Shown: positions 1 to 64,000 of the stretch, in pieces
Layout of the letters: the number at the start of each line of letters is the position of its first letter
Numbering within the stretch: the first letter of the stretch is position 1
Source: a phage
Length of the DNA: 64,000 nt
Direction: 5' to 3' (one strand)
Sequence record: PZ534512.1
Notes under the pieces: generated by a model
Databases searched by the model: none
What the model was told of the DNA's origin: nothing
The model's input: only the letters and a program-made list of their open reading frames with translations
Made by a program: the position numbers and the translations under genes

Positions 1-370
1 TCGAACACTGCATCTTTTTGATACCAGTGTGGTTCAATTCTTTTATTTCCTGAATAGATTTCTAATTTAGAAAGCCATTCATCAAAATCTTTTCTTGATA
101 ATTCTTCTTTTTCGTTAATCTGTGGGTCAATCCAGGCTTTATAGCCAAAGTTATCACAGAACTTTTTAATTTGCCCGACCAAGCCGAATGGAAGAAGGCG
201 ATTATAATCTAAAAGACGGATTCGTCCATCCCAGTTGCCATATCTGAAGCGAGGATTAAACCTATATCCATCGGCCTCAAACGAAAAGAAATCTCTTAAT
301 TCGTGGAACGTGCTCTCTTCACAATCGATGCGTACATGACTGAAGTCGTGAAAATGTACTTTAATATCCA
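1..370 (-). CDS. uvsW: UvsW helicase, N-terminal fragment (runs off window edge)
   Basis: Minus-strand translation from ATG at 370 reads MDIKVHFHDFSHVRIDCEESTFHELRDFFSFEADGYRFNPRF..., matching recalled T4 UvsW N-terminus; truncated by window start. Confidence 0.85.
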
Positions 371-373
371 TAA

Positions 374-991
374 TTATGCCTTACTAAATTTGCCTTTAGA
401 ATCTCTTTTCATGAGACGACCTTTAATAAATCCGTCGGGAATAATACCGTCTGGTTGTATTAATTTATTTATTGCACCGTTATTGACCCAAAAAGTTCCT
501 GTGGTAGTCGGTTTGACTTTACATCCTTTTCTGGACTTTCTATTAAGATGAACCATTCCTTTTACAAATCCTTCTGGAACAAGTTCTCCAGGTTTAATAA
601 AAATATTTTTAGTTCCATTAGTGTAACAAGTTGTACCTAATACCGTGCCCGGTGAGTTTTTAAATCTCTTAGCGGAAGATTCTTTCATCTTTGCTATAAC
701 CTCTGTAGTCATAACAATTCCACCAATTCCACCAGGTTTCATATTATAATAATTTTTGCTTTTTATTATTTCAGGAGTTATAATTTCTTCTTCATACATG
801 TACGCTTCTTCGGAAGTTTTAAACTCTTTTAGTATTGTTCTAGAGAAATTGTTTTCACCATATTTCTTTATAGCCTGCTGAATTGCCTTACCGGAACCAA
901 GGTAACCATCATTCAAGTCATCAGTAGAGTGTTTTCCTATATACTTTTTACCGTTTATTAGATTTGTTGTTTCATATACAAAGTGGTACAT
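374..991 (-). CDS. segE: GIY-YIG homing endonuclease, SegE-like (205 aa)
   Basis: N-terminal GIY-YIG-type motifs (YHFVYETTNLINGKKYIGKH...YLGSG); 205 aa; sits between uvsW and inh as segE does in T4. Confidence 0.8.
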   Translation of the reverse strand: MYHFVYETTNLINGKKYIGKHSTDDLNDGYLGSGKAIQQAIKKYGENNFSRTILKEFKTSEEAYMYEEEIITPEIIKSKNYYNMKPGGIGGIVMTTEVIAKMKESSAKRFKNSPGTVLGTTCYTNGTKNIFIKPGELVPEGFVKGMVHLNRKSRKGCKVKPTTTGTFWVNNGAINKLIQPDGIIPDGFIKGRLMKRDSKGKFSKA

Positions 992-1040
992 ACTATTTTC
1001 CGAGTAATAAATATATCTATATTTATACTGAGGAAATATT

Positions 1041-1721
1041 ATGATAGATAAAGATTATATTGCAGAGCTGAAGGCTCTTGATGATAATAAAGAAGCTAAA
1101 GCTAAATTAGCTGAATATGCTGAACAGTTTGGTATAAAAGTCAAAAAGAATAAATCTTTTGATAATATCGTTAATGATATTGAAGAAGCCCTCCAGAAGC
1201 TCGCTAGTGAACCTATGCCAGAGACTGATGGGTTATCTATTAAAGACTTAATTGATGCTGCTGATGCTGCAGACGGATTAAAATATGACGATGAAGAAGT
1301 CAATCCAGAGGCAGCACTTCTGATTGATTCTCCGGTTAAATCTGACATTAAAATTGAAGTAGTAGAAACGGATAAAATTCCTGAAAATACCGATGTTTTG
1401 ATTGAAGATACTCCTTTTGTTGAAGAAAAATTCGAGCAGGCTGTAGCTGAGATTATTGAATCTGAAAAGCTGTCTGTATTTACTCTTCCGGAAAACTTTA
1501 GTCCGAATCTTCAGCTGATTGGAAAAAATCCAGGATTCTGCACCGTTCCTTGGTGGATTTACCAGTGGATTGCTGAAACTCCGGATTGGAAATCTCACCC
1601 AACTAGTTTTGAACACGCGTCGGCGCACCAAACTTTATTTAGCTTAATTTATTACATTAATCGCGACGGATCAGTTCTAATTCGTGAAACACGTAATTCT
1701 TCTTTCGTAACATTAAAATAA
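1041..1721 (+). CDS. inh: Inh, inhibitor of prohead protease gp21 (226 aa)
   Basis: Size and position next to hoc match T4 inh; assigned by synteny. Confidence 0.65.
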   Translation: MIDKDYIAELKALDDNKEAKAKLAEYAEQFGIKVKKNKSFDNIVNDIEEALQKLASEPMPETDGLSIKDLIDAADAADGLKYDDEEVNPEAALLIDSPVKSDIKIEVVETDKIPENTDVLIEDTPFVEEKFEQAVAEIIESEKLSVFTLPENFSPNLQLIGKNPGFCTVPWWIYQWIAETPDWKSHPTSFEHASAHQTLFSLIYYINRDGSVLIRETRNSSFVTLK

Positions 1722-1730
1722 GGATAACTT

Positions 1731-3149
1731 ATGGCTTTTACAGTTGATATAACTCCTAAAACACCTACTGGAGTTATAGATGAGACTAAGCAGTTTACTG
1801 CTACGCCCAGTGGTCAAACTGGAGATGGACCTATTACCTATGCTTGGACTGTTGATGATGCACCGCAGGAAGAAACGTCTGCAACTTTTAGTTATGTACT
1901 AAAAGGTCCTGCTGGACAAAAGACTATTAAGGTAGTTGCAACAAATCCAGTTCCTGATTCTGAAGCTGAAACAGCTGAAATTAGTACAACTATCACAGTT
2001 CAAAATAAGACACAAACAACTACTTTAGCTGTAACTCCTGGTAGCCCTGATGCTGGAGTGATTGGAACTCCAATTGAATTTACCGCTGCCTTAGCTTCAC
2101 AGCCATCAGGTGCAAACGCTACGTATCAATGGCACGTTGACGGTTCTCCTGTAGACGAAGCAACTGACGCTACATTCAATTACACTCCTGACACAAGCGG
2201 AGTTAAAAAAATCAAGTGTGTAGCTCAAGTAACTGCGGCAGATTATGATGCACTAAGCGTTACTTCTAATGAAGTATCATTGACTGTTAATAAAAAGACG
2301 CAGACGACTACCTTGGCAGTAACTCCTGATAGTCCTCCAGCTGGAGTGATTGGAACAGCCGTTCAATTTACTGCTGCCTTAGCTTCTCAACCTGATGGAG
2401 CATCTGCTACGTATCAGTGGTATGTAGATGATTCACAAGTTGGTGGAGAAACTAACTCTACATTTAACTATACTCCAACTACAAGTGGAGTAAAAAGAAT
2501 TAAATGCGTAGCTCAAGTAACTGCTGAAAATTACAATGAAAAGGAAGTTACTTCTAATGAAGTATCATTAACGGTTAATAAGAAGACAATGAATCCACAG
2601 GTTACATTGACTCCTCCTTCTATTAACGTTCAGCAAGATGCTTCGGCTACATTTACTGCTAATGTCACTGATGCTCCAGAAGAAGCGCAAATTGAATATT
2701 CATGGAAGAAAGATTCTTCTCCTGTAGAAGGATCAACTAATGTATATACAGTTGATACCTCATCTATTGGAAGTCAAACTATTGAAGTTACTGCAACTGT
2801 TACTGCTGCTGATTATGATAGCAAAACTATCACAGCAGAAGGTCAAGTTCAGGTAACTGATAAAGTTGCTCCAGAACCAGAAGGTGAATTGCCTTATGTT
2901 CATCCTCTTCCACATCGTACTTCGGCTTATATCTGGTGCGGTTGGTGGGTTATGGATGAAATCCAAAAAATGACCGAAGAAGGTAAAGATTGGAAAACTG
3001 AAGATCCAGATAGTAAATACTACCTGCATCGTTACACCCTTCAGAAGATGATGAAAGACTATCCAGAAGTTGATGTTCAAGAATCACGTAATGGATACAT
3101 CATTCATAAAACTGCTTTAGAAACTGGTATCATCTATACCTATCCATAA
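1731..3149 (+). CDS. hoc: Hoc, highly immunogenic outer capsid protein, with extra Ig-like domain (472 aa)
   Basis: Tandem ~96-aa Ig-like repeats (KTQTTTLAVTP...YQW.VD...VTSNEVSLTVNKKT) plus C-terminal capsid-binding region; position between inh and rnlB. Confidence 0.85.
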   Translation: MAFTVDITPKTPTGVIDETKQFTATPSGQTGDGPITYAWTVDDAPQEETSATFSYVLKGPAGQKTIKVVATNPVPDSEAETAEISTTITVQNKTQTTTLAVTPGSPDAGVIGTPIEFTAALASQPSGANATYQWHVDGSPVDEATDATFNYTPDTSGVKKIKCVAQVTAADYDALSVTSNEVSLTVNKKTQTTTLAVTPDSPPAGVIGTAVQFTAALASQPDGASATYQWYVDDSQVGGETNSTFNYTPTTSGVKRIKCVAQVTAENYNEKEVTSNEVSLTVNKKTMNPQVTLTPPSINVQQDASATFTANVTDAPEEAQIEYSWKKDSSPVEGSTNVYTVDTSSIGSQTIEVTATVTAADYDSKTITAEGQVQVTDKVAPEPEGELPYVHPLPHRTSAYIWCGWWVMDEIQKMTEEGKDWKTEDPDSKYYLHRYTLQKMMKDYPEVDVQESRNGYIIHKTALETGIIYTYP

Positions 3150-3153
3150 TCAT

Positions 3154-3178
3154 AAGGGGCTTCGGCCCCTTTCTTCAT
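3154..3178 (+). terminator. intrinsic terminator after hoc
   Basis: AGGGGC-TTCG-GCCCCT followed by a T-rich tract. Confidence 0.7.
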
Positions 3179-3238
3179 TTTGAAAGCACACAAAACACAC
3201 TCAGAAAATGATGTATATAATGGCACCAACTCGATAAC

Positions 3239-3454
3239 ATGAGATTGATTATGAGAACTGAGGTTGTGGTGTTTACTCTTCATGAGTCTGGAAAGTCATT
3301 CATTGAAATTGCTCGTGAATTGAACTTACAGGCAAAGGAAGTGGCTGTTTTATGGGCTCGAGCTATGACTGCTAAGAATAAATTTGAAACTCGAGAAAAA
3401 GTTGTCTATAGAAAAAGGCATATTAATAAAAAGGTGAAAAATGGAACAGTATGA
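3239..3454 (+). CDS. hypothetical small protein (T4 24.3 position)
   Basis: ORF between hoc and rnlB; synteny only. Confidence 0.45.
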   Translation: MRLIMRTEVVVFTLHESGKSFIEIARELNLQAKEVAVLWARAMTAKNKFETREKVVYRKRHINKKVKNGTV

Positions 3455-3719
3455 TCTTTATGAAAATGAATCTTTTGCTAATCAATTACGTGAAAAAGCA
3501 CTTAAAAGTAAACAGTTTAAGCTAGAGTGTTTTATTAAAGATTTTTCGGAACTTGCTAATAAAGCAGCTGAACAAGGTAAAACATATTTTAGTTATTATT
3601 GTACTGCTCGCGATAAATTGATTACTGAGGAAATTGGTGATTGGCTGAGAAAAGAAGGATTTAATTTTAAAGTCAATAGTGATCAGCGTGATGGTGATTG
3701 GTTAGAAATTACATTTTGA
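3441..3719 (+). CDS. hypothetical small protein (T4 24.2 position)
   Basis: ORF between hoc and rnlB; synteny only. Confidence 0.45.
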   Translation: MEQYDLYENESFANQLREKALKSKQFKLECFIKDFSELANKAAEQGKTYFSYYCTARDKLITEEIGDWLRKEGFNFKVNSDQRDGDWLEITF

Positions 3720-3728
3720 GGATTAATT

Positions 3729-4733
3729 ATGTTTAAAAAGTATAGCAGTCTTGAAAATCATTACAACTCTAAATTTATTGAAAAACTTTATAGCTTAGGA
3801 TTGACTGGCGGCGAATGGGTAGCTCGTGAAAAGATTCACGGCACAAATTTCTCATTGATTATTGAGCGTGATAAAGTAACTTGCGCTAAACGTACTGGAC
3901 CGATTCTTCCTGCTGAAGATTTCTTCGGTTATGAAATTATTTTAAAGAATTACGAAGATTCTATTAAAGCTGTCCAAGAAATTATGGAAACTTCAGCTGT
4001 TGTGACTTATCAAGTTTTTGGCGAATTCGCTGGACCTGGCATTCAGAAGAATGTTGATTATGGCGATAAAGATTTTTATGTATTTGACATTATTGTCACT
4101 ACCGAAAGTGGTGATGTAACTTATGTTGATGATTACATGATGGAATCGTTTTGTAATTCATTTGGGTTTAAAATCGCTCCACTTTTGGGTCGTGGTAAAT
4201 TTGAAGATCTTATTAAACTTCCAAATGATTTGGATTCTGTTGTTCCGTCTTATAATTTTACAGTAGATAATGCAGGTTTAATTGACGCTAACAAATGCGT
4301 TTGGAAAGCTGAAGCCAAAGGCGAAGTATTTACCGCTGAAGGATATGTATTGAAACCTTGTTATCCTTCTTGGCTGCCTAATCGCAATCGTGTAGCCATC
4401 AAATGCAAGAATTCTAAATTTAGTGAAAAGAAAAAGTCTGATAAGCCTATTAAAGCTAAAGTTGAACTGTCAGAAGCTGATAACAAATTGGTGGGGATTT
4501 TAGCTTGTTACGTTACACTAAACCGAGTAAATAACGTTATTTCTAAAATTGGTGAAATTGGTCCAAAGGATTTTGGAAAGGTGATGGGGCTAACTGTCCA
4601 AGATATTTTGGAAGAAACTTCTCGTGAAGGTATTACTCTAACTCAAGCAGATAATCCTTCTTTGATTAAGAAGGAATTAGTTAAAATGGTACAAGATGTA
4701 CTTCGTCCGGCTTGGATTGAATTGGTAAGTTAA
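3729..4733 (+). CDS. rnlB: RNA ligase 2 (Rnl2), 334 aa
   Basis: Translation [43 protein letters not shown]... matches recalled T4 Rnl2, including the KxHGxN ligase motif; 334 aa. Confidence 0.92.
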
Positions 4734-4735
4734 AT

Positions 4736-4765
4736 AAAAAGGGACCTTTCGGTCCCTTTGTTTTA
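4736..4765. terminator. bidirectional terminator between rnlB (+) and gene 24 (-)
   Basis: AAAAAGGGACC-TTTC-GGTCCCTTTGTTTT: hairpin with A-run before and T-run after. Confidence 0.7.
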
Positions 4766-6046
4766 TTCATCAATGATAATTTTTGGTAGCTTAACACCTA
4801 ATAAAACAGACAAATCTGAACGACCCGCCATTTTATCCATGTCTCCACCATCAATTACTCTTGCTTCTTTTTCATCTTTTGCTACGGTGTAAGGATTTGC
4901 TGATAAAGCATATCTAACTAATAAACCGATAGATGGCTGCAAACTTTCTGGGTCAACAACAACTTTAAATGCACCTACATGTTCAGGGTCATCTAAGTCG
5001 AGACCTTCTGTATATGGAGCATAGAAAATTGATCCAACAATTTCTTTTTCACCGATATTTTCTACTACACCAACGATTACATAATCTAATGGGCTGTTAG
5101 TATCGCAATAAAGCGGTAAACCATTAGCTAAGAACCCGTAGGCATTTTGTGAAAGATATTTATCATCTTCTGGTTTATGTTTTAACCAACCTGATGCAGC
5201 AAGAATCGCGGCGGCACGAGCTGAAGCAACACAGAACGTTGCTGTATAAGTTGATTCTTTTTGGATATGTGAAACCATTTCACATACCATTCGATATAAT
5301 GAACGACCCGCTTCAGGTGCAGATGCATAACTCAAATCAATGAATCCAGTATCAGTAATTCCTGTAACTTTATAACGTTTTGATACTGTAATCAAAGACT
5401 GCAGAATATCTTTATTGATTTCATCTGCCATTTCGGTTGCAAGCAAATCTTCCAAGAAATTAGGAGCATCGAATCCATTTGCTTCTAAATCTTGTGCTAA
5501 TTCAACTGTAATGCCAGTTTTAAGTTTACGAGATTTAACTGCGGTTTGCCATTTATTAATCTGGAATCTAGCATCCGCAATTTCACTATCAGAGCTTTCA
5601 AATTTGCTTGTTACTGCAGCATCAGAAAATAGACGAACCTTTAAAAGAACAATTGCAATCTGAAGAGCCAATTCTAAATCGCTTTCTTCAATATCAGCAA
5701 ATGGTGTATCTTCTAATACTTTATAAACGATATTATTATATTTGAATAAATCGCCTTTATTGAGAGTTAATTTAGACTCTTCTGTTAATTCTGTGATTTG
5801 TTCTCGGTCTACATATCCAGCTTCGCCAGCATAAGTAGCACCAGTTTTAAATGTAAATTCGTTGTCTGGGTTAAGGTATTTGATACCATAAAAAGCAGCA
5901 ACAGGTTGATTAGTTCTTTGCGTTGCTACAATGTCAGAATATATTAATTTAGTGGTAGCGCGAGTCAAAGCAACGAGATTTGGGCGACCGATTGAGTTGC
6001 TATTCGTTGTGGTTGATTCGCGCAGAAGTTCGTTGATTTTAGCCAT
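4763..6046 (-). CDS. 24: gp24 head vertex protein (427 aa)
   Basis: 427 aa as in T4 gp24; adjacent to gene 23; HK97-like capsid fold paralog of gp23. Confidence 0.9.
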   Translation of the reverse strand: MAKINELLRESTTTNSNSIGRPNLVALTRATTKLIYSDIVATQRTNQPVAAFYGIKYLNPDNEFTFKTGATYAGEAGYVDREQITELTEESKLTLNKGDLFKYNNIVYKVLEDTPFADIEESDLELALQIAIVLLKVRLFSDAAVTSKFESSDSEIADARFQINKWQTAVKSRKLKTGITVELAQDLEANGFDAPNFLEDLLATEMADEINKDILQSLITVSKRYKVTGITDTGFIDLSYASAPEAGRSLYRMVCEMVSHIQKESTYTATFCVASARAAAILAASGWLKHKPEDDKYLSQNAYGFLANGLPLYCDTNSPLDYVIVGVVENIGEKEIVGSIFYAPYTEGLDLDDPEHVGAFKVVVDPESLQPSIGLLVRYALSANPYTVAKDEKEARVIDGGDMDKMAGRSDLSVLLGVKLPKIIIDE

Positions 6047-6073
6047 TGCGCTTTCCTTTTGGTTTATATGATT

Positions 6074-6081
6074 TATTTATA
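6074..6081 (-). promoter_or_regulatory. late promoter (TATAAATA) for gene 24
   Basis: Plus-strand TATTTATA about 28 nt upstream of the gene 24 ATG. Confidence 0.65.
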
Positions 6082-6097
6082 CCATAAAAACAACTAA

Positions 6098-6115
6098 AGG
6101 GACCCGAAGGTCCCT
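6098..6115 (-). terminator. hairpin after gene 23
   Basis: AGGGACC-CGAA-GGTCCCT between the gene 23 stop and the gene 24 late promoter. Confidence 0.5.
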
Positions 6116-6129
6116 TAAATCGTCAAAGA

Positions 6130-7695
6130 TTAGATACCTTTAACATATACACGGCGGAAGTAAGCGTTTTTACCAAGGCTATTCAGAATAGAAGGCATAC
6201 CGCTCTGGATGCGAGAAGCCGGAGCCTGAGCAGCGGATTCTGCAAATGGGTTGATACCGATACCGTAACGAGTTTTGAATCCCATTACCGGTTGGAAGTT
6301 CTTCGGATCGGAACCACGCAGCGGAGTCAGAGCTACATATGGAGCATAGTAAATACCAGCATCCATTTCGTTAGGACCTTTATAACCTACAGTGAAATAA
6401 TCCTGTTTAGCATACTGGTCGATATATACGCGGTATTTACCACCCAGAACACCAGCAAATACTGACTTGGTAGTATCAGTGTTAAAGCCGGTAGCCAGAC
6501 CTTGTGCAGCATAAGAAATGCCGGTATCAACTGAAGCCAGAACGTTAACTACGTTACGGGAAGCGATAATGAAGTTACCTTCACCACGACCGGTCTGACG
6601 AGCAATTTCAACTGCTTCTTTGTCAATCTGGAACAACAGAGCTTTAAAGGATTCACCCGCCCAGCGAGCACCACGAATATCAATCGGATCCTGGAAGTCA
6701 AATACACCAGCTTTAGAACCCGGAGTCAGGGTCATACCAGATTTACCAACCTGAGCTGAGTAGTTAATCCAATCAACAACTTCACGGTTGATTTCCAGCA
6801 TGATTTCGGTAGCCAGAATACCAGACAGTTCAGCATCAGCATCCATACCGTGAACAGCGCGGAGGTCTTGTGCTAATTCGATAGAGTAAGCAGCTTTCAG
6901 CTGACGAGATTTAGCTTCGATAACTTGTTTATCGATACGGAAGCCCATTTCATTCCATGGGTTATCGGTAGAACCGTTGAAACCTTCCTGAAGTTCAGCG
7001 ATAGAAGTAGCCATACCTTCGGCGATTTCTACCAGTACACCAGCTTCCATTTGTTTCTTAATTTCAGCATCTAATTTAGCTGCATCGTTAGCACTAGCAT
7101 CGATTGTTACTACAGCGGAAGCTTGCAGATACACAGTACCAGTTTCCTGGAAGAAGTGAGTATAGATGTCACCTACAACAGTTTCTGTGCTAGCAGCCAA
7201 AGCTGGGAATTTCTTAGCAGCACCCTGACCAGAGAACATTGCATCTGGACCATACATTGGGTGGAATGCTTCTTTAGCACCGGCAGCGATTGGGTCTTTA
7301 CCATATACTGCGCGCAGTGCGAATACCTGGCCAGTCGGGCTGTTCATCGGCTGAACACCGCAAATATCGAAAGCAATCAGGTTAGGAATAGCACGACGTA
7401 CCATACCCATAACAGCTGGGCCAATCTGAGTTACTGCGCCAGAAGTCTGACCAGCAGCGATGTTAGTAGCGTTGTAACCGTGGTCACCACCGATTTCAGC
7501 TTCTGTTAAGAAAGAACCGAACGCCTGAGCGATTTTTTCGTCTTTGTATTCTGGAGCTGTCTGGAAATCTTTTTCCTGGTTTTCAAAGATTTTAGCGATA
7601 ATCGCTTGTTTGCTATTAGCAATTTCCGGTAAACCTTCACCTTCCAGTAATGGCTTCCATTTGTTCAAAAGTTCAGCTTTAGTTTTGATAGTCAT
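6130..7695 (-). CDS. 23: gp23 major capsid protein (521 aa)
   Basis: 521 aa as in T4 gp23; N-terminus MTIKTKAELLNKWKPLLEGEGLPEIANSKQAIIAKIFENQEKDFQTAPEYKDEKIAQAFGSFLTEAEIGGDHGY; TATAAATA late promoter upstream. Confidence 0.95.
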   Translation of the reverse strand: MTIKTKAELLNKWKPLLEGEGLPEIANSKQAIIAKIFENQEKDFQTAPEYKDEKIAQAFGSFLTEAEIGGDHGYNATNIAAGQTSGAVTQIGPAVMGMVRRAIPNLIAFDICGVQPMNSPTGQVFALRAVYGKDPIAAGAKEAFHPMYGPDAMFSGQGAAKKFPALAASTETVVGDIYTHFFQETGTVYLQASAVVTIDASANDAAKLDAEIKKQMEAGVLVEIAEGMATSIAELQEGFNGSTDNPWNEMGFRIDKQVIEAKSRQLKAAYSIELAQDLRAVHGMDADAELSGILATEIMLEINREVVDWINYSAQVGKSGMTLTPGSKAGVFDFQDPIDIRGARWAGESFKALLFQIDKEAVEIARQTGRGEGNFIIASRNVVNVLASVDTGISYAAQGLATGFNTDTTKSVFAGVLGGKYRVYIDQYAKQDYFTVGYKGPNEMDAGIYYAPYVALTPLRGSDPKNFQPVMGFKTRYGIGINPFAESAAQAPASRIQSGMPSILNSLGKNAYFRRVYVKGI

Positions 7696-7713
7696 TTGTG
7701 TTAACCTTTAAAA

Positions 7714-8523
7714 TTAGAAACGAGATGCGACTTTCGCATATACACTTACAATATCTTCTGCACCCTGTGCAGCTTTATCTTCTACAGCTTCAGTGACGAA
7801 ATTCAGTCCGGCTGCTTCAGTATCAGGAGTATTTATACTCTCAGTAATAGTGCTTTCATCTTTATTAGATTTCTTCACCATTTCTACGATTGCACTCAAT
7901 TTACTTGAGAATGCATCTGAATAATCCATACCTTCGACCAGAGCAGAGACTTTTTCTTTTTGAGACTCAGTCAGATCTTTAGTACTTTCGCTCAATGCCA
8001 CTTCACGCTGCACATAATTGATATATGCGTCACGCTTATTGAGTTCTTCGAACAGACGAGCTGATTCTTCTTTATGTTCTTGCAGCTCTTCTTCCATTTC
8101 AGCTACAATATCAACTGATTCTTCTGGAACAACAACGTTGTGTTCAACAAAGAGCTCTTTTAATCCACCAAGCATGGATTCAAACAGTTCGGCTTTGATG
8201 CCTTTATCAACTGCTAATTTATTTTCAGCGAGCCATTCTTTTGCAAGATGGTCAATGAATTTAGAAGCTTGCTCAGCGATTTTCTTCTCAGCTTTTTCTT
8301 CGGCTTCTTCTTTATTTTTTTCTACTTCTTCTTCTGCTTTTTCAGCAATTTTAGCGATATGAGATTCAGCTAATTTAACGGCGTGCTGCTTGACGGTAGC
8401 TTCGAATACAGTGCCGAAAGTTTCTTTTGCTTCCGGAGAAATATTAACTGATTCGAAAATACTATCAAGAGCAACGGAAGCATCAATTTTTTGCGCTTCA
8501 GCAATCAGTTGTTCTTTAAGCAT
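7714..8523 (-). CDS. 22: gp22 prohead core scaffold protein (269 aa)
   Basis: 269 aa, highly charged helical protein between genes 21 and 23. Confidence 0.9.
   Translation of the reverse strand: MLKEQLIAEAQKIDASVALDSIFESVNISPEAKETFGTVFEATVKQHAVKLAESHIAKIAEKAEEEVEKNKEEAEEKAEKKIAEQASKFIDHLAKEWLAENKLAVDKGIKAELFESMLGGLKELFVEHNVVVPEESVDIVAEMEEELQEHKEESARLFEELNKRDAYINYVQREVALSESTKDLTESQKEKVSALVEGMDYSDAFSSKLSAIVEMVKKSNKDESTITESINTPDTEAAGLNFVTEAVEDKAAQGAEDIVSVYAKVASRF
7830..7837 (-). promoter_or_regulatory. late promoter P23 (TATAAATACTCCTGATA) for gene 23
   Basis: Minus-strand TATAAATACTCC inside the 3' end of gene 22, about 135 nt upstream of the gene 23 ATG. Confidence 0.7.
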
Positions 8524-8550
8524 TTTGTAGTCCTATTGTTTAGATAATAA

Positions 8551-8558
8551 TATTTATA
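8551..8558 (-). promoter_or_regulatory. late promoter (TATAAATA) for gene 22
   Basis: Plus-strand TATTTATA about 28 nt upstream of the gene 22 ATG, overlapping the gene 21 stop. Confidence 0.65.
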
Positions 8559-9192
8559 ACGCTTTTTTCATGGCCTCTGCGAGAGCCATATAGGCGTCAT
8601 CGGCACTTGTATCGGCTTCCGCCGTCTGTGATTCGGTAATTTCCTTAGGAGTTACCCATGCATCTGGAGCACTTGGACCCCATACTGCATCAACACCTAC
8701 AGTTAATTTGAATCCTTCGTTTACGATACGATAACCTTTATTTGTGTCAGTCAATGAACCTAATCCACGAGAAGAAACTCCTGGAATCCATCCGGCACGA
8801 ATATTAGCTGCTAATTTATCTCCAGGACCATGGTCACCTTCAATAACACGAGCTCGTCCGTATACGTCATTTCCTTTCCACCACATATCTTCTATAATGA
8901 TAGCGGCTTGCATCGGGTCAACATTAGCGCGTGGAGGATGATTTAATTCTCCGAGAGCTTGTTTAGTTAAAACTTGCTCATTGATATAGTCTTTTACCGC
9001 TTTTTCTAATATGCGTTTTGGATAAAGACGTTTATTTCTATTGACGACTTCCGCTTGCATGAATATTCCTTCGATGTATAAACCAGGTTTTAAACCTAGG
9101 TCTTTTCCATCATGAGATTCAAGCATTGGCACGCCATCAATAATTTCGCCAGGTTGACCCCAAGTTTCAATTAGTAATTGGGGTTCATTCAT
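8554..9192 (-). CDS. 21: gp21 prohead core protease (212 aa)
   Basis: 212 aa; position between 68 and 22. Confidence 0.9.
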   Translation of the reverse strand: MNEPQLLIETWGQPGEIIDGVPMLESHDGKDLGLKPGLYIEGIFMQAEVVNRNKRLYPKRILEKAVKDYINEQVLTKQALGELNHPPRANVDPMQAAIIIEDMWWKGNDVYGRARVIEGDHGPGDKLAANIRAGWIPGVSSRGLGSLTDTNKGYRIVNEGFKLTVGVDAVWGPSAPDAWVTPKEITESQTAEADTSADDAYMALAEAMKKAL

Positions 9193-9617
9193 TAGCTTAA
9201 TCCTAATGCTTTACGGCGTTTAAGAGCTTTTTTACGCTTACGCTGAGCACGAGATTGACCTGCTGGGTTGGCAATCTTCGTTTTGGTAGCTTTGCGAGCA
9301 ATTTGTCTACGTTTTGCTTTAGACAACCCGGTGGTTTGAAATGCATTACGTTCACGCGTTTTGCGGTCTTTGGTACGTGTAATTTCACCACGAGCAGAAA
9401 CATGTTTAACGATGAATTCATTTAGCGGCATATCTTCATTAATAGAAGCTAATGCAATCGCTAAATCAGTTTCATCATCAAGCATATTCTCGACAATTGT
9501 ATTTATATCGTCTTTATTTAAAGCAGAAGACAATTCGTCAAAGCGACCCTGTGCTTCAGGAATAAGTGCTTCGACATTCTCGAGAACTAATTCATGAGTT
9601 TCAGGGATCAGAAGCAT
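9192..9617 (-). CDS. 68: gp68 prohead core protein (141 aa)
   Basis: Size and position between 67 and 21. Confidence 0.8.
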
Positions 9618-9870
9618 TATTCATCATCCTCGTCTTCGTCATCTTCATCAGAGTCTTTGTCTTTTTTGTCGTCTTTATCATCGCTATCTTCGTCATCATC
9701 TTCATCTTCATCCTCGTCTTCAGGTTCTTCACCTTCAATTAAGAAATTACGAGCGATAGCAATTTTTTCTTCTTTAATTAAATCAATCGTTCTTGCAGCC
9801 ATGGCTTCAGCAAATAATTTACGAGCGGCTACGAGGTCGTTTGATTTAATAGCTTCAATTAAACCTTCCA

Positions 9871-9871
<1 letters not shown>
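9617..9871 (-). CDS. 67: gp67 prohead core protein with acidic C-terminal tract (84 aa)
   Basis: Small protein between portal gene 20 and gene 68; long D/E tract. Confidence 0.8.
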
Positions 9872-11496
<1,625 letters not shown>

Positions 11497-11528
11497 TTAA
11501 GCAGGATGGGGATTTCTCCCCATTCATT

Positions 11529-12020
11529 TTATTCCCAATAATCGAGAGCGAGAGTTACTTCAAAGGTTTGGATTTCATTGTTTGAATCCCAATCTAATTG
11601 AAGTTCACCCACGTTAGTAGGCCACAGACCTTTAATTTCAATTTCTTTTGTTACTGTTTTAGCGTCACGAGCATATTGACGAACGATAGCGCTCTTTTTA
11701 TACTCTGCAGGTTTTCCACCAGTAATTTCGTTTCCTTGACCAGCAGCAATGCTTTGCCAATCAACGAACTTCTGGCGAGCATCATGTGCCTCATCGTTCA
11801 TTACTGTAACAGTCCAGTCATCGAATGTACGATCGCCTGCCACGTTAATTTTACGGTTCATAAATCCGACTGGAATTTTTTCTACAATACCAGCTGGTAA
11901 AGCAGTGGCTTTACATTGGAACGTAAAATTTTGTCCAAGATAAGAAATTTCTACTTGGAATAAGTTAGGTCGAGCAAAATCACCAGATTCAAACGCTCGT
12001 GTTACATCATCTACAAACAT
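11529..12020 (-). CDS. 19: gp19 tail tube protein (163 aa)
   Basis: 163 aa as in T4 gp19; two TATAAATA boxes upstream. Confidence 0.9.
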   Translation of the reverse strand: MFVDDVTRAFESGDFARPNLFQVEISYLGQNFTFQCKATALPAGIVEKIPVGFMNRKINVAGDRTFDDWTVTVMNDEAHDARQKFVDWQSIAAGQGNEITGGKPAEYKKSAIVRQYARDAKTVTKEIEIKGLWPTNVGELQLDWDSNNEIQTFEVTLALDYWE

Positions 12021-12034
12021 ATTAGCCTCTGTAG

Positions 12035-12042
12035 TATTTATA
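12035..12042 (-). promoter_or_regulatory. late promoter (TATAAATA) for gene 19, proximal
   Basis: Plus-strand TATTTATA 15 nt upstream of the gene 19 ATG. Confidence 0.6.
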
Positions 12043-12093
12043 TCCCTATGTTTAACCTAGGGCATATAGAATTAAAGAATTAAGGATATAGTG

Positions 12094-12101
12094 TATTTAT
12101 A
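12094..12101 (-). promoter_or_regulatory. second TATAAATA box upstream of gene 19
   Basis: Plus-strand TATTTATA adjacent to the hairpin that follows the HNH ORF. Confidence 0.5.
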
Positions 12102-12102
12102 T

Positions 12103-12120
12103 GGCCTGCCGAAACAGGCC
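12103..12120 (-). terminator. hairpin after the HNH ORF
   Basis: GGCCTG-CCGAAA-CAGGCC immediately 3' of the HNH ORF on the minus strand. Confidence 0.4.
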
Positions 12121-12127
12121 TTTAGAA

Positions 12128-12745
12128 TCATTCTAGTAAATCCCAAAGATCTACACTATTTCTTTTTGATTTTTCTCGGTTAGATTCCCAAGTGATTATT
12201 TCTAAATTATTAATACCGCCAATTATTTTAGCAGGAATTAAATTATCAAAACCATATTTGATAGATACCTTATGATCAAGTTGGTAAGCACCTTTTGTAC
12301 CGCACACTCCTATTTTATCAGCATTTGGCCATTTTGACCAAATTTTCTTATGCTTACGAGTTTCTTTATATACCAATGAAATATATTCACGCATTTCAGA
12401 TTTATTTGGGTTCCATCTTGGATGATTTACGCCATGCATACATTCTACTGTTTTTCCTTTATTCGCGGAACCATATGAATTATTGCGCATTTTATCTTTA
12501 TGACGGCAATCACGACAAATATCAGTATTTCTTCCAATGCGTTGGTTATATTCAATTCCACATTTATCGCAACGACATTTTACATACGCGGTACTACCTT
12601 TAATGTCTTCAACTTTAACATCAATTTCATAATACCTAAATCCATGTTTAACCGCTCCAAGAGGTGTTAATTTATAACCCTTTGATTGATAATGTTTAAA
12701 ATTTGATGGTACAATTTTCACTTTAACAAACTTAGAAATAATCAC
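12128..12745 (-). CDS. free-standing HNH homing endonuclease (about 205 aa if GTG start at 12745)
   Basis: C-terminal HNH-type motif (QLDHKVSIKYGF...NNLEIITWESN) and Cys-rich zinc-binding region (CRCDKCG...CRDCRH); the ORF-track N-terminus (to 12784) runs through the gene-18 terminator hairpin, so a GTG at 12745 preceded by GAGGAAA is the preferred start. Confidence 0.7.
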   Translation of the reverse strand: MIISKFVKVKIVPSNFKHYQSKGYKLTPLGAVKHGFRYYEIDVKVEDIKGSTAYVKCRCDKCGIEYNQRIGRNTDICRDCRHKDKMRNNSYGSANKGKTVECMHGVNHPRWNPNKSEMREYISLVYKETRKHKKIWSKWPNADKIGVCGTKGAYQLDHKVSIKYGFDNLIPAKIIGGINNLEIITWESNREKSKRNSVDLWDLLE

Positions 12746-12762
12746 TTGTTTCCTCGAGAATA

Positions 12763-12776
12763 GGGGCCGAAGCCCC
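12763..12776 (-). terminator. hairpin after gene 18
   Basis: GGGGC-TTCG-GCCCC (minus-strand reading) right after the gene 18 stop; same hairpin as at 3157 and 44130. Confidence 0.5.
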
Positions 12777-12784
12777 ATAATCAA

Positions 12785-14764
12785 TTAACCTGCAAGACCT
12801 GTTAACTCATCAAAGTCCGCACCAGTAGCAGTTGCGACGAAATTCAAAGTAATATAATTTATACTGCGCGCCGGTTGGATGTAGAATGTTGCAACAAACT
12901 CATTTCTATCAATTACTGATGGAGTGTTATTTGTTGTATCGCAAACTACACGATATTCATAAATTCCACCGAGAGCTTTAATTCCCTGTAAGTACTGGGA
13001 AGTTTCTGTGCGGAACGATGAACGAGTAAACGCGTTGTTTAATTCGAACAAACGATATTTTGAACTACGTCCGATATTCGTTTTCAACATATTAAACAGA
13101 CGACGAACGTTAATACGATCAAATGGAGAAGGAACAGAAGTAGCTGTTTTATCACCATACAATACGTAACCATCACCACCTGTACCAGTTACTGGGTTGA
13201 TAGCTTCTTGGTATAAACGGTCGCGCTGCGCCTGGCGAGTTTCAATAGCAAGTTTAATAACGTTAAGAATCTGGCCACGATTATAACCAGCTGGAGACAT
13301 CCAAGTCTGAGAAACGTTATCTGTTCTCGCGCATAAACCAGCAATATCAGCTGCTAATGGAACCCAACGATTTACATCATTATATTTGTCATACTGATAC
13401 TTGTAGTTACCATCAATTGCTGCGTAGGTTGAACTGATATTAAAGTTATTATCAGTGTATGAACCTGCTGCAGTTCTCCAATTGACTAAGTTATCAACAG
13501 CACGAGTTACAGGAATTCCAACTACAGTTTCACGCGGTGGTGAGCACAGTACTAAGCAATCTTGGCGAGCATCCCCAATTGAAACAACGTGTTTTTGGAC
13601 AGTAGATGCTGTTTCTAAAGATTCACCGGCACAAGAACCCGCAATAAACAACTGAACATCAACAGATTCGCGGTCAGCAAAGAAGTCCCAAGCTTCCATC
13701 AAATCTCCTGCTGTTACTTCAGCATTTGATGATAAACCACCAGACAGAGTTAAAATTCCAGAGAAGCCTTCTGGCCAGTTTTGTGCAGTTGCGAAAATAT
13801 ATTCTGAACCACCTTTTGCGAAAAAGTCATCAATATAGATGTTACTATCGTAAATATCTTTTTCACCACGCTTTGTTGAAAGAACAACGCTTTGAACAAT
13901 AGCATCATTGCGACGAACTATAATAGCGTATTGTGAGTCAGTTTGTGGTCCATATCCAAACACTGCTTTAGCAGTAGATGCGCGTGTTCCGCCACCTGGA
14001 TAAATTGGGAGTAATGCAGAAGCCCCTTTTGCGTAGTCAGCTTTAGATACGATTTCAATTTCGATTTTATCGCCCAACTCGCCTGGATAAAGAGCTACTA
14101 CTCCTGGAATTCCATATTTTTCGAGATTTGCTTGAAAGTCAACAGCTGTCATAGCAGCTTCGGCATTTTCAATTTCAGCTAATAAAATACCAGAATCAGT
14201 AATAATTTTTCCAAGAGTTATTACTGCAGCTAAACCAGAGGAAGACGAAGAAATTTCCGCAGTCCAGTTAGAACCTAATGTTGGATATTCACCGACTTCT
14301 TTCGCTTTAGCGATAATTTTTGCAGTAGGAATATTAATTTTCTTAATTTTTCCATCAGCATCTACTTCGGTAACTTTACATTCTGTTTCAATGTCTTCTG
14401 AAACATACTTAACCGTGATTTTATCTCCAACCGCGTAGTTACTACCTGGAGTAGAAATAGTGTATTCAATATTACCGGCAATCGGAGATGAGTTTTTAGC
14501 GGTATCTCTATCGACAGCACGCACAACTCGCAAATCATTTCCGTATTGTAAGAAATTCATTGCAGACATAAAATAGTCAGCAGTTTCAGCTGTAGGTTGA
14601 CCAAAAGTATTAACTAAATCTACTTCATTTGTAACCTGTTTAATTTGAAAAGCAGGACCCCACTGGAATTTACCGGCCAAAGCTGCTGTACCAGTAGAGT
14701 TATTAACCACGGTGCTTTGAACCGTAGTTTCTTTGAGCTCAATGCCCGGAGATAATAAAGTCAT
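12785..14764 (-). CDS. 18: gp18 tail sheath protein (659 aa)
   Basis: 659 aa as in T4 gp18; late promoter at 14793-14800. Confidence 0.95.
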   Translation of the reverse strand: MTLLSPGIELKETTVQSTVVNNSTGTAALAGKFQWGPAFQIKQVTNEVDLVNTFGQPTAETADYFMSAMNFLQYGNDLRVVRAVDRDTAKNSSPIAGNIEYTISTPGSNYAVGDKITVKYVSEDIETECKVTEVDADGKIKKINIPTAKIIAKAKEVGEYPTLGSNWTAEISSSSSGLAAVITLGKIITDSGILLAEIENAEAAMTAVDFQANLEKYGIPGVVALYPGELGDKIEIEIVSKADYAKGASALLPIYPGGGTRASTAKAVFGYGPQTDSQYAIIVRRNDAIVQSVVLSTKRGEKDIYDSNIYIDDFFAKGGSEYIFATAQNWPEGFSGILTLSGGLSSNAEVTAGDLMEAWDFFADRESVDVQLFIAGSCAGESLETASTVQKHVVSIGDARQDCLVLCSPPRETVVGIPVTRAVDNLVNWRTAAGSYTDNNFNISSTYAAIDGNYKYQYDKYNDVNRWVPLAADIAGLCARTDNVSQTWMSPAGYNRGQILNVIKLAIETRQAQRDRLYQEAINPVTGTGGDGYVLYGDKTATSVPSPFDRINVRRLFNMLKTNIGRSSKYRLFELNNAFTRSSFRTETSQYLQGIKALGGIYEYRVVCDTTNNTPSVIDRNEFVATFYIQPARSINYITLNFVATATGADFDELTGLAG

Positions 14765-14792
14765 TTTTAATCCTCTTTAATATGCTTTAATA

Positions 14793-17933
<3,141 letters not shown>

Positions 17934-17974
17934 GATTTCTCCTAATCTGGGCTTTAATTAGTTTATAATATTTA

Positions 17975-19676
<1,702 letters not shown>

Positions 19677-19680
19677 TTAA

Positions 19681-19706
19681 AAATCCTTTGGGGCCTTGCG
19701 GCCCCA
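19681..19706 (-). terminator. intrinsic terminator after wac
   Basis: GGGGCC-TTGC-GGCCCC with a minus-strand U-run (plus AAAAA at 19681-19685). Confidence 0.6.
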
Positions 19707-19708
19707 TG

Positions 19709-21172
19709 TTATGCTGGTGATAAAAAGGTAGAAAGTAATACCCACTCGCCGTCTTTACGAACGTAAGCTTGACCATCTTTTGGAGCTTCAGGAATATAAC
19801 CTGCTTCTTGTAGAGCTTGAACATCACCTTGCAGAGAAGATATACTACCTTTGGCTGTATTCACTTCTTGTGTAACTGATGCGATGTTGGTTTCGTTAGC
19901 TTTTATTGAATTGGTTAATCCACGTTCTTCAACAGTTGAACCGTTTGGATTAGTTCCATTTACTAAAGTATTTAACGCTACAACTTGCCCTTTAATTCCT
20001 GTGCTGTTATTACCAATCTCTACTTGTAGGTTTTGAACATCGTTATTCAAGCCTGAAACAGAAGTTTCAATTGTAGAAACTCGGTTTAAAAGAGACCCAG
20101 GAGGAGAAGGTTGTCCACCGCTAGAATCAGTTCCAACAATTTGGTTTAACCATGAAACATTCGCTCTTAAACCAGATGAAGTGTTTTCACCGACGATTCC
20201 ATTTAGAGCTTCGATTGAAGTTGTATTATCTTTGATTTGGCCTTTAATACTCGAAGGAATATCATCTGAACCAATAGAAGTTTCAATAACGGTTAAACGC
20301 TGTTTAATACCTCCACTTTGATTTAGCTCTAAATTAATAGATGCAATATTATCAGTGTTTGTATTAACACTCGTAATAATCGAATTATTTCCTGGATATC
20401 CTATTGAGGTCTTAATAGCACTAATGTCAGATTCAACTGTTGTCTGTTTAGTGTCAATTTCATTTAAACGACTGTAGATGTTTTGTGAAAATGACGGTGG
20501 TTTCGGTCCAAGCTCTTCGCGAAGATTACCAACTTCAATAGTTAAAGAACCTACATCAGATTCAATGAATTTTGTTTCTAATTCGCTTAAACGTATTCCC
20601 TGTGAAGTGATGACATCAGTATTATTAATGATGCGATGCTTCATTCCTGTGCTAGGATTTCCTACAACAGGAAGACCATTAATATCTTGACCTGTGTATT
20701 GTCCAAGTTCACGCTTTATCCATAGTAAATCATTTCTGATCGTTCTGTATACAGAGTTGGCCTCGGAGTTAAATGGACCAATATCAGCAAGAATGCTGTC
20801 AACTGTACTATTAGTTCCATTTAATATTTCTGTATGTTCACTGGTTAGCGTTTTAAGGTCAGAAATATCATTTTTATTGATACTTATTTGGGCCAAAGCT
20901 TCAATATCACCAGATACATCTAAGATGCCCTGAATTGTTTTAATATCACTATTTGCGGTTTCTAAAGATGTTTTAAGTATTCCAATGTTTTTATCAAGAA
21001 CTTCAACATTTCTTAGTACAGAAACTGTAGGTCTATTCATTGAACCTTCGCTTCCATACTGTGTGTCAGCTCCTAATATTTCTTCGCCGTTTTTAATCCA
21101 GGAAATGCGGCTCTGGCCCTCTGCAGGAGGGCCGTCAACGAATGGTAAGTCATTCAGTACAATATCTGTCAT
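19709..21172 (-). CDS. wac: Fibritin, whisker antigen control (487 aa)
   Basis: 487 aa coiled-coil protein; C-terminal foldon-like [27 protein letters not shown]. Confidence 0.92.
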
Positions 21173-22752
21173 TCTTTTACCTTAATTATGTAGTTTAAAG
21201 AAATGTTCCATGGACGTGTTTCATTTCCAATTAATTCAGGACGATTTAATGTATATTTGGAATTTCGTTGTGATGCTGGGTCAATTTCATAACCGTCATT
21301 GGTGAAGTATGAACGGTTATCCCAGTCAAGTCCTTTACGTGTACCAACAAAATTTGATCTGCGGGTATTACCGAATGCTCCAGAATCATCATGCTCACCA
21401 AATCCGCCAGCGTGTTTATGATAAGACATCTGCTGTTTTTGTACTTCGCCAACATATCCACCGGTACAACCTACGCCTAATCTAGGCTTGCCAAATTGGT
21501 CATTACCATTAACGTTTGGATTTGTTAAGTGAGAGCCACGACCAGAGCCGCGAACAAAAAGGCCACGCATATCAGGTAATCCAGGATTTGATGAACTTCC
21601 GCCGTATCTTGTTCCAATTCTAGAAGCATATAATGGACAATCTGATGCTGAAACAGTTCCGCCATGACAGAAGCGCCAAGCATCACTAGGAAGGCTATCA
21701 GCCGCCCACATCATAATAGCTCCGACAGGAATAGTTCTATCTATTTCATTCTGCGTTACAACACGCTTACCTTGAATATAACCACCGGTCATGTTAACTG
21801 TTCCGGTAATATTTGCTCCGCCTGAAGCTATTGTGAGCGTATTATTAATGCGAAGTGTTCCATTAATCGTTTGACCACCTCTTTGGTGGATAACGTCAGC
21901 ATTCCAAGCTAGTGCTGATGAAGCATCACCTCCACTCTGTGAGCCGGCGGTTGTAGTTAATTTAACTACGCCTCTCATTGACGTTGTAGAACCACGACCA
22001 TTAAGAGTTGCGCCAGTAACCGCAACAGAAGCATTATTCGAGTTAACTTCTGATTGTGTTCCTAATTTAATTACGCCTTTATATTCTTCAGTAGCAGTAG
22101 AATTCATTAACGTATAAGGAGAAATTGCATAGCCTTCTCTTAATGTTCCTTGACGAACTTGAGCTACTGTCGCTAATTGAACAACACCTTGGTCCGATTC
22201 GGTAGCTGTGGTTTCAGAAGGAGCGATTTGCGCAATTAATTTAATAGCTAACTGTTGTGTTTTTAATGGAGTCATCGCAGTAGTATCATCTGCGCCAGCT
22301 AATGCTTGCGGTAGAGATGAAATTTTAATAACTCCATTTGATGATTCAGTTGAAACACGAGTTTCAAAGGCATTATCAAGGGCAACAGTAAATTTAGCAG
22401 GAGTTATAGAAGATTCATTATTAACTCCGGCAATTGCTTCATCATTGGTTGAATATCTTGTTAATCCGTAAACAGTTTCAGTTGCGTTTGGATAAGATAA
22501 TCTTGTTGCCAACGTTGCTGGTGTAACTGCTTTGGTATTATCAGTTCCGTCGATAACTTCCTGTTCAGTGGCAAGAAATAAAATTCCCTTTGTTGTTGAT
22601 GATGCGTCAGGAACTCCATTTACACCAGCAGGAGAAATGGCTGCTATAGCAGCCTGAACATCAGTAATCTCTGCTGGAAAATTTGTACCGGTTGGATCAA
22701 ATTTTACATAGCGAGATTCATTAGAAACGTGTTGATATGTATTATTACTCAT
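21169..22752 (-). CDS. 12: gp12 short tail fiber (527 aa)
   Basis: 527 aa as in T4 gp12; overlaps wac start. Confidence 0.9.
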
Positions 22753-23408
22753 GCTGTTCTCTCAAAATGATAAAGTACTATTGGAGTTTGCTGATTATCT
22801 AAAGTTACAGTTTGTGCACCAAGCAAATTCCATGTGCCATATCCAGGCTTAGATTCTGAAATAATTTCTTGGGAAATAGTTATTCCATATGTAGAATATG
22901 TGCTTAATACATGTTTTTGATTATCTAAATAAGTAACTTCTAATTTACTACCATCAGTTGGATGGTCTTTATATGAATTGATAGCAGTAAATGACGCAAT
23001 AGCTTCTTGTAGCGCAACGCGAACTTTGGCAACAAACTCGATAGCTGTCATTCCGGTTGTTGCTGAAACCGGAAGACCAAATACTAATACAGTAACAGGA
23101 GAACCAGGAGGAAGCGAATCATCTGTCACAGTTCCTGAAAATGCCCAATAATCAGTTTGAGAAACACCCTCAGGAGAAACACCAGTTTTATTAGTAATAA
23201 TTGTACCAACGTCTTTTATAGAAAAATTATGAACATCATTAATAGCTGATTCTACGTTTGGTTCATAAAATCCTTTCGCTAATTGAGAAATTGTCACTGA
23301 CCCAACTGATTGACGATTCATTACATCGATGTCGCCAGTTTTAGGTCTAAAACCAAGAAAATCGGCTAAGCGGGAAATAACTCCCGCTTTATTATTAAGT
23401 AAACTCAT
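22749..23408 (-). CDS. 11: gp11 baseplate wedge / short tail fiber attachment (219 aa from ATG at 23408)
   Basis: ATG at 23408 overlaps the gene-10 stop (TAATG) and gives T4-like 219 aa; ORF track extends to 23426. Confidence 0.88.
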
Positions 23409-25216
23409 TATGCAATCCTTATCCAACGATAAACTGTAATATATGGTTGAATGTTAGTTATTGATGTTGGCGGAGTGTGAGTAGAGTTAGTAGATGCTTT
23501 AGCTTCACGGTATTTCGTGTAAACTGGACCAGATTCATCTGGATCGTATTGACATCCACCAACAATGACTGATCCATTTTCATCAACTATTAGAACTTCT
23601 TCATCTGTCTCAGTTGCAGGAAGATTAGCATTTTCCAATGTAACAGAAGTAGAACCACCTGTTCCGCCTGCAGTATGTGAAGGATTTCCACCCGAATCTA
23701 AATCGTTGTTATTTAGAGCAAAGTTAGGGTCTGAAATATCTTCATTCCATCCAACTAAAACTTTTCCTTGCCCAAATAATTTCCATGAGCCGAATCCCAT
23801 ATATGTAACAGGGTTATTTGGATTAACAGCGTTTTCATATATAGTTCCAATAGGATAAATCGTATCAAAGATATTTGAAACAGCATTAAATTCACGTTGA
23901 TAAGATTGAACTGCTTCTACATTTGGCCAACCAATTTTATCGAAGTCTGTTAAATTTACATCACCGGAAATATCTACTCCTGGTCCTTGCGATACATAGA
24001 GATTATCAGTTTCATCAATAATCTCATCTTTTGTTAATAATGTACCTAAATCATTATTAAACCAGGTGATATTAATAATGTCGCCATGCTCAAATACTCT
24101 ATCGAAGTGCAATGTTTCTGGTATGCCGTTTTCATCAGTTTCAACTGAATAGTCAGTATGAGACTGTTCCCAAGTTCCACCTAAAACAGAGCATTCTACT
24201 TCATCGTCTGAATCGGCACCAACGCAATGAAATAATGGCATTCCAACTGTTCCAGCCAATTCTTGTAAAATTCCATTAAAACGGACCTCAAGAGAATTAG
24301 GATTAATAGGTTCACCTGGAATTAATCCAAAAGCTGAAAACGGAATTGATTTCATTGTTGATAAATCAGTAACGTAAATGCTTCCTTCTAAAGAAGTCTT
24401 TGACGTTAATTTTGAATCTAACAATCTAATTTGACGTCTTGTATATGAACTTCTCCACTGCGATACACCATCCATAAATGTTTCAATTTGAACAGTGTCA
24501 CCAATATTACAAGGCTGTCTTAATCGAATATTAAATCCATCAAGAGGAACCAGTTCTCCTTCATTTTCGCCTGGAGAGCCAAAATCGCTGTTTTCGCTAA
24601 ATACATCACCGTAATACAATTCGTTACCGCGATGTTTTACTCTGATATTATTTACATTATAACTAGTTCCACGGAAAACATCTAAAAAGTCAGTTTGCCC
24701 TTGGACTTCGACTAAAAATTCTTTACGAGCTACATTACTAATGTCTGAACTGGTAATTTTGTCAATTTGCTTATTTTTGACATATTCCCAACGTCCTGGG
24801 GCGCAATACACTAATTCCAAATCGCTGAATTGAACATTAATTTCAACTGGTACTGCAGACCCTTTAATCGTATCACCGGAAGCAGCTACTAGTGTAACTG
24901 GATTAACGTTCCATGTAGCAAATACGTCTCTAGCTCTAATTACCTTGTTGTAATCATTAACTGTGCCCTTTGGAAGATTTATAGTCACTCTTCCAGAAGA
25001 TGTATTAATAGCGTATGATTTTCCCCATTCTGCTGTTAATGTTTGTCCTGATGAAGCATTATAAGTTTTCCAGGCACCGGCTGAATATGGAACATCACCA
25101 TCACCGAGTTCATAATAAAGCTCATCAAAGTTTTCATTTATTTTTATACCACCTTTACGCAGGTAGTCACCGGTACCATCATCTACAACATTACCGATAT
25201 TAATATTTTGTTTCAT
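23408..25216 (-). CDS. 10: gp10 baseplate wedge protein (602 aa)
   Basis: 602 aa as in T4 gp10. Confidence 0.9.
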
Positions 25217-26082
25217 TATTGAGCCACCCCGATTTTCTGCGTAGCGATAACTTTAACTGCTGCTCTCATACCGACAGTTGAAGAACTTATAGTCGCCATT
25301 ACGTAATTTTCTTTAATACTAAATGCAATATTAGCGATTTCGTCTTCTTCGGTTTCATTCCCAACTCGCATGACAGCATATTCAGAAGAAATGACCTCTG
25401 AATTAACAGTATCCACAAGAATATTTATTTCTGCTGTTTTAATTTTTCTTCCATCTACTGATTGGCATGTAACTAGCAATTTAGCCATATTGTATTCAGT
25501 GCGATGAAATAATGGAATATCAACTGATCCGGATGTAGAAATATTCCATGTACCTTCAGCTGGTGATTCCTTTTGTCCAAACATGCTTTCAATAGAATAA
25601 TTCCAAACCGATGTAGAATTATCAGATGAAATACAGCGTAAAGTTACTTTACTATATGGGCTAGTTACTACTAAATTACCCGAAACACCTTTAATTGAGT
25701 CAATCGCTTGAATCGTTAAAGGATTAGTAACTGATATAGATCCATTTGAGTTAATAAATTCAACACAGTCGCCAAGTTCGCCTCTTTCAATGATAACTTT
25801 AACACCTACAGTAGAGGTATCAATATCATGCCTAGTGCCAACTTTTACTGGAGTTGCGTACTCTGCAATAGAGTGTTTTTGATAATATCCAGTAGCATGA
25901 ATAATTTGGCCATCTGCTCCAGTTCCATTTGCTACTGCCATTTTACGTTGATCGCCAAACGCATTATAAATTGCGTTAAAATCACTATTAATTTTATTAC
26001 CACCGTCGAATAAGATATCACCAGTAGAAGCGTTACCAATTTCGCCGGTATCAATCAATTTCTTTGGTTCTTGAATGAACAT
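25216..26082 (-). CDS. 9: gp9 baseplate wedge, long tail fiber socket (288 aa)
   Basis: 288 aa as in T4 gp9. Confidence 0.9.
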   Translation of the reverse strand: MFIQEPKKLIDTGEIGNASTGDILFDGGNKINSDFNAIYNAFGDQRKMAVANGTGADGQIIHATGYYQKHSIAEYATPVKVGTRHDIDTSTVGVKVIIERGELGDCVEFINSNGSISVTNPLTIQAIDSIKGVSGNLVVTSPYSKVTLRCISSDNSTSVWNYSIESMFGQKESPAEGTWNISTSGSVDIPLFHRTEYNMAKLLVTCQSVDGRKIKTAEINILVDTVNSEVISSEYAVMRVGNETEEDEIANIAFSIKENYVMATISSSTVGMRAAVKVIATQKIGVAQ

Positions 26083-26106
26083 AGCGGTTTCCTTATGAGT
26101 TTATAG

Positions 26107-26114
26107 TATTTATA
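26107..26114 (-). promoter_or_regulatory. late promoter (TATAAATA) for gene 9
   Basis: Plus-strand TATTTATA about 25 nt upstream of the gene 9 start. Confidence 0.6.
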
Positions 26115-26120
26115 AAGAAA

Positions 26121-26140
26121 AAGGGAGCCCATGGGCTCCC
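26121..26140 (-). terminator. hairpin after gene 8
   Basis: GGGAGCCC-AT-GGGCTCCC with a minus-strand U-rich tail, directly upstream of the gene 9 late promoter. Confidence 0.6.
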
Positions 26141-26145
26141 TTAAG

Positions 26146-27150
26146 TTAAAATGTAAACAGAATATTGATTTCTTCTGTTTGATCCATTGCCATGATAATA
26201 GGTGGCCTATTTTCCATATAAATCATTTCGCCCGAATGCCTCATTAAATCTTCCGGATCATAATAATCCTTTTCAGCTTTAACGTTTGGGTCATTTGGAT
26301 TAGCTTTAGCTTCAAGAGGATTCGTGATTATTGATATTTGTCTAAATCCTTTATTTCCCGGCAATGCAGCTTCAGGAAAATAAACTGAATCTAAATATGC
26401 TTTAAAACGGATAGTATTTGCCTTAACACGGTAAATTAATCCAAAATCATCTTGCTGCCAAGTGAGATTATCTTCATACCCCCATCTAGTCGGGTCTTCT
26501 TTTAATTCCTCAGGCCAAGGAACCACGATATATTCATTCGTGCATCTATTTATAGATACATCAGGCGGAATCTCAAATAGATATTCCCACACATACCCGT
26601 CCCCAGGTTCAATTGTTCCTTCAGCATCTCCTCGACCTTCAGGAGGAGTCATTGACCTAGCAGAAGGAGTCCATTTTCCACCTAACTTAAGGCATTCATC
26701 TTTATCAGTTAAAGATGCTATTGAACACATTCCGGTATCAGGAACATCTAAACAACGATATACTAACCAGCCTGCGCCAGATTCAGTAGCATTGTAAGGA
26801 GCTGAGTTACACACTACAATATCGTTAATTCTAAATGTATATGGATCCGGATATCTAGTATCTCCCCAATCTCGACGAGGAATAACTGCATCAAGCATAG
26901 ATGGAAGAACCTTCACGGTTCCCATCATATGAGTCCACATGTCAGTTACACCTAATACGGAATCGGTAGGATAAGGTGGAGCAAAGCCCACCTCATTTTC
27001 ATTTGATGACCACGGTTCTGATCTTCCAAATGTGATAAAGATAGTGTTTTTATCCGGACCACTTCCAATTGAATTATAAAAATTCAACATTTTTTCTGTT
27101 CTAAATTTTGAAGTAACTATCGCACGATAGATAACACTTGAATCATTCAT
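26146..27150 (-). CDS. 8: gp8 baseplate wedge protein (334 aa)
   Basis: 334 aa as in T4 gp8. Confidence 0.9.
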   Translation of the reverse strand: MNDSSVIYRAIVTSKFRTEKMLNFYNSIGSGPDKNTIFITFGRSEPWSSNENEVGFAPPYPTDSVLGVTDMWTHMMGTVKVLPSMLDAVIPRRDWGDTRYPDPYTFRINDIVVCNSAPYNATESGAGWLVYRCLDVPDTGMCSIASLTDKDECLKLGGKWTPSARSMTPPEGRGDAEGTIEPGDGYVWEYLFEIPPDVSINRCTNEYIVVPWPEELKEDPTRWGYEDNLTWQQDDFGLIYRVKANTIRFKAYLDSVYFPEAALPGNKGFRQISIITNPLEAKANPNDPNVKAEKDYYDPEDLMRHSGEMIYMENRPPIIMAMDQTEEINILFTF

Positions 27151-30100
27151 CTATTTTAACCTGTGTTGGATTTTCAGGGTCTCTTGGATTTCCTATATTA
27201 TCTTTTAGACGTTTATTAACTAAATCCCTAAATTGTGCAAATGTTGTTCCAGATGCGTCAAATAGAGGACTCATTAATTTACGTCGTTCAGACGGTAATT
27301 GACCTTGAAATATTGAATTGTTATTTTCAGCATTATAGTCATCAGGAAGAGGATATTCTACGCCAGCCATTGGGCCAGGCTCATAAATTGCTTCGCCTGT
27401 TACTGAATCATGCTCAATTTCACCGGTTGGAGTTAATTTAGCTACTCTATCAGCATATTCAGTAGGCAATCCAGAATCCCATTTATAGTTTTTGTATTTA
27501 TTAATTATAGTCTCTGTGTGTTTAAGAGTTAAACCAACATTAATAAACATTGTTAAAAGGGTAATTGCTATAAATCCAAATCCTACTGGATGAACAAAAC
27601 GAATAACGTCAGATTTCCAGCGGGAAGAAGGCAAATTGGATTTAATTTTCATTACATAATATGACCGACTTCTATTAATATAGTCTATATTATTTTGAAG
27701 CAAATCCTTCCCTTTAACTCCACGAATAATTTCGCCTTCAAAACTAGGAAGTCTTTCTGCTTTAACTTCTTGACCGGCAATTAATCTTCCCAAAAGATTA
27801 TGAATAGTTACGGTCCATTGTAATTTACCGTTAGAATAGCTTCTTTCTATATAAGTAACATTACATCTTCCTGTAGCTGTATAAATCGTTTGTCCTACTA
27901 AATCTTCAGTCAAAGAATCGGATTGAACGATTATATCATATTCAGTACCAGCTCCAGATTCAATTTCAATTTCAACCTCTTCATTATAAAGAACTTTAAA
28001 AAGAAATTTGTATGATGCTTCAATTCCTTTAGTAGAATAAAAATCATAGCTACGTGATTCGAAAAATCTTGTAACAGCATCACGTTTGTCAGCATTTAAA
28101 TAAATGTTTCTTTTATATATCTCTGACCACAAATATTCCCATGCATGCTCTTCTCGTGGATATTTGTTACGAATTAAATTTCGTAAATTGTTATACTGAG
28201 TTCCATATCCATCAGAAAGATACTGAATATATGCTTCGCAAAATGCCTCAAAATTAGAATCCTGTAACAAATAAGAATCAGGCATCATTGTGCCAATCAA
28301 TGGTCTTAAATCAGGGTCAGCTAATCCGCGCTCTTCTTCAGGCGACCAAGGAGTTTCATGCTCTTGGTTTTGTAAAAATGCTTTTAAAAATACTTCAGTT
28401 GGCTTCCAAATAATTTCGACAGTGTCTCTAACACGATAGTTAAAATCATAGTAAGAAATTATTTCACCAGAGGCTTTATAGAAAAGCATCCCAGATGCAT
28501 ATTTTTTAAATCCAGTGAATTTAACATTTGGCATTACTATAGTACAATCGCCATCATCCCAGTATTCATGAACTAATCTATCTGGTGATGTTTCCGGAAT
28601 ATTTTCTATAACTTTAGTGTATTTTAAATCAGCATAAACTACTACAACCCTATCGGAGTTGTTTATCCAACAACGTGTGTTAGATTTTTTAGACCAGTTA
28701 AAGAACGGTTCTGCGTAGTATTTCATCGGCTGAGGCGTAAAAGTTTCCCAATCAGACTTTTCATCTGCTATAAATGCCATCATATGATAATGCTTATCAG
28801 CTAACCATTCATGAGGAAATTCATATTTAACAGCACCGATTAACTGATATTTTGCTGCAGTTTCAGGGTCATTAACAACATTATCACTTAAAAATTTAAA
28901 ATTACTCGATGATAGAGAAACTAATTTACCATCAGTTGACATATTCGCATACCCCGGTTGAATACGTCTTCTTTCTTCTTCAGTGTTGCCAAAAACTCTT
29001 TTCCACGTTTTTGTGTCGTGATTTAAAACATATATTCCTTTATCAGCAGAATCAATTATTTTTGATGTTCTAGGATTAGCATTTAATGTTTCAACTTCAC
29101 CGATAATAAGAGCAAAAACTTTATCACCAACAGAATCCATTTTATAGCATACTGCTTTAGGATTTCCGGTTATAGTCATTGTATCAGGTTCAAAAAGTCT
29201 TTCCGAACATGTCGGAGATAATGGATCAGAATCTATAGGTGCATTACTCGTTTTTATGTATCTAACTTTGTCTCTGGCGACAACGTAAATGTAATCATCG
29301 GTGCAAGTAATAGCTTCTGCAATACGGTATACATTAGCTGGTAAAGTTGCGTAAGTGGCAAAAATTTCTACATCAAATCCTAGATGTAATTGGTCACCGA
29401 GTTTAGCGAATGTTATATCCTGTGAACTAAATCTGACATCGTCAGCTGACCATCTAACATCAGTCGATTTGCGGCCATAGAAAATCTTGTCGTATCCTAG
29501 AACGTATGTTGTGTTCGCAGATTGGTAATATACTGTCTTAGATAAAGGATATCCTACACGGTCATTGAAGAGCTTTACAGCTTTCCAGGTTTGTCCTTTA
29601 TCATTGGATACTTTAACTACAGGTTGATAACGCTCAAAAAGGTATAGAATCCCTTCTGATTCCATCAAATAAACTCGGTTAATATCCTTACATACTTGCT
29701 GAATAGAACCTTGTATTTCATGATACTCATTTTCACCAATAATAAAATTACTTATTGATGAAACATCAACATATGACGGGCTGAATTGAAATGATTCATT
29801 CATCAATGCAGCCATTATAGTGTCATTGTTAAAATTAACATAATCAGAATTATTAAGAGTAAATTTTTCCTGAATGAATTTATTGGCTAATTGCATTTCA
29901 ATCATGTTTTGAAATGTATAAGCATTTGTAGCAAAAGTTTCAAACTCTTCGGTATAAATCCAATCAGACTGCTCAAAATCTTGCGCAGCTGTAGCTACTC
30001 TGATAATGTATGATGTCAATGGGTCAGCATCATCAAAAAAGAAGCTGTTATTTGCAGTATATCCTAAGTTAATCCATCTGTATTGATTACTCGGGAGATT

Positions 30101-30241
30101 TTCCCCCGAGTTCGTTTTTGTCTCAGCGATTTCTACAAAATAGTAGAAATTAGCACCAACGTCATCCCAGCGTACTTGCACCTGATTTGCGGATAACTTG
30201 GAAATTCTGAGACTAGTGACTGAAGGTGCTTTTACTGTCAT
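27143..30241 (-). CDS. 7: gp7 baseplate wedge initiator (1032 aa)
   Basis: 1032 aa as in T4 gp7. Confidence 0.9.
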   Translation of the reverse strand: MTVKAPSVTSLRISKLSANQVQVRWDDVGANFYYFVEIAETKTNSGENLPSNQYRWINLGYTANNSFFFDDADPLTSYIIRVATAAQDFEQSDWIYTEEFETFATNAYTFQNMIEMQLANKFIQEKFTLNNSDYVNFNNDTIMAALMNESFQFSPSYVDVSSISNFIIGENEYHEIQGSIQQVCKDINRVYLMESEGILYLFERYQPVVKVSNDKGQTWKAVKLFNDRVGYPLSKTVYYQSANTTYVLGYDKIFYGRKSTDVRWSADDVRFSSQDITFAKLGDQLHLGFDVEIFATYATLPANVYRIAEAITCTDDYIYVVARDKVRYIKTSNAPIDSDPLSPTCSERLFEPDTMTITGNPKAVCYKMDSVGDKVFALIIGEVETLNANPRTSKIIDSADKGIYVLNHDTKTWKRVFGNTEEERRRIQPGYANMSTDGKLVSLSSSNFKFLSDNVVNDPETAAKYQLIGAVKYEFPHEWLADKHYHMMAFIADEKSDWETFTPQPMKYYAEPFFNWSKKSNTRCWINNSDRVVVVYADLKYTKVIENIPETSPDRLVHEYWDDGDCTIVMPNVKFTGFKKYASGMLFYKASGEIISYYDFNYRVRDTVEIIWKPTEVFLKAFLQNQEHETPWSPEEERGLADPDLRPLIGTMMPDSYLLQDSNFEAFCEAYIQYLSDGYGTQYNNLRNLIRNKYPREEHAWEYLWSEIYKRNIYLNADKRDAVTRFFESRSYDFYSTKGIEASYKFLFKVLYNEEVEIEIESGAGTEYDIIVQSDSLTEDLVGQTIYTATGRCNVTYIERSYSNGKLQWTVTIHNLLGRLIAGQEVKAERLPSFEGEIIRGVKGKDLLQNNIDYINRSRSYYVMKIKSNLPSSRWKSDVIRFVHPVGFGFIAITLLTMFINVGLTLKHTETIINKYKNYKWDSGLPTEYADRVAKLTPTGEIEHDSVTGEAIYEPGPMAGVEYPLPDDYNAENNNSIFQGQLPSERRKLMSPLFDASGTTFAQFRDLVNKRLKDNIGNPRDPENPTQVKIDE

Positions 30242-32220
30242 TGTGATATAGGCTCCAAATCGATAGTTAAGTATTGTGGACGTAAGTCATTTTCAAATAC
30301 AATCAGTGAACCGTCGCGAGTAAAGATAACATCATCGGTTGGGTCAGAATATAATTCGATGGTCTGAACTTCAAATTTTTCAGATGTTAAATTAATTTTA
30401 GCGATATTCCAATAAATCACATCAGCTGGATAATTTATTTCACCGATAACATAGTATTTGTCGCGTCCATCAGAATTTGCTAATTTGTTAAAATCGTTGC
30501 CTGTATATGGCTGAATGTTTTCATTTTCTGTAACATCGCCAGAAGCAAATGGACCAATAATAACTTTACCAATTCCTTTAGAATCTCGGTCTGTTGATAC
30601 TATGCGAACGTCATATAATACATCTTCTTCTAAACCAGTATCAGGATTTACAACCTTTCGTCCGGAATTAAATGAAAACGTATTAGATTCCATAGAACGA
30701 TCTTTTATTTGATTATTGTATTTAATACCTGCTTCAGGCGTTTTATAGAAGTTTTGTACTTCACGAACAATTTGAATTGTCGCTGATGAGCCAATGATAG
30801 AATGATCTGCATCATCTACATATGTCAACATCTTAGATTTAGCGAAAGATGAGTTAAAAATTTCTACATCTTCGGTATAATAACGATCAATTTTATCAAT
30901 TATTTGACCTTCGAGCCACTGTTCGGATTCTTGCAGCTTATTTAAAGCATATGTGACTTTTAAATTAGTCTTAATAAAAAGATAATTAGGAGAAATAATT
31001 GATGGCGTAATAGGAGCTAAATTATAGTCTTTGAGATAATTTTTAATATCTTCGCGCTGTACAGTAGTTAAATATAGCCCTGATTTAGGTTTAGCAGCAA
31101 TAAATGCATAACCAGGTTTAGTAGAATCAGTGAACGTCTGAACTGCTTGAATAATAGAACCAAATCTCTCTGAAACGAATGTATCATAGTCAGTCGCAGT
31201 TACGCAGCGTTGCTGGGTTTCGCGTTTAATAGTACCCAATTCGCGAATACGTTCAATATCTTCTGGATCACCGCCGCCATCTGCCCCAACAAAATCTGGG
31301 TCATCGTTTGGATTTTCATTAATGTTGATGACAGTTATATTTGTTAATGTATCTGCATATGAAAATCCGACTGCGCCATTCGCATCTGCACCGTTAGTAC
31401 TGATGTACTCAATAACAATCGTAGAGTTCTGGGTAGGCTTAAGACCTCCAATATAATTAGCAGTCAATGCTCCTTCTGCCGCATTAACAGAAATCTCGCC
31501 TTCACCAAAATAAAACTCAGTATTTCCATCAATAGTTTCACGCATGTAGTAAATTGTTGATGTAGAACCAGCATGAACCATTGACTTTCTTGTCCAGTTA
31601 ATCCATTCTGCTCCATCAACGTATAGTTTAACTTGGTTTCTATCTATATTTTTGTCATAAATGATAATAGGTGTTAATTTATCATAAATGATTTCAGTTC
31701 TTACTATACGTCCCTGGGCTAATTTTAAACGCGGAAAATATTGGTTATTTTTATCGCGAATAGCAATAACATCTTCGGTAGATACAAAGTTGTAAGGATT
31801 AACGGAAGTATCTTTTGCATATGCTAAAAAGCGAGTACCACGAGGAATAGTAATGTAATTTCTATTCAATGCGTCTGTGCAAGTTAGCATAATTTCAGTT
31901 TGAGCAGCTGATTTTGAAGTAGGTAAATATCCGTTATCTTGTGCAGCTTGAACAACTGAACTTCGTAAGTTAGCAGTACGCATAAAGCTTTCATACACAG
32001 CAGCATTACCAAACTGCTGAATGTATAATGTATTATAAGCCAAAAGGTCACACAGAACGTTTAATCTTGAGCCTTCAAAATCATAATCCAAAAATTCATT
32101 TTGGCCATTAAGCCATTCAATGAGGTTTTGTTTTATTTCAGCAAACGTACCCCCGACGAATATCTCGGGAATAGCATTTGCTGTTCTTGTTAATTGATAA
32201 TTTACAGGGGTATTTGCCAT
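30238..32220 (-). CDS. 6: gp6 baseplate wedge protein (660 aa)
   Basis: 660 aa as in T4 gp6. Confidence 0.9.
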   Translation of the reverse strand: MANTPVNYQLTRTANAIPEIFVGGTFAEIKQNLIEWLNGQNEFLDYDFEGSRLNVLCDLLAYNTLYIQQFGNAAVYESFMRTANLRSSVVQAAQDNGYLPTSKSAAQTEIMLTCTDALNRNYITIPRGTRFLAYAKDTSVNPYNFVSTEDVIAIRDKNNQYFPRLKLAQGRIVRTEIIYDKLTPIIIYDKNIDRNQVKLYVDGAEWINWTRKSMVHAGSTSTIYYMRETIDGNTEFYFGEGEISVNAAEGALTANYIGGLKPTQNSTIVIEYISTNGADANGAVGFSYADTLTNITVININENPNDDPDFVGADGGGDPEDIERIRELGTIKRETQQRCVTATDYDTFVSERFGSIIQAVQTFTDSTKPGYAFIAAKPKSGLYLTTVQREDIKNYLKDYNLAPITPSIISPNYLFIKTNLKVTYALNKLQESEQWLEGQIIDKIDRYYTEDVEIFNSSFAKSKMLTYVDDADHSIIGSSATIQIVREVQNFYKTPEAGIKYNNQIKDRSMESNTFSFNSGRKVVNPDTGLEEDVLYDVRIVSTDRDSKGIGKVIIGPFASGDVTENENIQPYTGNDFNKLANSDGRDKYYVIGEINYPADVIYWNIAKINLTSEKFEVQTIELYSDPTDDVIFTRDGSLIVFENDLRPQYLTIDLEPISQ

Positions 32221-32228
32221 TTTAAATC

Positions 32229-32522
32229 CTATTTAATGAATACTTTAGATGATGCCTGAGCCACAGTATCACCGCATGATATTGGATCAGCCATTTGAAC
32301 AGCTTTCTTTCCTGTGACATATACCTTAGAAGTTCTAGGTTGTGTCACTCCGCCATGTGTTTCATATGGCTTTTTAATTTCTGTATGTTCTGTAATTGGA
32401 TCGCCTGCTACTAGAACAGCAATTCCTCCAGTGAATACTTTACTTTGTGTAGCATTCACAACTGTTGGAGGCCACGCTTCATGGCCAGCAGTAACACACT
32501 TATCATAACTTAATCCTGACAT
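32229..32522 (-). CDS. 5.4: gp5.4 PAAR-repeat spike tip protein (97 aa)
   Basis: 97 aa; Cys/His-containing small protein between genes 5 and 6. Confidence 0.8.
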
Positions 32523-33080
32523 TTATGGCCTCTCATACACATAGCTTCTCAGTTTATTAGCCCAACGACTCCAATTTCCAACTATAGTTTTAGTATAATT
32601 TTTAACGAGAGTTTTTCTTACTGGAGCAGGAGGATTCGTTGGTTCAGTAGTATCAGAAGATGACCTAGAATTACTGCCAGAACCTCCAGATTCACTTTGT
32701 TCTTGGTAGTCATATATTAATGTTACTTCGTAAGTGAATGTCTTCTGGAGATTTTGAGGAGCTTTCCACAAATACAACTGAGTATCAGAATCAGTAGGAA
32801 GTTCTTCCCATGAAGCAGCAGTTTTAAATTCATCGCCTAAACGATATTTCAACGCGTCATTTCCAAATCCAAACACAGATTCATATGTTCCGTATAAGCG
32901 ATTTTCTTCTACTAAAACCCCAGGAGTTTCTTCGTAACTAGTTATATTTATAGATACTAACGTTTCACCTGTTTCTAATTGAGCGGTAAAGGTGACGTCG
33001 ATAGAAGAACCTTCCATGGATTCTCCTAAATCAGCGCTCATTGGAAGTATATTAGCCAATGTCAATCCTCGATCCATCAA
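32523..33080 (-). CDS. hypothetical protein (T4 5.1 position)
   Basis: ORF directly downstream of gene 5 overlapping its 3' end; synteny only. Confidence 0.55.
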
Positions 33081-34779
33081 TTGTGTATTGACCAGATGAA
33101 ATAGAACTCATAGATGCCATTTTTTCTGTCCAATCACCACCAACGTCCCAATCAACTGTCCCAGCAACTTTCCAAGAAAGATTTCCATTTACTGTATTAG
33201 TTTGATTACCTTCAACTAAAGTGGTAGCATCTCCTTTAACTGTAATGTCAGCATTACCTTCAACTACAATAGTAACATTACCTTTAACTAGGATAGTTCC
33301 ATTACCTTCAACCGTCTTAGTTTCATCGCCACGTACAAATATTGTATTGCTTCCATCTATTTGGTGAAGACGATTATCCATGTTGTAATAAATTTCTGAA
33401 CCACCGACGTTAGTCTTTTTATCACCGGCTACCAAAAAATTACCATCAGCGTTGGTTATATCATACAAATTATCAACAGTTTTTCTTGTTCTTCTTCCTG
33501 ACGGTGATACTTCTTCATAAGTTCCAGTTGGATGAACTAATCTGTATCGTTCTTGCCCAGGGGTATCATCAAATTCCTGAATATGTCCACTTTCAGTTTC
33601 CATTGTATGCACATAAGGATATTCACCTTTATATGAAGAAACTGGTTCTTTGAATAAAATTCTCGAGTCATTTGGAATAGGAGGATCAGCAGGGTCAGAA
33701 GATTTAGCTACAGTAGCAGCCATTGCTGATAGAGACCTAGCTGGGGTTTTCACTTCAACACCATATGATTCCAAATTCCCTGTAAGAATAATCATGGTAA
33801 CACGGGATGCACGGCCTTTTGTTTGTTGATACCACAATGAATCACGACCAGCTTTATATGCCTTTTCCCAATCTCCGGCTAACATAGCAGTTAACATTGT
33901 GTTAAATTTAGCTACACCGCCAACGCCCATCTGAAATGCCATATTTTCTAATGCCATTTGACGAGAACGGTTTACAGCTTGCCAGACTGGTCCTACTTTA
34001 GAATGTGATTTAATGTCACGTTGCATATCAGCCAAATCACGCTCAAATAAAGTCGTCGCTTCTTCCATTGTAATAGAACCTGGGTTTCCAGTAATTTCAC
34101 GACCAACTTGTTTCGATAAAACTTTATTAATTTGAGCCATATCACGAACTGGCTGCTTCATGATAAGATGACCAATACCAATTGTCGGATATCCTTCGGT
34201 ATCCCAATAAACTTTTAGTCTTAATCCTTCATCGCGGCGAAGCATTTCAGCCATTGACATATTTGGATTATCATCAGTTGGAATCTCTGATAGTGGTCTA
34301 TCATCAGGATTTATCGCAGTGTCTAGATTGCTATCTTGGATAATATTAGAAGACGAATCATATCCTACTTCTCCGCCTTGGTTTAATACGTTAGTATCAT
34401 TTCCTAGACGTCTAGGATACTGTCCAGTCGGGTCAGAAAATCCTTCAAGTCTATTAGGCTTTTCGCGAACTATTCCACCATACGTGCCAAGGACAATTCC
34501 GTTAGTTTTCCATTTGTCTAAAAAATGACCATAAACTCTAGTTCCTTCTACCGGACCAGTAACGGAGCCTCCAATTCCAGACATTGCTGCAGAAGTTATA
34601 GGTTGAATAACTGACATCCATGGTAATTTATCAGTTGGAATACCCATTACATCGCCTTGCGCTCTTTGAGGTGGATGCAGACCAACCACACGAACACGAA
34701 CACGACCTAATTTTAATGGGTCCATTCTATCTTCAACAACACCAACAAACCAATTAAGGTTATTACTTATCATTTCCAT
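33052..34779 (-). CDS. 5: gp5 baseplate hub / cell-puncturing protein with lysozyme domain (575 aa)
   Basis: 575 aa as in T4 gp5; central lysozyme-like segment (DTEGYPTIGIGHLI) and C-terminal VxGxxxxxxxG beta-helix repeats. Confidence 0.95.
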   Translation of the reverse strand: MEMISNNLNWFVGVVEDRMDPLKLGRVRVRVVGLHPPQRAQGDVMGIPTDKLPWMSVIQPITSAAMSGIGGSVTGPVEGTRVYGHFLDKWKTNGIVLGTYGGIVREKPNRLEGFSDPTGQYPRRLGNDTNVLNQGGEVGYDSSSNIIQDSNLDTAINPDDRPLSEIPTDDNPNMSMAEMLRRDEGLRLKVYWDTEGYPTIGIGHLIMKQPVRDMAQINKVLSKQVGREITGNPGSITMEEATTLFERDLADMQRDIKSHSKVGPVWQAVNRSRQMALENMAFQMGVGGVAKFNTMLTAMLAGDWEKAYKAGRDSLWYQQTKGRASRVTMIILTGNLESYGVEVKTPARSLSAMAATVAKSSDPADPPIPNDSRILFKEPVSSYKGEYPYVHTMETESGHIQEFDDTPGQERYRLVHPTGTYEEVSPSGRRTRKTVDNLYDITNADGNFLVAGDKKTNVGGSEIYYNMDNRLHQIDGSNTIFVRGDETKTVEGNGTILVKGNVTIVVEGNADITVKGDATTLVEGNQTNTVNGNLSWKVAGTVDWDVGGDWTEKMASMSSISSGQYTIDGSRIDIG

Positions 34780-35353
34780 AAGATTTCTCCATTATACGTA
34801 TAAGGTCGTTCATAAATGAATTGATGTCTGATTTTGCTATTATTTTTATTTGACGAAGTTTTTCATTTTCAAGAACAGCAGCTTCATACGTATCGACCGC
34901 AGCAAGTGCTCCTTCATATTGAGGATATTTTCTAGCTTTATCGCCTTTGTCATACCAAACATATGGATTATCATCGTATGATATTAAATTATAAAATTTT
35001 TCACCGTTTTCATTCACATGATATACTATTTGGTCTCCACCTACGTTTTTGTATTTTTGTATAGATGCTTGATAAGCAGCTTCTTGCGAAGTAATCCATC
35101 CATAATACGGATCATAATTATCATTACACATCAATAAAACCCAATACAACTGCGGATTTCCATATATAGCATTTGCTAATTCTTCCGGGCGTGGTGAACC
35201 TTTAATATAATAAGTGCGTAAACGGTATCCTGCAAGAGCACGTTTGAAATAGTCTTTATAGTTTCTAAAAATATCTGTCATAGGAATAGTCGGCGCGTTT
35301 TTATTCACCGTTTTGGCCGCATATTCAATCGGATCAAAAAATGTAAAGAGCAT
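34763..35353 (-). CDS. 53: gp53 baseplate wedge protein (196 aa)
   Basis: 196 aa; diverges from gene 4 across back-to-back late promoters. Confidence 0.85.
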   Translation of the reverse strand: MLFTFFDPIEYAAKTVNKNAPTIPMTDIFRNYKDYFKRALAGYRLRTYYIKGSPRPEELANAIYGNPQLYWVLLMCNDNYDPYYGWITSQEAAYQASIQKYKNVGGDQIVYHVNENGEKFYNLISYDDNPYVWYDKGDKARKYPQYEGALAAVDTYEAAVLENEKLRQIKIIAKSDINSFMNDLIRIMEKSYGNDK

Positions 35354-35364
35354 GGGCCCTCCTG

Positions 35365-35372
35365 TTTATAAA
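35365..35372 (+). promoter_or_regulatory. late promoter (TATAAATA) for gene 4
   Basis: TATAAATA about 29 nt upstream of the gene 4 ATG. Confidence 0.65.
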
Positions 35373-35379
35373 TATATTA

Positions 35380-35387
35380 TCTATTTA
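35380..35387 (-). promoter_or_regulatory. late promoter (TATAAATA on minus strand) for gene 53
   Basis: Plus-strand TATTTATA, about 27 nt upstream of the gene 53 start; back-to-back with the gene 4 promoter. Confidence 0.65.
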
Positions 35388-35400
35388 TAAGGAGAATCCA

Positions 35401-35853
35401 ATGGCATATTCTGGAAAATGGGTTCCTAAAAATATATCAAAGTATAGAGGTGACCCTAAAAAAATTACGTATAGATCAAATTGGGAAAAATTCTTTTTTG
35501 AATGGTTAGATAAAAATCCAGAAATTATTGCATGGGGTAGTGAAACAGCAGTAATTCCTTATTTTTGTAATGCAGAAGGGAAAAAACGTAGATACTTCAT
35601 GGATATTTGGATGAAAGATTCTTCTGGGCAAGAATTTTTTATTGAAATAAAACCTAAAAAAGAAACACAACCACCAGTTAAACCGGCACATCTAACAACT
35701 GCAGCGAAGAAAAGATTTATGAATGAAATTTATACATATTCCGTTAATACTGACAAATGGAAAGCAGCGCAAGCTTTAGCTGAAAAGCGTGGAATAAAAT
35801 TTAGAATTCTAACAGAAGATGGATTAAGAGCTCTTGGCTTTAAGGGGGCATAA
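35401..35853 (+). CDS. 4: gp4 head completion protein (150 aa)
   Basis: 150 aa; recalled T4 gp4-like sequence; synteny. Confidence 0.9.
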
Positions 35854-36677
35854 TGGCTATTTTTCAAATAATTAATGAAAGCACTCCCCAAGTTCCAAAG
35901 GTTAAGCAATCATTAAACGAAAAGAAATGGATTCAGATAGGTCTTGAATACAGAAAGGCCAAAGCAAAAGGAATGACAGGAAAGCAATTTGCTGAAGAAA
36001 GAGGAATCAAATACTCTACGTTTACTTCGGCAATGTCAAAATATGCTTCAGGAATTAAAACAGCTGAAAAGATTCAAAAGCTTGAATCAAAACCAATGAA
36101 TAAACTCAATAAGCAAGAAAGACAACTGCTTATGATAAATTCATTCAGGCAAACATTGCGTGATAAAATTCGTAATGAAGGTGCAGCAATTAATAATAAA
36201 ACCAGAAAGTGGTTTGCTGAAACTATTAAGCAAGTAAAAGGACATAAAGTTGTTCGCCCGCAGCCGGGACGAATATATGCTTTTGCTTATGATGCTAAAC
36301 ACAAGGAAACTCTTCCTTATTGGGATAAATTTCCTTTGATAATTTACCTTGGTTTAGGTAAACATAATTTAATGTACGGATTGAACTTGCACTATATTCC
36401 ACCTAAAGCTCGTCAGCAATTTCTAGAAGAGCTTTTAAAGCAATATTCAAATACACCTACTATTACTAATAAAACGAAATTAAAAATTGATTGGAGTCAA
36501 GTGAAAGGATTTAGGGGTGCAGACCAAATGATTAAGGCATATATACCTGGTAATATTATGGGTAGCCTCGTTGAAATCGCCCCGAAAGACTGGGCGAACG
36601 TTGTGTTAATGCCACTTCAGCAGTTCGTTTCAAAAGGAAAACGTTTCTCTGCAAACAAAGTCTGGTCAAATATCTAA
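35853..36677 (+). CDS. 2: gp2 DNA end protector protein (274 aa)
   Basis: 274 aa; synteny 4-2-3-1. Confidence 0.9.
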
Positions 36678-36783
36678 TTCTATTATCTTCCATTCTTTTC
36701 TATTGTTTGTTCTAATTGGAATTGAATGGAAGGGACTTAGACTCATTATACCACCAACATTTATAAAGCATTATGAGGAATAT

Positions 36784-37314
36784 ATGTCGCAAGCACTGCA
36801 ACAAATTTTTAACCAAGCAAATACAACTAACTTTGTAGTATCAATACCACATAGTAATACTACATCTGCTTTTACTTTAAATGCTCAGTCAGTTCCTATT
36901 CCGGGAATTAGAATACCTGTTACTGATACCGTGACTGGGCCGTTTGGACTAGGCAGAGCACAACGTCCAGGAGTTACATTTGAGTACGATCCACTCATCG
37001 TGAGATTTATAGTTGATGAAGAGCTTAAGTCGTGGATAGGAATGTATGAATGGATGCTAGGAACTAGTAACTATCTTACAGGCGAAAATACTGCCCAAAA
37101 AACAGGTCCTGAATACATTACGCTTTACATTTTAGATAATAGTAAAACTGAAATTGTGATGTCAATAAATTTTTATAAGCCTTGGGTTTCTGACCTCTCT
37201 GAAGTAGAATTTAGCTACACGGAAGATTCAGACCCAGCCTTAGTATGCACAGCAACGATTCCTTATACGTATTTTCAAGTAGAAAAAGATGGCAAAATTA
37301 TAGCAGAAGTTTAA
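36784..37314 (+). CDS. 3: gp3 tail tube terminator (176 aa from ATG at 36784)
   Basis: Internal ATG gives T4-like 176 aa (MSQALQQIFNQ...); ORF track extends upstream to 36703. Confidence 0.8.
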   Translation: MSQALQQIFNQANTTNFVVSIPHSNTTSAFTLNAQSVPIPGIRIPVTDTVTGPFGLGRAQRPGVTFEYDPLIVRFIVDEELKSWIGMYEWMLGTSNYLTGENTAQKTGPEYITLYILDNSKTEIVMSINFYKPWVSDLSEVEFSYTEDSDPALVCTATIPYTYFQVEKDGKIIAEV

Positions 37315-37363
37315 TGCTTCAGTTTCATGTGTTATAATCTTAACTAAATTTGAGGAGAAACAT

Positions 37364-38076
37364 ATGAAACTAATCTTTTTAAGTGGTGTAAAGCGTAGTG
37401 GAAAAGATACTACTGCAGATTTTATCATGGAAAATTATTCTGCGGTTAAATATCAACTTGCTGGTCCTATTAAGGATGCATTGGCTTATGCATGGGGTGT
37501 ATTTGCAGCAAACACTGACTATCCTTGCTTAACTCGTAGAGAGTTTGAAGGAATTGACTATGATCGTGAGACTAATTTAAATCTGACTAAATTAGAAGTA
37601 ATTACGATTATGGAACAAGCATTTTGCTATCTTAATAGTAAAAGCCCAATTAAAGGTGTGTTTGTTTTTGATGACGCAGTTAATTTCGTAGCATTTAACA
37701 AGATTGCTGACGTTATAAATAATATTGAAGATCAATGGTCAGTCCGTCGTCTGATGCAAGCCCTAGGTACGGATTTGATTGTTAATAACTTCGACCGCAT
37801 GTATTGGGTAAAATTATTTGCTTTAGATTATCTTGATAAATTTAACTCAGGTTATGATTATTATATCGTTCCTGATACTCGTCAAGATCATGAAATGGAT
37901 GCGGCTAGGGCGATGGGTGCTACAGTAATTCATGTAGTTCGTCCTGGTCAAAAATCCAATGATACTCATATTACAGAAGCTGGATTGCCAATTCGTGATG
38001 GCGATTTAGTAATTACAAACGATGGTTCTCTTGAAGAACTTTTTTCTAAAATTAAAAATACACTAAAGGTACTATA

Positions 38077-38077
<1 letters not shown>
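37364..38077 (+). CDS. 1: gp1 deoxynucleoside monophosphate kinase (237 aa)
   Basis: P-loop GVKRSGKDT near N-terminus; size and synteny. Confidence 0.9.
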
Positions 38078-38774
<697 letters not shown>

Positions 38775-38786
38775 TTTCACAAAGTT

Positions 38787-38816
38787 GTTTACATACTGAT
38801 GAGGTAGTGATACTAT
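38787..38816 (+). promoter_or_regulatory. T4-type early promoter (copy 1 of 33-bp repeat)
   Basis: GTTTAC (38787-38792), TACTAT (38811-38816); immediately after the 57B stop. Confidence 0.7.
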
Positions 38817-38846
38817 TATCTCATCAAAATTAATTAGGAAAATAAA

Positions 38847-39104
38847 ATGAAAACTTTCAAAGAGTTTGCTACAAAAACTGCTATCACTGAATCTTCTCAC
38901 GGTATGGAAGTAAAGCTTGGAATGGCTTTAGCTGAAGCTGAGCGTCTTTTCTCTCGTATTAAAGAACTTGCTGCTGCGGTCGATCCTTCGTCTTTTAAAG
39001 GAGACCAAACTAAAGTTAAAGCACTTTTAGCGTTATGCTCCGATGCAGGAGAAATTGCTAAAAATGGTTCTAAGATGAAGAAACGATTAGAAGATTTAAA
39101 ATAA
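38847..39104 (+). CDS. internal-protein-like small protein with capsid targeting sequence (IPI locus)
   Basis: N-terminus MKTFKEFATKTAITE resembles the T4 CTS (MKTYQEFIAE); sits at the ipI position after 57B behind its own early promoter. Confidence 0.6.
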   Translation: MKTFKEFATKTAITESSHGMEVKLGMALAEAERLFSRIKELAAAVDPSSFKGDQTKVKALLALCSDAGEIAKNGSKMKKRLEDLK

Positions 39105-39114
39105 TTTCACAAAG

Positions 39115-39144
39115 TTGTTTACATAGGGTTTTAGTTGTGATACT
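39115..39144 (+). promoter_or_regulatory. T4-type early promoter (copy 2 of 33-bp repeat)
   Basis: GTTTAC (39115-39120), TACTAT (39139-39144); immediately after the IPI-like stop. Confidence 0.7.
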
Positions 39145-39174
39145 ATTACCCTATCTACTACTGAGGAGAATAAA

Positions 39175-39360
39175 ATGAAACGTTGTGAATTAATTCGAAA
39201 TGTTGCTATTGCAATTTCTGCTTCTGCTTTTAGTTTTTCAATGTTTGTTGGATTTATATGCGGATTATTGACTACAGCAGAAAACGTTTTTTCACTTGTA
39301 GTAGCATTTTTAATTGGTTTAATCGCTATCGTTATGGATAAAATTTCTAAAGGTGAATAG
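39175..39360 (+). CDS. small hydrophobic protein (61 aa, two predicted TM helices)
   Basis: ORF after early promoter 39115-39144; strongly hydrophobic. Confidence 0.45.
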   Translation: MKRCELIRNVAIAISASAFSFSMFVGFICGLLTTAENVFSLVVAFLIGLIAIVMDKISKGE

Positions 39361-39742
39361 AATGTATAAAGTGTATGCGGATTATCAGGCTAATCCATCT
39401 GAAAAGCCAGGTTGTCAAATTGGATGGGCTCATGATACTTTGCTTGAAGCAGTAGATGCTGCTCAAAAATTGGGATATAAATATGTAGAGATTGTTCAAC
39501 CGTCAGGAAAAGTTATTACTCTTGAAGAGTTCAATAACATTAAACCAAACTTTTTACTTTTTGCAGGTGATAATTATTATCCTCGTGGTGGATATGCTGA
39601 TTTAATCGCGAAAGCCGCCACTGAAGATGAACTCCGTGACATTATCAAAGAAAATGAAAACAAACCAGATTATGGTTCTAATCGCTTTGATTGGTGGCAA
39701 ATTGTAAATGCCAATACGCATACTATTGTTGATGAAGGTTGA
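39353..39742 (+). CDS. hypothetical protein (about 127 aa)
   Basis: ORF with typical phage codon usage; start could be 39362. Confidence 0.5.
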   Translation: MNRMYKVYADYQANPSEKPGCQIGWAHDTLLEAVDAAQKLGYKYVEIVQPSGKVITLEEFNNIKPNFLLFAGDNYYPRGGYADLIAKAATEDELRDIIKENENKPDYGSNRFDWWQIVNANTHTIVDEG

Positions 39743-40032
39743 TAATGATTCTTTATGCGAAAGTATCGTCCATTGAAAATGGATATAAATATGATCAAGA
39801 CGCGGCTAAAGCCTTGATTGATGATTATGGCATTTTAACATATTTTGAAGTTGAAAAGGTTTACATTGACCGTTCATCTTCACAAGTTAAATTAGTAAAG
39901 GAAGACCGTAAATTTAATACAGTAAATTTTGATTTCTTTATTGAAACAGAAAAAGGTCCTCTTGAATATGATATTTTCAAGAATCCTTTGGGTCTTGAAT
40001 GCATCGTAAATATGTATTATCATAAATGGTAA
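39739..40032 (+). CDS. hypothetical protein (97 aa)
   Basis: ORF overlapping the upstream stop (ATGA coupling). Confidence 0.5.
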   Translation: MIMILYAKVSSIENGYKYDQDAAKALIDDYGILTYFEVEKVYIDRSSSQVKLVKEDRKFNTVNFDFFIETEKGPLEYDIFKNPLGLECIVNMYYHKW

Positions 40033-40129
40033 ATATGCTTTAAGAATTATTTGTTATTATTAACTCATATCGCACTGATTAATACCCTCTATCATCAAGG
40101 GTTCTTGCTTAAGAGCCTTTGTTAATAAT

Positions 40130-40202
40130 TGGGAATTAGCCAAGTTGGTAAGGCACTGGATTTTGATTCCAGGATGCAAAGGTTCGAGTCCTTTATTCCC
40201 AG
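40130..40202 (+). tRNA. tRNA-Gln (anticodon TTG)
   Basis: Cloverleaf read by eye: acceptor TGGGAAT/ATTCCCA, anticodon loop TTTTGAT, T-arm GGTTCGAGTCC. Confidence 0.85.
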
Positions 40203-40203
40203 C

Positions 40204-40290
40204 GCGAGAATGGTCAAATTGGTAAAGGCACAGCACTTAAAATGCTGCGGAATGATTTCCTTGTGGGTTCGAGTCCCACTTCTCGTACCA
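40204..40290 (+). tRNA. tRNA-Leu (anticodon TAA), long variable arm, CCA encoded
   Basis: Acceptor GCGAGAA, anticodon loop CTTAAAA, T-arm GGTTCGAGTCC, 3' ACCA. Confidence 0.85.
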
Positions 40291-40296
40291 AAGTTT

Positions 40297-40368
<72 letters not shown>

Positions 40369-40380
40369 AAATTTAATTTA

Positions 40381-40454
40381 CTCCGTGTAGCTCAGTTTGG
40401 TAGAGCGTCTGCTTTGGGAGCAGAATGTCGTAGGTTCAAATCCTGCCACGGAGA
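40381..40454 (+). tRNA. tRNA-Pro (anticodon TGG)
   Basis: Acceptor CTCCGTG/CACGGAG, anticodon loop TTTGGGA, T-arm GGTTCAAATCC. Confidence 0.85.
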
Positions 40455-40456
40455 CT

Positions 40457-40543
40457 GGAGGCGTGGCAGAGTGGTTTAATGCACCGGTCTTGAAAACCGG
40501 CAGTCGCTCCGGCGACTCATAGGTTCAAATCCTATCGCCTCCG
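40457..40543 (+). tRNA. tRNA-Ser (anticodon TGA), long variable arm
   Basis: Acceptor GGAGGCG/CGCCTCC, anticodon loop CTTGAAA, T-arm GGTTCAAATCC. Confidence 0.85.
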
Positions 40544-40550
40544 TAATTTC

Positions 40551-40623
40551 GCTGATTTAGCTCAGTAGGTAGAGCAACTCACTTGTAATGAGGACGTCGG
40601 CGGTTCGATTCCGTCAATCAGCA
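40551..40623 (+). tRNA. tRNA-Thr (anticodon TGT)
   Basis: Acceptor GCTGATT/AATCAGC, anticodon loop CTTGTAA, T-arm GGTTCGATTCC. Confidence 0.85.
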
Positions 40624-40629
40624 TATCAA

Positions 40630-40701
40630 GGCCCTGTAGCTGGAAGGTTCAAGCAAGCGACTCATAATCGCCAGATGGTGGTTCAATTCCACCCAGGGCC
40701 A
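40630..40701 (+). tRNA. tRNA with CAT anticodon (T4 tRNA-Ile type reading AUA after modification, or Met)
   Basis: Acceptor GGCCCTG/CAGGGCC, anticodon loop CTCATAA, T-arm GGTTCAATTCC. Confidence 0.8.
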
Positions 40702-40742
40702 TATTTTGGGAACATAAATACTCTTAGAAATAGGAGATATTT

Positions 40743-41408
40743 ATGTTCCATTACACTTATAAAATAACAAATAAAATTAATAATAAAATCTATATAGGCG
40801 CTCATTCTACCGAAAATTTAGATGATGGATATATGGGTTCTGGTAAATTATTAAAAAGAGCCCAAGACAAGTATGGTATAGAAAATTTCTCTAAAGAAAT
40901 ATTAGAGTTCTTTGACGATAAAACCTCTATGTTTGAGTCAGAAAAGAATATTGTGACTGAAGAGTTTTTAAAGCGCCCTGACGTTTATAATTTGAAATTA
41001 GGTGGTGAAGGTGGTTGGGACCATTTAAACACTGAAGAATATTTGGATAAAAAGAAAGAAGCTTCCTTAAAAGGAGTTGCCGCTTTTAAAACCAGATTTG
41101 AGAACGACCCAGACCTTAAAGAAAAATATCGTAAAATGGGTTCAGAAAGGTTTAAACAGCTTTGGGATAATCCTAAGTATAGAGAGAAATTTTTAAATAC
41201 TAAATCTTTCTTGGGTAAGACCCATACTCCTGAAACTATTAATAAAATGAAAGAATCTCACGCCAGAAATAAACACCAACAGGGCGAAAAGAATTCCCAA
41301 TTTGGTATGATGTGGATTCATTCATTAGATGAAAAAGTTTCTAAACGTATTAAGAAAACTGACCCAATTCCAGAAGGATGGTTTAAAGGTCGAAAAATGA
41401 AATTTTAA
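40743..41408 (+). CDS. segB: GIY-YIG homing endonuclease SegB-like (221 aa)
   Basis: N-terminal GIY-YIG-type motifs (YTYKITNKINNKIYIGAH...YMGSG); 221 aa and location inside the tRNA cluster as for T4 segB. Confidence 0.85.
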   Translation: MFHYTYKITNKINNKIYIGAHSTENLDDGYMGSGKLLKRAQDKYGIENFSKEILEFFDDKTSMFESEKNIVTEEFLKRPDVYNLKLGGEGGWDHLNTEEYLDKKKEASLKGVAAFKTRFENDPDLKEKYRKMGSERFKQLWDNPKYREKFLNTKSFLGKTHTPETINKMKESHARNKHQQGEKNSQFGMMWIHSLDEKVSKRIKKTDPIPEGWFKGRKMKF

Positions 41409-41411
41409 CTA

Positions 41412-41488
<77 letters not shown>

Positions 41489-41804
41489 GACAAGAAGCCG
41501 GGTCGCTACCGGTAAGTCGTCGGACTGATGTTCCCTGAGTAAGGAATTGCGTTAATAATCTTTGCGTTTATTGATGCCCTCTTATATCACAGCAGAAACG
41601 GCGCACCGAATTATCGATTCGAGGAAATATCTTTGCCGTAAGCCGAGTAGCGTTTTTGACGGAACGTTCGGATATGGTCGAGATATGGCCTTTTAAAAAT
41701 ATTGAGTAGCGTCAACTGCTTGATAACCGGGTTCAAATCCCGGCGTTTCGTACAAACACTTGCCTTAGCAGGTGGAACCCCGACAAGGTTGCCGCAAGGC
41801 TTAG
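41489..41804 (+). ncRNA. ORF-free region after tRNA-Arg, probable stable small RNAs (T4 species 1/2, rnaC/rnaD equivalent)
   Basis: No ORF; tRNA-like T-arm element (CCGGGTTCAAATCCCGG); ends at a strong terminator; T4 encodes two stable RNAs at this position. Confidence 0.5.
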
Positions 41805-41832
41805 CCCCGACCGAAAGGTTGGGGCTTTTTAG
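41805..41832 (+). terminator. intrinsic terminator (10-bp stem, GAAA tetraloop, T-run)
   Basis: AGCCCCGACC-GAAA-GGTTGGGGCT followed by TTTTT. Confidence 0.8.
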
Positions 41833-41880
41833 TATAAATATAGTAGTATATTAAATCCACGAATTAAAACAGGAAATAAG

Positions 41881-42354
41881 ATGAAATCATATACTCAATT
41901 TTTAAATGAAGCGGTGTTAAATGAAGCATCTAGCACCGAAATTCAAGCTGTCGCAAAAGCAGCCATTGCAGCGGGTAAATATTCTTATAAAGATGCTTCT
42001 GATGAATCGCGATTCCAGTTCGCACGCGACATGAAAGCGGAAGGATTTACGGGAAATGCAGTTAGTATGGCCTGGAAAAGTTTAGTTGCTACTGGCGCTG
42101 CTTTTGCAAAGGCTTCGGGTAAACCTGCTCCTAAAGCAGATCCTAAAGTCGCACAAGAGAAAAATATTGTTAAAGGAATTATCTCCAAATATGAAGCTAT
42201 CCTTAAAGAGCTTTTAGTAATCAAAACTGAAGGCCAAAAACTAGCTCGTGCTTATAGTTTCAAAGATAACCCACATGCTCACTCTCTTGAGTATGTTGAA
42301 GACATTCAAAAAATTATTAAAGACCGCATTTGGTCTGCTAAACAAATCAAATAA
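41881..42354 (+). CDS. internal-protein-like protein with capsid targeting sequence (157 aa)
   Basis: N-terminus MKSYTQFLNEA resembles the T4 CTS; bracketed by near-identical terminator hairpins. Confidence 0.6.
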   Translation: MKSYTQFLNEAVLNEASSTEIQAVAKAAIAAGKYSYKDASDESRFQFARDMKAEGFTGNAVSMAWKSLVATGAAFAKASGKPAPKADPKVAQEKNIVKGIISKYEAILKELLVIKTEGQKLARAYSFKDNPHAHSLEYVEDIQKIIKDRIWSAKQIK

Positions 42355-42361
42355 CATTCTT

Positions 42362-42389
42362 AGCCCTAGCCGAAAGGTTGGGGCTTTTT
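42362..42389 (+). terminator. intrinsic terminator (near-copy of the one at 41805)
   Basis: AGCCCTAGCC-GAAA-GGTTGGGGCT followed by TTTTT. Confidence 0.8.
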
Positions 42390-42522
42390 GGTATCTAGGC
42401 CTTTCCAGGCCTCTCTAGACATCATTTAGTTTCTACCCTTTATAATATATTATCCTATCCTTTGATTTCCCCTCCCTGCCCTAGAATTCCTCAAAACTTT
42501 TTAAAAATTTTTTCACAAAACG

Positions 42523-42552
42523 GTTTACATCCTTGTCCTTCCATGGTACTAT
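42523..42552 (+). promoter_or_regulatory. T4-type early promoter
   Basis: GTTTAC -35 (42523-42528), 18-nt spacer, TACTAT -10 (42547-42552); upstream A/T-rich TTTTTCACAAAACG. Confidence 0.7.
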
Positions 42553-42595
42553 ACAACTATCAACTACTGATACAGAAAACAACTTGGAGAATGAA

Positions 42596-42859
42596 ATGGA
42601 TAATTACGGCGAACTGTTCAACTTCTTTATGAAATGTGTTTCAGAAGATTTTGGTCGTACAGTGAATGATATTAAAGTTATCGGTCCTGATCATCCGATG
42701 TTTGAAACTTATGCAGTAATGGGTAATGAAGATGGTCAGTGGTATACTGTAAAGGTTGTAATTAATATGTTCACGGCAGAAGGTTATGTTAAACTGTCTT
42801 CTAAAGTTTACCATGATAACGACGAAATCGCAGAAGAATATTTCAATAATATGAAATAA
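42596..42859 (+). CDS. hypothetical protein (87 aa)
   Basis: ATG after GGAGAA downstream of the early promoter; the ORF-track 5' extension begins at a TTG inside the promoter. Confidence 0.55.
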   Translation: MDNYGELFNFFMKCVSEDFGRTVNDIKVIGPDHPMFETYAVMGNEDGQWYTVKVVINMFTAEGYVKLSSKVYHDNDEIAEEYFNNMK

Positions 42860-42861
42860 TT

Positions 42862-42891
42862 GTGTACAAACACCAAGGATGGTGTTATTAT
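42862..42891 (+). promoter_or_regulatory. putative early promoter
   Basis: GTGTAC -35-like and TATTAT -10; shares the downstream TATAGACTTATCA leader with the promoter at 43081. Confidence 0.5.
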
Positions 42892-42928
42892 AGACTTATC
42901 AAAACAAATACAGAAACGGAGAAATAAA

Positions 42929-43092
42929 TGACTACTTTAATTATTTGGTTCGACGAAAATGAAGAAACATACTGCGTGAACATTGGCGAAAGCCCAATGC
43001 CAGAATTTGAATCTTCAGATAAAAACTCGGTTGTATCTTGGGCTGAAGGTTATAAAGCAGCAAAAGGCGATGTTGAAATAGTTTACATCTAA
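42929..43092 (+). CDS. hypothetical small protein (54 aa)
   Basis: ATG-initiated ORF below the 60-aa track threshold, behind a promoter-like element. Confidence 0.35.
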
Positions 43093-43110
43093 GTATGAAG
43101 GCGTTACTAT
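43081..43110 (+). promoter_or_regulatory. T4-type early promoter
   Basis: GTTTAC (43081-43086), TACTAT (43105-43110). Confidence 0.6.
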
Positions 43111-43136
43111 AGACTTATCATCACAAGGAAAACATT

Positions 43137-43472
43137 ATGAAACGTAACTTTAGTAAAGCTTTTTGTAATAGAAATGATTATCCTGAAGAGCTTTTTGAAT
43201 CTAAGGAATTTAAAGAGTTTAACGAACGTTCTCAAAACATGCCTGTACAGTGGGTATTGGATTATGCTAACCGTATCTTTGAAGGCGTACGTTTCGTTGG
43301 CCCCGATGATGAAGCTCCTTATTTTAAAAAGGCTTGGGAACTCGCCAACCAAGCATATATCAATGCTTTAGAATCTTCTAAAGGTACTGACGATGATTTT
43401 ATTTTATTGGCTATCAATGATGCCGTTGTCGAGGCCATCGACGCCTTTATCGACGAGCTAGACGAAGAATAA
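43137..43472 (+). CDS. hypothetical acidic protein (111 aa)
   Basis: ORF downstream of early promoter. Confidence 0.5.
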   Translation: MKRNFSKAFCNRNDYPEELFESKEFKEFNERSQNMPVQWVLDYANRIFEGVRFVGPDDEAPYFKKAWELANQAYINALESSKGTDDDFILLAINDAVVEAIDAFIDELDEE

Positions 43473-43503
43473 GTTTACAATCTATTAGAAACGTGATATT
43501 ATC
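43473..43503 (+). promoter_or_regulatory. T4-type early promoter
   Basis: GTTTAC (43473-43478) and TATTAT-like -10 near 43498. Confidence 0.55.
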
Positions 43504-43529
43504 TAATTATACAAACCTAAGGAAATACT

Positions 43530-44123
43530 ATGAACACACTGAAGAAAATTGTTGAGTTTATTCGCACTAAACTTGGTTCTGCTATGGCTAAAAATCTATC
43601 TGTTGAAGAACAGTATACTGCTGCGGCAGCAAAACTACTTGATAAGATTAAAGATCTAAAAACTGCTTCTGTTAAATCTATTAATGAAGAAAAGCGTATT
43701 CGTGAACTTATTGTCGAAAAGAATAAGCAGGCCGAATCAAAAGAGCGTGAAATTCGCAAGCTTCTTTCGGAAGGTCAAGATGTAACAATGCATGCTAAAC
43801 TTGGTTTACTATATCGTCGAACAGCTGAGCAGTTGACTACTAAAGCTGATGGTTATGCTGAAATGCGAATTGAAATCGCCAAGAAAGTAGTTGAATTGGA
43901 TGATGCTCGCCAAGAACTTGCAGTTAAATTGGAATATATCCGTGAAACTCGTGCAGCAAATGCCCTTGGAATTAGTACTGCTGATGATGTAGTTGAAATT
44001 GCAGCACTGACTAAGGTTGATATTGAAGATACTCTTGCTCGAGTTGAAACCTTTAATGGCAATATTTCTGGGGTTGAAACTACCTCTGCCGATGTTCAGG
44101 AATATATTAATTCTCTGAAATAA
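43530..44123 (+). CDS. hypothetical coiled-coil protein (197 aa)
   Basis: Long heptad-rich helical sequence; followed by GGGGCTTCGGCCCC hairpin. Confidence 0.5.
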
Positions 44124-44128
44124 TGATA

Positions 44129-44144
44129 AGGGGCTTCGGCCCCT
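44129..44144 (+). terminator. hairpin after the coiled-coil gene
   Basis: AGGGGC-TTCG-GCCCCT; no clean T-run, so efficiency uncertain. Confidence 0.45.
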
Positions 44145-44164
44145 ATTACTTGGAGTAAGTAGGA

Positions 44165-44773
44165 ATGAAAATGCAAAGTGATTTCAATTCAATGTTTGAA
44201 GAGTTCCAAAGACAGGTTGATGTTCCAGATCAATTATTAAATGCTCTTAAACGTATGGCAGAAGGACGTAATTATTATTGGGGTTCTTCATATGAAACTG
44301 ATGAAAGTCTTTCTAGAGGATTTTCTAGAGGTAAAAAGTCTTTAATACGTCCTGGAATACTTATTAACAGTATTGAATCAATTCATTTATTAACATGCGA
44401 TTTTGACGTTGAATTTACTGATTTTGTTTCTCCTGAATGGACGGTCTGTTATTTAAACGACGATTATGATTATCTTGGCGTTTATAGTTTAAGTGATGCA
44501 CGGTTTAAACGTAATTTACAAAAGTCAAATTTATTTTATATTGATACTACTGTAAAATTTCAGGGCAAGAAATATTTCTTTACTCTTATAGTTGATTCTG
44601 AAACGAAGCATGAAAATAAACGTATTCTTAGTAAAAAGAATATCTTAACTATTGTCGATGATCTTTTTGATAAATTCGTAGAAAATCCCAATTTTGAAAG
44701 CGATTTATTATTAGAAAAATTTGTGAAGGAATGCAGAGAATATGTCAAAGCCATCAATGTATCTTCCAAGTAA
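44165..44773 (+). CDS. hypothetical protein (202 aa)
   Basis: ORF; C-terminal FVKECREYVK shared with the three downstream membrane-protein ORFs. Confidence 0.5.
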   Translation: MKMQSDFNSMFEEFQRQVDVPDQLLNALKRMAEGRNYYWGSSYETDESLSRGFSRGKKSLIRPGILINSIESIHLLTCDFDVEFTDFVSPEWTVCYLNDDYDYLGVYSLSDARFKRNLQKSNLFYIDTTVKFQGKKYFFTLIVDSETKHENKRILSKKNILTIVDDLFDKFVENPNFESDLLLEKFVKECREYVKAINVSSK

Positions 44774-45134
44774 ACCGTTGAAGTATGAATTAAAGCGCCA
44801 GCTAATTTCTACTGATGTATTAATAGGTCCTGTAATAGCTGTATCATTTGTAATTCTACTGGGGGTTGGAATAGTTATAGATGTTATGACTGATATTGAA
44901 TCTAATATAATATTTGCGTCAACATTAATTCTTCCAATGATAGTTCCATTTTTATTAGTACCTGTAAATTGGGTAGGATACTGGTATCAAGGAAGACATT
45001 ATCGTAAACGCGTACGCGATTGGAAAGCTCAGTGTAAAAAGATTAAAAATGAACACCAGCTTAAACTTGCTGCGTATGAATTTGATGAAATTATGAAATT
45101 TGTTAAGGAATCACGATGCAAAAGCCAAAACTAA
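44742..45134 (+). CDS. small membrane protein, paralog 1 (130 aa)
   Basis: Two predicted TM helices; C-terminal FVKESRCK tail; overlaps neighbours. Confidence 0.5.
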   Translation: MSKPSMYLPSKPLKYELKRQLISTDVLIGPVIAVSFVILLGVGIVIDVMTDIESNIIFASTLILPMIVPFLLVPVNWVGYWYQGRHYRKRVRDWKAQCKKIKNEHQLKLAAYEFDEIMKFVKESRCKSQN

Positions 45135-45490
45135 ATAAAGTTAAATATTCGTTTCCAGAGGCACTATTAATTCTTGCCGTATCAGCATTTGCAGCTCTTG
45201 CAGGTAGTCTTATTGGATTGTTAATTGACTGTTTTATTTTAAACATCCGTAGTAACGTCAGCGGTATAATAGATATAATAGAAGTTTGGAGTGAACTTCA
45301 TTATACTATAGCGATTTCATTATTTTCATTCTTTGGTACAATGTTATATTTTCATTATGATAATTTTAAAATAAATTGGCAAAGAAAAAAGGATTACAAA
45401 ATACAATTAAAGGAATATAATAGCTACATGTCTTATATTGAAAAAGAATCAATGGAAGAGTTTGTGAGTGATTGTAGGAAAATTAAATGA
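45116..45490 (+). CDS. small membrane protein, paralog 2 (124 aa)
   Basis: Two predicted TM helices; C-terminal FVSDCRKIK; ATGA overlap with next ORF. Confidence 0.5.
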   Translation: MQKPKLNKVKYSFPEALLILAVSAFAALAGSLIGLLIDCFILNIRSNVSGIIDIIEVWSELHYTIAISLFSFFGTMLYFHYDNFKINWQRKKDYKIQLKEYNSYMSYIEKESMEEFVSDCRKIK

Positions 45491-45975
45491 TTTTAAAAAC
45501 TCGCTGGTATGATTTAGATGATGGGGATGATGGCATTTCAGTTGATAGAGTTGACTGGAGTGGCTGTTCCGAAGATATGAAAAAAATGTTAATTAGGGAG
45601 TTTAGAATGGGATATCAAGCAGCTAAGCCATCTACTATAACAGATGATAAGTTCGTATGTATTCATAATGGTCGCGCTAAGTTAACGAACGCTGATTGGT
45701 TCACAGATAAAATTATGATTCTGTGGTATATTATTAGTCTTCCTGTGACATCATTCGTATTTTACTTTTTTATAAAAAATCCAATGGACAGAATAGGAGA
45801 TTGGATTCTTTTAACCATACTTGTTAATATTTTTACAGCAGCAATATTATCTGGGATATGGTGCGTGTTCATTGAAATGCCATGGCGGTTACGCAGACAG
45901 CAAAAGATTTTTGATGAAAAGAAATATACTCAAAATTTAAATAACTTTATCACTGAATGCAGGAAATTAAAATGA
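45487..45975 (+). CDS. small membrane protein, paralog 3 (162 aa)
   Basis: Two predicted TM helices; C-terminal FITECRKLK; ATGA overlap with nudE region. Confidence 0.5.
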   Translation: MILKTRWYDLDDGDDGISVDRVDWSGCSEDMKKMLIREFRMGYQAAKPSTITDDKFVCIHNGRAKLTNADWFTDKIMILWYIISLPVTSFVFYFFIKNPMDRIGDWILLTILVNIFTAAILSGIWCVFIEMPWRLRRQQKIFDEKKYTQNLNNFITECRKLK

Positions 45976-46412
45976 AAACACTATCAGCTGGTATTATCTT
46001 TATGACAGAAGATAAAGATTTATTTATGGGACGAGTTACTGGTTCTCGTAAACCTGGATTGATGGCACATCGCTGGGATATTCCAAAGGGGCGTGTAGAA
46101 AGTTCTGATTTAAGCGCATTAGATGCAGCACGAAGAGAATGCTTAGAAGAGACCGGTTTTAGCAATTATAATCCAGACCTTCTAGAAGACCTAGGTGTAT
46201 TTAAATATTCTAGTAATAAAGACCTACAGTTATTTTATTATACGATTCCAGTAGAGCATGAGATGTTTAGAAATTGCCATTGCGAGTCTTATTTTGAAAA
46301 TAAAGATGGTGTTATGATTCCAGAAATGGACGCTTTTGCTCTTATTCCTCGTACTCAGTGGCAATATGTGATGGGTCCTTCACTTTACCGAATAATGAAC
46401 AGCCTCTTTTAA
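45957..46412 (+). CDS. nudE: Nudix hydrolase NudE (151 aa; alternative start 45972)
   Basis: Nudix-box-like segment (GRVESSDLSALDAARRECLEETGF, REx2EE core); 151 aa, directly upstream of e as in T4. Confidence 0.8.
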   Translation: MQEIKMKTLSAGIIFMTEDKDLFMGRVTGSRKPGLMAHRWDIPKGRVESSDLSALDAARRECLEETGFSNYNPDLLEDLGVFKYSSNKDLQLFYYTIPVEHEMFRNCHCESYFENKDGVMIPEMDAFALIPRTQWQYVMGPSLYRIMNSLF

Positions 46413-46943
<531 letters not shown>

Positions 46944-46947
46944 AGCT

Positions 46948-46977
46948 GTTTACTTTCTCTTGCAATTGTGATAGTAT
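46948..46977 (+). promoter_or_regulatory. T4-type early promoter
   Basis: GTTTAC (46948-46953), TAGTAT -10 (46972-46977), upstream of the IP-like gene at 47032. Confidence 0.6.
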
Positions 46978-47031
46978 ATTCACAGTTACTTGAATAGATA
47001 AATTACTAATTAAAATATTTAAAGGAAACGC

Positions 47032-47349
47032 ATGAAAACATATCAAGAATTTATTGCAGAATCTGCTGCAGGACAGCGTGTAGAAGGCGGTTATATCTGG
47101 ATTGAACAAGTTGAGCCGCCAAGTCGCACTTCTACAGGTAAATGGAAAATCACTGTTGATGGTCCTGGTGGTAAACGTAGGACTCTTAAAGAAATTAACG
47201 GGTACTATGAAGAAGCTCTTTCTGACGCGGGTACTTATATGATGCAAATCATGATTAAAAACCCAGAAAATCGTTTTGCGGCTAGAGTTTTCCGCCGTAT
47301 TGGAAATAAGCTTTATGATGCATATTCTAAAAACTTCCCTAAAGAATAA
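47032..47349 (+). CDS. internal protein with capsid targeting sequence (105 aa; ipIII/ipII locus)
   Basis: N-terminus MKTYQEFIAES equals the canonical T4 CTS; basic small protein downstream of e. Confidence 0.65.
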   Translation: MKTYQEFIAESAAGQRVEGGYIWIEQVEPPSRTSTGKWKITVDGPGGKRRTLKEINGYYEEALSDAGTYMMQIMIKNPENRFAARVFRRIGNKLYDAYSKNFPKE

Positions 47350-47365
47350 AAATTAAAGGATACAC

Positions 47366-47839
47366 ATGAAAACATATCAAGAATTTATTACTGAAGCAGC
47401 TATTAATTCTCAAATTATTGCTGAATCTTTTACTGATCTTTTGAAATTTAAAAAAGGTCAAAAAATCACTGCTGTATTGGATGATGGTACAGAAATTGAG
47501 ATGGATGTACAAGGATATAATTATGCAGTAGATGGAAAACTGTATAATAAATCTCATGCTAAATTTGATTCATTTGACGACTTTGTTAATACAGTTGAAG
47601 ATGAAAAAACTCGTCGATCCATTGCAACTGGTGATGCTAAGGTTCTTATGGCACATGGTCATGAACGCATTCGCGCTAAACAGAATAAAATGGGTGAAGA
47701 TAATTTTGCATTAGTTGGTTATCAATCTGGTAAACAAACTTATGGCTATCAACGTACTGCTACAATGTATAATAAAAATGGTAAAATTGCCTTTGTAAAT
47801 AGTAAAGGTTCTATTCAGTACGTTAAATCGTTCAAATAA
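47366..47839 (+). CDS. internal protein with capsid targeting sequence (157 aa; ipII/ipIII locus)
   Basis: N-terminus MKTYQEFITEA equals the canonical CTS. Confidence 0.65.
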   Translation: MKTYQEFITEAAINSQIIAESFTDLLKFKKGQKITAVLDDGTEIEMDVQGYNYAVDGKLYNKSHAKFDSFDDFVNTVEDEKTRRSIATGDAKVLMAHGHERIRAKQNKMGEDNFALVGYQSGKQTYGYQRTATMYNKNGKIAFVNSKGSIQYVKSFK

Positions 47840-47917
47840 TATGGGAACAGCCTGGACCTCATTTGAGGTATTCCCGCCAACCTGTGATAAGGTCGAGCCA
47901 AAGCGCGGTAATGGGTA

Positions 47918-48517
47918 ATGCAGGAATGGACAACTCATGTGCCATGGAATGGCCCAAAAATTAAGAGAGAAAATATGAAAACATTTTTAACTGGCCCGTA
48001 TCTATCCCTGATGAATGCTTTTACACACCATTCTGATGCTAGAGTAGAAGAAATTTGTAAAAACGAATATATCCCGCCATTTGAAGAATTACTTAAACAG
48101 TACTGTACACTTCGTATAGATGGTGGACGTCAATCCGGTAAATCACTTGCTGTGACTAACTTTGCTGCTAATTGGCTGTATGATGGCGGAACAGTTATTG
48201 TTCTATCTAATACTTCAGCTTACGCTAAAATTTCTGCAAATAACATTAAAAAGGAATTTTCGCGTTATTCTAATGATGATATACGTTTTCGTTTATTTAC
48301 TGATTCTGTGCGCAGTTTTATTGGTAATAGAGGTAGCAAGTTCAGAGGTTTATCGCTTTCACGAATTTTGTATATAATTGATGAGCCTGTTAAATCTCCT
48401 GATATGGATAAAATTTACGATATTCATATTGAAACTGTGCAACACTGTTGTCGAAGCTATAATGCTGAAACAGGTGAAACAGTTCGTCCTCAATTTTTTG
48501 TGATTGGAATGCAATGA
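47918..48517 (+). CDS. predicted P-loop NTPase (199 aa; alternative start 47975)
   Basis: Walker A DGGRQSGKS and Walker B-like ILYIIDEP; occupies the slot where T4 has denV/vs.8. Confidence 0.5.
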   Translation: MQEWTTHVPWNGPKIKRENMKTFLTGPYLSLMNAFTHHSDARVEEICKNEYIPPFEELLKQYCTLRIDGGRQSGKSLAVTNFAANWLYDGGTVIVLSNTSAYAKISANNIKKEFSRYSNDDIRFRLFTDSVRSFIGNRGSKFRGLSLSRILYIIDEPVKSPDMDKIYDIHIETVQHCCRSYNAETGETVRPQFFVIGMQ

Positions 48518-48843
48518 TGACAGACACACAGCTTTTCGAATATCTTTATTTTTCGCCAAAAACTATTAAAAATAAATTGGTGAATCATTTTGAAATTTTG
48601 GCAAATAATAACATTTTGAGCGAATTTTATCCCAAGCAATACAAATTACAAAAAGGCGTATTCAAAGGATGCAGAGTTTTGTGCACTGCTCCTAATGCAC
48701 GGCTAATGAATAAAATTCCATATTTTACCATGGAATTTATTGATGGACCTTTTAAAGGACTAATCACCCAAAGTTTAATGGCATATGATTCTGAGCCATT
48801 TTTAATTAAAGAACAATCTTGGATAAATTTATTTTCTAATTGA
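48514..48843 (+). CDS. hypothetical protein (109 aa; vs.7 position)
   Basis: ORF overlapping the upstream stop (ATGA). Confidence 0.5.
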
Positions 48844-48850
48844 GGTTTAT

Positions 48851-49213
48851 ATGAAAGCATATCAAATTCTTGAAGGCACACATAAAGGTACTATTTATTT
48901 TGAAGATGGTATTCAAGCACGAATTATTGTCTCTAAAACCTTTAAAGAGGACTCTTTTGTAGACCCAGAAATTTTCTATGGTTTGCATGCCCGTGAAATT
49001 GAAATTGAGCAACAGCCTACAGTTAAAATTGAAGGTGGTCAACACCTGAACGTTAACGTTCTGCGTCGCGAAACTTTGGAAGATGCAGTTAAGCATCCGG
49101 AAAAATATCCGCAGCTGACCATCCGTGTATCCGGTTATGCAGTTCGCTTTAACTCTCTGACTCCGGAACAGCAGCGCGACGTTATCGCTCGTACCTTTAC
49201 TGAGAGTTTGTAA
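48851..49213 (+). CDS. autonomous glycyl radical cofactor (GrcA/YfiD-like), 120 aa
   Basis: C-terminal glycyl-radical signature [13 protein letters not shown] and flanking sequence ([52 protein letters not shown]) closely resemble E. coli GrcA and the pyruvate formate-lyase C-terminus. Confidence 0.85.
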
Positions 49214-49434
49214 TGGCAAAGATAATTATTGAAGGTTCTAAAGATGTGCTAAATGCTTTCGCCGAGTGGTTTAGTAATTCAGGCGAACAGCAATTTAATG
49301 AAGCCTGGAATATGGGTGATATTGATGGAATTTATCCTACGACAGAAATTTCTGTTCAAGGATATGGCATTCATGAACCTATTCGTTTAGTTGAATATGA
49401 TTTATGTACTGGTGAGGAAGTCAAATATGATTGA
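49213..49434 (+). CDS. hypothetical small protein (73 aa; vs.5 position)
   Basis: ORF; overlapping start/stop with neighbours. Confidence 0.45.
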   Translation: MAKIIIEGSKDVLNAFAEWFSNSGEQQFNEAWNMGDIDGIYPTTEISVQGYGIHEPIRLVEYDLCTGEEVKYD

Positions 49435-49693
49435 AGACATTAAAGGTTATAAGCCGCATACTGAAGAGAAAATCGGTAAAGTGAATGCTATTAAAGACGC
49501 TGAAGTTCGTTTAGGACTTATCTTTGACGCTTTATACGATGAATTCTGGGAAGCACTAGATAATTGTGAAGATGATGAACTCGCGAAGAATTATGCTGAA
49601 AGCCTCGATCAGTTAACTATTGCTAAAACGAAACTCAAAGAAGCCAGTATGTGGGCTTGTCGTGCAGTGTTCCAACCAGAGGAAAAATACTAA
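49427..49693 (+). CDS. small protein at T4 vs.4 position, candidate Acb2-type cyclic-oligonucleotide sponge (88 aa)
   Basis: ATG at 49427 (ORF track starts at a TTG, 49391); gene order regB-vs.3-vs.4 counted back from regB; homology to Acb2 not verifiable here. Confidence 0.45.
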
Positions 49694-49971
49694 TGGCTCA
49701 ATTAAGTGCAGGGTTTGGTTATGAGTATTATACTGCACCTCGTCGTGTATCTGCCGCTCCTAAGAAAATTCAAAGTCTTGATGACTTCCAGGAAGTAGTC
49801 CGTAAAGCTTTTCAGGACTATGCACGCTATCTTAAAGAAGATTCGCAGGACTGTCTCGAAGAAGATGAAATTGCTTACTATGAGCAGCGTCTTGAACAGC
49901 TTAAAAACTTACATGAGGTTCGTGCAGAAGTTTCAAAGTCTATGAATAAATTGATTAGATTTAAAGAATAA
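49693..49971 (+). CDS. hypothetical protein (92 aa; vs.3 position)
   Basis: ATG at 49693 overlapping the upstream stop (TAATG). Confidence 0.5.
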
Positions 49972-49974
49972 CTG

Positions 49975-50004
49975 TTTACTTTTCCTCTTGACTGTGGTAT
50001 AATT
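49975..50004 (+). promoter_or_regulatory. T4-type early promoter upstream of regB
   Basis: GTTTAC (49975-49980), 18-nt spacer, TATAAT (49999-50004). Confidence 0.75.
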
Positions 50005-50030
50005 TTTCTATCAGTTAAGAGGAGAATAAC

Positions 50031-50492
50031 ATGACTATCAACACTGAAGTTTTTATCCGTCGAAATAAGCTTCGTCGTCACTTTGAGTCGGAGTTTCGTC
50101 AAATTAACAATGAGATTCGTGAGGCATCAAAAGCAGCAGGGGTCTCATCGTTTCATCTAAAATATTCTCAGCATCTTCTTGATCGTGCAATTCAACGGGA
50201 GATTGATGAGACATATGTTTTTGAATTATTCCATAAAATAAAAGATCATGTTTTAGAAGTTAATGAATTCCTGAGTATGCCTCCGCGTCCTGACATTGAC
50301 GAGGATTTTATTGATGGGGTTGAATATCGTCCTGGACGTTTAGAAATCACAGATGGAAATCTTTGGCTTGGATTTACAGTTTGTAAGCCTAATGAGAAGT
50401 TCAAAAACCCGTCACTTCAATGCAGGATGGCAATTATCAACAGTCGTCGTTTACCAGGAAAGGCTTCTAAAGCAGTAATTAAAACTCAATGA
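50031..50492 (+). CDS. regB: RegB site-specific endoribonuclease (153 aa)
   Basis: Translation MTINTEVFIRRNKLRRHFESEFRQINNEIREASKAAGVSSFHLKYSQHLLDRAIQ... matches recalled T4 RegB. Confidence 0.93.
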   Translation: MTINTEVFIRRNKLRRHFESEFRQINNEIREASKAAGVSSFHLKYSQHLLDRAIQREIDETYVFELFHKIKDHVLEVNEFLSMPPRPDIDEDFIDGVEYRPGRLEITDGNLWLGFTVCKPNEKFKNPSLQCRMAIINSRRLPGKASKAVIKTQ

Positions 50493-50499
50493 GGTAAAC

Positions 50500-51045
50500 A
50501 TGAGAAAAGCACTACTCGCTGGTCTATTGGCCATTTCAATGATGGCACATAGCTCCGAGCATACTTTCAGTAATGTCCAACTCGATAACATGCGTTACGC
50601 GTATCAATTCGGGGAACAATTTTCTAAGGATGGAAAATATAAAACACACAAAAATATCCACAAGAGCGGATTAGGTCATATAATGGCTGCCATTTTATGG
50701 CAAGAAAGCTCTGGCGGAGTTAATTTAAAATCTAAACCAAAGCATCACGCCTACGGAATGTTCCAAAATTATTTGCCTACTATGCGAGCAAGAGTTAAGG
50801 AACTTGGTTATAATATGACCGATGCTGAAATAAAAAGAATGTTGAATAAACGGTCCAATTCAGCTTCCTGGGCGTACATTGAACTTTCTTATTGGTTAAA
50901 TATACATAAGGGCGATATAAGAAAAGCAATATCCTCTTATAATTCGGGATGGAATGTTAAAGCAGGTTCTAAATATGCTTCTGAAGTCCTAGAAAAGGCT
51001 AATTACCTTAAAAATAATAAACTTTTGGAAATAGTAAATGACTAA
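50500..51045 (+). CDS. secreted lytic transglycosylase-like protein (vs.1-like), 181 aa
   Basis: N-terminal signal-peptide-like segment (MRKALLAGLLAISMMAHS) and SLT-type motif (WQESSGG...YGMFQ). Confidence 0.65.
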   Translation: MRKALLAGLLAISMMAHSSEHTFSNVQLDNMRYAYQFGEQFSKDGKYKTHKNIHKSGLGHIMAAILWQESSGGVNLKSKPKHHAYGMFQNYLPTMRARVKELGYNMTDAEIKRMLNKRSNSASWAYIELSYWLNIHKGDIRKAISSYNSGWNVKAGSKYASEVLEKANYLKNNKLLEIVND

Positions 51046-51379
51046 AATTTTGGTTTTATGTATAGGATTAATTTCATTTTCTGCGTTAGCAGATACATCA
51101 TATACTGAAATTAGAGAGTATGTAAACCGTACTGCAGCGGATTATTGCGGGAAAAATAAAGCATGCCAAGCTGAATTTGCGCAGAAATTAATATATGCAT
51201 ATAAAGACGGAGAAAGAGATAAATCAAGCAGATACAAAAATGATACATTGTTAAAACGATATGCTAAAAAGTGGAATACCTTAGAATGTTCAGTTGCGGA
51301 GGAGAAAGATAAAGCCGCTTGTCATTCAATGGTTGACCGTTTGGTAGATTCTTATAATCGAGGATTGAGTACTAGATGA
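51038..51379 (+). CDS. hypothetical protein with N-terminal signal peptide (113 aa; T4 vs position)
   Basis: ORF; hydrophobic N-terminus MTKILVLCIGLISFSALA; position only. Confidence 0.45.
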   Translation: MTKILVLCIGLISFSALADTSYTEIREYVNRTAADYCGKNKACQAEFAQKLIYAYKDGERDKSSRYKNDTLLKRYAKKWNTLECSVAEEKDKAACHSMVDRLVDSYNRGLSTR

Positions 51380-51855
51380 TTGTAAAATATATCAAGGGCG
51401 ATATTGTCGCCCTCTTTCTTGAAGGTAATATTATTGCGCACGGGTGCAATTGTTTTCATACAATGGGCAGTGGTGTAGCTGGTCAATTAGCAAGAGCCTA
51501 TCCCAAAATTTTAGAAATAGATAAGACCACAACTGAATATGGTTCGCGTGAAAAACTCGGTGATATGTCTATTGTTTTTAAACATAAACCTAATGGTTTT
51601 GGCATATGTTATAACTTGTATACGCAATACGAACCAGGTCCTAATCTTGATTATGGTGCTTTAGTAAACTGCATGATAGAATTAAATCTACAGGCAGAAA
51701 CCCTTTTGTTTAAACCGGTAATTTACATTCCACGCATAGGTTGTGGTATTGCTGGCGGCGATTGGGATAAGGTTTCTAAATTAATCGACATGTTTACTCC
51801 TGATATTGATTTAATAGTGGTGGATTATGAAAGTGCATTACCCGCATCCGTTTGA
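51376..51855 (+). CDS. macro-domain protein (putative ADP-ribose binding / ADP-ribosyl hydrolase), 159 aa
   Basis: KGDI...AHGCNCFHTMGSGVAGQLARAYP and IPRIGCGIAGGD resemble macro-domain motifs (GDIT...NAAN...GGGGVxGAI; hPxIGTGhxGhP). Confidence 0.6.
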   Translation: MIVKYIKGDIVALFLEGNIIAHGCNCFHTMGSGVAGQLARAYPKILEIDKTTTEYGSREKLGDMSIVFKHKPNGFGICYNLYTQYEPGPNLDYGALVNCMIELNLQAETLLFKPVIYIPRIGCGIAGGDWDKVSKLIDMFTPDIDLIVVDYESALPASV

Positions 51856-52039
51856 TCCTAAAAACAAAGCAGTAATTATTCGTCAATGGGAACGCATTTG
51901 CCGTACTAAATGTCCAATTAATAGTCCACATGATGTAGATAAAGACTACATTGGAACATTCGTTGAATATACCTTTATTGATAAGAAAGGTCGTAAACAA
52001 CATGTAGAAGAATATTGCTTAAAGGTTACATGGTTATGA
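51827..52039 (+). CDS. hypothetical small protein (70 aa)
   Basis: ATG-initiated ORF overlapping the upstream gene end. Confidence 0.4.
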   Translation: MKVHYPHPFDPKNKAVIIRQWERICRTKCPINSPHDVDKDYIGTFVEYTFIDKKGRKQHVEEYCLKVTWL

Positions 52040-52242
52040 GCCAAACTAGTATTCTTAAAAATGCCCACTGTGAAAAGTGTAAGTGGCCTGTTGTTTTTGC
52101 TTTATGTAATGATGAAATGGCTTGTGATTTCGATTATTGGTGCTATTGTTCTAATAAAGGATGCATCAATCATAAAGGTGAAGGATTTTATTCGGGATTT
52201 TATCCTTATCCTGATTTCGTTAAAGAAGGTAAACCAAAATGA
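52030..52242 (+). CDS. hypothetical Cys-rich small protein (about 70 aa)
   Basis: CEKC...C...C...C...C pattern suggests a metal-binding fold; start ATG 52030 or 52036. Confidence 0.4.
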   Translation: MVMSQTSILKNAHCEKCKWPVVFALCNDEMACDFDYWCYCSNKGCINHKGEGFYSGFYPYPDFVKEGKPK

Positions 52243-52415
52243 ATGATGATTTAAAATATCAATTATTACGTGAACTTGATGTTTTGATTGAACTTTCTGC
52301 ACAAAAAGGATTTATAATTGGATCGGGTCAAAAAGACCCCAACGGTCATTCAATCGTAGCGGTTATGAATCAGAAACGAGTCATTTTAAAACTTTTGGGG
52401 ATTGACATACTGTGA
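52239..52415 (+). CDS. hypothetical small protein (58 aa)
   Basis: ATG overlapping the upstream stop; below the ORF-track size threshold. Confidence 0.35.
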   Translation: MNDDLKYQLLRELDVLIELSAQKGFIIGSGQKDPNGHSIVAVMNQKRVILKLLGIDIL

Positions 52416-52597
52416 GCCTAAGCAAAGAACAAAAAGATAAATTGTTTGAGCTTATCCATGAACTTCTAGATGAGCATGCAGAAGCAAACACCTTTTATGA
52501 TGAATACGGCCCGCTATCTCCCGAACAGCAGGAAGAATTTGCTGATCGGTTTGATAAGAAAGAAAATGAATTAATAGCTTATGTGAATACGCTTTAA
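52412..52597 (+). CDS. hypothetical small acidic protein (61 aa)
   Basis: ORF (GTG start overlapping the previous stop) directly upstream of tk. Confidence 0.4.
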   Translation: MSLSKEQKDKLFELIHELLDEHAEANTFYDEYGPLSPEQQEEFADRFDKKENELIAYVNTL

Positions 52598-52606
52598 GAA
52601 GGTGAT

Positions 52607-53188
52607 ATGGCGAGTTTAATTTTTACTTATGCAGCAATGAATGCTGGAAAATCTGCTTCTCTTTTGACTGCTGCACATAATTATAAAGAACGTGGAATGA
52701 GTGTATTAGTTCTTAAGCCTGCTATTGATACTCGCGATTCTGTCTGTGAAGTTGTTTCTCGCATTGGAATTAAACAGGAAGCGAATATTATTACAGATGA
52801 TATGGATATTTTCGAGTTCTATAAATGGGCTGAAGCACAAAAAGATATTCATTGCGTATTTGTAGATGAAGCCCAATTTTTAAAAACTGAACAGGTGCAT
52901 CAATTAAGCCGAATTGTTGATACATATAATGTTCCTGTTATGGCTTATGGATTAAGGACTGATTTCGCTGGAAAATTATTTGAAGGTTCTAAAGAACTTT
53001 TGGCGATTGCAGATAAACTTATTGAACTAAAAGCAGTTTGTCACTGTGGTAAAAAAGCGATTATGACAGCTCGATTAATGGAAGATGGAACACCAGTTAA
53101 AGAAGGTAATCAAATCTGTATTGGTGATGAAATTTATGTTTCTTTGTGTAGAAAACATTGGAATGAATTAACTAAAAAGCTCGGTTAA
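52607..53188 (+). CDS. tk: thymidine kinase (193 aa)
   Basis: P-loop AAMNAGKS at N-terminus, C-terminal Cys pair typical of type II thymidine kinases; 193 aa as in T4 Tk. Confidence 0.92.
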   Translation: MASLIFTYAAMNAGKSASLLTAAHNYKERGMSVLVLKPAIDTRDSVCEVVSRIGIKQEANIITDDMDIFEFYKWAEAQKDIHCVFVDEAQFLKTEQVHQLSRIVDTYNVPVMAYGLRTDFAGKLFEGSKELLAIADKLIELKAVCHCGKKAIMTARLMEDGTPVKEGNQICIGDEIYVSLCRKHWNELTKKLG

Positions 53189-53230
53189 TGCAAAAGTTAT
53201 AAATAGGTTTATCTAACTAAAGGGGTATAT

Positions 53231-53443
53231 ATGCTACAATTAACTGAAAAGCAACTTCGCAATCTTACTGTTCTTCAATTAGATGAAATTCGTAGGGAAG
53301 TTGGAAATATCATTTCAGCTTTGCGTCGAGAAGTATCACTCAACCAATCTCCGGCAGACTATACTAGATTGCGAAATTTTGAAAAATACCTTGATAAAGT
53401 TAAGGCCGTGCATCGGCATAAAGTAAATACAGGACAAAAATGA
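53231..53443 (+). CDS. hypothetical small protein (rI.1 position)
   Basis: ORF between tk and rI. Confidence 0.55.
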
Positions 53444-53455
53444 TAGGAGGCCTTT

Positions 53456-53749
53456 ATGGCCTTAAAAGCAACGGCACTATTTGCCATGCTAGGATTAGCG
53501 TTTGCTTTATCTCCACCAATTGAAGCGAATGTCGATCCTCATTTTGATAAATTTATGGAATCTGGTATTAGACACGTTTATATGCTTTTTGAAAATAAAA
53601 GCGTAGAATCATCTGAACAGTTCTATAGTTTTATGCGAACGACCTATAAAAATGACCCGTGCTCTTCCGATTTTGAATGTATAGAACGAGGCGCGGAGAT
53701 GGCACAATCATACGCTAGAATTATGAACATTAAATTGGAGACTGAATGA
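53456..53749 (+). CDS. rI: RI lysis inhibition regulator / antiholin (97 aa)
   Basis: Translation [97 protein letters not shown] matches recalled T4 RI. Confidence 0.93.
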   Translation: MALKATALFAMLGLAFALSPPIEANVDPHFDKFMESGIRHVYMLFENKSVESSEQFYSFMRTTYKNDPCSSDFECIERGAEMAQSYARIMNIKLETE

Positions 53750-54132
53750 AATTCAGCGACTTTTCACAAAGTGGAAAACCTTCAAAGGCAGATGAATACT
53801 TAGGTTTATTAATGGCTGCACAAGCTTATTTTCATTCTGCGCATTTTGAAACTAAAAGTTATGCTAGACACAAAGCATACGATTTTATTTTCTCTGAGTT
53901 ACCAGATTTGATTGATAAATTTGGTGAGCAATATTTGGGGTATTCTGGTAGAAAATACACGCCGTCAATTCCGGATGCCAGTAAACTTCCTACCGACACA
54001 ATTAAAATGATTGATCGCATACTAGACCAATCTAACGGCATTTACAAAGAAATGCCTCCAGCCATTCAAAGCACGATAGATGATATTACTGGAATGTTTT
54101 ACCGGAGTAAGTATCTTCTTTCCCTCGAATAA
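53746..54132 (+). CDS. hypothetical protein (rI.-1 position), 128 aa
   Basis: ORF overlapping the rI stop; followed by a strong terminator. Confidence 0.6.
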
Positions 54133-54136
54133 CATT

Positions 54137-54159
54137 AGTCTCCTTCGGGAGACTTTTTT
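54137..54159 (+). terminator. intrinsic terminator
   Basis: AGTCTCC-TTCG-GGAGACT followed by TTTTTT. Confidence 0.8.
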
Positions 54160-54169
54160 CATTTTACCG

Positions 54170-54199
54170 GTTTACTTTTCATTTGAGCTGTGATACTAT
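54170..54199 (+). promoter_or_regulatory. T4-type early promoter
   Basis: GTTTAC (54170-54175), TACTAT (54194-54199), followed by the shared ACAACTATC leader. Confidence 0.7.
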
Positions 54200-54227
54200 A
54201 CAACTATCGGATAAAGAGGAGAACATC

Positions 54228-54416
54228 ATGAAAATTGAAGCACTCAATCAAAAAGGAAATATCTACGTCATCATTAATGGTGATTTTTTCGTCGACATGG
54301 ATGAAGTTACTAGTGAAGAACTTGTAGAACTTCTTAAGAAACGTTATAATATGTGTGATGAAGTTGCAACTCACATGGCGTGTGCAATATTCTCTCTTTC
54401 ATATGTGGTGGAATAA
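54228..54416 (+). CDS. hypothetical small protein (62 aa)
   Basis: ATG after AAGAGGAGAA downstream of the early promoter. Confidence 0.5.
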
Positions 54417-54598
54417 TGATTAGTATCGAACAAGCGGATAAAATTAAGGAATTGGTAGCTTTAATTCGCAAAGCAGATGAGGAACGCATTAACTTTGCCT
54501 TATCAGGTATTGAAGAACTTGAAGCTAAAGTTGATAATGCTTTAGAAGCGTTAGATATGTTTCTTGATGAAATTATCGATCACAATACGAGAATTTAA
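54416..54598 (+). CDS. hypothetical small protein (60 aa)
   Basis: ATG overlapping the upstream stop (TAATG). Confidence 0.45.
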   Translation: MISIEQADKIKELVALIRKADEERINFALSGIEELEAKVDNALEALDMFLDEIIDHNTRI

Positions 54599-54600
54599 GT

Positions 54601-54795
54601 ATGCTGACACACGAACAGTTTGAAAAAATCATTAAATTAACACGTGATGTTGAAATAGATTCATATCAATTAGCAGTTGAGCACTGTGAAGGATATTCAT
54701 ACGAAGGTATAGCAGCAGCTAAAAAGGATTTGGATAAATCTAAAGCTAAGTTAGTTCAATATCTTGAAATGATTAGGTGGAATAATGAAAACTGA
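54601..54795 (+). CDS. hypothetical small protein (64 aa)
   Basis: ORF two bases after the upstream stop. Confidence 0.45.
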   Translation: MLTHEQFEKIIKLTRDVEIDSYQLAVEHCEGYSYEGIAAAKKDLDKSKAKLVQYLEMIRWNNEN

Positions 54796-54958
54796 AAAGC
54801 AGATGTTTTTAATGAAGCTAATTGAAGAATATGCTAATGCAGTTTCTGACTATGAGCATTCTGCTCGGGAAAGAGGTACAGCTTTCGCCAAAGAAGAAAT
54901 GAAAATCATGGTTGATGCTCACACAAAGCTTCAGAATTTTATTGAAAACGTCATTTAA
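54785..54958 (+). CDS. hypothetical small protein (57 aa)
   Basis: ATG-initiated ORF overlapping the upstream gene end; below the ORF-track threshold. Confidence 0.35.
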   Translation: MKTEKQMFLMKLIEEYANAVSDYEHSARERGTAFAKEEMKIMVDAHTKLQNFIENVI

Positions 54959-54960
54959 TG

Positions 54961-54990
54961 GTTTACAAGTTGGCAAGGTTATGGTATAGT
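54961..54990 (+). promoter_or_regulatory. T4-type early promoter
   Basis: GTTTAC (54961-54966), 18-nt spacer, TATAGT (54985-54990). Confidence 0.65.
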
Positions 54991-55122
54991 AATCTTGTCA
55001 ACTGCCAAGGAGAAGAGAATGAAAATTTTGTTTGTTGTGTATGTGGTGATTCAATATAATTACCCAATGTTTACCTATAATCTGGTGAACAATATTATTG
55101 ATATGATTCAAAGGAGTATGTA

Positions 55123-55668
55123 ATGATGAGCGAGGCGAAACGATTAGTATTAGAAGTTAGTTCACTTTTTGGTGAATTGGCTATAGAAAAAGTAAATAAT
55201 ATGTATCGTTTGACACAAGAAGACGATATGCTATATTTTACGCCTAGTGAAATCATTCATTTAATCCAAATTGAAAATCCTTATACTGATAAAATTGTAA
55301 GCATTAATGATGAGCATAAAATTCATTTTTATTCTTCATGCCCAGGATTTAATATTGAAAGCGAGTCAATATGCTTATCAGTTATCCATTGGGATAGTTT
55401 TATAGATAAGATTAAATATTTTTATTATTCTAATGAAAGAAAACATAGTTTAAAATGGTTTAAAAATTGCAATGCTATTATTACTAACGCTTGCAATCAG
55501 AATGATGAAACTGTTTTAAACGTATCAAAATGTTATGAAGATGGAGATGTCTTAACTATTCGTCAAATTGATGATTTTCGAGCACATATTGTCACATTTA
55601 CCAAAGACGAAGCTATTGCGCTAAAGACTTATCTTGATTCTGTCATTCCAACTATGATTTCAAAGTGA
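55123..55668 (+). CDS. hypothetical protein, paralog A of tandem pair (181 aa)
   Basis: Shares PGFNIESES / EGFNIEDEN and a C-terminal ...AIALKTYLDSVIPTM motif with the next ORF. Confidence 0.5.
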   Translation: MMSEAKRLVLEVSSLFGELAIEKVNNMYRLTQEDDMLYFTPSEIIHLIQIENPYTDKIVSINDEHKIHFYSSCPGFNIESESICLSVIHWDSFIDKIKYFYYSNERKHSLKWFKNCNAIITNACNQNDETVLNVSKCYEDGDVLTIRQIDDFRAHIVTFTKDEAIALKTYLDSVIPTMISK

Positions 55669-55674
55669 GGAAAT

Positions 55675-56196
55675 ATGTTTATTTCAAGTGAAAGTGGTTT
55701 AATTCGTGTTGAATTTAAAAATGACATCTTTCTTATTCAAGGAGATGATACTATTAAAATGAGTTATGACGAAATCAAGAAAATTTGTCACATTCTTGGA
55801 AGTCGTGGAAAAGTAAATGCTGTTATTGACATCGGTGATTTATGGGTAACTCTTTATGAAGTATCCGAAGGATTTAACATTGAAGATGAAAACAACATCT
55901 TAGCTATTGATAAAAGAAGCGATTTGTTTGATGTGTTAAAAGTTTATGAACAGTCAAACGGTGGAAGAAAAGCTGCATTGATTTATCAAAAACCACATTC
56001 ATGCGGAACTGCTTCAATTATTTCAGATATTGAAGATGAAACTGATACTTATATGTGTGTTTTAAAAGCTGGTGGTGACCGTCATCCGGATTTTATTTCT
56101 ATTCGTCAAAACAATGGAGAAATTTCATTATCAAAATCAGAAGCTGAAGCTATGATTAAGTATTTAACAACTGTTACACCTTCAATGAAAGGATAA
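55675..56196 (+). CDS. hypothetical protein, paralog B of tandem pair (173 aa)
   Basis: Paralogous to 55123-55668 (C-terminal ...AEAMIKYLTTVTPSM). Confidence 0.5.
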   Translation: MFISSESGLIRVEFKNDIFLIQGDDTIKMSYDEIKKICHILGSRGKVNAVIDIGDLWVTLYEVSEGFNIEDENNILAIDKRSDLFDVLKVYEQSNGGRKAALIYQKPHSCGTASIISDIEDETDTYMCVLKAGGDRHPDFISIRQNNGEISLSKSEAEAMIKYLTTVTPSMKG

Positions 56197-56198
56197 TT

Positions 56199-56660
56199 AT
56201 GATTATTAATGAAAACTCTTGGCACTATAAATTATTCAAACTGTTTAACGACGAATGGAAACGACCTAAGACACTGTGTGCATACTTTTGGTCTATTGTT
56301 ATCCCTACATTTTTCGTTTCTTTTTTCGGATGTACTATACTCGCAGGTCTAACTATTATCTGTGCAGAAATCATGCAGAAATGGCTTATTTTTGGTAGTT
56401 TATGGACTCTTATTCCATCAGCATTTATACTTGCCATTTTGCTTGTTTTACTTATTATTGGTTCATTTGTTATTCCTGCACAACTGCATGAAAAATATAA
56501 AGATTATAAATGGAAAAAGGATTATGCTTTACATGTAGAAAATATTGATAGGGCGTATAAAGGTTTACCTCCTATTCAACCCAAGAAATCTATTATCGTC
56601 GAATTTTTAAAAGCACGTAAAGCTAAAGTATGTCCTGTTATTGAATATAAGGCTGAATGA
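56199..56660 (+). CDS. predicted integral membrane protein (153 aa)
   Basis: Three or four hydrophobic helices; ATGA overlap with the downstream nucleotidyltransferase gene. Confidence 0.5.
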   Translation: MIINENSWHYKLFKLFNDEWKRPKTLCAYFWSIVIPTFFVSFFGCTILAGLTIICAEIMQKWLIFGSLWTLIPSAFILAILLVLLIIGSFVIPAQLHEKYKDYKWKKDYALHVENIDRAYKGLPPIQPKKSIIVEFLKARKAKVCPVIEYKAE

Positions 56661-57670
56661 TGAAAACAGTAATGAAAAGCTATTTTGGTAGTCATCTTTA
56701 TGGAACTTCTACTCCAGAATCTGATGTAGATTTTAAAGAAATCTTTGTTCCTCCTGCTCGTGATATTCTTATCGGAAATGTTAAAGAGCATATGAGTAAA
56801 AACACTAACAACACATCATCTAAAAACACTAAAGATGATATTGACCATGAACTATACAGTCTTAAGTATTTCTTTAAATTAGCAGCAGATGGTGAAACTG
56901 TAGCATTGGATATGCTCCACACTCCACCGGAACTAGTAGTTAAATCTGATTTGCCTGATGTATGGAAGTTTATTCAAGACAATCGTTCTCGTTTTTATAC
57001 GACCAACATGAAATCCTACTTAGGATATGTTCGCAAGCAAGCTTCTAAATACGGTGTTAAAGGTTCTCGTTTGGCCGCATTACGCGATGTATTGAAAGTA
57101 GTTAATCAAATCCCCGATCAGTGGGTTGATTACCAAGAAGATGGTTCTATTAAGCAGCGTCGCACTAAAGTTGAAGATATTAAGCATCGTCTTCCAGAAA
57201 ACGAATTCTGTGAATGGGTGTTCCATAATCATGAGAAAACAGGTCCACAGACGTTTTACACAGTGTTGGGTCGTAAATATCAGACAACGCTTTCTCTTAT
57301 TGAGCTTAAGCAGTCACTGAACAAATTAGATGCTGAATATGGTGAACGTGCTCGTAAGGCCGAAGCCAACGAAGGCATTGACTGGAAAGCTCTGAGCCAT
57401 GCCTGTCGTGGTGGACTTCAACTATTGGAAATTTACAAAACTGGCGACTTGGTTTATCCACTTCAAGACGCTCCATTTATTCTCGACGTGAAGTTGGGTA
57501 AACATCCATTTAAAACAGTTCAAGAGTTTTTGGAAGATGTGGTCGATCAAGTAGAAGCAGCATCTACTGAAGCTTCTAAGAACGGTATGCAGCAAAAAGT
57601 AGACATGGGTTTCTGGGATGACTTCCTTGAGAAGGTCTATCTTGAAAACCACCGAAGTTATTATAAATGA
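56657..57670 (+). CDS. predicted Pol-beta-superfamily nucleotidyltransferase (337 aa)
   Basis: N-terminal G-S-x10-D-x-D motif (YFGSHLYGTSTPESDVDF) and downstream acidic hDh (ALDMLH); long helical C-terminal domain. Confidence 0.6.
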   Translation: MMKTVMKSYFGSHLYGTSTPESDVDFKEIFVPPARDILIGNVKEHMSKNTNNTSSKNTKDDIDHELYSLKYFFKLAADGETVALDMLHTPPELVVKSDLPDVWKFIQDNRSRFYTTNMKSYLGYVRKQASKYGVKGSRLAALRDVLKVVNQIPDQWVDYQEDGSIKQRRTKVEDIKHRLPENEFCEWVFHNHEKTGPQTFYTVLGRKYQTTLSLIELKQSLNKLDAEYGERARKAEANEGIDWKALSHACRGGLQLLEIYKTGDLVYPLQDAPFILDVKLGKHPFKTVQEFLEDVVDQVEAASTEASKNGMQQKVDMGFWDDFLEKVYLENHRSYYK

Positions 57671-57672
57671 TA

Positions 57673-57696
57673 GGGAGCCTTCGGGCTCCCTTTTTT
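57673..57696 (+). terminator. intrinsic terminator
   Basis: GGGAGCC-TTCG-GGCTCCC followed by TTTTTT. Confidence 0.8.
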
Positions 57697-57720
57697 ATTT
57701 CAAAAATTTTTCACAAAACG

Positions 57721-57750
57721 GTTTACAAGCATAAAGCTTTATGGTACTAT
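57721..57750 (+). promoter_or_regulatory. T4-type early promoter (same cassette as at 42523)
   Basis: GTTTAC (57721-57726), TACTAT (57745-57750); shares AAAATTTTTCACAAAACGGTTTACA and GGTACTATACAACTATCAACT with the 42.5-kb promoter. Confidence 0.7.
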
Positions 57751-57784
57751 ACAACTATCAACTGATACAGATTTGGAGAATAAA

Positions 57785-58753
57785 ATGAAAACTGTAACTA
57801 TCAATAAGGGTATCTACTTCGGTAAAGAAATCTCTGGAACTTTTGAGCTCTTAGGCGAATGGTTCCCAGATAATGCTCCGGTAGATGCACAAGGAGATGG
57901 TAAAGTTTTTGTTGAAATTGACGGTAAGCGTCGCGGTGTTTGGGTTTACAAATCAGACATTTCATATGATGGTGTAAAAGTTGAAGAAGTTAAAGAATCA
58001 TATGAAGATATGAAAACCCGCATTAATAAAAGATTTAATGTTATGGGAATGATGACGAATGGTATTATTAACGGAAACATTCGTTCATTAATTATCTCTG
58101 GTGCGGCGGGTATTGGTAAAACGTATTCTTTAGATAAAGCTTTAAATAAAGCAAATGATATTGGATACATTGAATATAAAAGCATTAATGGTAAAATCTC
58201 TGGTATTGGTCTTTATGAACAGCTTTGGAATAATCGTGAAGAGAATTCTGTCCTTTTGATTGATGATGTGGATGTTTTCTCTGATATGGACATTCTTAAT
58301 CTTCTGAAAGCTGCTCTGGACACTGGAGAGACCCGTAAAGTCTGCTGGAGCACTGCGTCTTCTTACTTAGAAGAAAAAGGCATTGAGCGTGAGTTTGAAT
58401 TTAAAGGAACGATTGTTTTTATCACAAACGTTGACATTGACCGCGAATTAGACCGTGGTACTAAACTTGCTCCACATTTACAAGCATTAGTGTCCCGCTC
58501 AGTTTATTTGGATTTGGGTGTTCACACTAATGAAGAAATTATGGTCAGGGTTGAAGATGTTATTCTTTCAACTGACATGATGCAAAAGCGCGGTCTTTCT
58601 GATGAAGAAACTTATAAAGCATTATCATGGATGAAAGTCAATGTTAATCGTTTACGCAATGTTTCACTGCGTACTGCTCTTTATCTTGCTGACTTTATTA
58701 TGACAGACAAAAACGGTTGGGAAGAAATTGCTGAAACGGTATTATTAAAATGA
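57785..58753 (+). CDS. predicted P-loop/AAA-like ATPase (322 aa from ATG at 57785)
   Basis: Walker A GAAGIGKT and Walker B VLLIDDVD; ORF-track start 57773 is a TTG. Confidence 0.6.
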   Translation: MKTVTINKGIYFGKEISGTFELLGEWFPDNAPVDAQGDGKVFVEIDGKRRGVWVYKSDISYDGVKVEEVKESYEDMKTRINKRFNVMGMMTNGIINGNIRSLIISGAAGIGKTYSLDKALNKANDIGYIEYKSINGKISGIGLYEQLWNNREENSVLLIDDVDVFSDMDILNLLKAALDTGETRKVCWSTASSYLEEKGIEREFEFKGTIVFITNVDIDRELDRGTKLAPHLQALVSRSVYLDLGVHTNEEIMVRVEDVILSTDMMQKRGLSDEETYKALSWMKVNVNRLRNVSLRTALYLADFIMTDKNGWEEIAETVLLK

Positions 58754-59469
58754 AAAAATATTTTACTATCTATAAAACTGAAATATTAAATTTAAAGACA
58801 GGTATTAAGAAATACTATTATGGTCGACATATAACTAATAACATCAATGATTCGTATGTTGGTAGTGGAAATTATATAGAACGTGTAAAAGTGTCAAATG
58901 ACCACATATTATCAAAAACGGTTTTAGAAGTTTTTGATAATTATGATAAAATGGTACAAGCTGAAATATTATATATCATGGCAGGTAAATTGAAATATGG
59001 AAAAAACTGTGTTAACCTGTCATACGGGGGTGAAGGAGGAAAGGTTGCAGATGAAACTAGGATAAAATGCAAAAAGCATTCTATAAATTTATGGAAAAAT
59101 CCTAATCATATACAGCATATGAAGAAAAAGATGAAAGAGGTCACATCCACGCCGGAAGCTAAATTAAACACTTCAATAAAAACTTCGCAACGATATAAGG
59201 ACCCAGTTTTTGTTAGAAAAGTTAGTAATATTATTAAAAAGAAACTAAGCAATCCTGTAGTAAAAGAAAAGCATATTAATGGAATTAAAGCTGCAAAGCG
59301 TTCTCATTTAACTATATGGCAATATGAAGATGAATTATTCGAGCTTTGGAAAGAAACTAAATATGGATGGAGAAAATTTACAAAGGAAGCTATAAAACAC
59401 GGGTATCCAAATGAACCGTATCGTAGTATGGTATCAACCTTTCAGAAAAGACATTTAGAAGAATCCTAA
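58750..59469 (+). CDS. GIY-YIG-like Seg-family homing endonuclease (239 aa)
   Basis: N-terminal YYYGRH...YVGSG and LSYGGEGG motifs, parallel to segB (IYIGAH...YMGSG, LKLGGEGG); basic C-terminal DNA-binding-like region. Confidence 0.65.
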   Translation: MKKYFTIYKTEILNLKTGIKKYYYGRHITNNINDSYVGSGNYIERVKVSNDHILSKTVLEVFDNYDKMVQAEILYIMAGKLKYGKNCVNLSYGGEGGKVADETRIKCKKHSINLWKNPNHIQHMKKKMKEVTSTPEAKLNTSIKTSQRYKDPVFVRKVSNIIKKKLSNPVVKEKHINGIKAAKRSHLTIWQYEDELFELWKETKYGWRKFTKEAIKHGYPNEPYRSMVSTFQKRHLEES

Positions 59470-59551
59470 GACAAAAAGGCAGTTCAGAAATAGATTATAT
59501 GGACTGCCATTAAAAAGATGACTAGAATTAAACTGGTGAATGGAGGTAGTG

Positions 59552-59854
59552 ATGTTATACTCAAAGGCTCGTGAAATTTACGAAACTAAAATTAAAGAAG
59601 CAGTATTTCAGTTCGCAACAACGATGCGATGGACAAATGATTGGGAGTATTCAAAAAATCATAAGAAGCCCATGGTGACAAGAAAGGCTCATATGTTAGT
59701 GTTAATAGACCGTGAGCAGATTAAAGCCCGAGAAGCCCTCCAGAATCATAAAAAGGCTGCTTTTGAATGGTTTATGGATAACACTGCTCCTGAGACTAAG
59801 AAAGCGGTGAGCGCGTGGTTCAGTGGAAAAAATTGTGAAAGAAGTTTCTTTTAG
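59552..59854 (+). CDS. hypothetical protein (100 aa)
   Basis: ATG preceded by GGAGGTAG; ORF-track start 59540 also possible. Confidence 0.5.
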   Translation: MLYSKAREIYETKIKEAVFQFATTMRWTNDWEYSKNHKKPMVTRKAHMLVLIDREQIKAREALQNHKKAAFEWFMDNTAPETKKAVSAWFSGKNCERSFF

Positions 59855-59856
59855 TT

Positions 59857-59886
59857 GTTTACAAGACCGTTCCTCTGTGGTACTAT
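59857..59886 (+). promoter_or_regulatory. T4-type early promoter
   Basis: GTTTAC (59857-59862), TACTAT (59881-59886), then the ACAACTATCAACT leader. Confidence 0.7.
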
Positions 59887-59914
59887 ACAACTATCAACTA
59901 CGGAGGAACAGAAA

Positions 59915-60442
59915 ATGAATGCTAAAGATATTTTCAACTTGGTAAACTACAATGATGGTAAATTTAAATCTGAAGCACAAAGTAAGTTCTTTAATGACAT
60001 CTCAATCGGTGGTGAAATCACGGTTGATGGAGGACAAGTTTATAAATCTCGTTGGAATTGGATCGTTATTATCGATGAGATTGGTATTGTAGAAATTTAC
60101 AAAAATACGAATAAAAATCGTACATTACACTGGTCTCGTGATACTAACGAACAGTACAAAAAGGATAAAGCATCTAAATTATCTCGTGTAACTCAAGAAG
60201 ATATTGAGTTCATCAAGAAAGATATTTTGATGTATGATAACTTAATTGCTGAAGAGCAAGCTGTTATTGATAAATTTGACGAGATTAAAGCTTCTCGTGA
60301 AATTCCTGATTTTATGAAAGAATCAGTAAATGAACGATACACTCTCATTTCAGAGCGTATTGAAACTTACAAAAAGCAAAGAGCTGAACGCCAGAATACT
60401 CTTCAGAAGTTTGAAGAACGGTTAAAGACGGTACTCGCATAA
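59915..60442 (+). CDS. hypothetical protein (175 aa)
   Basis: ATG after GGAGGAACAG downstream of the early promoter; ORF-track 5' extension lies within the promoter. Confidence 0.55.
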   Translation: MNAKDIFNLVNYNDGKFKSEAQSKFFNDISIGGEITVDGGQVYKSRWNWIVIIDEIGIVEIYKNTNKNRTLHWSRDTNEQYKKDKASKLSRVTQEDIEFIKKDILMYDNLIAEEQAVIDKFDEIKASREIPDFMKESVNERYTLISERIETYKKQRAERQNTLQKFEERLKTVLA

Positions 60443-60497
60443 CCGCTTTATACCAAGGATGGTATAATGGTTCTAAGCCCTTTTAATTGAGATTATT

Positions 60498-60902
60498 ATG
60501 AAACAGTTGATAATTAAAAGATTGAATTTATTGATATGTTGTTTATGTATAGTAATTGCATATGGTTATTACGCAATTAATGATTATATGCATTATAAAG
60601 ATTATGATGTTACTGTAGTTAATACCATTACAGGAACTCAAGGAAAGGGGTCTAGTTTATCATTTATTGCTGTATATGAACTCAAAGACGGTTATAGATT
60701 TAGTGAATATATTTCCCCAGAGATGTATTCTTCAATAGAAAAAGGTGATAATATTACTGTAAGTTTACGTCCTTTCGACGTAAAACAGACATTGTTTGAT
60801 AATATTGTTTGGTTCTTTGGAATGGTATTAGTTCAATCTGTATGCGGTGCTTATATAGTCTTTTCCATCATATTCTGTGTATTTAGTAAAATTGAAAATT
60901 GA
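60498..60902 (+). CDS. predicted membrane protein (134 aa)
   Basis: N-terminal and C-terminal hydrophobic helices. Confidence 0.45.
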   Translation: MKQLIIKRLNLLICCLCIVIAYGYYAINDYMHYKDYDVTVVNTITGTQGKGSSLSFIAVYELKDGYRFSEYISPEMYSSIEKGDNITVSLRPFDVKQTLFDNIVWFFGMVLVQSVCGAYIVFSIIFCVFSKIEN

Positions 60903-60913
60903 GTGAGAAAAAT

Positions 60914-61801
60914 ATGTCAGTAGTAATTAATAATGTCAATGCAGTAATTAAATCTTTAGTTAATAAAAAATTAAATGAATGGACTGTACTTCGTCGTGGA
61001 GAGCCAGATAAATTTTTTCATAGATTTAACCCAACTTTGGATTTGAATGTTATTGACAGAGATGTTCATGCTGAAATTTTAGATAAATTTAAAGTTGATA
61101 TTGGGTTTGGATTAGATAAACATTTGCAACGAACAAACGGATCTGGAATGGGTTTATCTAATCGCATCATGAAAGCCCTTAATAAAATTGGAGCATTGTC
61201 TCGTATTAACGCGAGTGAAATCCTTCGCAATTATAATAAAGGATATGACCTTTATGGTCGATTAATGCCGAAATTATCATTTGACCAAATGATCGCAGAT
61301 TTGTGGGAAAATCAACGACGATTATTAGCATTAGGCGCTCGATTAGCTAAAGGTCTAGATAAACAAATGATTTTTAAGACCAATAATACAGAAGACCTTA
61401 AATGCTTTAAATTTAGTATTCGCGGCGATGATTATTATATCAGAGCTCGCTCTACAGATTATGTTAATATGGGGCATCATCTCTGTTTAGCTTTTGAAGT
61501 TTTAAAAGAAGCCGGAACATTAGAATATTCGTCTGGTGCAAAATGCCCGATTGGTTCAAGTTGTATTTTAATTTATCGCCCGGATGAATCCAGTTCATCT
61601 AAATTACCTACAAAACCTGTACCAGTTCGTAGTAACGAAAAACATTCTGAACAAATTGATTATTTTAATAAGCAAATTGAAGAGCTGAATATTTCTATTC
61701 AACAGTATGACGATGAAATTTTCAGACTATCTGGATTGAGTAGTAAAGCTAAATCTGAGCGTGAAAAATTAATTAAAATTGTTGATTTACTTAAATCTTA
61801 A
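60914..61801 (+). CDS. hypothetical protein with C-terminal coiled coil (about 295 aa)
   Basis: ATG at 60914 (ORF track uses TTG at 60899); C-terminal helical segment. Confidence 0.5.
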   Translation: MSVVINNVNAVIKSLVNKKLNEWTVLRRGEPDKFFHRFNPTLDLNVIDRDVHAEILDKFKVDIGFGLDKHLQRTNGSGMGLSNRIMKALNKIGALSRINASEILRNYNKGYDLYGRLMPKLSFDQMIADLWENQRRLLALGARLAKGLDKQMIFKTNNTEDLKCFKFSIRGDDYYIRARSTDYVNMGHHLCLAFEVLKEAGTLEYSSGAKCPIGSSCILIYRPDESSSSKLPTKPVPVRSNEKHSEQIDYFNKQIEELNISIQQYDDEIFRLSGLSSKAKSEREKLIKIVDLLKS

Positions 61802-61809
61802 GGAACACT

Positions 61810-62838
61810 ATGAAAACTCGTTCTCAAATTGAAGATATGGTTCGTAATGCCAGCTATACTCGTGATGTTATGACATTTTTGTGTGAAAATAATTTAGACC
61901 CTGATAAAGTTAATCGTGTTATTCATCACTTTAAGTATACGAATAGCAGTGAATGGGTGCGTAATTTTAGTAAAGCGGGGTATATTACACAAATGACTGC
62001 TCGTGAGCAGCTCACCGATTTCTGTAAAACTATTGATTATAAAAATCCTCTATTTGTTCAAGGTGTTGGTCAGAGTAAGGTTGATTTATCATCTGGATTT
62101 TTTAATCCAAATCATTATCGTATTGAATGGAGATTTATTGCTCTATTCCGTAAGCAATTAAAGCAAATTTTGTCGACGGCTAGTCGATTAAAAGGTTCTG
62201 ACATTAACTTAAAGAACCTGAAATTTGATGGTTATACTCTTCAGATGGAAGTAAGACCATTAAAAGAAAATAACAGAACTGCACGAATTAGCTTTAAACC
62301 TAATACAAAAAATTCTCTTTCAATTTGCGAATGCCTTAAATCGCAGTTGACAGAAGCATTTAAGTATATGGATGTTGTTGCCGCTGTTCAGTCTAAGATT
62401 TTACCTCGTTTTGAGCGAAATTGGGAACATACAACAACATATGAACTTGATATGGTTGTTTCATTTAAATATGATTTTTTGAGAAAGGACGAAGTCCCGC
62501 AAGAGAAAAAGCAGGAAGTACAAGATAACTTAAATTTAAATTTATCCAATTACTTATCAAACGATCCTAAATTTTGGATGTATAGTTCAGGTAATAAAGA
62601 TGCATGGAAATTTAATAAAGTGAATTTTCTTCCTATTGAAAATCCGAGTCTTAAACCTGTTGAAAAATGGCATGCAGATGCGATTGAGAAGTCTATCAAG
62701 GCAGTAGATGATGAACTCGTTAAAGCAACTAATGAAGTGCTAGAAGCTGAAAAGATGTTGGAAAAAGCTCAAGAAAAAGTCAAAAATCTTACGAAGCAAC
62801 GTTCTAAACTGAACAATGCACTAAATGCACTGAACTAG
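61810..62838 (+). CDS. hypothetical protein with C-terminal coiled coil (342 aa)
   Basis: Starts MKTRSQIEDM; ends in about 50-aa heptad-rich helix. Confidence 0.5.
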   Translation: MKTRSQIEDMVRNASYTRDVMTFLCENNLDPDKVNRVIHHFKYTNSSEWVRNFSKAGYITQMTAREQLTDFCKTIDYKNPLFVQGVGQSKVDLSSGFFNPNHYRIEWRFIALFRKQLKQILSTASRLKGSDINLKNLKFDGYTLQMEVRPLKENNRTARISFKPNTKNSLSICECLKSQLTEAFKYMDVVAAVQSKILPRFERNWEHTTTYELDMVVSFKYDFLRKDEVPQEKKQEVQDNLNLNLSNYLSNDPKFWMYSSGNKDAWKFNKVNFLPIENPSLKPVEKWHADAIEKSIKAVDDELVKATNEVLEAEKMLEKAQEKVKNLTKQRSKLNNALNALN

Positions 62839-62867
62839 TTTACATTGCCACAAGGATGTGGTATAAT
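62838..62867 (+). promoter_or_regulatory. T4-type early promoter
   Basis: GTTTAC (62838-62843), 18-nt spacer, TATAAT (62862-62867). Confidence 0.7.
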
Positions 62868-62895
62868 GTTCTTACTTTCTACTGAGGAGATTATT

Positions 62896-63897
62896 ATGAC
62901 TCGCAACGAATATATTAAATCGTTCAACAGCGTTATTGATGATAAAGCTATACCGATGTTTGGTCAAAATATCGTTCTTTCTATTATCAATCAATGGCTC
63001 AATAATACTGATGCAAGTATTGTTTCTTCTACTAAATTTATTCATGAAATTCGTAAAATTTCTAGCCGTGTAGATAAAGATGTTATTAAGAAAACCTTTA
63101 AAGAGTCTCGTCTTCTTTCATATTTGGTTAATCGGGATATTCTTGGTAATTTTGGGAAAGAAATTAAACGAACTAAAGATGTAGTAGGATATAATTGGTT
63201 CGGTGATGTTAATTCTTATCATCTTAATAATAAAGAAGACCCTGAGAATATTTTTACTCGTCGTTGGATTAGTAATTTCAAACTTTTCAAAGGACAAATT
63301 CTAAAATCAGCTTCTAAATTATGTTATGGCGATTATCGTCAAATTCATCCTTTGGCTTCTGATATGATTATCGTAAAAGAATATGAGCTTGATGAAAATA
63401 AAGTAGCTATTTTTGTGAATTATGGATTTTTTACACCAAACGCTAGCCAAAAGAATATTAATAAATTTTTCTCAATTGCTAGCACTATAACTCGTCAGTT
63501 AGAGACTGCATTACTTTGTATGGAAACAGTAGAAAATATTCATACATATCCTTTTAAGAATATATGCGGATGGGAAGGATATAAAATTGTAATTAGTCTT
63601 CGTGAAGTGAAATGTGCTTATTCACCTACTGATAAAGAAATTTATCAACAAAAATGTGAGGAAATTGTGAATACTTCTAAAGAAGAAACTACCCTTGAGG
63701 AACTAATGGATAATCTTGATGATTCGCCTGAACCGGCAGAAATTCGTCCAGAAGTTATTGCATTAGAAAAAGCTTATAAAGAAGTTCTAGAAATTTCTAA
63801 TAAAGCGCAGAAAGAATATGAGCAGGCTAAAAAGATTTGGGAAGAATCTGTCAATCGCTTGGATCGTCTTGAACAAGCTTTACAGTTAATTAAGTAA
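62896..63897 (+). CDS. hypothetical protein with C-terminal coiled coil (333 aa)
   Basis: ATG after GAGGAG downstream of the promoter; ORF-track start 62845 precedes the -10 box. Confidence 0.5.
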   Translation: MTRNEYIKSFNSVIDDKAIPMFGQNIVLSIINQWLNNTDASIVSSTKFIHEIRKISSRVDKDVIKKTFKESRLLSYLVNRDILGNFGKEIKRTKDVVGYNWFGDVNSYHLNNKEDPENIFTRRWISNFKLFKGQILKSASKLCYGDYRQIHPLASDMIIVKEYELDENKVAIFVNYGFFTPNASQKNINKFFSIASTITRQLETALLCMETVENIHTYPFKNICGWEGYKIVISLREVKCAYSPTDKEIYQQKCEEIVNTSKEETTLEELMDNLDDSPEPAEIRPEVIALEKAYKEVLEISNKAQKEYEQAKKIWEESVNRLDRLEQALQLIK

Positions 63898-63949
63898 TTT
63901 AAAGCCAAGGATGGCTCGGAGCATAAATCATTAACCAAGTGAGAAGAAC

Positions 63950-64000
63950 ATGAAAACTCGTAAACATTATATTGATTATTTTGACAGTCTTATTACTAAA
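63950..64000 (+). CDS. hypothetical protein, 5' fragment (runs off window end)
   Basis: ATG after GAGAAGAAC; N-terminus MKTRKHYIDYF resembles the start of the 61810 ORF (MKTRSQIEDM). Confidence 0.3.
   Translation, partial: MKTRKHYIDYFDSLITK

What the first reader, a model, noticed from the sequence alone, without database searches (positions are those of the whole stretch)
51376..51855. Macro-domain protein in the tk-vs early cluster
The 159-aa ORF carries macro-domain-like motifs (KGDIVAL...AHGCNCFHTMGSGVAGQLARAYP and IPRIGCGIAGGD). T4-type phages encode ADP-ribosyltransferases (Alt, ModA, ModB), and hosts deploy ADP-ribosylating defences (DarTG) and NAD-derived signalling (Thoeris). A phage macro domain is a plausible eraser or signal-degrading anti-defence factor. 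It sits among small early genes two ORFs downstream of the candidate Acb2-position gene.
Basis: partly seen in the sequence, partly recalled or inferred. Interest (0 to 1): 0.65.

Follow-up and report, generated by a model that had tools for sequence, protein, structure and literature searches.

The report
Phage T4 Tk.4/AdfM macrodomain ortholog
The 159-residue gene is a real macrodomain (ADP-ribose-removing) protein, but it is the counterpart of phage T4 gene tk.4, long annotated as a macro/A1pp domain and shown in 2025 to protect T4 from the DarTG2 DNA-ADP-ribosylating defence, so the finding is correct but not new.

Summary

The window is a T4-type phage (Tequatrovirus). The ORF sits between vs and tk.3, exactly where T4 has tk.4, and is 58% identical to T4 Tk.4 without gaps. 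T4 tk.4 has been called an A1pp/macro gene since 2006. A November 2025 preprint named it adfM: a clean knockout makes T4 sensitive to DarTG2.

What this analysis adds:
- The family has an invariant Gln (Q84) where DarG and TARG1 have their catalytic Lys. This matches SCO6735/Bt_1257, where that Gln is essential for removing ADP-ribose from thymidine in DNA. The family lacks that subclass's long mobile loop and its Lys34.
- It is not a DarG equivalog (28 bits against a 250-bit cut-off).
- The gene is a precise allele swap. Flanking genes are 96-100% identical to T4, this gene 58%, with dN/dS about 0.23.
- The true Acb2 (vs.4) ortholog lies five genes upstream, not two.

Verdict: ordinary and already known.

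The parts
51376..51855 (+). CDS of the 159-aa single-domain macrodomain protein. It is the ortholog (divergent allele) of T4 tk.4 / adfM.
51439..51480 (+). Codons for H22-G-C-N25-C...M30-G-S-G33-V-A35: the conserved His/Asn motif and the first Gly-rich (substrate-binding) loop.
   Evidence: H22, G23, N25, C26, G33 and A35 are invariant in 59 family members. N25 aligns with SCO6735 Asn27 and PhiKZ AdfM N23, both needed for activity. H22 aligns with SCO6735 His24.
51613..51627 (+). Codons for N80-L-Y-T-Q84. Invariant Gln84 occupies the position of the catalytic Lys of DarG (K80) and TARG1 (K84).
   Evidence: phmmer and MAFFT alignments place NLYTQ against DarG NFPTK and Bt_1257 NMIGQ. N80, Y82 and Q84 are invariant in the family and kept as NxY[TS]Q in 74 of 75 bacterial homologs. 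SCO6735 Gln85 is at the same position and essential (PMC9411070).
51730..51765 (+). Codons for P119-R-I-G122-C-G124-I-A-G-G-D-W130: the second Gly-rich (phosphate-binding) loop.
   Evidence: P119, G122, G124 and W130 are invariant. G122 and G124 align with SCO6735 Gly126 and Gly128. A126 sits where TARG1 has its catalytic Asp125; the TARG1 sequence is recalled from memory, so this one mapping is a lead.
51406..51872 (+). Segment in which nucleotide identity to T4 falls from about 100% to about 50-70%: a gene-sized allele replacement.
   Evidence: 30-nt sliding identity on a MAFFT alignment of window and T4. Flanking proteins Vs 99% and Tk.3 96% against Tk.4 58%. dN=0.39, dS=1.67.
51038..51379 (+). 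Upstream gene vs (valyl-tRNA synthetase modifier). Its stop overlaps the macro gene's start (ATGA).
   Evidence: 99% identical to T4 Vs.
51827..52039 (+). Downstream gene tk.3, overlapping the macro gene's last 29 nt.
   Evidence: 96% identical to T4 Tk.3.
49427..49693 (+). Context only: ortholog of T4 vs.4 (Acb2), five genes upstream of the macro gene.
   Evidence: 98% identity to T4 Vs.4. Gene order. Vs.4 = Acb2 is from my own knowledge.

Best explanation
The gene encodes a stand-alone, single-domain macrodomain enzyme. It is the counterpart, in this T4-type phage, of T4 Tk.4 (AdfM).

Proposed mechanism:
- It is most likely transcribed with the regB-vs.1-vs block before DNA replication (inferred from gene order only).
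- The host DarT2 toxin of a DarTG2 defence system attaches ADP-ribose to thymidine in single-stranded phage DNA (TNTC motif), which blocks replication.
- The macrodomain binds the ADP-ribose in its cleft between the two glycine-rich loops (G31-S-G33 and G122-C-G124-I-A-G-G) and hydrolyses the ribose-thymine bond. This releases ADP-ribose and restores the base.
- In effect it acts as an 'orphan antitoxin' with no DarT-binding domain.
- Catalysis would not use the Lys of DarG or TARG1. The family has an invariant Gln84 there, held by Asn25, as in Streptomyces SCO6735. In SCO6735 that Gln positions the distal ribose and an activated water is proposed to do the chemistry.

Shown here: ORF, macro fold, class, orthology and synteny with T4 tk.4, and the conserved active-site residues.
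Taken from the literature: the anti-DarTG2 phenotype of T4 tk.4, and dT-ADPr hydrolysis by Gln-type (SCO6735) and DarG-type (PhiKZ gp104) macrodomains.
Inferred: that this 58%-identical allele has the same activity and substrate, and the expression timing.
For: - Macro fold: Pfam above gathering score; AF2 pLDDT 94.9; Foldseek E down to 2e-10.
- Orthology: same gene order as T4; 58% identity over the full length with no gaps.
- Function of the ortholog: T4 tk.4 was the single Tn-seq hit on DarTG2, and the clean knockout is DarTG2-sensitive.
- Active site: H22, N25, Q84, G122 and G124 are invariant. They map onto SCO6735 His24, Asn27, Gln85, Gly126 and Gly128. N27S, Q85A and G128E reduce or abolish dT-ADPr hydrolysis; H24Y also lost activity but misfolded, so it is uninformative. 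SCO6735 rescues DarT toxicity.
- A phage macrodomain removing DarT2-made ADPr from DNA has been shown biochemically for PhiKZ gp104.
- dN/dS of about 0.23 between the two alleles indicates both are under purifying selection.
Against: - No biochemical assay exists for any member of the Tk.4 family. The T4 preprint only states that enzymatic removal 'seems likely'.
- The DarG/TARG1 catalytic Lys is absent (Q84).
- Two lysines that position DNA in SCO6735 are missing. K34 is S32 here (A in most of the family), and K89 lies in a mobile loop that is 6 residues shorter here than in Bt_1257.
- The protein scores only 28 bits on the NCBIfam DarG model (cut-off 250) and 27.9 bits on PADLOC DarG, against 132.9 bits for PhiKZ gp104.
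- The window allele is only 58% identical to the T4 protein that was tested genetically.
- SCO6735 Q85A also inhibits DarT by binding, so a non-catalytic contribution cannot be excluded.
Confidence: 0.7

Rival explanations
1. The protein protects against DarTG2 mainly by binding and blocking the DarT2 toxin (stoichiometric 'interaction-inhibition'), not by hydrolysing ADP-ribosylated DNA.
For: Catalytically dead SCO6735 (Q85A), DarG (K80A) and TARG1 (K84A) all inhibit DarT in vitro, SCO6735 most strongly (PMC9411070). The T4 genetics do not separate the two modes.
Against: All residues needed for ADP-ribose binding and hydrolysis are invariant across phage and bacterial members. That is not expected for a mere binder. 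There is no DarT-binding second domain; the protein is a 159-aa single domain. Bacterial relatives are not next to DarT, so the family is not co-evolving with one toxin.
Confidence: 0.1
2. Its main substrate is not DNA. It removes ADP-ribose from proteins or RNA (for example Glu/Asp-linked protein ADPr, or RNA ADP-ribosylated by toxins). Or it processes small molecules such as ADP-ribose-1''-phosphate or O-acetyl-ADP-ribose, as the database label 'phosphatase' implies.
For: Sequence and structure are about as close to yeast Poa1p, an ADPr-1''-phosphate phosphatase, as to DarG. Poa1p His23 aligns with invariant H22 (the 3-residue numbering offset was inferred from the names of the PDB mutants). 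SCO6735 and TARG1 also act on protein substrates. Some records label the T4 protein 'Poa1p-like' or 'phosphatase'. Three bacterial homologs sit next to NADAR genes and two next to NAPRTase genes.
Against: The only phenotype known for the T4 ortholog is DarTG2 sensitivity, and the gene is dispensable otherwise. The 'phosphatase' label comes from the old domain name A1pp, not from an assay. CmdTAC, an mRNA ADP-ribosylating system, defends robustly against T-even phages that carry this gene, so the gene evidently does not neutralise that system (abstract of PMC11618068).
Confidence: 0.12
3. It reverses or tunes the phage's own ADP-ribosylation of host proteins by Alt, ModA and ModB.
For: T4-type phages encode these three ADP-ribosyltransferases (own knowledge; Alt is mentioned in PMC9503650). 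Pairing a writer with an eraser is a common arrangement.
Against: Alt, ModA and ModB are arginine-specific (own knowledge). TARG1/ALC1-like macrodomains are known for Glu/Asp esters and thymidine, not arginine. The gene is not adjacent to alt or mod. No growth phenotype was reported for T4 tk.4 without DarTG2.
Confidence: 0.05
4. It degrades or sequesters NAD-derived immune signals, such as Thoeris gcADPR or His-ADPR.
Confidence: 0.03

Closest known systems
T4 Tk.4 = AdfM (anti-DarT factor, macrodomain), bioRxiv 10.1101/2025.11.20.689424
   Same: Same locus between vs and tk.3. Same length class, 159 against 155 aa. 58% identity with no gaps. Identical first 14 residues and identical HGCNCFHTMGSGVAGQL and NLYTQ motifs.
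   Different: It is a deeply diverged allele (dS about 1.7) swapped in as a gene-sized cassette between almost identical flanks. It has a 4-residue longer C-terminus that overlaps tk.3 by 29 nt. T4 has GAGIGKG where the window has GCGIAGG. This allele has not been tested.
Streptomyces coelicolor SCO6735 and Bacteroides Bt_1257 (Gln-type subclass of ALC1/TARG1-like macrodomains; PMC9411070)
   Different: It lacks the extended 'mobile loop' that defines that subclass, being 6 residues shorter than Bt_1257, and so lacks Lys89 and Lys93. Lys34 is replaced by Ser/Ala. Identity to Bt_1257 is only 26-29%.
DarG antitoxin macrodomain of DarTG2 (T. aquaticus, M. tuberculosis; PDB 5M31, 5M3I)
   Different: The catalytic Lys80 (FPTK) is Gln here. 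There is no C-terminal DarT-binding domain and no neighbouring darT. It scores 28 bits against a 250-bit cut-off on the NCBIfam DarG equivalog model.
PhiKZ gp104, also named AdfM (Cell Rep 2026, PMC13309987)
   Same: It is a phage-encoded stand-alone macrodomain that counters DarTG2, and the conserved Asn (N23 there, N25 here) is needed for activity.
   Different: It belongs to a different subfamily. gp104 is a close DarG relative: E=9e-25 to Mtb DarG, an FPTK lysine, and 132.9 bits on PADLOC DarG. The window protein aligns to gp104 only weakly, in two short fragments. The shared name therefore covers two independently recruited macrodomain lineages.
Human TARG1 (OARD1) and yeast Poa1p
   Same: Both are among the top structural matches. 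TARG1 also removes dT-ADPr from DNA (PMC8501950, listed). The Poa1p His23 equivalent is conserved as H22.
   Different: The TARG1 Lys84/Asp125 dyad is Q84/A126 here. Poa1p is a small-molecule phosphatase with a large insertion, and only its N-terminal 80 residues align well by sequence.

Membership tests
Macro domain superfamily (Pfam PF01661) | Profile score above Pfam's gathering threshold over the whole domain | tested here: met
   34.4 bits against 22, E=2.4e-8, profile positions 2-117 of 118.
Macro domain superfamily (Pfam PF01661) | Three-layer alpha/beta/alpha macro fold | tested here: met
Macro domain superfamily (Pfam PF01661) | Conserved Asn after strand 2, plus two glycine-rich loops lining the ADP-ribose cleft | tested here: met
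   N25, G31/G33 and G122/G124 are invariant or nearly so in 59 homologs.
ALC1/TARG1-like class of macrodomains | Closest structural and sequence neighbours are TARG1, DarG, SCO6735/Bt_1257, Poa1p and ALC1, rather than MacroD, viral, PARG or macroH2A types | tested here: met
T4 Tk.4 / AdfM orthologous group | Full-length homology and conserved position between vs and tk.3 | tested here: met
   58% identity over 155 of 155 aligned residues with no gaps. Gene order matches T4 and Sf22.
T4 Tk.4 / AdfM orthologous group | Protects the phage against DarTG2 | not testable with these tools
   Shown only for the T4 allele, by Tn-seq and a clean knockout.
DarG antitoxin (NCBIfam NF048014, PADLOC DarG) | Score above the curated equivalog cut-off | tested here: not met
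   28 bits against a 250-bit cut-off, macro part only. PADLOC DarG gives 27.9 bits, against 132.9 for PhiKZ gp104.
DarG antitoxin (NCBIfam NF048014, PADLOC DarG) | Catalytic lysine (Taq DarG K80, motif FPTK) | tested here: not met
   Gln84 aligns with that lysine in the phmmer and MAFFT alignments. It is invariant in the family.
DarG antitoxin (NCBIfam NF048014, PADLOC DarG) | C-terminal DarT-binding domain and an adjacent darT gene | tested here: not met
   The protein is a 159-aa single domain and its neighbours are vs and tk.3. In 80 bacterial loci encoding homologs, no DarT2 homolog lies in the flanks of up to 4 kb (tblastn, best E=2.2). DarT was not among the 25 commonest neighbour families listed.
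TARG1 | Lys84/Asp125 catalytic dyad | tested here: not met
   Q84, and A126 in GCGIAGG. The K84 position follows from the DarG alignment plus the equivalence stated in PMC9411070. The D125 position was compared with the TARG1 sequence recalled from memory, so that part is a lead.
SCO6735/Bt_1257 subclass (Gln-type ALC1-like) | Gln at the catalytic position, held by the conserved Asn; conserved His and two loop glycines | tested here: met
   Q84 = Gln85, N25 = Asn27, H22 = His24, G122 = Gly126, G124 = Gly128. Mapping is through Bt_1257 and the SCO6735 sequence recovered, the alignment, and the residue roles.
SCO6735/Bt_1257 subclass (Gln-type ALC1-like) | Mobile loop about five residues longer than in DarG/TARG1, carrying Lys89 and Lys93; Lys34 in the first Gly loop | tested here: not met
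   The loop after Q84 is 6 residues shorter than in Bt_1257 and the same length as in DarG. The position of Lys34 is S32, and A in the family consensus.
Poa1p-like ADP-ribose-1''-phosphate phosphatase | Phosphatase activity on ADPr-1''-P; catalytic His23 and Ser30 | tested here: inconclusive
   H22 aligns with Poa1p His23 and T29 with Ser30. This uses the alignment and a numbering offset inferred from the PDB mutant names. The C-terminal half aligns poorly, and the activity cannot be tested here.

The most novel reading that the evidence does not exclude
The two deeply diverged tk.4 alleles circulate at similar frequency among T-even phages and are exchanged as exact gene cassettes. They may not be functionally equivalent. 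The window allele might have a different substrate range, for example ADP-ribose on another base, on RNA or on protein. Or it might evade a host counter-measure aimed at the T4 allele. Separately, the whole Tk.4 family would be a third catalytic solution within the TARG1-like class: a Gln active site without the SCO6735 mobile loop or its DNA-positioning lysines.
Probability: 0.1. Interest if true: 0.5.

Novelty: already known. Interest (0 to 1): 0.25.

Why it matters
This locus adds little that is new. The gene family has been annotated as A1pp/macro since 2006, and the T4 ortholog has a published anti-DarTG2 phenotype.

Three points would be useful to anyone working on AdfM:
- The T4-type AdfM is not a DarG-type enzyme. 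It has Gln instead of the catalytic Lys and is closer to SCO6735/Bt_1257. Mechanistic inferences drawn from DarG should therefore be checked.
- 'AdfM' currently names two separate macrodomain lineages, the T4 type and the PhiKZ type.
- T-even phages carry at least two old alleles of the gene, swapped by recombination at the gene borders. This pattern is typical of genes in an arms race.

Tried and rejected
- DarG membership was tested and rejected: curated model scores, catalytic Lys, domain architecture and neighbourhood.
- I asked whether the phage gene is a captured DarTG2 antitoxin. In 80 bacterial loci encoding homologs, tblastn with P. aeruginosa DarT2 found nothing better than E=2.2 in flanks of up to 4 kb. 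A Pfam scan of 132 neighbouring ORFs found 102 different families with no dominant partner; DarT was not among the 25 commonest listed. The relatives are stand-alone genes in varied contexts. The tblastn used a single DarT2 query, so very divergent DarT proteins could be missed.
- Full SCO6735-subclass membership was rejected because the mobile loop and Lys34 are missing.
- A literature search for a link between a T4 macrodomain and CmdTAC found none. The Poa1p structure paper is not in the library, so Poa1p residue roles rest on PDB entry titles only.
It was repeated without that sequence.
- Two literature queries failed on the three-character term limit.
- The promoter scan gave fewer sigma-70-like sites than shuffled sequence (10 against a mean of 14.8). 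Expression timing is therefore inferred from gene order only.

Full report
**Observation.** Both quoted motifs are present. The start codon overlaps the stop of the upstream gene (ATGA). A GAGGA lies 11 nt upstream. The last 29 nt overlap the next gene. All ORFs in the region are on the same strand and tightly packed, which suggests one transcription unit.

**Identity of the region.** A 4.5-kb stretch around the ORF is 98-99% identical to many Tequatrovirus genomes, including Ge15, AdolfPortmann and Sf22. The annotated order in Sf22 and T4 is vs.8 ... vs.4, vs.3, regB, vs.1, vs, tk.4, tk.3 ... tk, rI.1, rI. The window + strand is the transcribed strand of this block.
- The ORF occupies the tk.4 position and is 58% identical to T4 Tk.4 over 155 residues without a gap.
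- The RefSeq T4 record calls Tk.4 a 'phosphatase; contains A1pp phosphatase motif'.
- The Sf22 record notes 'macro domain-containing protein, pfam01661'.
- Other records say 'Poa1p-like family protein' or 'macro domain-containing protein'.
- A 2006 comparative paper already reported the A1pp match for tk.4 orthologs (PMC1524935).

**Is it a macrodomain?** Yes.
- Pfam Macro scores 34.4 bits (gathering 22, E=2.4e-8) over essentially the whole profile.
- PHROG 335 gives E=2.5e-71.
- PDB sequence hits are Bt_1257 (8e-11), Poa1p (2e-9), SCO6735, M. tuberculosis DarG (1e-5) and TARG1 (7e-3).
- An AlphaFold2 model built on 59 homologs has mean pLDDT 94.9 and pTM 0.89.
- Foldseek against the PDB returns TARG1, Poa1p, Bt_1257, DarG and SCO6735 first.

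The protein therefore belongs to the TARG1/ALC1-like class.

**What is already known about function.** A bioRxiv preprint of 20 Nov 2025 (10.1101/2025.11.20.689424) screened a saturated T4 transposon library on a DarTG2 host.
- It found tk.4 as the single significant hit.
- It confirmed that a clean knockout becomes DarTG2-sensitive, and renamed the gene adfM.
- The authors infer, but do not show, enzymatic removal of ADP-ribose from DNA.
- Earlier work had shown that T4 lacking adfA and adfN is still DarTG2-resistant and predicted a further factor (PMC11825919).

Independently, PhiKZ gp104 was also named AdfM (PMC13309987). It was shown to remove DarT2-made ADP-ribose from a TNTC oligonucleotide, and an N23A mutant had reduced activity. 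Phage macrodomains in general were surveyed in 2022, when 41% of myoviruses were found to carry one (PMC9503650).

**Active site and subfamily.** In 59 homologs the invariant residues are G8, H22, G23, N25, C26, G33, A35, N80, Y82, Q84, P119, G122, G124 and W130.
- Pairwise phmmer and a MAFFT alignment place N80-L-Y-T-Q84 against DarG N-F-P-T-K and Bt_1257 N-M-I-G-Q. The catalytic Lys of DarG (K80) and TARG1 (K84) is therefore an invariant Gln here.
- This is the situation described for SCO6735. Its Gln85 is 'equivalent to the catalytically important lysine'. Q85A abolishes activity, and Asn27 holds the Gln in place. The enzyme efficiently cleaves thymidine-linked ADP-ribose from DNA and rescues DarT toxicity (PMC9411070).
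- Using the SCO6735 sequence recovered, the mapping is His24=H22, Asn27=N25, Gln85=Q84, Gly126=G122 and Gly128=G124.
- Two features do not carry over. Lys34 is S32 (A in the family consensus). The mobile loop with Lys89 and Lys93, said to define the SCO6735/Bt_1257 subclass, is 6 residues shorter here than in Bt_1257 and has the DarG length.
- On curated DarG models the protein scores 28 bits (cut-off 250) and 27.9 bits, whereas PhiKZ gp104 scores 132.9. gp104 matches Mtb DarG at E=9e-25 and keeps the FPTK lysine.

The T4-type and PhiKZ-type 'AdfM' proteins are therefore different lineages of the same class.

**Origin.**
- A scan of one genome per bacterial species found at least 504 loci encoding relatives, at 34-43% identity among the 80 loci kept.
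- In the 75 loci where the gene could be delimited, it is a stand-alone ORF of median 154 aa.
- The NxY[TS]Q motif is kept in 74 of those 75.
- No DarT2 homolog lies in the flanks of up to 4 kb.
- The 132 neighbouring ORFs fall into 102 Pfam families with none dominant. NADAR appears three times and NAPRTase twice.

The phage gene thus looks like a recruited member of a widespread stand-alone macrodomain family, not a truncated DarG antitoxin.

**Allele structure.**
- Against T4, the flanking proteins are nearly identical: Vs.6 98%, Vs.4 98%, Vs.3 97%, RegB 99%, Vs.1 100%, Vs 99%, Tk.3 96%, Tk 99%, rI.1 100%. Tk.4 is 58%.
- At the DNA level, identity is 100% up to 51405. It falls to about 30-80% per 30-nt window from 51406 to about 51872, then returns to 97-100%.
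- Between the two alleles dN is 0.39 and dS is 1.67, a ratio of about 0.23. Both are old, selected genes exchanged as a cassette.
- In the phage collection the window-type allele (>=95% identity) is in 268 records. The T4-type is in 221, plus 159 at 80-90%.
- Two nearby spots are also replaced: vs.5 (33% identity) and the tk.1-tk.2 interval.

**Mechanism proposed.** The protein is made from the regB-vs.1-vs-tk.4 block. It binds ADP-ribose attached by DarT2 to thymidine in single-stranded phage DNA and hydrolyses the glycosidic bond using the Asn25/Gln84 arrangement. This restores replicable DNA.

The fold, class, orthology and residue conservation are shown here. The phenotype and the chemistry are taken from the T4, SCO6735 and PhiKZ papers. 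The transfer to this allele is inference. Confidence is 0.7.

The rivals are toxin binding, other substrates including the 'phosphatase' reading, reversal of Alt/Mod modifications, and Thoeris signal degradation. They are scored in their own section.

**Verdict.** Interest is low (0.25). The residual value lies in the Gln-for-Lys active site, the distinction between the two 'AdfM' lineages, and the cassette-like allele exchange.

Noticed in passing
window 51395-51413 (+), inside codons 7-13 of the macro gene: A perfect 8-bp GC-rich hairpin (AGGGCGAT-ATT-GTCGCCCT) is followed by a T-rich run and scored as terminator-like on both strands. It is identical in T4, and the divergent cassette begins right after it. 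Some public records (DalCa, ECML-123-2) annotate a 'terminator' at this spot. The fold z-score for the 71-nt context is only -2.0.
   Followed up: partly
window 49427-49693 (+): This is the ortholog of T4 vs.4 (Acb2, the anti-CBASS sponge; that identity is from my own knowledge), 98% identical to T4. It lies five genes upstream of the macro gene. The ORF listing extends it to a TTG at 49391, but the T4-equivalent start is the ATG at 49427.
   Followed up: partly
window 49213-49434 (+) and 52015-52597 (+): Two further replacement spots relative to T4 sit in an otherwise 96-100% identical block. vs.5 is only 33% identical and longer (73 against 58 aa). The tk.1-tk.2 interval holds three small ORFs, of which only the last resembles T4 Tk.2 (52%). 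The first (52030-52242) is Cys-rich (CEKC...C...C..C.C...C), suggesting a zinc-binding protein.
   Followed up: no
L003-L082 (bacterial loci encoding homologs): Stand-alone homologs of about 150 aa with an NAYTQ motif are widespread, for example in Ruegeria and other Rhodobacterales, Desulfobacterales, Verrucomicrobia, Planctomycetota and Hyphomicrobiaceae. Three have a NADAR-domain neighbour and two a nicotinate phosphoribosyltransferase neighbour, hinting at NAD/ADP-ribose gene clusters. Several Hyphomicrobiaceae and Ruegeria loci have a conserved upstream ORF of about 1000-1290 aa that was left out of the Pfam scan.
   Followed up: partly
L001 (Sf22 RefSeq NC_042039) and L002 (T4 RefSeq NC_000866): There are annotation slips in public records. 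The Sf22 macro gene is noted as 'similar to phage T4 Tk.2' when it should be Tk.4. T4 tk.3 carries the product name 'Tk.2 conserved hypothetical protein'. T4 mobD.4 and Sf22 MobD.5 are named 'molybdopterin-guanine dinucleotide biosynthesis protein MobD', apparently from a gene-name collision.
   Followed up: no
literature: The name AdfM was given independently to two different macrodomain lineages: T4 Tk.4 (Gln-type, Bt_1257/SCO6735-like) and PhiKZ gp104 (Lys-type, close to DarG). The Cell Reports paper states that no macrodomain Adf had been reported before it.
   Followed up: yes

Follow-up and report, generated by a model that had tools for sequence, protein, structure and literature searches.

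A five-gene early transcription unit of a T-even phage carrying NrdC.11, a predicted RlaP-family nucleotidyltransferase with a probable role in RNA repair

What does a nucleotidyltransferase do in a compact early gene block of a T-even phage, and do the genes beside it work with it? This question is raised by a locus in a stretch of 64,000 nucleotides of phage DNA (sequence record PZ534512.1; hereafter the window), where a sequence-only reading had proposed an undescribed signalling or anti-defence module of four genes. We conclude that the locus is a genuine early operon of a T-even phage (Tequatrovirus), with the gene order mobD.2-mobD.1-(mobD.1 paralogue)-(membrane protein)-nrdC.11, and that it corresponds to the early block mobD.2-mobD.1-nrdC.11 already known from T4-like phages. 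We further suggest, with a probability of roughly 60%, that NrdC.11 acts in RNA repair and that the other genes are not its obligate partners.

An early transcription unit of five genes

We identified the following features, all on the + strand:

54961..54990, +, T4-type early promoter (GTTTACA, 17-nt spacer, TG-n-TATAGT)
55019..55123, +, mobD.2-like open reading frame (ORF), 34 aa; Shine-Dalgarno sequence AAGGAG; its stop codon TAA overlaps the ATG of gene 1 by 1 nt
55123..55668, +, gene 1, y05I paralogue a, the orthologue of T4 mobD.1, 181 aa, pI 5.1
55675..56196, +, gene 2, y05I paralogue b, 173 aa, pI 4.8, not in T4
56199..56660, +, gene 3, small integral membrane protein, 153 aa (phrog_944, 4.6e-50), not in T4
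56657..57670, +, gene 4, NrdC.11 orthologue, predicted RlaP-family Pol-beta nucleotidyltransferase (NTase), 337 aa
57672..57696, +, intrinsic terminator (8-bp stem with 6 GC pairs, loop TTCG, T run)
57721..57750, +, early promoter of nrdC.10, the downstream limit of the unit

The promoter reads TTTACA-17-TATAGT at 54962-54990, with an extended -10 TG, and matches 10 of the 12 consensus positions. From 54961 it is also an exact instance of the T4 early-promoter motif GTTTAC-N15-TGGTA, which occurs 13 times in the window, on the + strand only, against an expectation of 1.19; none of 100 shuffles reached 13. The stem of the terminator spans 57672-57691 and is followed by the T run. Both elements that had been read as bracketing the block are present. 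Since a further early promoter lies upstream at 54170, and a scan from there to 54961 gave no convincing terminator, the promoter at 54961 is probably not the sole one for the block. Neither a MotA-box promoter nor a late promoter was found within the block.

The four tightly packed ORFs of the sequence-only reading stand as described, with spacings of +6 nt between genes 1 and 2 and +2 nt between genes 2 and 3, a 4-nt ATGA overlap between genes 3 and 4, and a Shine-Dalgarno-like purine run at each of these junctions. The count is five, however, as the 34-aa ORF at 55019-55123 had been missed. Syntenic ORFs in UFV13 (3e-17) and RB69 (1e-14) match it by phmmer, and T4 mobD.2 agrees with it in length and position. 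Of the 24 junctions in a stretch of 25 genes from a close relative, 17 overlap or are separated by at most 12 nt (14 of 21 outside the block), and tight packing is the norm in this region rather than distinctive of the block. After this count we rejected close spacing as a sign of a stoichiometric complex; the stoichiometric co-expression that had been read from it is a weak inference.

NrdC.11 as a divergent member of the RlaP family

The product of gene 4, which has a second in-frame ATG at 56660, is 97-100% identical to NrdC.11 of phages RB32, T6 and RB51. It matches the Pfam family RlaP (PF10127) with an E value of 2.6e-11 and 44.2 bits (cutoff 23). The same family is matched by all 42 diverse NrdC.11 relatives that we compared, with a best E value of 2.2e-19 and almost no other family matched, and a precomputed PF10127 match is found in 120 of 120 close homologues among the matches listed. 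The Pol-beta-type motif noticed from the letters proved to be the catalytic signature G11-S12...D23-x-D25...D85, in which G11, S12, D23 and D25 never vary among the 42 relatives and D85 is kept in at least 90% of them. In hhalign comparisons this signature lines up with GS...DYD...E of canonical RlaP, and the NTase domains of the two types align with a probability of 93.5% (E 2.2e-7).

The RlaP match by Pfam and hhalign covers residues 5-135 only. The C-terminal halves of NrdC.11-type proteins and canonical RlaP align without significance (hhalign probability 0.2%), with a K-x3-[H/Y]-A-x-R motif in register. Sequence searches of the PDB with the gene 4 protein and with a 42-sequence profile returned nothing relevant, and the chain of PfRlaP was not among their matches. 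The AF2 model, built from a shallow alignment of 30 sequences of 77-99% identity, has a pLDDT of 53, and below 50 in the NTase domain, too low for the model to be of use. Judged by its sequence, NrdC.11 belongs to the RlaP family as a divergent member and is a genuine Pol-beta-type nucleotidyltransferase, and T4 NrdC.11 was named as an RlaP in the paper on the Pseudomonas RlaPs. Among the genes of the block, only nrdC.11 has a supported predicted function.

The accessory genes

Profile searches assigned y05I domains to genes 1 and 2, phrog_944 to gene 3 and RlaP to gene 4, and NCBIfam and PADLOC profiles matched none of the five proteins. The two proteins of about 175 aa that had been read as paralogues are indeed so, with 29% identity (E 1e-10). 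T4_y05I_N and T4_y05I_C score 129.5 and 74.7 bits in gene 1 and 113.1 and 82.6 bits in gene 2 (Pfam cutoffs 24.9 and 27).

The fold of the y05I N-domain is predicted to be PUR/Whirly-like, resembling the RNA- or ssDNA-binding proteins Pur-alpha, Whirly and MRP1/2, although sequence identity to Pur-alpha, Whirly, MRP1 and MRP2 is just 5-14%, which amounts to no sequence similarity. The predicted model of the C-domain is of low confidence. Repeat I and the C-domain are weakly similar by hhalign (P 1.9e-4, probability 47%). Foldseek gave no significant match to y05I in the PDB and returned only its own family from a viral structure library. Nucleic-acid binding is only putative for the y05I proteins: their N-domains have a pI of 4.5-4.8, such acidity is unusual among nucleic-acid binders, and the acidic pI points, as indirect evidence, away from binding of ssDNA or RNA. 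We found no functional study of y05I or mobD.1 in the literature.

Gene 3 encodes the integral membrane protein that had been placed at 56199. Strongly hydrophobic stretches occupy residues 25-98 (Kyte-Doolittle maximum 3.0), followed by a basic C-terminal tail with the terminal motif K-x-K-V-C-P. The motifs of the protein are kept in homologues from RB69, Bp7 and phages of Klebsiella, Morganella and Acinetobacter.

Distribution of the block across phages

The four longer genes differ widely in their occurrence: nrdC.11 was found in 1514 phage records, the membrane protein gene in 928 and y05I paralogue a in 730, and paralogue b in 434 at 80% identity or more, these 434 being all T-even-like enterobacterial phages by their host names. 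About 430 records carry the full four-gene form, which is a commoner arrangement than that of T4. The y05I proteins are confined to the Tevenvirinae and accompany about half of the nrdC.11-bearing phage records, and all four genes occur together in Tequatrovirus only. The T4 map reads mobD.1 - mobD - nrdC.11 - nrdC.10; the HNH homing endonuclease gene mobD sits where genes 2 and 3 stand in the window, and the second copy of y05I is absent. Contrary to the earlier view that the combination matches no T4 system that could be named, the genes of the block are T4 mobD.2, mobD.1 and nrdC.11 together with two that mobD replaces there.

In phages of Aeromonas, Vibrio and Caulobacter and in 80 cellular loci we found no y05I or membrane protein homologue near the NTase gene. 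One to five unrelated genes lie between the membrane protein gene and the NTase gene in Klebsiella, Morganella and Acinetobacter phages. In Tequatrovirus, RB69 and Bp7 the membrane protein gene runs into the start of the NTase gene (ATGA), which leaves some room for a functional link between these two genes. The four genes do not stay together and adjacent wherever the core enzyme occurs. T4 does without genes 2 and 3 and tolerates deletion of the nrdC.11-mobD.3 block, and the record counts are unequal; from this we conclude that the four genes need not occur as a unit and that the others are lineage-restricted accessory early genes on the same transcript as nrdC.11.

Cellular relatives and their RNA-repair context

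Full-length NrdC.11-like homologues of 31-54% identity were found at 80 bacterial or archaeal loci. A canonical RlaP gene adjoins the NrdC.11-like gene at 22 of these, and RtcB, RtcA, Pnkp, Hen1 or Ro60 is encoded within 6 kb at 17. The gene order is Hen1-Pnkp-NrdC.11-like-RlaP at two loci (L060 and L080) and Ro60-RtcB-RtcA-NrdC.11-like-RlaP-Hen1 at another (L044). No member of these five repair genes was seen at the other 63 of 80 loci, many of which lie on short contigs. The phage operon itself has no RNA ligase or end-healing gene beside nrdC.11; a close relative that shares the operon has its genes for polynucleotide kinase and RNA ligase (Pnkp and Rnl1) at other sites in the genome.

In some bacterial loci we also observed genes for ABC ATPases, histidine kinases, RNase III, radical SAM proteins, UDG-like proteins and helicases. 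Each was present in few loci, and we set them aside as local context.

The addition of one or two NMPs to an RNA 3'-OH has been shown for two Pseudomonas RlaPs only. These enzymes prefer mimics of cleaved tRNA, have little NTP specificity and extend the 5' tRNA half at its 3' end in preference to the acceptor end; DNA and protein are not substrates. The 3'-OH product fits ligases that use a 5'-phosphate. The anticodon nuclease RloC is described as removing the wobble nucleotide (PMC2610378, PMC3458546).

A role in tRNA repair and its alternatives

We suggest, as the likeliest mechanism, that soon after infection an RloC-like host anticodon nuclease, one that excises nucleotides, would cleave tRNA or another translation RNA so that a nucleotide is lost. 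The phage polynucleotide kinase-phosphatase would heal the ends, NrdC.11 may then restore the nucleotide, and the phage RNA ligase Rnl1, which requires a 3'-OH and a 5'-phosphate, would close the break. The RNA substrate of NrdC.11, its connection with phage Pnkp and Rnl1 and the nuclease that it would counter are all inferred. The T4 Pnkp-Rnl1 pathway is the classic viral repair of host-inflicted tRNA damage, and RloC-type nucleases are thought to overcome it by removing the wobble nucleotide. If NrdC.11 does restore that nucleotide, T-even phages own a three-enzyme repair pathway that answers such "smart" nucleases.

Alternatively, the NTase might make or modify a nucleotide signal, or nucleotidylate a host protein, in order to counter CBASS, Thoeris, Pycsar or retron defence. 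Its place as an early gene in a hyperplastic region with many anti-host functions, its dispensability in the laboratory and a Pol-beta fold that suits many acceptors would be in keeping with such a role. However, CD-NTase, SMODS and OAS profiles were not found for gene 4 in Pfam at E values up to 0.1, nor was an MNT/AbiEii family match in Pfam, NCBIfam or PADLOC, and the PADLOC defence models gave 0 matches across the five proteins. The MntA profile reaches 13.2 bits (cutoff 60), with only 18 residues aligned at the GS motif, NTP_transf_2 reaches 13.6 bits (cutoff 21), and no HEPN-like neighbour was found with Pfam. Given also that all 42 relatives match RlaP, that the cellular gene context is one of RNA repair, and that characterised RlaPs label neither protein nor DNA, we regard this reading as very improbable, and the proposal of an undescribed signalling or anti-defence module is not supported. 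Somewhat less remote, though still improbable, is that the NTase serves the phage's own tRNAs, completing or restoring all or part of the CCA at their 3' ends, instead of acting on anticodon-loop damage. The window has eight tRNAs, five of which (Gln, Gly, Pro, Ser and Thr) lack an encoded CCA by their genomic 3' ends, and extension of an RNA 3'-OH by one or two nucleotides is what RlaP does. Against this, class II CCA-adding enzymes and poly(A) polymerases gave no match to gene 4 in Pfam at E values up to 0.1, the end preference and loose NTP specificity of the characterised RlaPs fit poorly, and the cellular homologues lie near ligase, kinase-phosphatase and Hen1 genes, not tRNA genes. T4 tRNAs without CCA, moreover, rely on the host cca enzyme.

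The genes may also form one functional module, in which the two PUR/Whirly-like y05I proteins, paired through their C-terminal repeat, would bind nucleic acid or a host factor, the membrane protein would tether or control the complex, and the NTase would modify whatever is bound. Tequatrovirus, Mosigvirus RB69 and Dhakavirus Bp7 share the order y05I, membrane protein, NTase, and in all three the stops and starts overlap or abut. In addition, a Klebsiella phage has a stand-alone y05I_C-like gene abutting the membrane protein gene, and the roughly 430 four-gene records, the predicted likeness of the N-domain to Pur-alpha, Whirly and MRP1/2 and the weak similarity of repeat I to the C-domain point the same way. 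We nevertheless consider a module unlikely: T4 retains mobD.1 and nrdC.11, having lost paralogue b and the membrane protein gene to mobD, unrelated genes part the membrane protein gene from the NTase gene in the Klebsiella, Morganella and Acinetobacter phages, and y05I is missing from half of the nrdC.11 phages and from 80 of 80 cellular loci. The pI of 4.8-5.1 of the y05I proteins is unusual for a nucleic-acid binder, close spacing is generic in the region, and GC content differs between the accessory genes (29-32%) and the NTase gene (39%). For the enterobacterial T-even phages we speculate, at a low probability, that the membrane protein and the y05I pair, the latter as a Pur-alpha-like heterodimer joined through the third repeat, could be a lineage-specific adaptor, which would catch a host nuclease or tRNA already cleaved close to the membrane and pass it to NrdC.11. 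At the same low probability, they could instead make up a separate anti-host module of an undescribed kind, with an acidic PUR/Whirly-like scaffold.

A repair role for NrdC.11 remains our preferred reading. Because this idea is already in the literature, the window adds context rather than discovery: the common T-even arrangement that T4 has lost, tandem NrdC.11-like/RlaP pairs within bacterial repair operons, and a predicted fold assignment for the y05I proteins.

Comparison with known systems

The gene in the window is the orthologue of T4 NrdC.11 (NP_049709), with the same length and the same place between the mobD.x genes and nrdC.10; the two phages differ in that mobD stands in T4 where the window has y05I paralogue b and the gene for the membrane protein. 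NrdC.11 has in common with bacterial RlaP, known from the rtcB-rlaP-rtcA operons of Pseudomonas fluorescens and P. aeruginosa, the NTase domain and its GS...DxD...D/E signature. NrdC.11-type proteins are nevertheless about 70 residues longer, carry an invariant motif of their own, DWKAxSHAxR, in a C-terminal half without significant alignment to canonical RlaP, and fall into a cluster of their own, cluster 5, in the published similarity network. The bacterial NrdC.11-like genes often stand beside a canonical RlaP gene and do not replace it. The role proposed for NrdC.11 would, by analogy, follow the logic of T4 Pnkp and Rnl1 against the anticodon nuclease PrrC, countering host cleavage of tRNA, although nrdC.11 lies about 80 kb away from pseT and rnlA, the genes of the T4 tRNA repair pathway.

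Anatomy of the early transcription unit

The block at 54961-57696 (+ strand) is best supported as an ordinary early transcription unit of T-even phages that ends in nrdC.11. Its anatomy and the family membership of its genes are established by the data presented here, and at gene and family level the block is already known. The region is 96-98% identical to many Tequatrovirus genomes. The features of the block, with genes 1-4 from an ORF search, are:

54962-54990, +, early promoter 5' of the block, TTTACA-17 nt-TATAGT with an extended -10 TG
55019-55123, +, mobD.2-like ORF, 34 aa; AAGGAG site forming a strong Shine-Dalgarno sequence; stop overlaps the gene 1 ATG by 1 base
55123-55668, +, gene 1 (y05I_a), 181 aa
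55675-56196, +, gene 2 (y05I_b), 173 aa
56199-56660, +, gene 3 (membrane protein), 153 aa
56657-57670, +, gene 4 (nrdC.11), 337 aa
57672-57691, +, terminator 3' of the block, GC-rich hairpin of 8 bp followed by a T run

Genes 1/2, 2/3 and 3/4 are separated by 6 nt, by 2 nt and by a 4-nt ATGA overlap, respectively, with a purine-rich Shine-Dalgarno-like run 5' of the downstream gene at each junction. The sequence-only reading had proposed four tightly packed genes between a single early promoter and a strong terminator. The terminator, the four ORFs and their junctions are as it described, but the 34-aa ORF was missed and the promoter, although real, is probably not the only one. With up to one mismatch allowed, the T4 early-promoter motif GTTTAC-N15-TGGTA has 13 matches in the window, all on the + strand, against a mean of 1.19 in shuffled sequences, and 13 was reached in 0/100 shuffles; the early promoter of the block is more than a chance match. 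A second early promoter is present at 54170, and no convincing terminator separates it from 54961, which makes read-through into the block likely. That promoter immediately follows a terminator at 54137-54154 (both within 54137-54195) and serves four small mobD.5-mobD.2a-like genes that reach the studied promoter without an intervening terminator. Searches for MotA-box and late promoters within the block found none.

The sequence-only reading had taken the tight coupling to imply stoichiometric co-expression. Among 25 annotated genes surrounding the corresponding block in a close relative, 17 of the 24 junctions overlap or span at most 12 nt, as do 14 of the 21 outside the block, so the tight spacing is nothing special in this region. 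GC content rises along the operon (55123-57670), from 29% in y05I_a to 31% in y05I_b, 32% in the membrane protein gene and 39% in nrdC.11 (window mean 36%).

Gene identities and comparison with T4

Gene 4 is orthologous to T4 nrdC.11 (97-100% identity to nrdC.11 of RB32, T6 and RB51), and gene 1, which matches Pfam T4_y05I_N, T4_y05I_C and phrog_1502, to T4 mobD.1. The mobD.2-like ORF, whose product has a hydrophobic N-terminus, matches syntenic small ORFs of UFV13 and RB69; its counterpart is T4 mobD.2. Genes 1 and 2 are paralogues, as had been read from the sequence (29% identity, E = 1e-10, both y05I Pfam domains present in each). The membrane protein recognized at 56199 is likewise confirmed: gene 3 belongs to phrog_944, with hydrophobic spans in residues 25-98 and a basic cytoplasmic tail. 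Its conserved motifs (N-terminal N-S-W-H, P-x-[ST]-L-C-x-Y-[FV]-[WR] and C-terminal K-x-K-[VI]-C) are common to phages of Escherichia, Klebsiella, Morganella and Acinetobacter.

The claim that the system has no T4 match is not supported, given mobD.2, mobD.1 and nrdC.11. In T4, mobD.1 is followed by mobD, which encodes an HNH homing endonuclease, and then by nrdC.11, so that genes 2 and 3 are absent. Public records often, and systematically, mislabel nrdC.11 as 'thioredoxin' or 'putative HNH homing endonuclease', and mobD.1 and mobD.4 as 'molybdopterin-guanine dinucleotide biosynthesis protein MobD'. The names 'thioredoxin' (nrdC.11) and 'MobD' (mobD.1) are propagated annotation errors.

NrdC.11 is a predicted RlaP-family nucleotidyltransferase

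The Pol-beta-type nucleotidyltransferase (NTase) motif noticed in the 337-aa protein is genuine; NrdC.11 matches Pfam RlaP with 44.2 bits (cutoff 23) over residues 7-135. An exhaustive search for relatives yielded 3428 cluster representatives at E ≤ 1e-3 and 828, mostly full length, at E ≤ 1e-30. Across 42 aligned members of diverse origin, G11, S12, S22, D23 and D25 are invariant, D85 is nearly so, and a C-terminal conserved block comprises R231, K244, H248 and R251 within D-W-K-A-x-S-H-A-x-R. All 42 match RlaP and almost no other family. Profile-profile comparison of the NrdC.11 type with 19 canonical bacterial RlaPs aligned the NTase domain (probability 93.5%, E = 2.2e-7); the C-terminal halves gave no significant alignment, with K-x3-[H/Y]-A-x-R in register. 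Profile searches against the enzyme types proposed earlier for comparison (CD-NTase, OAS, MNT/AbiEii), and against CCA-adding families and PADLOC models, gave no NrdC.11 match. Structure prediction, using an alignment of near-identical homologues only, reached a pLDDT of 53. The best-supported prediction from these sequence comparisons is that NrdC.11 is an RlaP-family RNA 3'-nucleotidyltransferase.

Cellular relatives are associated with RNA repair

Scanning one genome per prokaryotic species, with neighbouring ORFs clustered and recurrent ones annotated, we identified 80 cellular loci encoding full-length NrdC.11 relatives (31-54% identity over residues ~2-330), several of them on megabase-size chromosomal contigs. 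A canonical RlaP of 250-290 aa is encoded in 22/80 loci, usually immediately downstream; one such neighbour matches the whole Pfam RlaP profile at 1.9e-62. The repair genes RtcB, RtcA, Pnkp, Hen1 or Ro60 lie within 6 kb in 17/80. Operons include Hen1-Pnkp-NrdC.11-like-RlaP (loci L060 and L080), Ro60-RtcB-RtcA-NrdC.11-like-RlaP-Hen1 (L044) and Hen1-Pnkp-NrdC.11-like, in which no canonical RlaP was detected (L086). These neighbourhoods tie the NrdC.11 type itself, and not canonical RlaP alone, to RNA repair.

The NrdC.11-like gene (~320 aa) is directly 5' of canonical RlaP (~260 aa) in L015, L017, L029, L032, L034, L040, L042, L044, L060, L061, L066, L068, L075, L080, L082, L084 and L088. In these bacterial pairs stop and start often overlap, and the pairs occur within or beside Pnkp/Hen1 or RtcB operons. 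Because the two types pair inside or beside repair operons, distinct, complementary roles are suggested.

The upstream genes are probably lineage-specific

Gene counts from tblastn over 50,697 phage records
nrdC.11: 1514 records; Escherichia, Klebsiella, Aeromonas, Acinetobacter, Vibrio and other phages
membrane protein: 928 records
y05I_a: 730 records; T-even-like enterobacterial phages only
y05I_b (≥80% identity): 434 records; all T-even-like enterobacterial phages by host names

Whether the four genes form one system can be judged from their co-occurrence, which is partial. The full arrangement (≥80% of query covered) is found in 429 phage records, and in RB69 and Bp7 the block has three genes (a single y05I, membrane protein, NTase) and the same ATGA overlap. 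Phages of Klebsiella, Morganella and Acinetobacter have 1-5 unrelated genes between the membrane gene and the NTase, genes 2 and 3 are missing in T4, and in Aeromonas 44RR2.8t, Vibrio KVP40 and Caulobacter Cr30 the NTase is present with neither y05I nor membrane partner found. Homologues of y05I or the membrane protein were found in 0/80 cellular loci. The accessory genes are more AT-rich than the NTase (29-32% versus 39% GC), and the nrdC.11-mobD.3 block of T4 can be deleted in the laboratory. We conclude that the four genes are mostly not one system; the genes upstream of nrdC.11 are best explained as lineage-specific passengers, at most optional modulators.

In Klebsiella phage phi1_146043 (L005, 3099-3814), a stand-alone 73-aa y05I_C-like gene abuts a phrog_944 membrane gene, and the NTase lies 1.2 kb downstream of the pair. 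The y05I C-domain may have been linked to the membrane protein before it was linked to the NTase.

The acidic PUR/Whirly-like y05I pair is a secondary lead. It is a small family, with 12 and 35 clusters at 90% identity, and an AF2 model from 20 sequences is confident in the N-domain (residues 10-100, pLDDT >90) and poor in the C-domain. The secondary structure comprises three units, each of four or five strands and a helix; as modelled, this resembles the layout of Pur-alpha, in which the third unit dimerises, and it probably explains the Pfam label 'putative transcription factor'. Repeat I has weak profile similarity to the C-domain (P = 1.9e-4, probability 47%). A metagenomic protein, P0131 (179 aa, 6 contigs), resembles paralogue a in its N-terminal two-thirds and paralogue b in its C-terminal third, a chimera that points to recombination between tandem y05I copies with loss of the DNA between them.

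Neighbouring features

Downstream, 57721-58753 (+) encodes the nrdC.10 orthologue, a 322-aa P-loop ATPase (GAAGIGKT) with its own early promoter and weak Pfam matches to AAA_14 and nSTAND. This gene is found together with nrdC.11 in Tequatro-, Mosig- and Dhakavirus and in phages of Klebsiella and Acinetobacter, and is absent from the bacterial NrdC.11-like loci. A seg-like homing endonuclease (58750-59469, +; phrog_314, 1.8e-30) overlaps the nrdC.10 stop by 4 nt; as nrdC.9 directly follows nrdC.10 in T4, this gene is a mobile insertion relative to T4, whose own homing endonuclease gene mobD sits elsewhere, upstream of nrdC.11. Eight T4-type tRNA genes lie at 40130-41488 (+); judged by genomic 3' ends, those for Gln, Gly, Pro, Ser and Thr have no encoded CCA, and CCA is encoded at the end of those for Leu, Ile/Met(CAT) and Arg.

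Proposed role and relation to known systems

The name RlaP comes from an association with RNA ligase genes; the predicted role was to put back nucleotides missing from damaged RNA. According to a 2025 preprint, two RlaPs from Pseudomonas extend RNA 3'-OH ends by one or two NMPs; their preferred substrate is the 5' half of a cleaved-tRNA mimic, and they have no action on DNA or protein. The same preprint explicitly places T4 NrdC.11 in the RlaP family, in its own similarity cluster, and proposes RlaP as an antidote to nucleotide-excising nucleases such as RloC, whose excision of the wobble nucleotide is documented in PMC2610378 and PMC3458546. A close relative with the same operon encodes a polynucleotide kinase and an RNA ligase elsewhere in its genome, and the 3'-OH product of RlaP suits this kind of ligase. 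Most likely, NrdC.11 would restore nucleotides to host-damaged tRNA, which phage repair enzymes would then ligate; we infer the substrate, the pathway partners and the target nuclease. The significance is modest. The block is known, and nucleotide restoration by the RlaP family has already been proposed in print, a mechanism that for the phage enzyme is a prediction.

Follow-up and report, generated by a model that had tools for sequence, protein, structure and literature searches.

The window analyzed here, a 64,000-nt stretch of DNA from record PZ534512.1, is a segment of a Tequatrovirus genome. It contains an intact 337-aa open reading frame with an ATG start (Table 1) that is, judged by its sequence and gene order, the ortholog of phage T4 nrdC.11, a gene long annotated in T-even phages. 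A second ATG at 56660, which is the start chosen in the T4, T2 and RB27 annotations, would yield a product of 336 aa. The predicted protein shared 98% amino acid identity with T4 NrdC.11 (NP_049709.1) and 99% with its T2 ortholog, while the gene was 97% identical at the nucleotide level to RB27_098 of phage RB27 and was covered over at least 80% of its length in 509 phage records. Gene order was conserved with RB27 and, downstream of nrdC.11, also with T4 (nrdC.10, nrdC.9 and nrdC.8 follow), so that both full-length identity and Tequatrovirus synteny support the assignment. As the result of a sequence scan the gene is ordinary, with hundreds of sequenced T-even phages carrying it, and its nature was already known. 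The RlaP (RNA-ligase-associated) family was reportedly named by Burroughs and Aravind in 2016, when NrdC.11 is also said to have been assigned to it. The match of the T4 gene product to the COG3541 nucleotidyltransferases is older and dates from 2006 (PMC1524935). T4 remains viable when nrdC.11 is deleted (PMC9825161), which fits an accessory counter-defense role, and none of the four papers mentioning the gene reports a mutant phenotype.

Table 1 Features of the nrdC.11 locus (window coordinates).
Feature	Position	Strand	Basis or remark
Predicted membrane protein, 153 aa (phrog_944)	56199..56660	+	TGA overlaps the nrdC.11 ATG (ATGA); T4 has mobD there
nrdC.11, intact ORF	56657..57670	+	T4 nrdC.11 ortholog
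N-terminal Pol-beta NTase domain, aa 1-135	56657..57061	+	Pfam, hhalign, AlphaFold2 strands
Motif YFGSHLYGTSTPESDVDF, aa 9-26, with G11-S12 and putative metal-binding pair D23, D25	56681..56734	+	Conservation, alignment
D63, probable third catalytic carboxylate	56843..56845	+	Invariance, strand, RlaP alignment
D85 of ALDMLH, conserved acidic helix residue, probably no metal ligand	56909..56911	+	Helix, variation
Clade-specific segment of ~90 aa, aa 140-235	57074..57361	+	AlphaFold2 secondary structure, homolog lengths
K244-x3-H248-x2-R251 on helix 243-262 (DWKALSHACR)	57386..57409	+	Invariant in 55/55 homologs
Intrinsic-terminator-like hairpin AGGGAGCC-TTCG-GGCTCCCT, then T run	57672..57701	+	Two bases past the stop; parts nrdC.11 from nrdC.10
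Promoter-like site TTTACA-17-TACTAT, extended -10	57722-57750		After the hairpin
nrdC.10, AAA/STAND-like ATPase (phrog_1250)	57773..58753	+	Weak AAA_14, AAA_22 and nSTAND3 matches below Pfam cutoffs

The gene is on the strand of the T4 prereplicative genes, and putative T4-early-like promoters flank it. Its surroundings differ from those in T4 on both sides: upstream, two genes stand in place of the T4 mobD homing endonuclease, one for the 153-aa membrane protein and one for a second MobD.1/y05I paralog, and a Seg-like homing endonuclease has been inserted downstream of nrdC.10. Searches of NCBIfam and PADLOC returned nothing for the nucleotidyltransferase (NTase), nrdC.10, the membrane protein or the downstream y05I/MobD.1 paralog. 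Most close Tevenvirinae loci have nrdC.10 downstream of the NTase. This ATPase gene was considered as an obligate partner of nrdC.11 and rejected, as a terminator and a promoter-like site separate the two genes, about half of the viral loci (~40 of 78) lack nrdC.10 within 6 kb, and phmmer found no homolog of it in 80 bacterial loci with NrdC.11-like genes. AAA ATPases unrelated to nrdC.10 adjoin some of these bacterial genes.

Family assignment was consistent across methods. Pfam profile PF10127 (RlaP) matched residues 7-135 with 44.2 bits against a gathering cutoff of 23 (E 2.6e-11), covering profile positions 23-142 of 249 only, and PHROG 388, annotated as 'nucleotidyltransferase', matched with an E value of 8e-137. 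Profile-profile alignment (hhalign) to 17 canonical RlaPs spanned 125 columns (query 5-139) with a probability of 93.8% and an E value of 1.7e-7, and paired the G-S, D-x-D and D63/D95 positions. Homology to canonical RlaPs was statistically supported in this N-terminal domain only; the C-terminal domain, aligned separately, gave a non-significant E value of 0.17. A total of 3428 representative homologs were retrieved at E <= 1e-3. The AlphaFold2 model (pLDDT 93.9, pTM 0.83) places N-terminal strands at residues 3-10, 24-31, 45-49 and 62-68, and its best PDB fold matches were Pol-beta-type NTases. Of the 33 BFVD fold matches at E <= 1e-3, the viral proteins of 230-320 aa, many of them named nucleotidyltransferase, had target-normalized TM scores of 0.5-0.9. 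PDB sequence searches with the single protein and a 55-sequence profile found no real homolog, the crystal structure of PfRlaP being evidently absent from the set searched. Pfam, PHROG and the confident structure prediction thus agree with the initial annotation, which had read the protein as a Pol-beta-superfamily nucleotidyltransferase, and the predicted structure with its top PDB matches bears out the NTase fold. A 2025 preprint names T4 NrdC.11 and, in a sequence similarity network of PF10127, assigns it to cluster 5 (PMC12776372). Sequence profiles and the structural model, together with conservation of the predicted catalytic residues, show NrdC.11 to be a divergent, long-form RlaP with a Pol-beta NTase fold.

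The superfamily motif, hG[GS] followed by [DE]h[DE], is present as F10-G11-S12 ... D23-V-D25 and was invariant in all 55 homologs compared. The signature reported initially (YFGSHLYGTSTPESDVDF) is real, although it occupies residues 9-26 and not 10-27. Six residues (G11, S12, G16, S22, D23 and D25) were identical in 55/55 sequences of 34-54% identity; hhalign pairs G11-S12 with G50-S51 and D23/D25 with D62/D64 in canonical RlaPs, and the D23 and D25 aspartates stand at the start of strand 24-31 in the AlphaFold2 model. The loose pattern h-G-[GS]-x(9,13)-D-h-[DE] had five matches when the window was translated in six frames, with one match spanning a stop codon, and is for this reason not significant alone. 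These bare matches could be taken to favor a chance motif in a non-enzyme, or a degenerate pseudo-enzyme. Such a reading is negligibly probable, as HMM, profile-profile and fold evidence concur, the catalytic residues are all invariant across the 55 divergent sequences and thousands of representative homologs exist; it is the PF10127 score, the PHROG 388 match and the invariance of G11, S12, D23 and D25 that lift the motif above chance.

A third acidic position had been placed initially about 65 residues further on, at D85 within ALDMLH (residues 83-88). This was probably wrong: D85 lies 60 residues past D25, is predicted to sit on a helix (residues 81-87) and varies among the 55 homologs (D in 50, E and N in two each, A in one). 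Its hhalign counterpart in canonical RlaPs is the invariant E117. D63 fits better, being invariant in 55/55 homologs, located on strand 62-68 of the AlphaFold2 model and paired with D95, itself invariant in canonical RlaPs; the model and alignment would thus put a carboxylate on a neighboring beta strand, as in the superfamily. The third catalytic carboxylate is most likely D63, not D85. Invariance of G11, S12, D23, D25 and D63, and also of K244, H248 and R251, across the 55 sequences argues that NrdC.11 is an active enzyme.

The C-terminal ~200 residues had been described as helical, which holds insofar as residues 100-337 are mostly helical in the model, but overlooks five beta strands between residues 155 and 209. 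These strands belong to the clade-specific segment, modeled as a helix (136-150), the five strands (155-209) and a long helix (214-236). The segment measured 77-108 residues in 55/55 homologs and had no hhalign match in canonical RlaPs. The latter (~255 aa) have ~15 residues at this place, a comparison that assumes the non-significant match of a K-x3-[H/Y]-x2-R motif: the best local alignment of K244-x3-H248-x2-R251 was to K172-x3-Y176-x2-R179 of canonical RlaPs (E 0.17). Given their conservation, K244, H248 and R251 may be the residues by which the C-terminal helical domain binds NTP or RNA.

For the RlaP family, the same 2025 preprint now provides biochemistry and a crystal structure (PMC12776372). 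PfRlaP and PaRlaP, from Pseudomonas fluorescens and P. aeruginosa, add 1-2 NMP to RNA 3'-OH ends and are inactive on DNA, protein and 3'-phosphorylated RNA; they prefer Mn2+, and favor the 5' over the 3' half of a cleaved tRNA mimic (PMC12776372). Their action partly returns aminoacylation to a tRNA missing one nucleotide of the anticodon loop, and their 3'-OH product suits 5'-phosphate ligases, with the correct nucleotide being supplied by untemplated addition in a fraction of events only (PMC12776372). Many E. coli RNAs in the size range of rRNA and tRNA are also labeled by RlaPs, which discriminate little between NTPs (PMC12776372).

RNA ligase and RNA-end-healing genes, the neighbors to which the RlaP family owes its name, were lacking in the window and near nrdC.11 in T-even phages and present in the clade elsewhere. 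No Pnk or Rnl1 was found within the window; T4 encodes pseT and rnlA, ~78-80 kb from nrdC.11. No RNA ligase family occurred among the 25 commonest neighbor families of 24 divergent phage loci, and a second, canonical RlaP was found neither in the window nor within 6 kb in the 78 viral loci. Among bacterial loci with NrdC.11-like genes, 17 of 80 had Pnkp, Hen1, RtcB, RtcA or Ro60 within 6 kb. One locus (L085) carries, on a single strand, genes for an NrdC.11-like protein, NT5C, a T4-type Pnk, an unassigned ORF and Rnl1, and on a viral contig (L067) an Rnl1-type ligase is encoded 3 kb upstream of the NrdC.11-like gene. In 22/70 bacterial loci the NrdC.11-like gene immediately preceded a canonical RlaP, an adjacency which indicates that the long and canonical forms are probably not redundant. 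Fusion of the two was suggested by ORF lengths at two loci (L150 and L158) and rejected, as the two parts lie in different reading frames.

We favor, with moderate confidence, a role in which NrdC.11 acts as a long-form RlaP that extends broken RNA 3'-OH ends during T4 tRNA repair. The chemistry proposed for it is taken from the Pseudomonas homologs, and from the evidence above we infer its biological role. D23, D25 and D63 would hold two divalent metals, probably Mn2+ as in the characterized RlaPs, and these would activate the terminal 3'-OH of the broken RNA for attack on the NTP alpha-phosphate, so that one or two nucleotides would be added without a template. The other wall of the substrate cleft may consist of the C-terminal helical domain (K244/H248/R251) and the clade-specific beta-rich insert. 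During infection, NrdC.11 would operate between the healing and sealing steps: after cleavage by a host anticodon nuclease, Pnk would clear the resulting 2',3'-cyclic or 3'-phosphate, NrdC.11 would put back the nucleotide taken by a nucleotide-excising nuclease such as RloC, which was described in 2008, and Rnl1 would then join the 3'-OH and 5'-P ends. Counting against a repair role are the modified wobble base of natural tRNA-Lys, the absence of linkage between T-even nrdC.11 and RNA-repair genes, and a C-terminal domain with no significant RlaP alignment. [quoted passage not shown]

The missing linkage to pseT and rnlA also favors another reading, in which the protein is an RNA 3'-end NTase with a different purpose, such as repairing or blocking tRNA 3' (CCA) ends against host toxins, or tailing transcripts of host or phage so as to alter their stability. 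The broad labeling of E. coli RNAs by RlaPs with little NTP specificity would suit this, as would the location of nrdC.11 among early host-takeover genes and a clade-specific insert that could confer a different RNA specificity. However, the clade sits in healing-and-sealing operons (Pnkp/Hen1, RtcB/RtcA, Pnk + Rnl1) both in bacteria and on certain contigs that are probably viral, which points to the repair of internal breaks, and of a cleaved tRNA it is the 5' half that the characterized RlaPs favor, whereas the acceptor end belongs to the 3' half. We consider this second purpose unlikely, though it is the strongest competitor to tRNA repair.

Building on the tRNA repair reading, NrdC.11-type "long RlaPs" could form a functionally distinct subfamily, a proposal that we advance only tentatively. 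It starts from the ~90-aa beta-rich insert of the NrdC.11 type and from the retention of the long form only by T-even phages. Because in about a third of bacterial loci the long form immediately precedes canonical RlaP, within Pnkp/Hen1, RtcB/RtcA and Ro60 operons, the bacterial pair might carry out a two-enzyme nucleotide restoration step, the two differing in nucleotide or RNA-end specificity or forming a heterodimer. The T-even long form might correspondingly serve with Pnk and Rnl1 as a further repair component reversing RloC-like excision. If this were true, NrdC.11 would be an unrecognized third member of T4 tRNA repair that undoes nucleotide excision of the RloC type.

Compared with known systems, the NrdC.11 proteins of T4, T2 and RB27 represent the same gene, of equal length, 98-99% aa identity and with a 'nucleotidyltransferase' annotation. 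Canonical RlaPs belong to the same Pfam family and share the alignable G-S, D-x-D, third Asp and next acidic helix residue, the succession of an N-terminal NTase domain and a helical C-terminal part, and the association with RNA ligase and RNA-end-healing genes (for the NrdC.11 clade, not the T-even loci). In contrast to them, NrdC.11 is ~80 aa longer, with the beta-rich insert at aa 140-235 and a C-terminal domain lacking a significant match, and falls into network cluster 5 instead of 1a (PMC12776372).

More distant resemblances came from the fold matches, which included kanamycin, lincosamide and aminoglycoside NTases, DrrA, GlnE and an MNT-HEPN complex, and which could be read as a sign that NrdC.11 modifies a protein (AMPylation, as by MNT antitoxins or DrrA) or a small molecule (metabolite adenylylation, as by aminoglycoside NTases). 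The substrates of kanamycin nucleotidyltransferase/ANT(4') are small-molecule antibiotics. These matches were no better than those of generic NTases (TM 0.2-0.34), with kanamycin nucleotidyltransferase/ANT(4') and the 3c18 NTase-like protein reaching 8-10% identity and TM scores of 0.24-0.34 and showing no genomic or family link to NrdC.11. The HEPN-like partner domain suggested initially persists as a fold-level resemblance only: unlike MNT-HEPN modules, NrdC.11 lacks the Rx4-6H motif, has no separate HEPN gene among the neighboring ORFs scanned with Pfam and PHROG, and has no PADLOC match. Furthermore, the genes conserved alongside the clade encode RNA-end-processing enzymes, and E. coli proteins were no substrates of the two RlaPs (PMC12776372), which leaves protein or small-molecule transfer as a rather improbable function.

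Still less probable is the synthesis of a signal or decoy, whether by a CD-NTase/OAS-like enzyme or by a HalB-like maker of free oligonucleotides that alters host immune signaling. The G-S / D-x-D / D triad is common to CD-NTases, and the initial annotation had drawn the comparison with CD-NTases and OAS. It did not hold, as the family is RlaP, no CBASS or other defense model of PADLOC matched at E <= 0.01, and no cGAS, OAS or CD-NTase structure appeared among the PDB matches listed. The characterized RlaPs extend an RNA primer at its 3' end by 1-2 additions and then halt, and they produce neither cyclic nor 2'-5' signals (PMC12776372). Hailong HalB (PDB 9dbh, 9dbj) shares just 13-15% identity with NrdC.11; it generates a protein-primed poly-dA immune signal and is paired with a membrane channel, whereas the relatives of NrdC.11 are found in RNA-repair operons, a neighborhood that favors RNA repair.

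The open reading frame in which the initial annotation had seen a Pol-beta-superfamily nucleotidyltransferase (NTase) was confirmed as nrdC.11, for which an alternative ATG at 56660, used as the start codon in the annotations of T4, T2 and RB27, would give a 336-aa protein. The window is a segment of a Tequatrovirus (T4-like) genome that includes a T4-type tRNA cluster, and nrdC.11 has the orientation of T4 prereplicative genes, with the late structural genes of the window on the opposite strand. Orthology was established from DNA (97% identity to RB27) and protein (98% to T4 NrdC.11, 99% to T2), and at least 80% of the gene is covered in 509 phage records. Many GenBank and UniRef records name nrdC.11 orthologues "thioredoxin", and one "putative HNH homing endonuclease", apparently after the gene label nrdC.11 or neighbouring genes; as NrdC.11 has no thioredoxin domain, "thioredoxin" is a propagated misannotation.

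The region directly upstream, in which the stop of a membrane protein gene overlaps the nrdC.11 start (ATGA), is a variable spot; T4 carries only one mobD.1 there, together with mobD, an HNH homing endonuclease. Downstream follow nrdC.10, a Seg-like homing endonuclease, nrdC.9 and nrdC.8. A terminator-like hairpin after nrdC.11 and a promoter match ahead of nrdC.10 suggest that nrdC.11 closes one transcription unit and nrdC.10 opens another. A second such hairpin follows the rI.-1 homologue, and terminator-like sites are enriched in the stretch holding both (10 found vs 3.1 expected). The homing endonuclease, whose start overlaps the nrdC.10 stop, is missing in T4 and RB27; of 502 phage records matching its interval, 67 have it at full length. 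nrdC.10 is kept at 60-99% identity in many Tevenvirinae; neither PADLOC nor NCBIfam matched it, and no homologue was detected in 80 bacterial loci with NrdC.11-like genes.

Features of the nrdC.11 locus, the encoded protein and two compared loci
Feature	Position	Strand	Remarks
tRNA cluster	40.1-41.5 kb		T4-type
Hairpin + T run	54137-54154		strong, bidirectional
Two tandem MobD.1/y05I paralogues, then 153-aa membrane protein	55123-56660	+	paralogues PF24449 + PF24448, "putative transcription factor"
nrdC.11	56657..57670	+	337 aa, ATG start
Hairpin + T run	57672-57701		strong, terminator-like, bidirectional; directly after nrdC.11 stop
Promoter match	57722-57750		T4-early-like
nrdC.10	57773-58753	+	AAA/STAND-like ATPase; AAA_14, AAA_22, nSTAND3, all below Pfam threshold
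Homing endonuclease	58750-59469	+	239 aa; phrog_314; annotated segE-like in RB68; between nrdC.10 and nrdC.9
NTase core strands	aa 3-10, 24-31, 45-49, 62-68		short helices between (AlphaFold2)
Clade segment	helix aa 136-150, five beta strands between 155 and 209, helix 214-236		AlphaFold2
L115 (Nitrosospira contig)	about 2000-12700		in a row: Ro60/TROVE, RtcB, RtcA, NrdC.11-like, canonical RlaP, Hen1-like
L085 (4-kb contig)	62-3803	one strand	NrdC.11-like, NT5C-like nucleotidase, T4-type Pnk, 143-aa ORF, Rnl1-type ligase

The motif YFGSHLYGTSTPESDVDF is present at residues 9-26, one position earlier than first assigned. A motif by chance could be argued from the loose superfamily regular expression, which found five matches when the 64-kb window was translated in all six frames (one across a stop codon) and alone is not significant; the probability of this is practically negligible. 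The motif is meaningful because NrdC.11 scored 44.2 bits against Pfam PF10127 (RlaP, RNA-ligase-associated; gathering cutoff 23), matched PHROG 388 ("nucleotidyltransferase") at E 8e-137 and had 3428 representative homologues at E <= 1e-3 (828 at E <= 1e-30) in an exhaustive search, and because G11, S12, G16, S22, D23 and D25 are all invariant when 55 full-length homologues with only 34-54% identity to NrdC.11 are aligned.

An AlphaFold2 model with this alignment as input was confident (pLDDT 93.9, pTM 0.83) and placed D23 and D25 at the beginning of strand 24-31, D63 on strand 62-68 and D85 within helix 81-87. The latter belongs to ALDMLH (residues 83-88), the proposed site of the third acidic residue, and lies 60 residues past D25 rather than about 65. 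Aligning the NrdC.11 profile with one built from 17 full-length canonical RlaPs (PF10127; alignment A4; probability 93.8%, E 1.7e-7, 125 columns) paired NrdC.11 G11-S12 with G50-S51, D23 and D25 with D62 and D64, D63 with D95 and D85 with E117, the last two partners being invariant in canonical RlaPs. Since D63 is kept in 55/55 homologues, three of which have N or A at the position of D85, and the catalytic set of PfRlaP consists of three strictly conserved aspartates (PMC12776372), the third catalytic carboxylate is most probably D63, not D85, which is a conserved acidic residue specific to the family. Apart from this misassignment and small coordinate errors, what the initial annotation observed was essentially correct, and its assignment to the superfamily was right.

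Residues 100-337 are mostly helical, as predicted for the C-terminal part, the exception being the five beta strands of the clade segment. This segment comprises 77-108 residues in all 55 homologues and had no detectable match to canonical RlaPs by profile comparison; these have only ~15 residues at this place, assuming the non-significant K-x3-[H/Y]-x2-R match. In that match, the top local alignment (E 0.17), the invariant K244-x3-H248-x2-R251 on helix 243-262 of NrdC.11 shares the spacing of the invariant K172-x3-Y176-x2-R179 of canonical RlaPs, which is suggestive only of equivalence. The proposed HEPN-like partner domain found no support, as the Rx4-6H motif is absent from NrdC.11.

Foldseek comparison with the PDB returned weak matches only (best E 2.5e-3), the top 25 being Pol-beta-type NTases without exception (3c18, Hailong HalB, kanamycin NTase/ANT(4'), Tam41, AAD(9), LinB), in agreement with the PF10127 and PHROG 388 assignments; AadA and MNT antitoxin appear lower in the list. 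Predicted viral structures gave 33 matches at E <= 1e-3, and since many of these are annotated nucleotidyltransferases of 230-320 aa with target-normalised TM up to 0.9, the model is consistent with a whole RlaP-like two-domain fold plus insert. A signal or decoy synthase of CD-NTase or HalB type is highly improbable; the likeness to CD-NTases and OAS suggested at first was not recovered, with no CD-NTase, cGAS or OAS structure among the matches listed and no PADLOC or NCBIfam match to NrdC.11.

T4-like synteny of nrdC.11 is kept among 78 viral loci, in which nrdC.10 often, but not obligately, adjoins it. RNA ligase families were absent from the 25 commonest Pfam families of 131 neighbour ORFs at 24 divergent phage loci, the 64-kb window holds no Pnk or Rnl1 homologue, and T4 pseT and rnlA lie ~78-80 kb from nrdC.11. 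In one viral contig (L067), an Rnl1-type ligase lies 3 kb upstream of the NrdC.11-like gene. At L044-L059 and related loci of more distant T4-like phages, the NTase is found near NAPRTase/NAMPT, NUDIX and cytidylyltransferase-like NMNAT genes, which is probably shared synteny, not a functional link.

Full-length NrdC.11-like genes, aligning through the beta-rich segment (31-54% identity), were found on 80 genome contigs from bacteria and archaea. Of the 70 loci that extend far enough downstream, 22 carry as the next gene on the same strand a canonical RlaP (~255 aa; full-length PF10127 match, E down to 1e-80) at a distance of about -8 to +265 nt (L086, L088, L100, L103, L105, L111, L113, L115, L131, L132, L137, L139, L146, L150, L151, L153, L155, L158, L159 and others), suggesting a two-enzyme module. 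A fusion was rejected, the genes being separate, and the paralogues are so divergent that an NrdC.11-clade HMM misses the canonical RlaP in most pair loci. Pnkp, Hen1, RtcB, RtcA or Ro60/TROVE lies within 6 kb in 17/80 loci. L115 has a weak Pnk-like match farther downstream of its Hen1-like gene, and in L151 an oppositely oriented ORF separates Hen1 from Pnkp, the NrdC.11-like gene and RlaP, which follow in this order. A recurrent cassette downstream of the NTase encodes, in L087, L090 and L096, a ~516-aa UDG-superfamily-domain protein, then a ResIII/SNF2-type helicase; in L124 a 164-aa ORF replaces the UDG-like gene. RtcB comes next in the cassettes of L096 and L124, and L124 has a stand-alone HAD_PNKP phosphatase upstream of the NTase. 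L085, binned as Bathyarchaeota and possibly viral, encodes a polynucleotide kinase/phosphatase 37% identical to T4 PseT; its tight cluster resembles a compact T4 repair set in physical linkage with the NTase. Given these neighbours and that of L067, the RNA-ligase-associated context holds for the NrdC.11 clade, not within T-even genomes.

A match of nrdC.11 orthologues to the COG3541 nucleotidyltransferase domain dates from 2006 (PMC1524935). T4 tolerates deletion of the gene (PMC9825161). In a December 2025 preprint on RlaPs from Pseudomonas fluorescens and P. aeruginosa, T4 NrdC.11 is explicitly assigned to cluster 5 of the RlaP-family similarity network (PMC12776372). The RlaP crystal structure has an N-terminal NTase domain and a C-terminal helical domain whose last helix folds back on the former (PMC12776372). 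These Pseudomonas RlaPs extend RNA 3'-OH ends by one or two NMP (or dNMP). They prefer Mn2+ as metal and, given a cleaved tRNA mimic, its 5' half, and they partially rescue aminoacylation of tRNA short of one anticodon-loop nucleotide (PMC12776372). DNA, protein and 3'-phosphorylated RNA are not substrates (PMC12776372), and nucleotidylylation of a protein or small molecule by NrdC.11, for which fold matches such as kanamycin NTase might speak, is improbable.

Phage RlaPs were predicted by Iyer et al. in 2021 to restore, before ligation, nucleotides lost to nucleases like RloC (PMC7824862); in 2008 the RloC lesion had been suggested to defeat Pnk and Rnl1 alone (PMC2610378). The analysis shows the orthology, family and fold of NrdC.11, the conservation of its catalytic residues and the RNA-repair neighbourhoods of its clade; its activity, RNA target and infection role we infer, and consider it reasonably probable that it is an active RlaP-type RNA 3'-OH extender acting between Pnk and Rnl1. 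Using D23, D25, D63 and two metal ions, it would add one or two untemplated nucleotides after Pnk (healing) and ahead of Rnl1 (sealing), putting back the nucleotide that an excising anticodon nuclease such as RloC has cut out. Chemically, the 3'-OH end made by RlaP suits a 5'-phosphate ligase such as Rnl1 (PMC12776372). RNA 3'-end tailing for a different purpose would sit with the distance of pseT and rnlA in T4, and less readily with the repair genes around the clade; we regard it as rather unlikely. What value remains in the subject lies in the in vivo role of NrdC.11 in T4 and in the long/canonical RlaP gene pair of bacteria, nrdC.11 being already known and annotated in a family that now has biochemistry.
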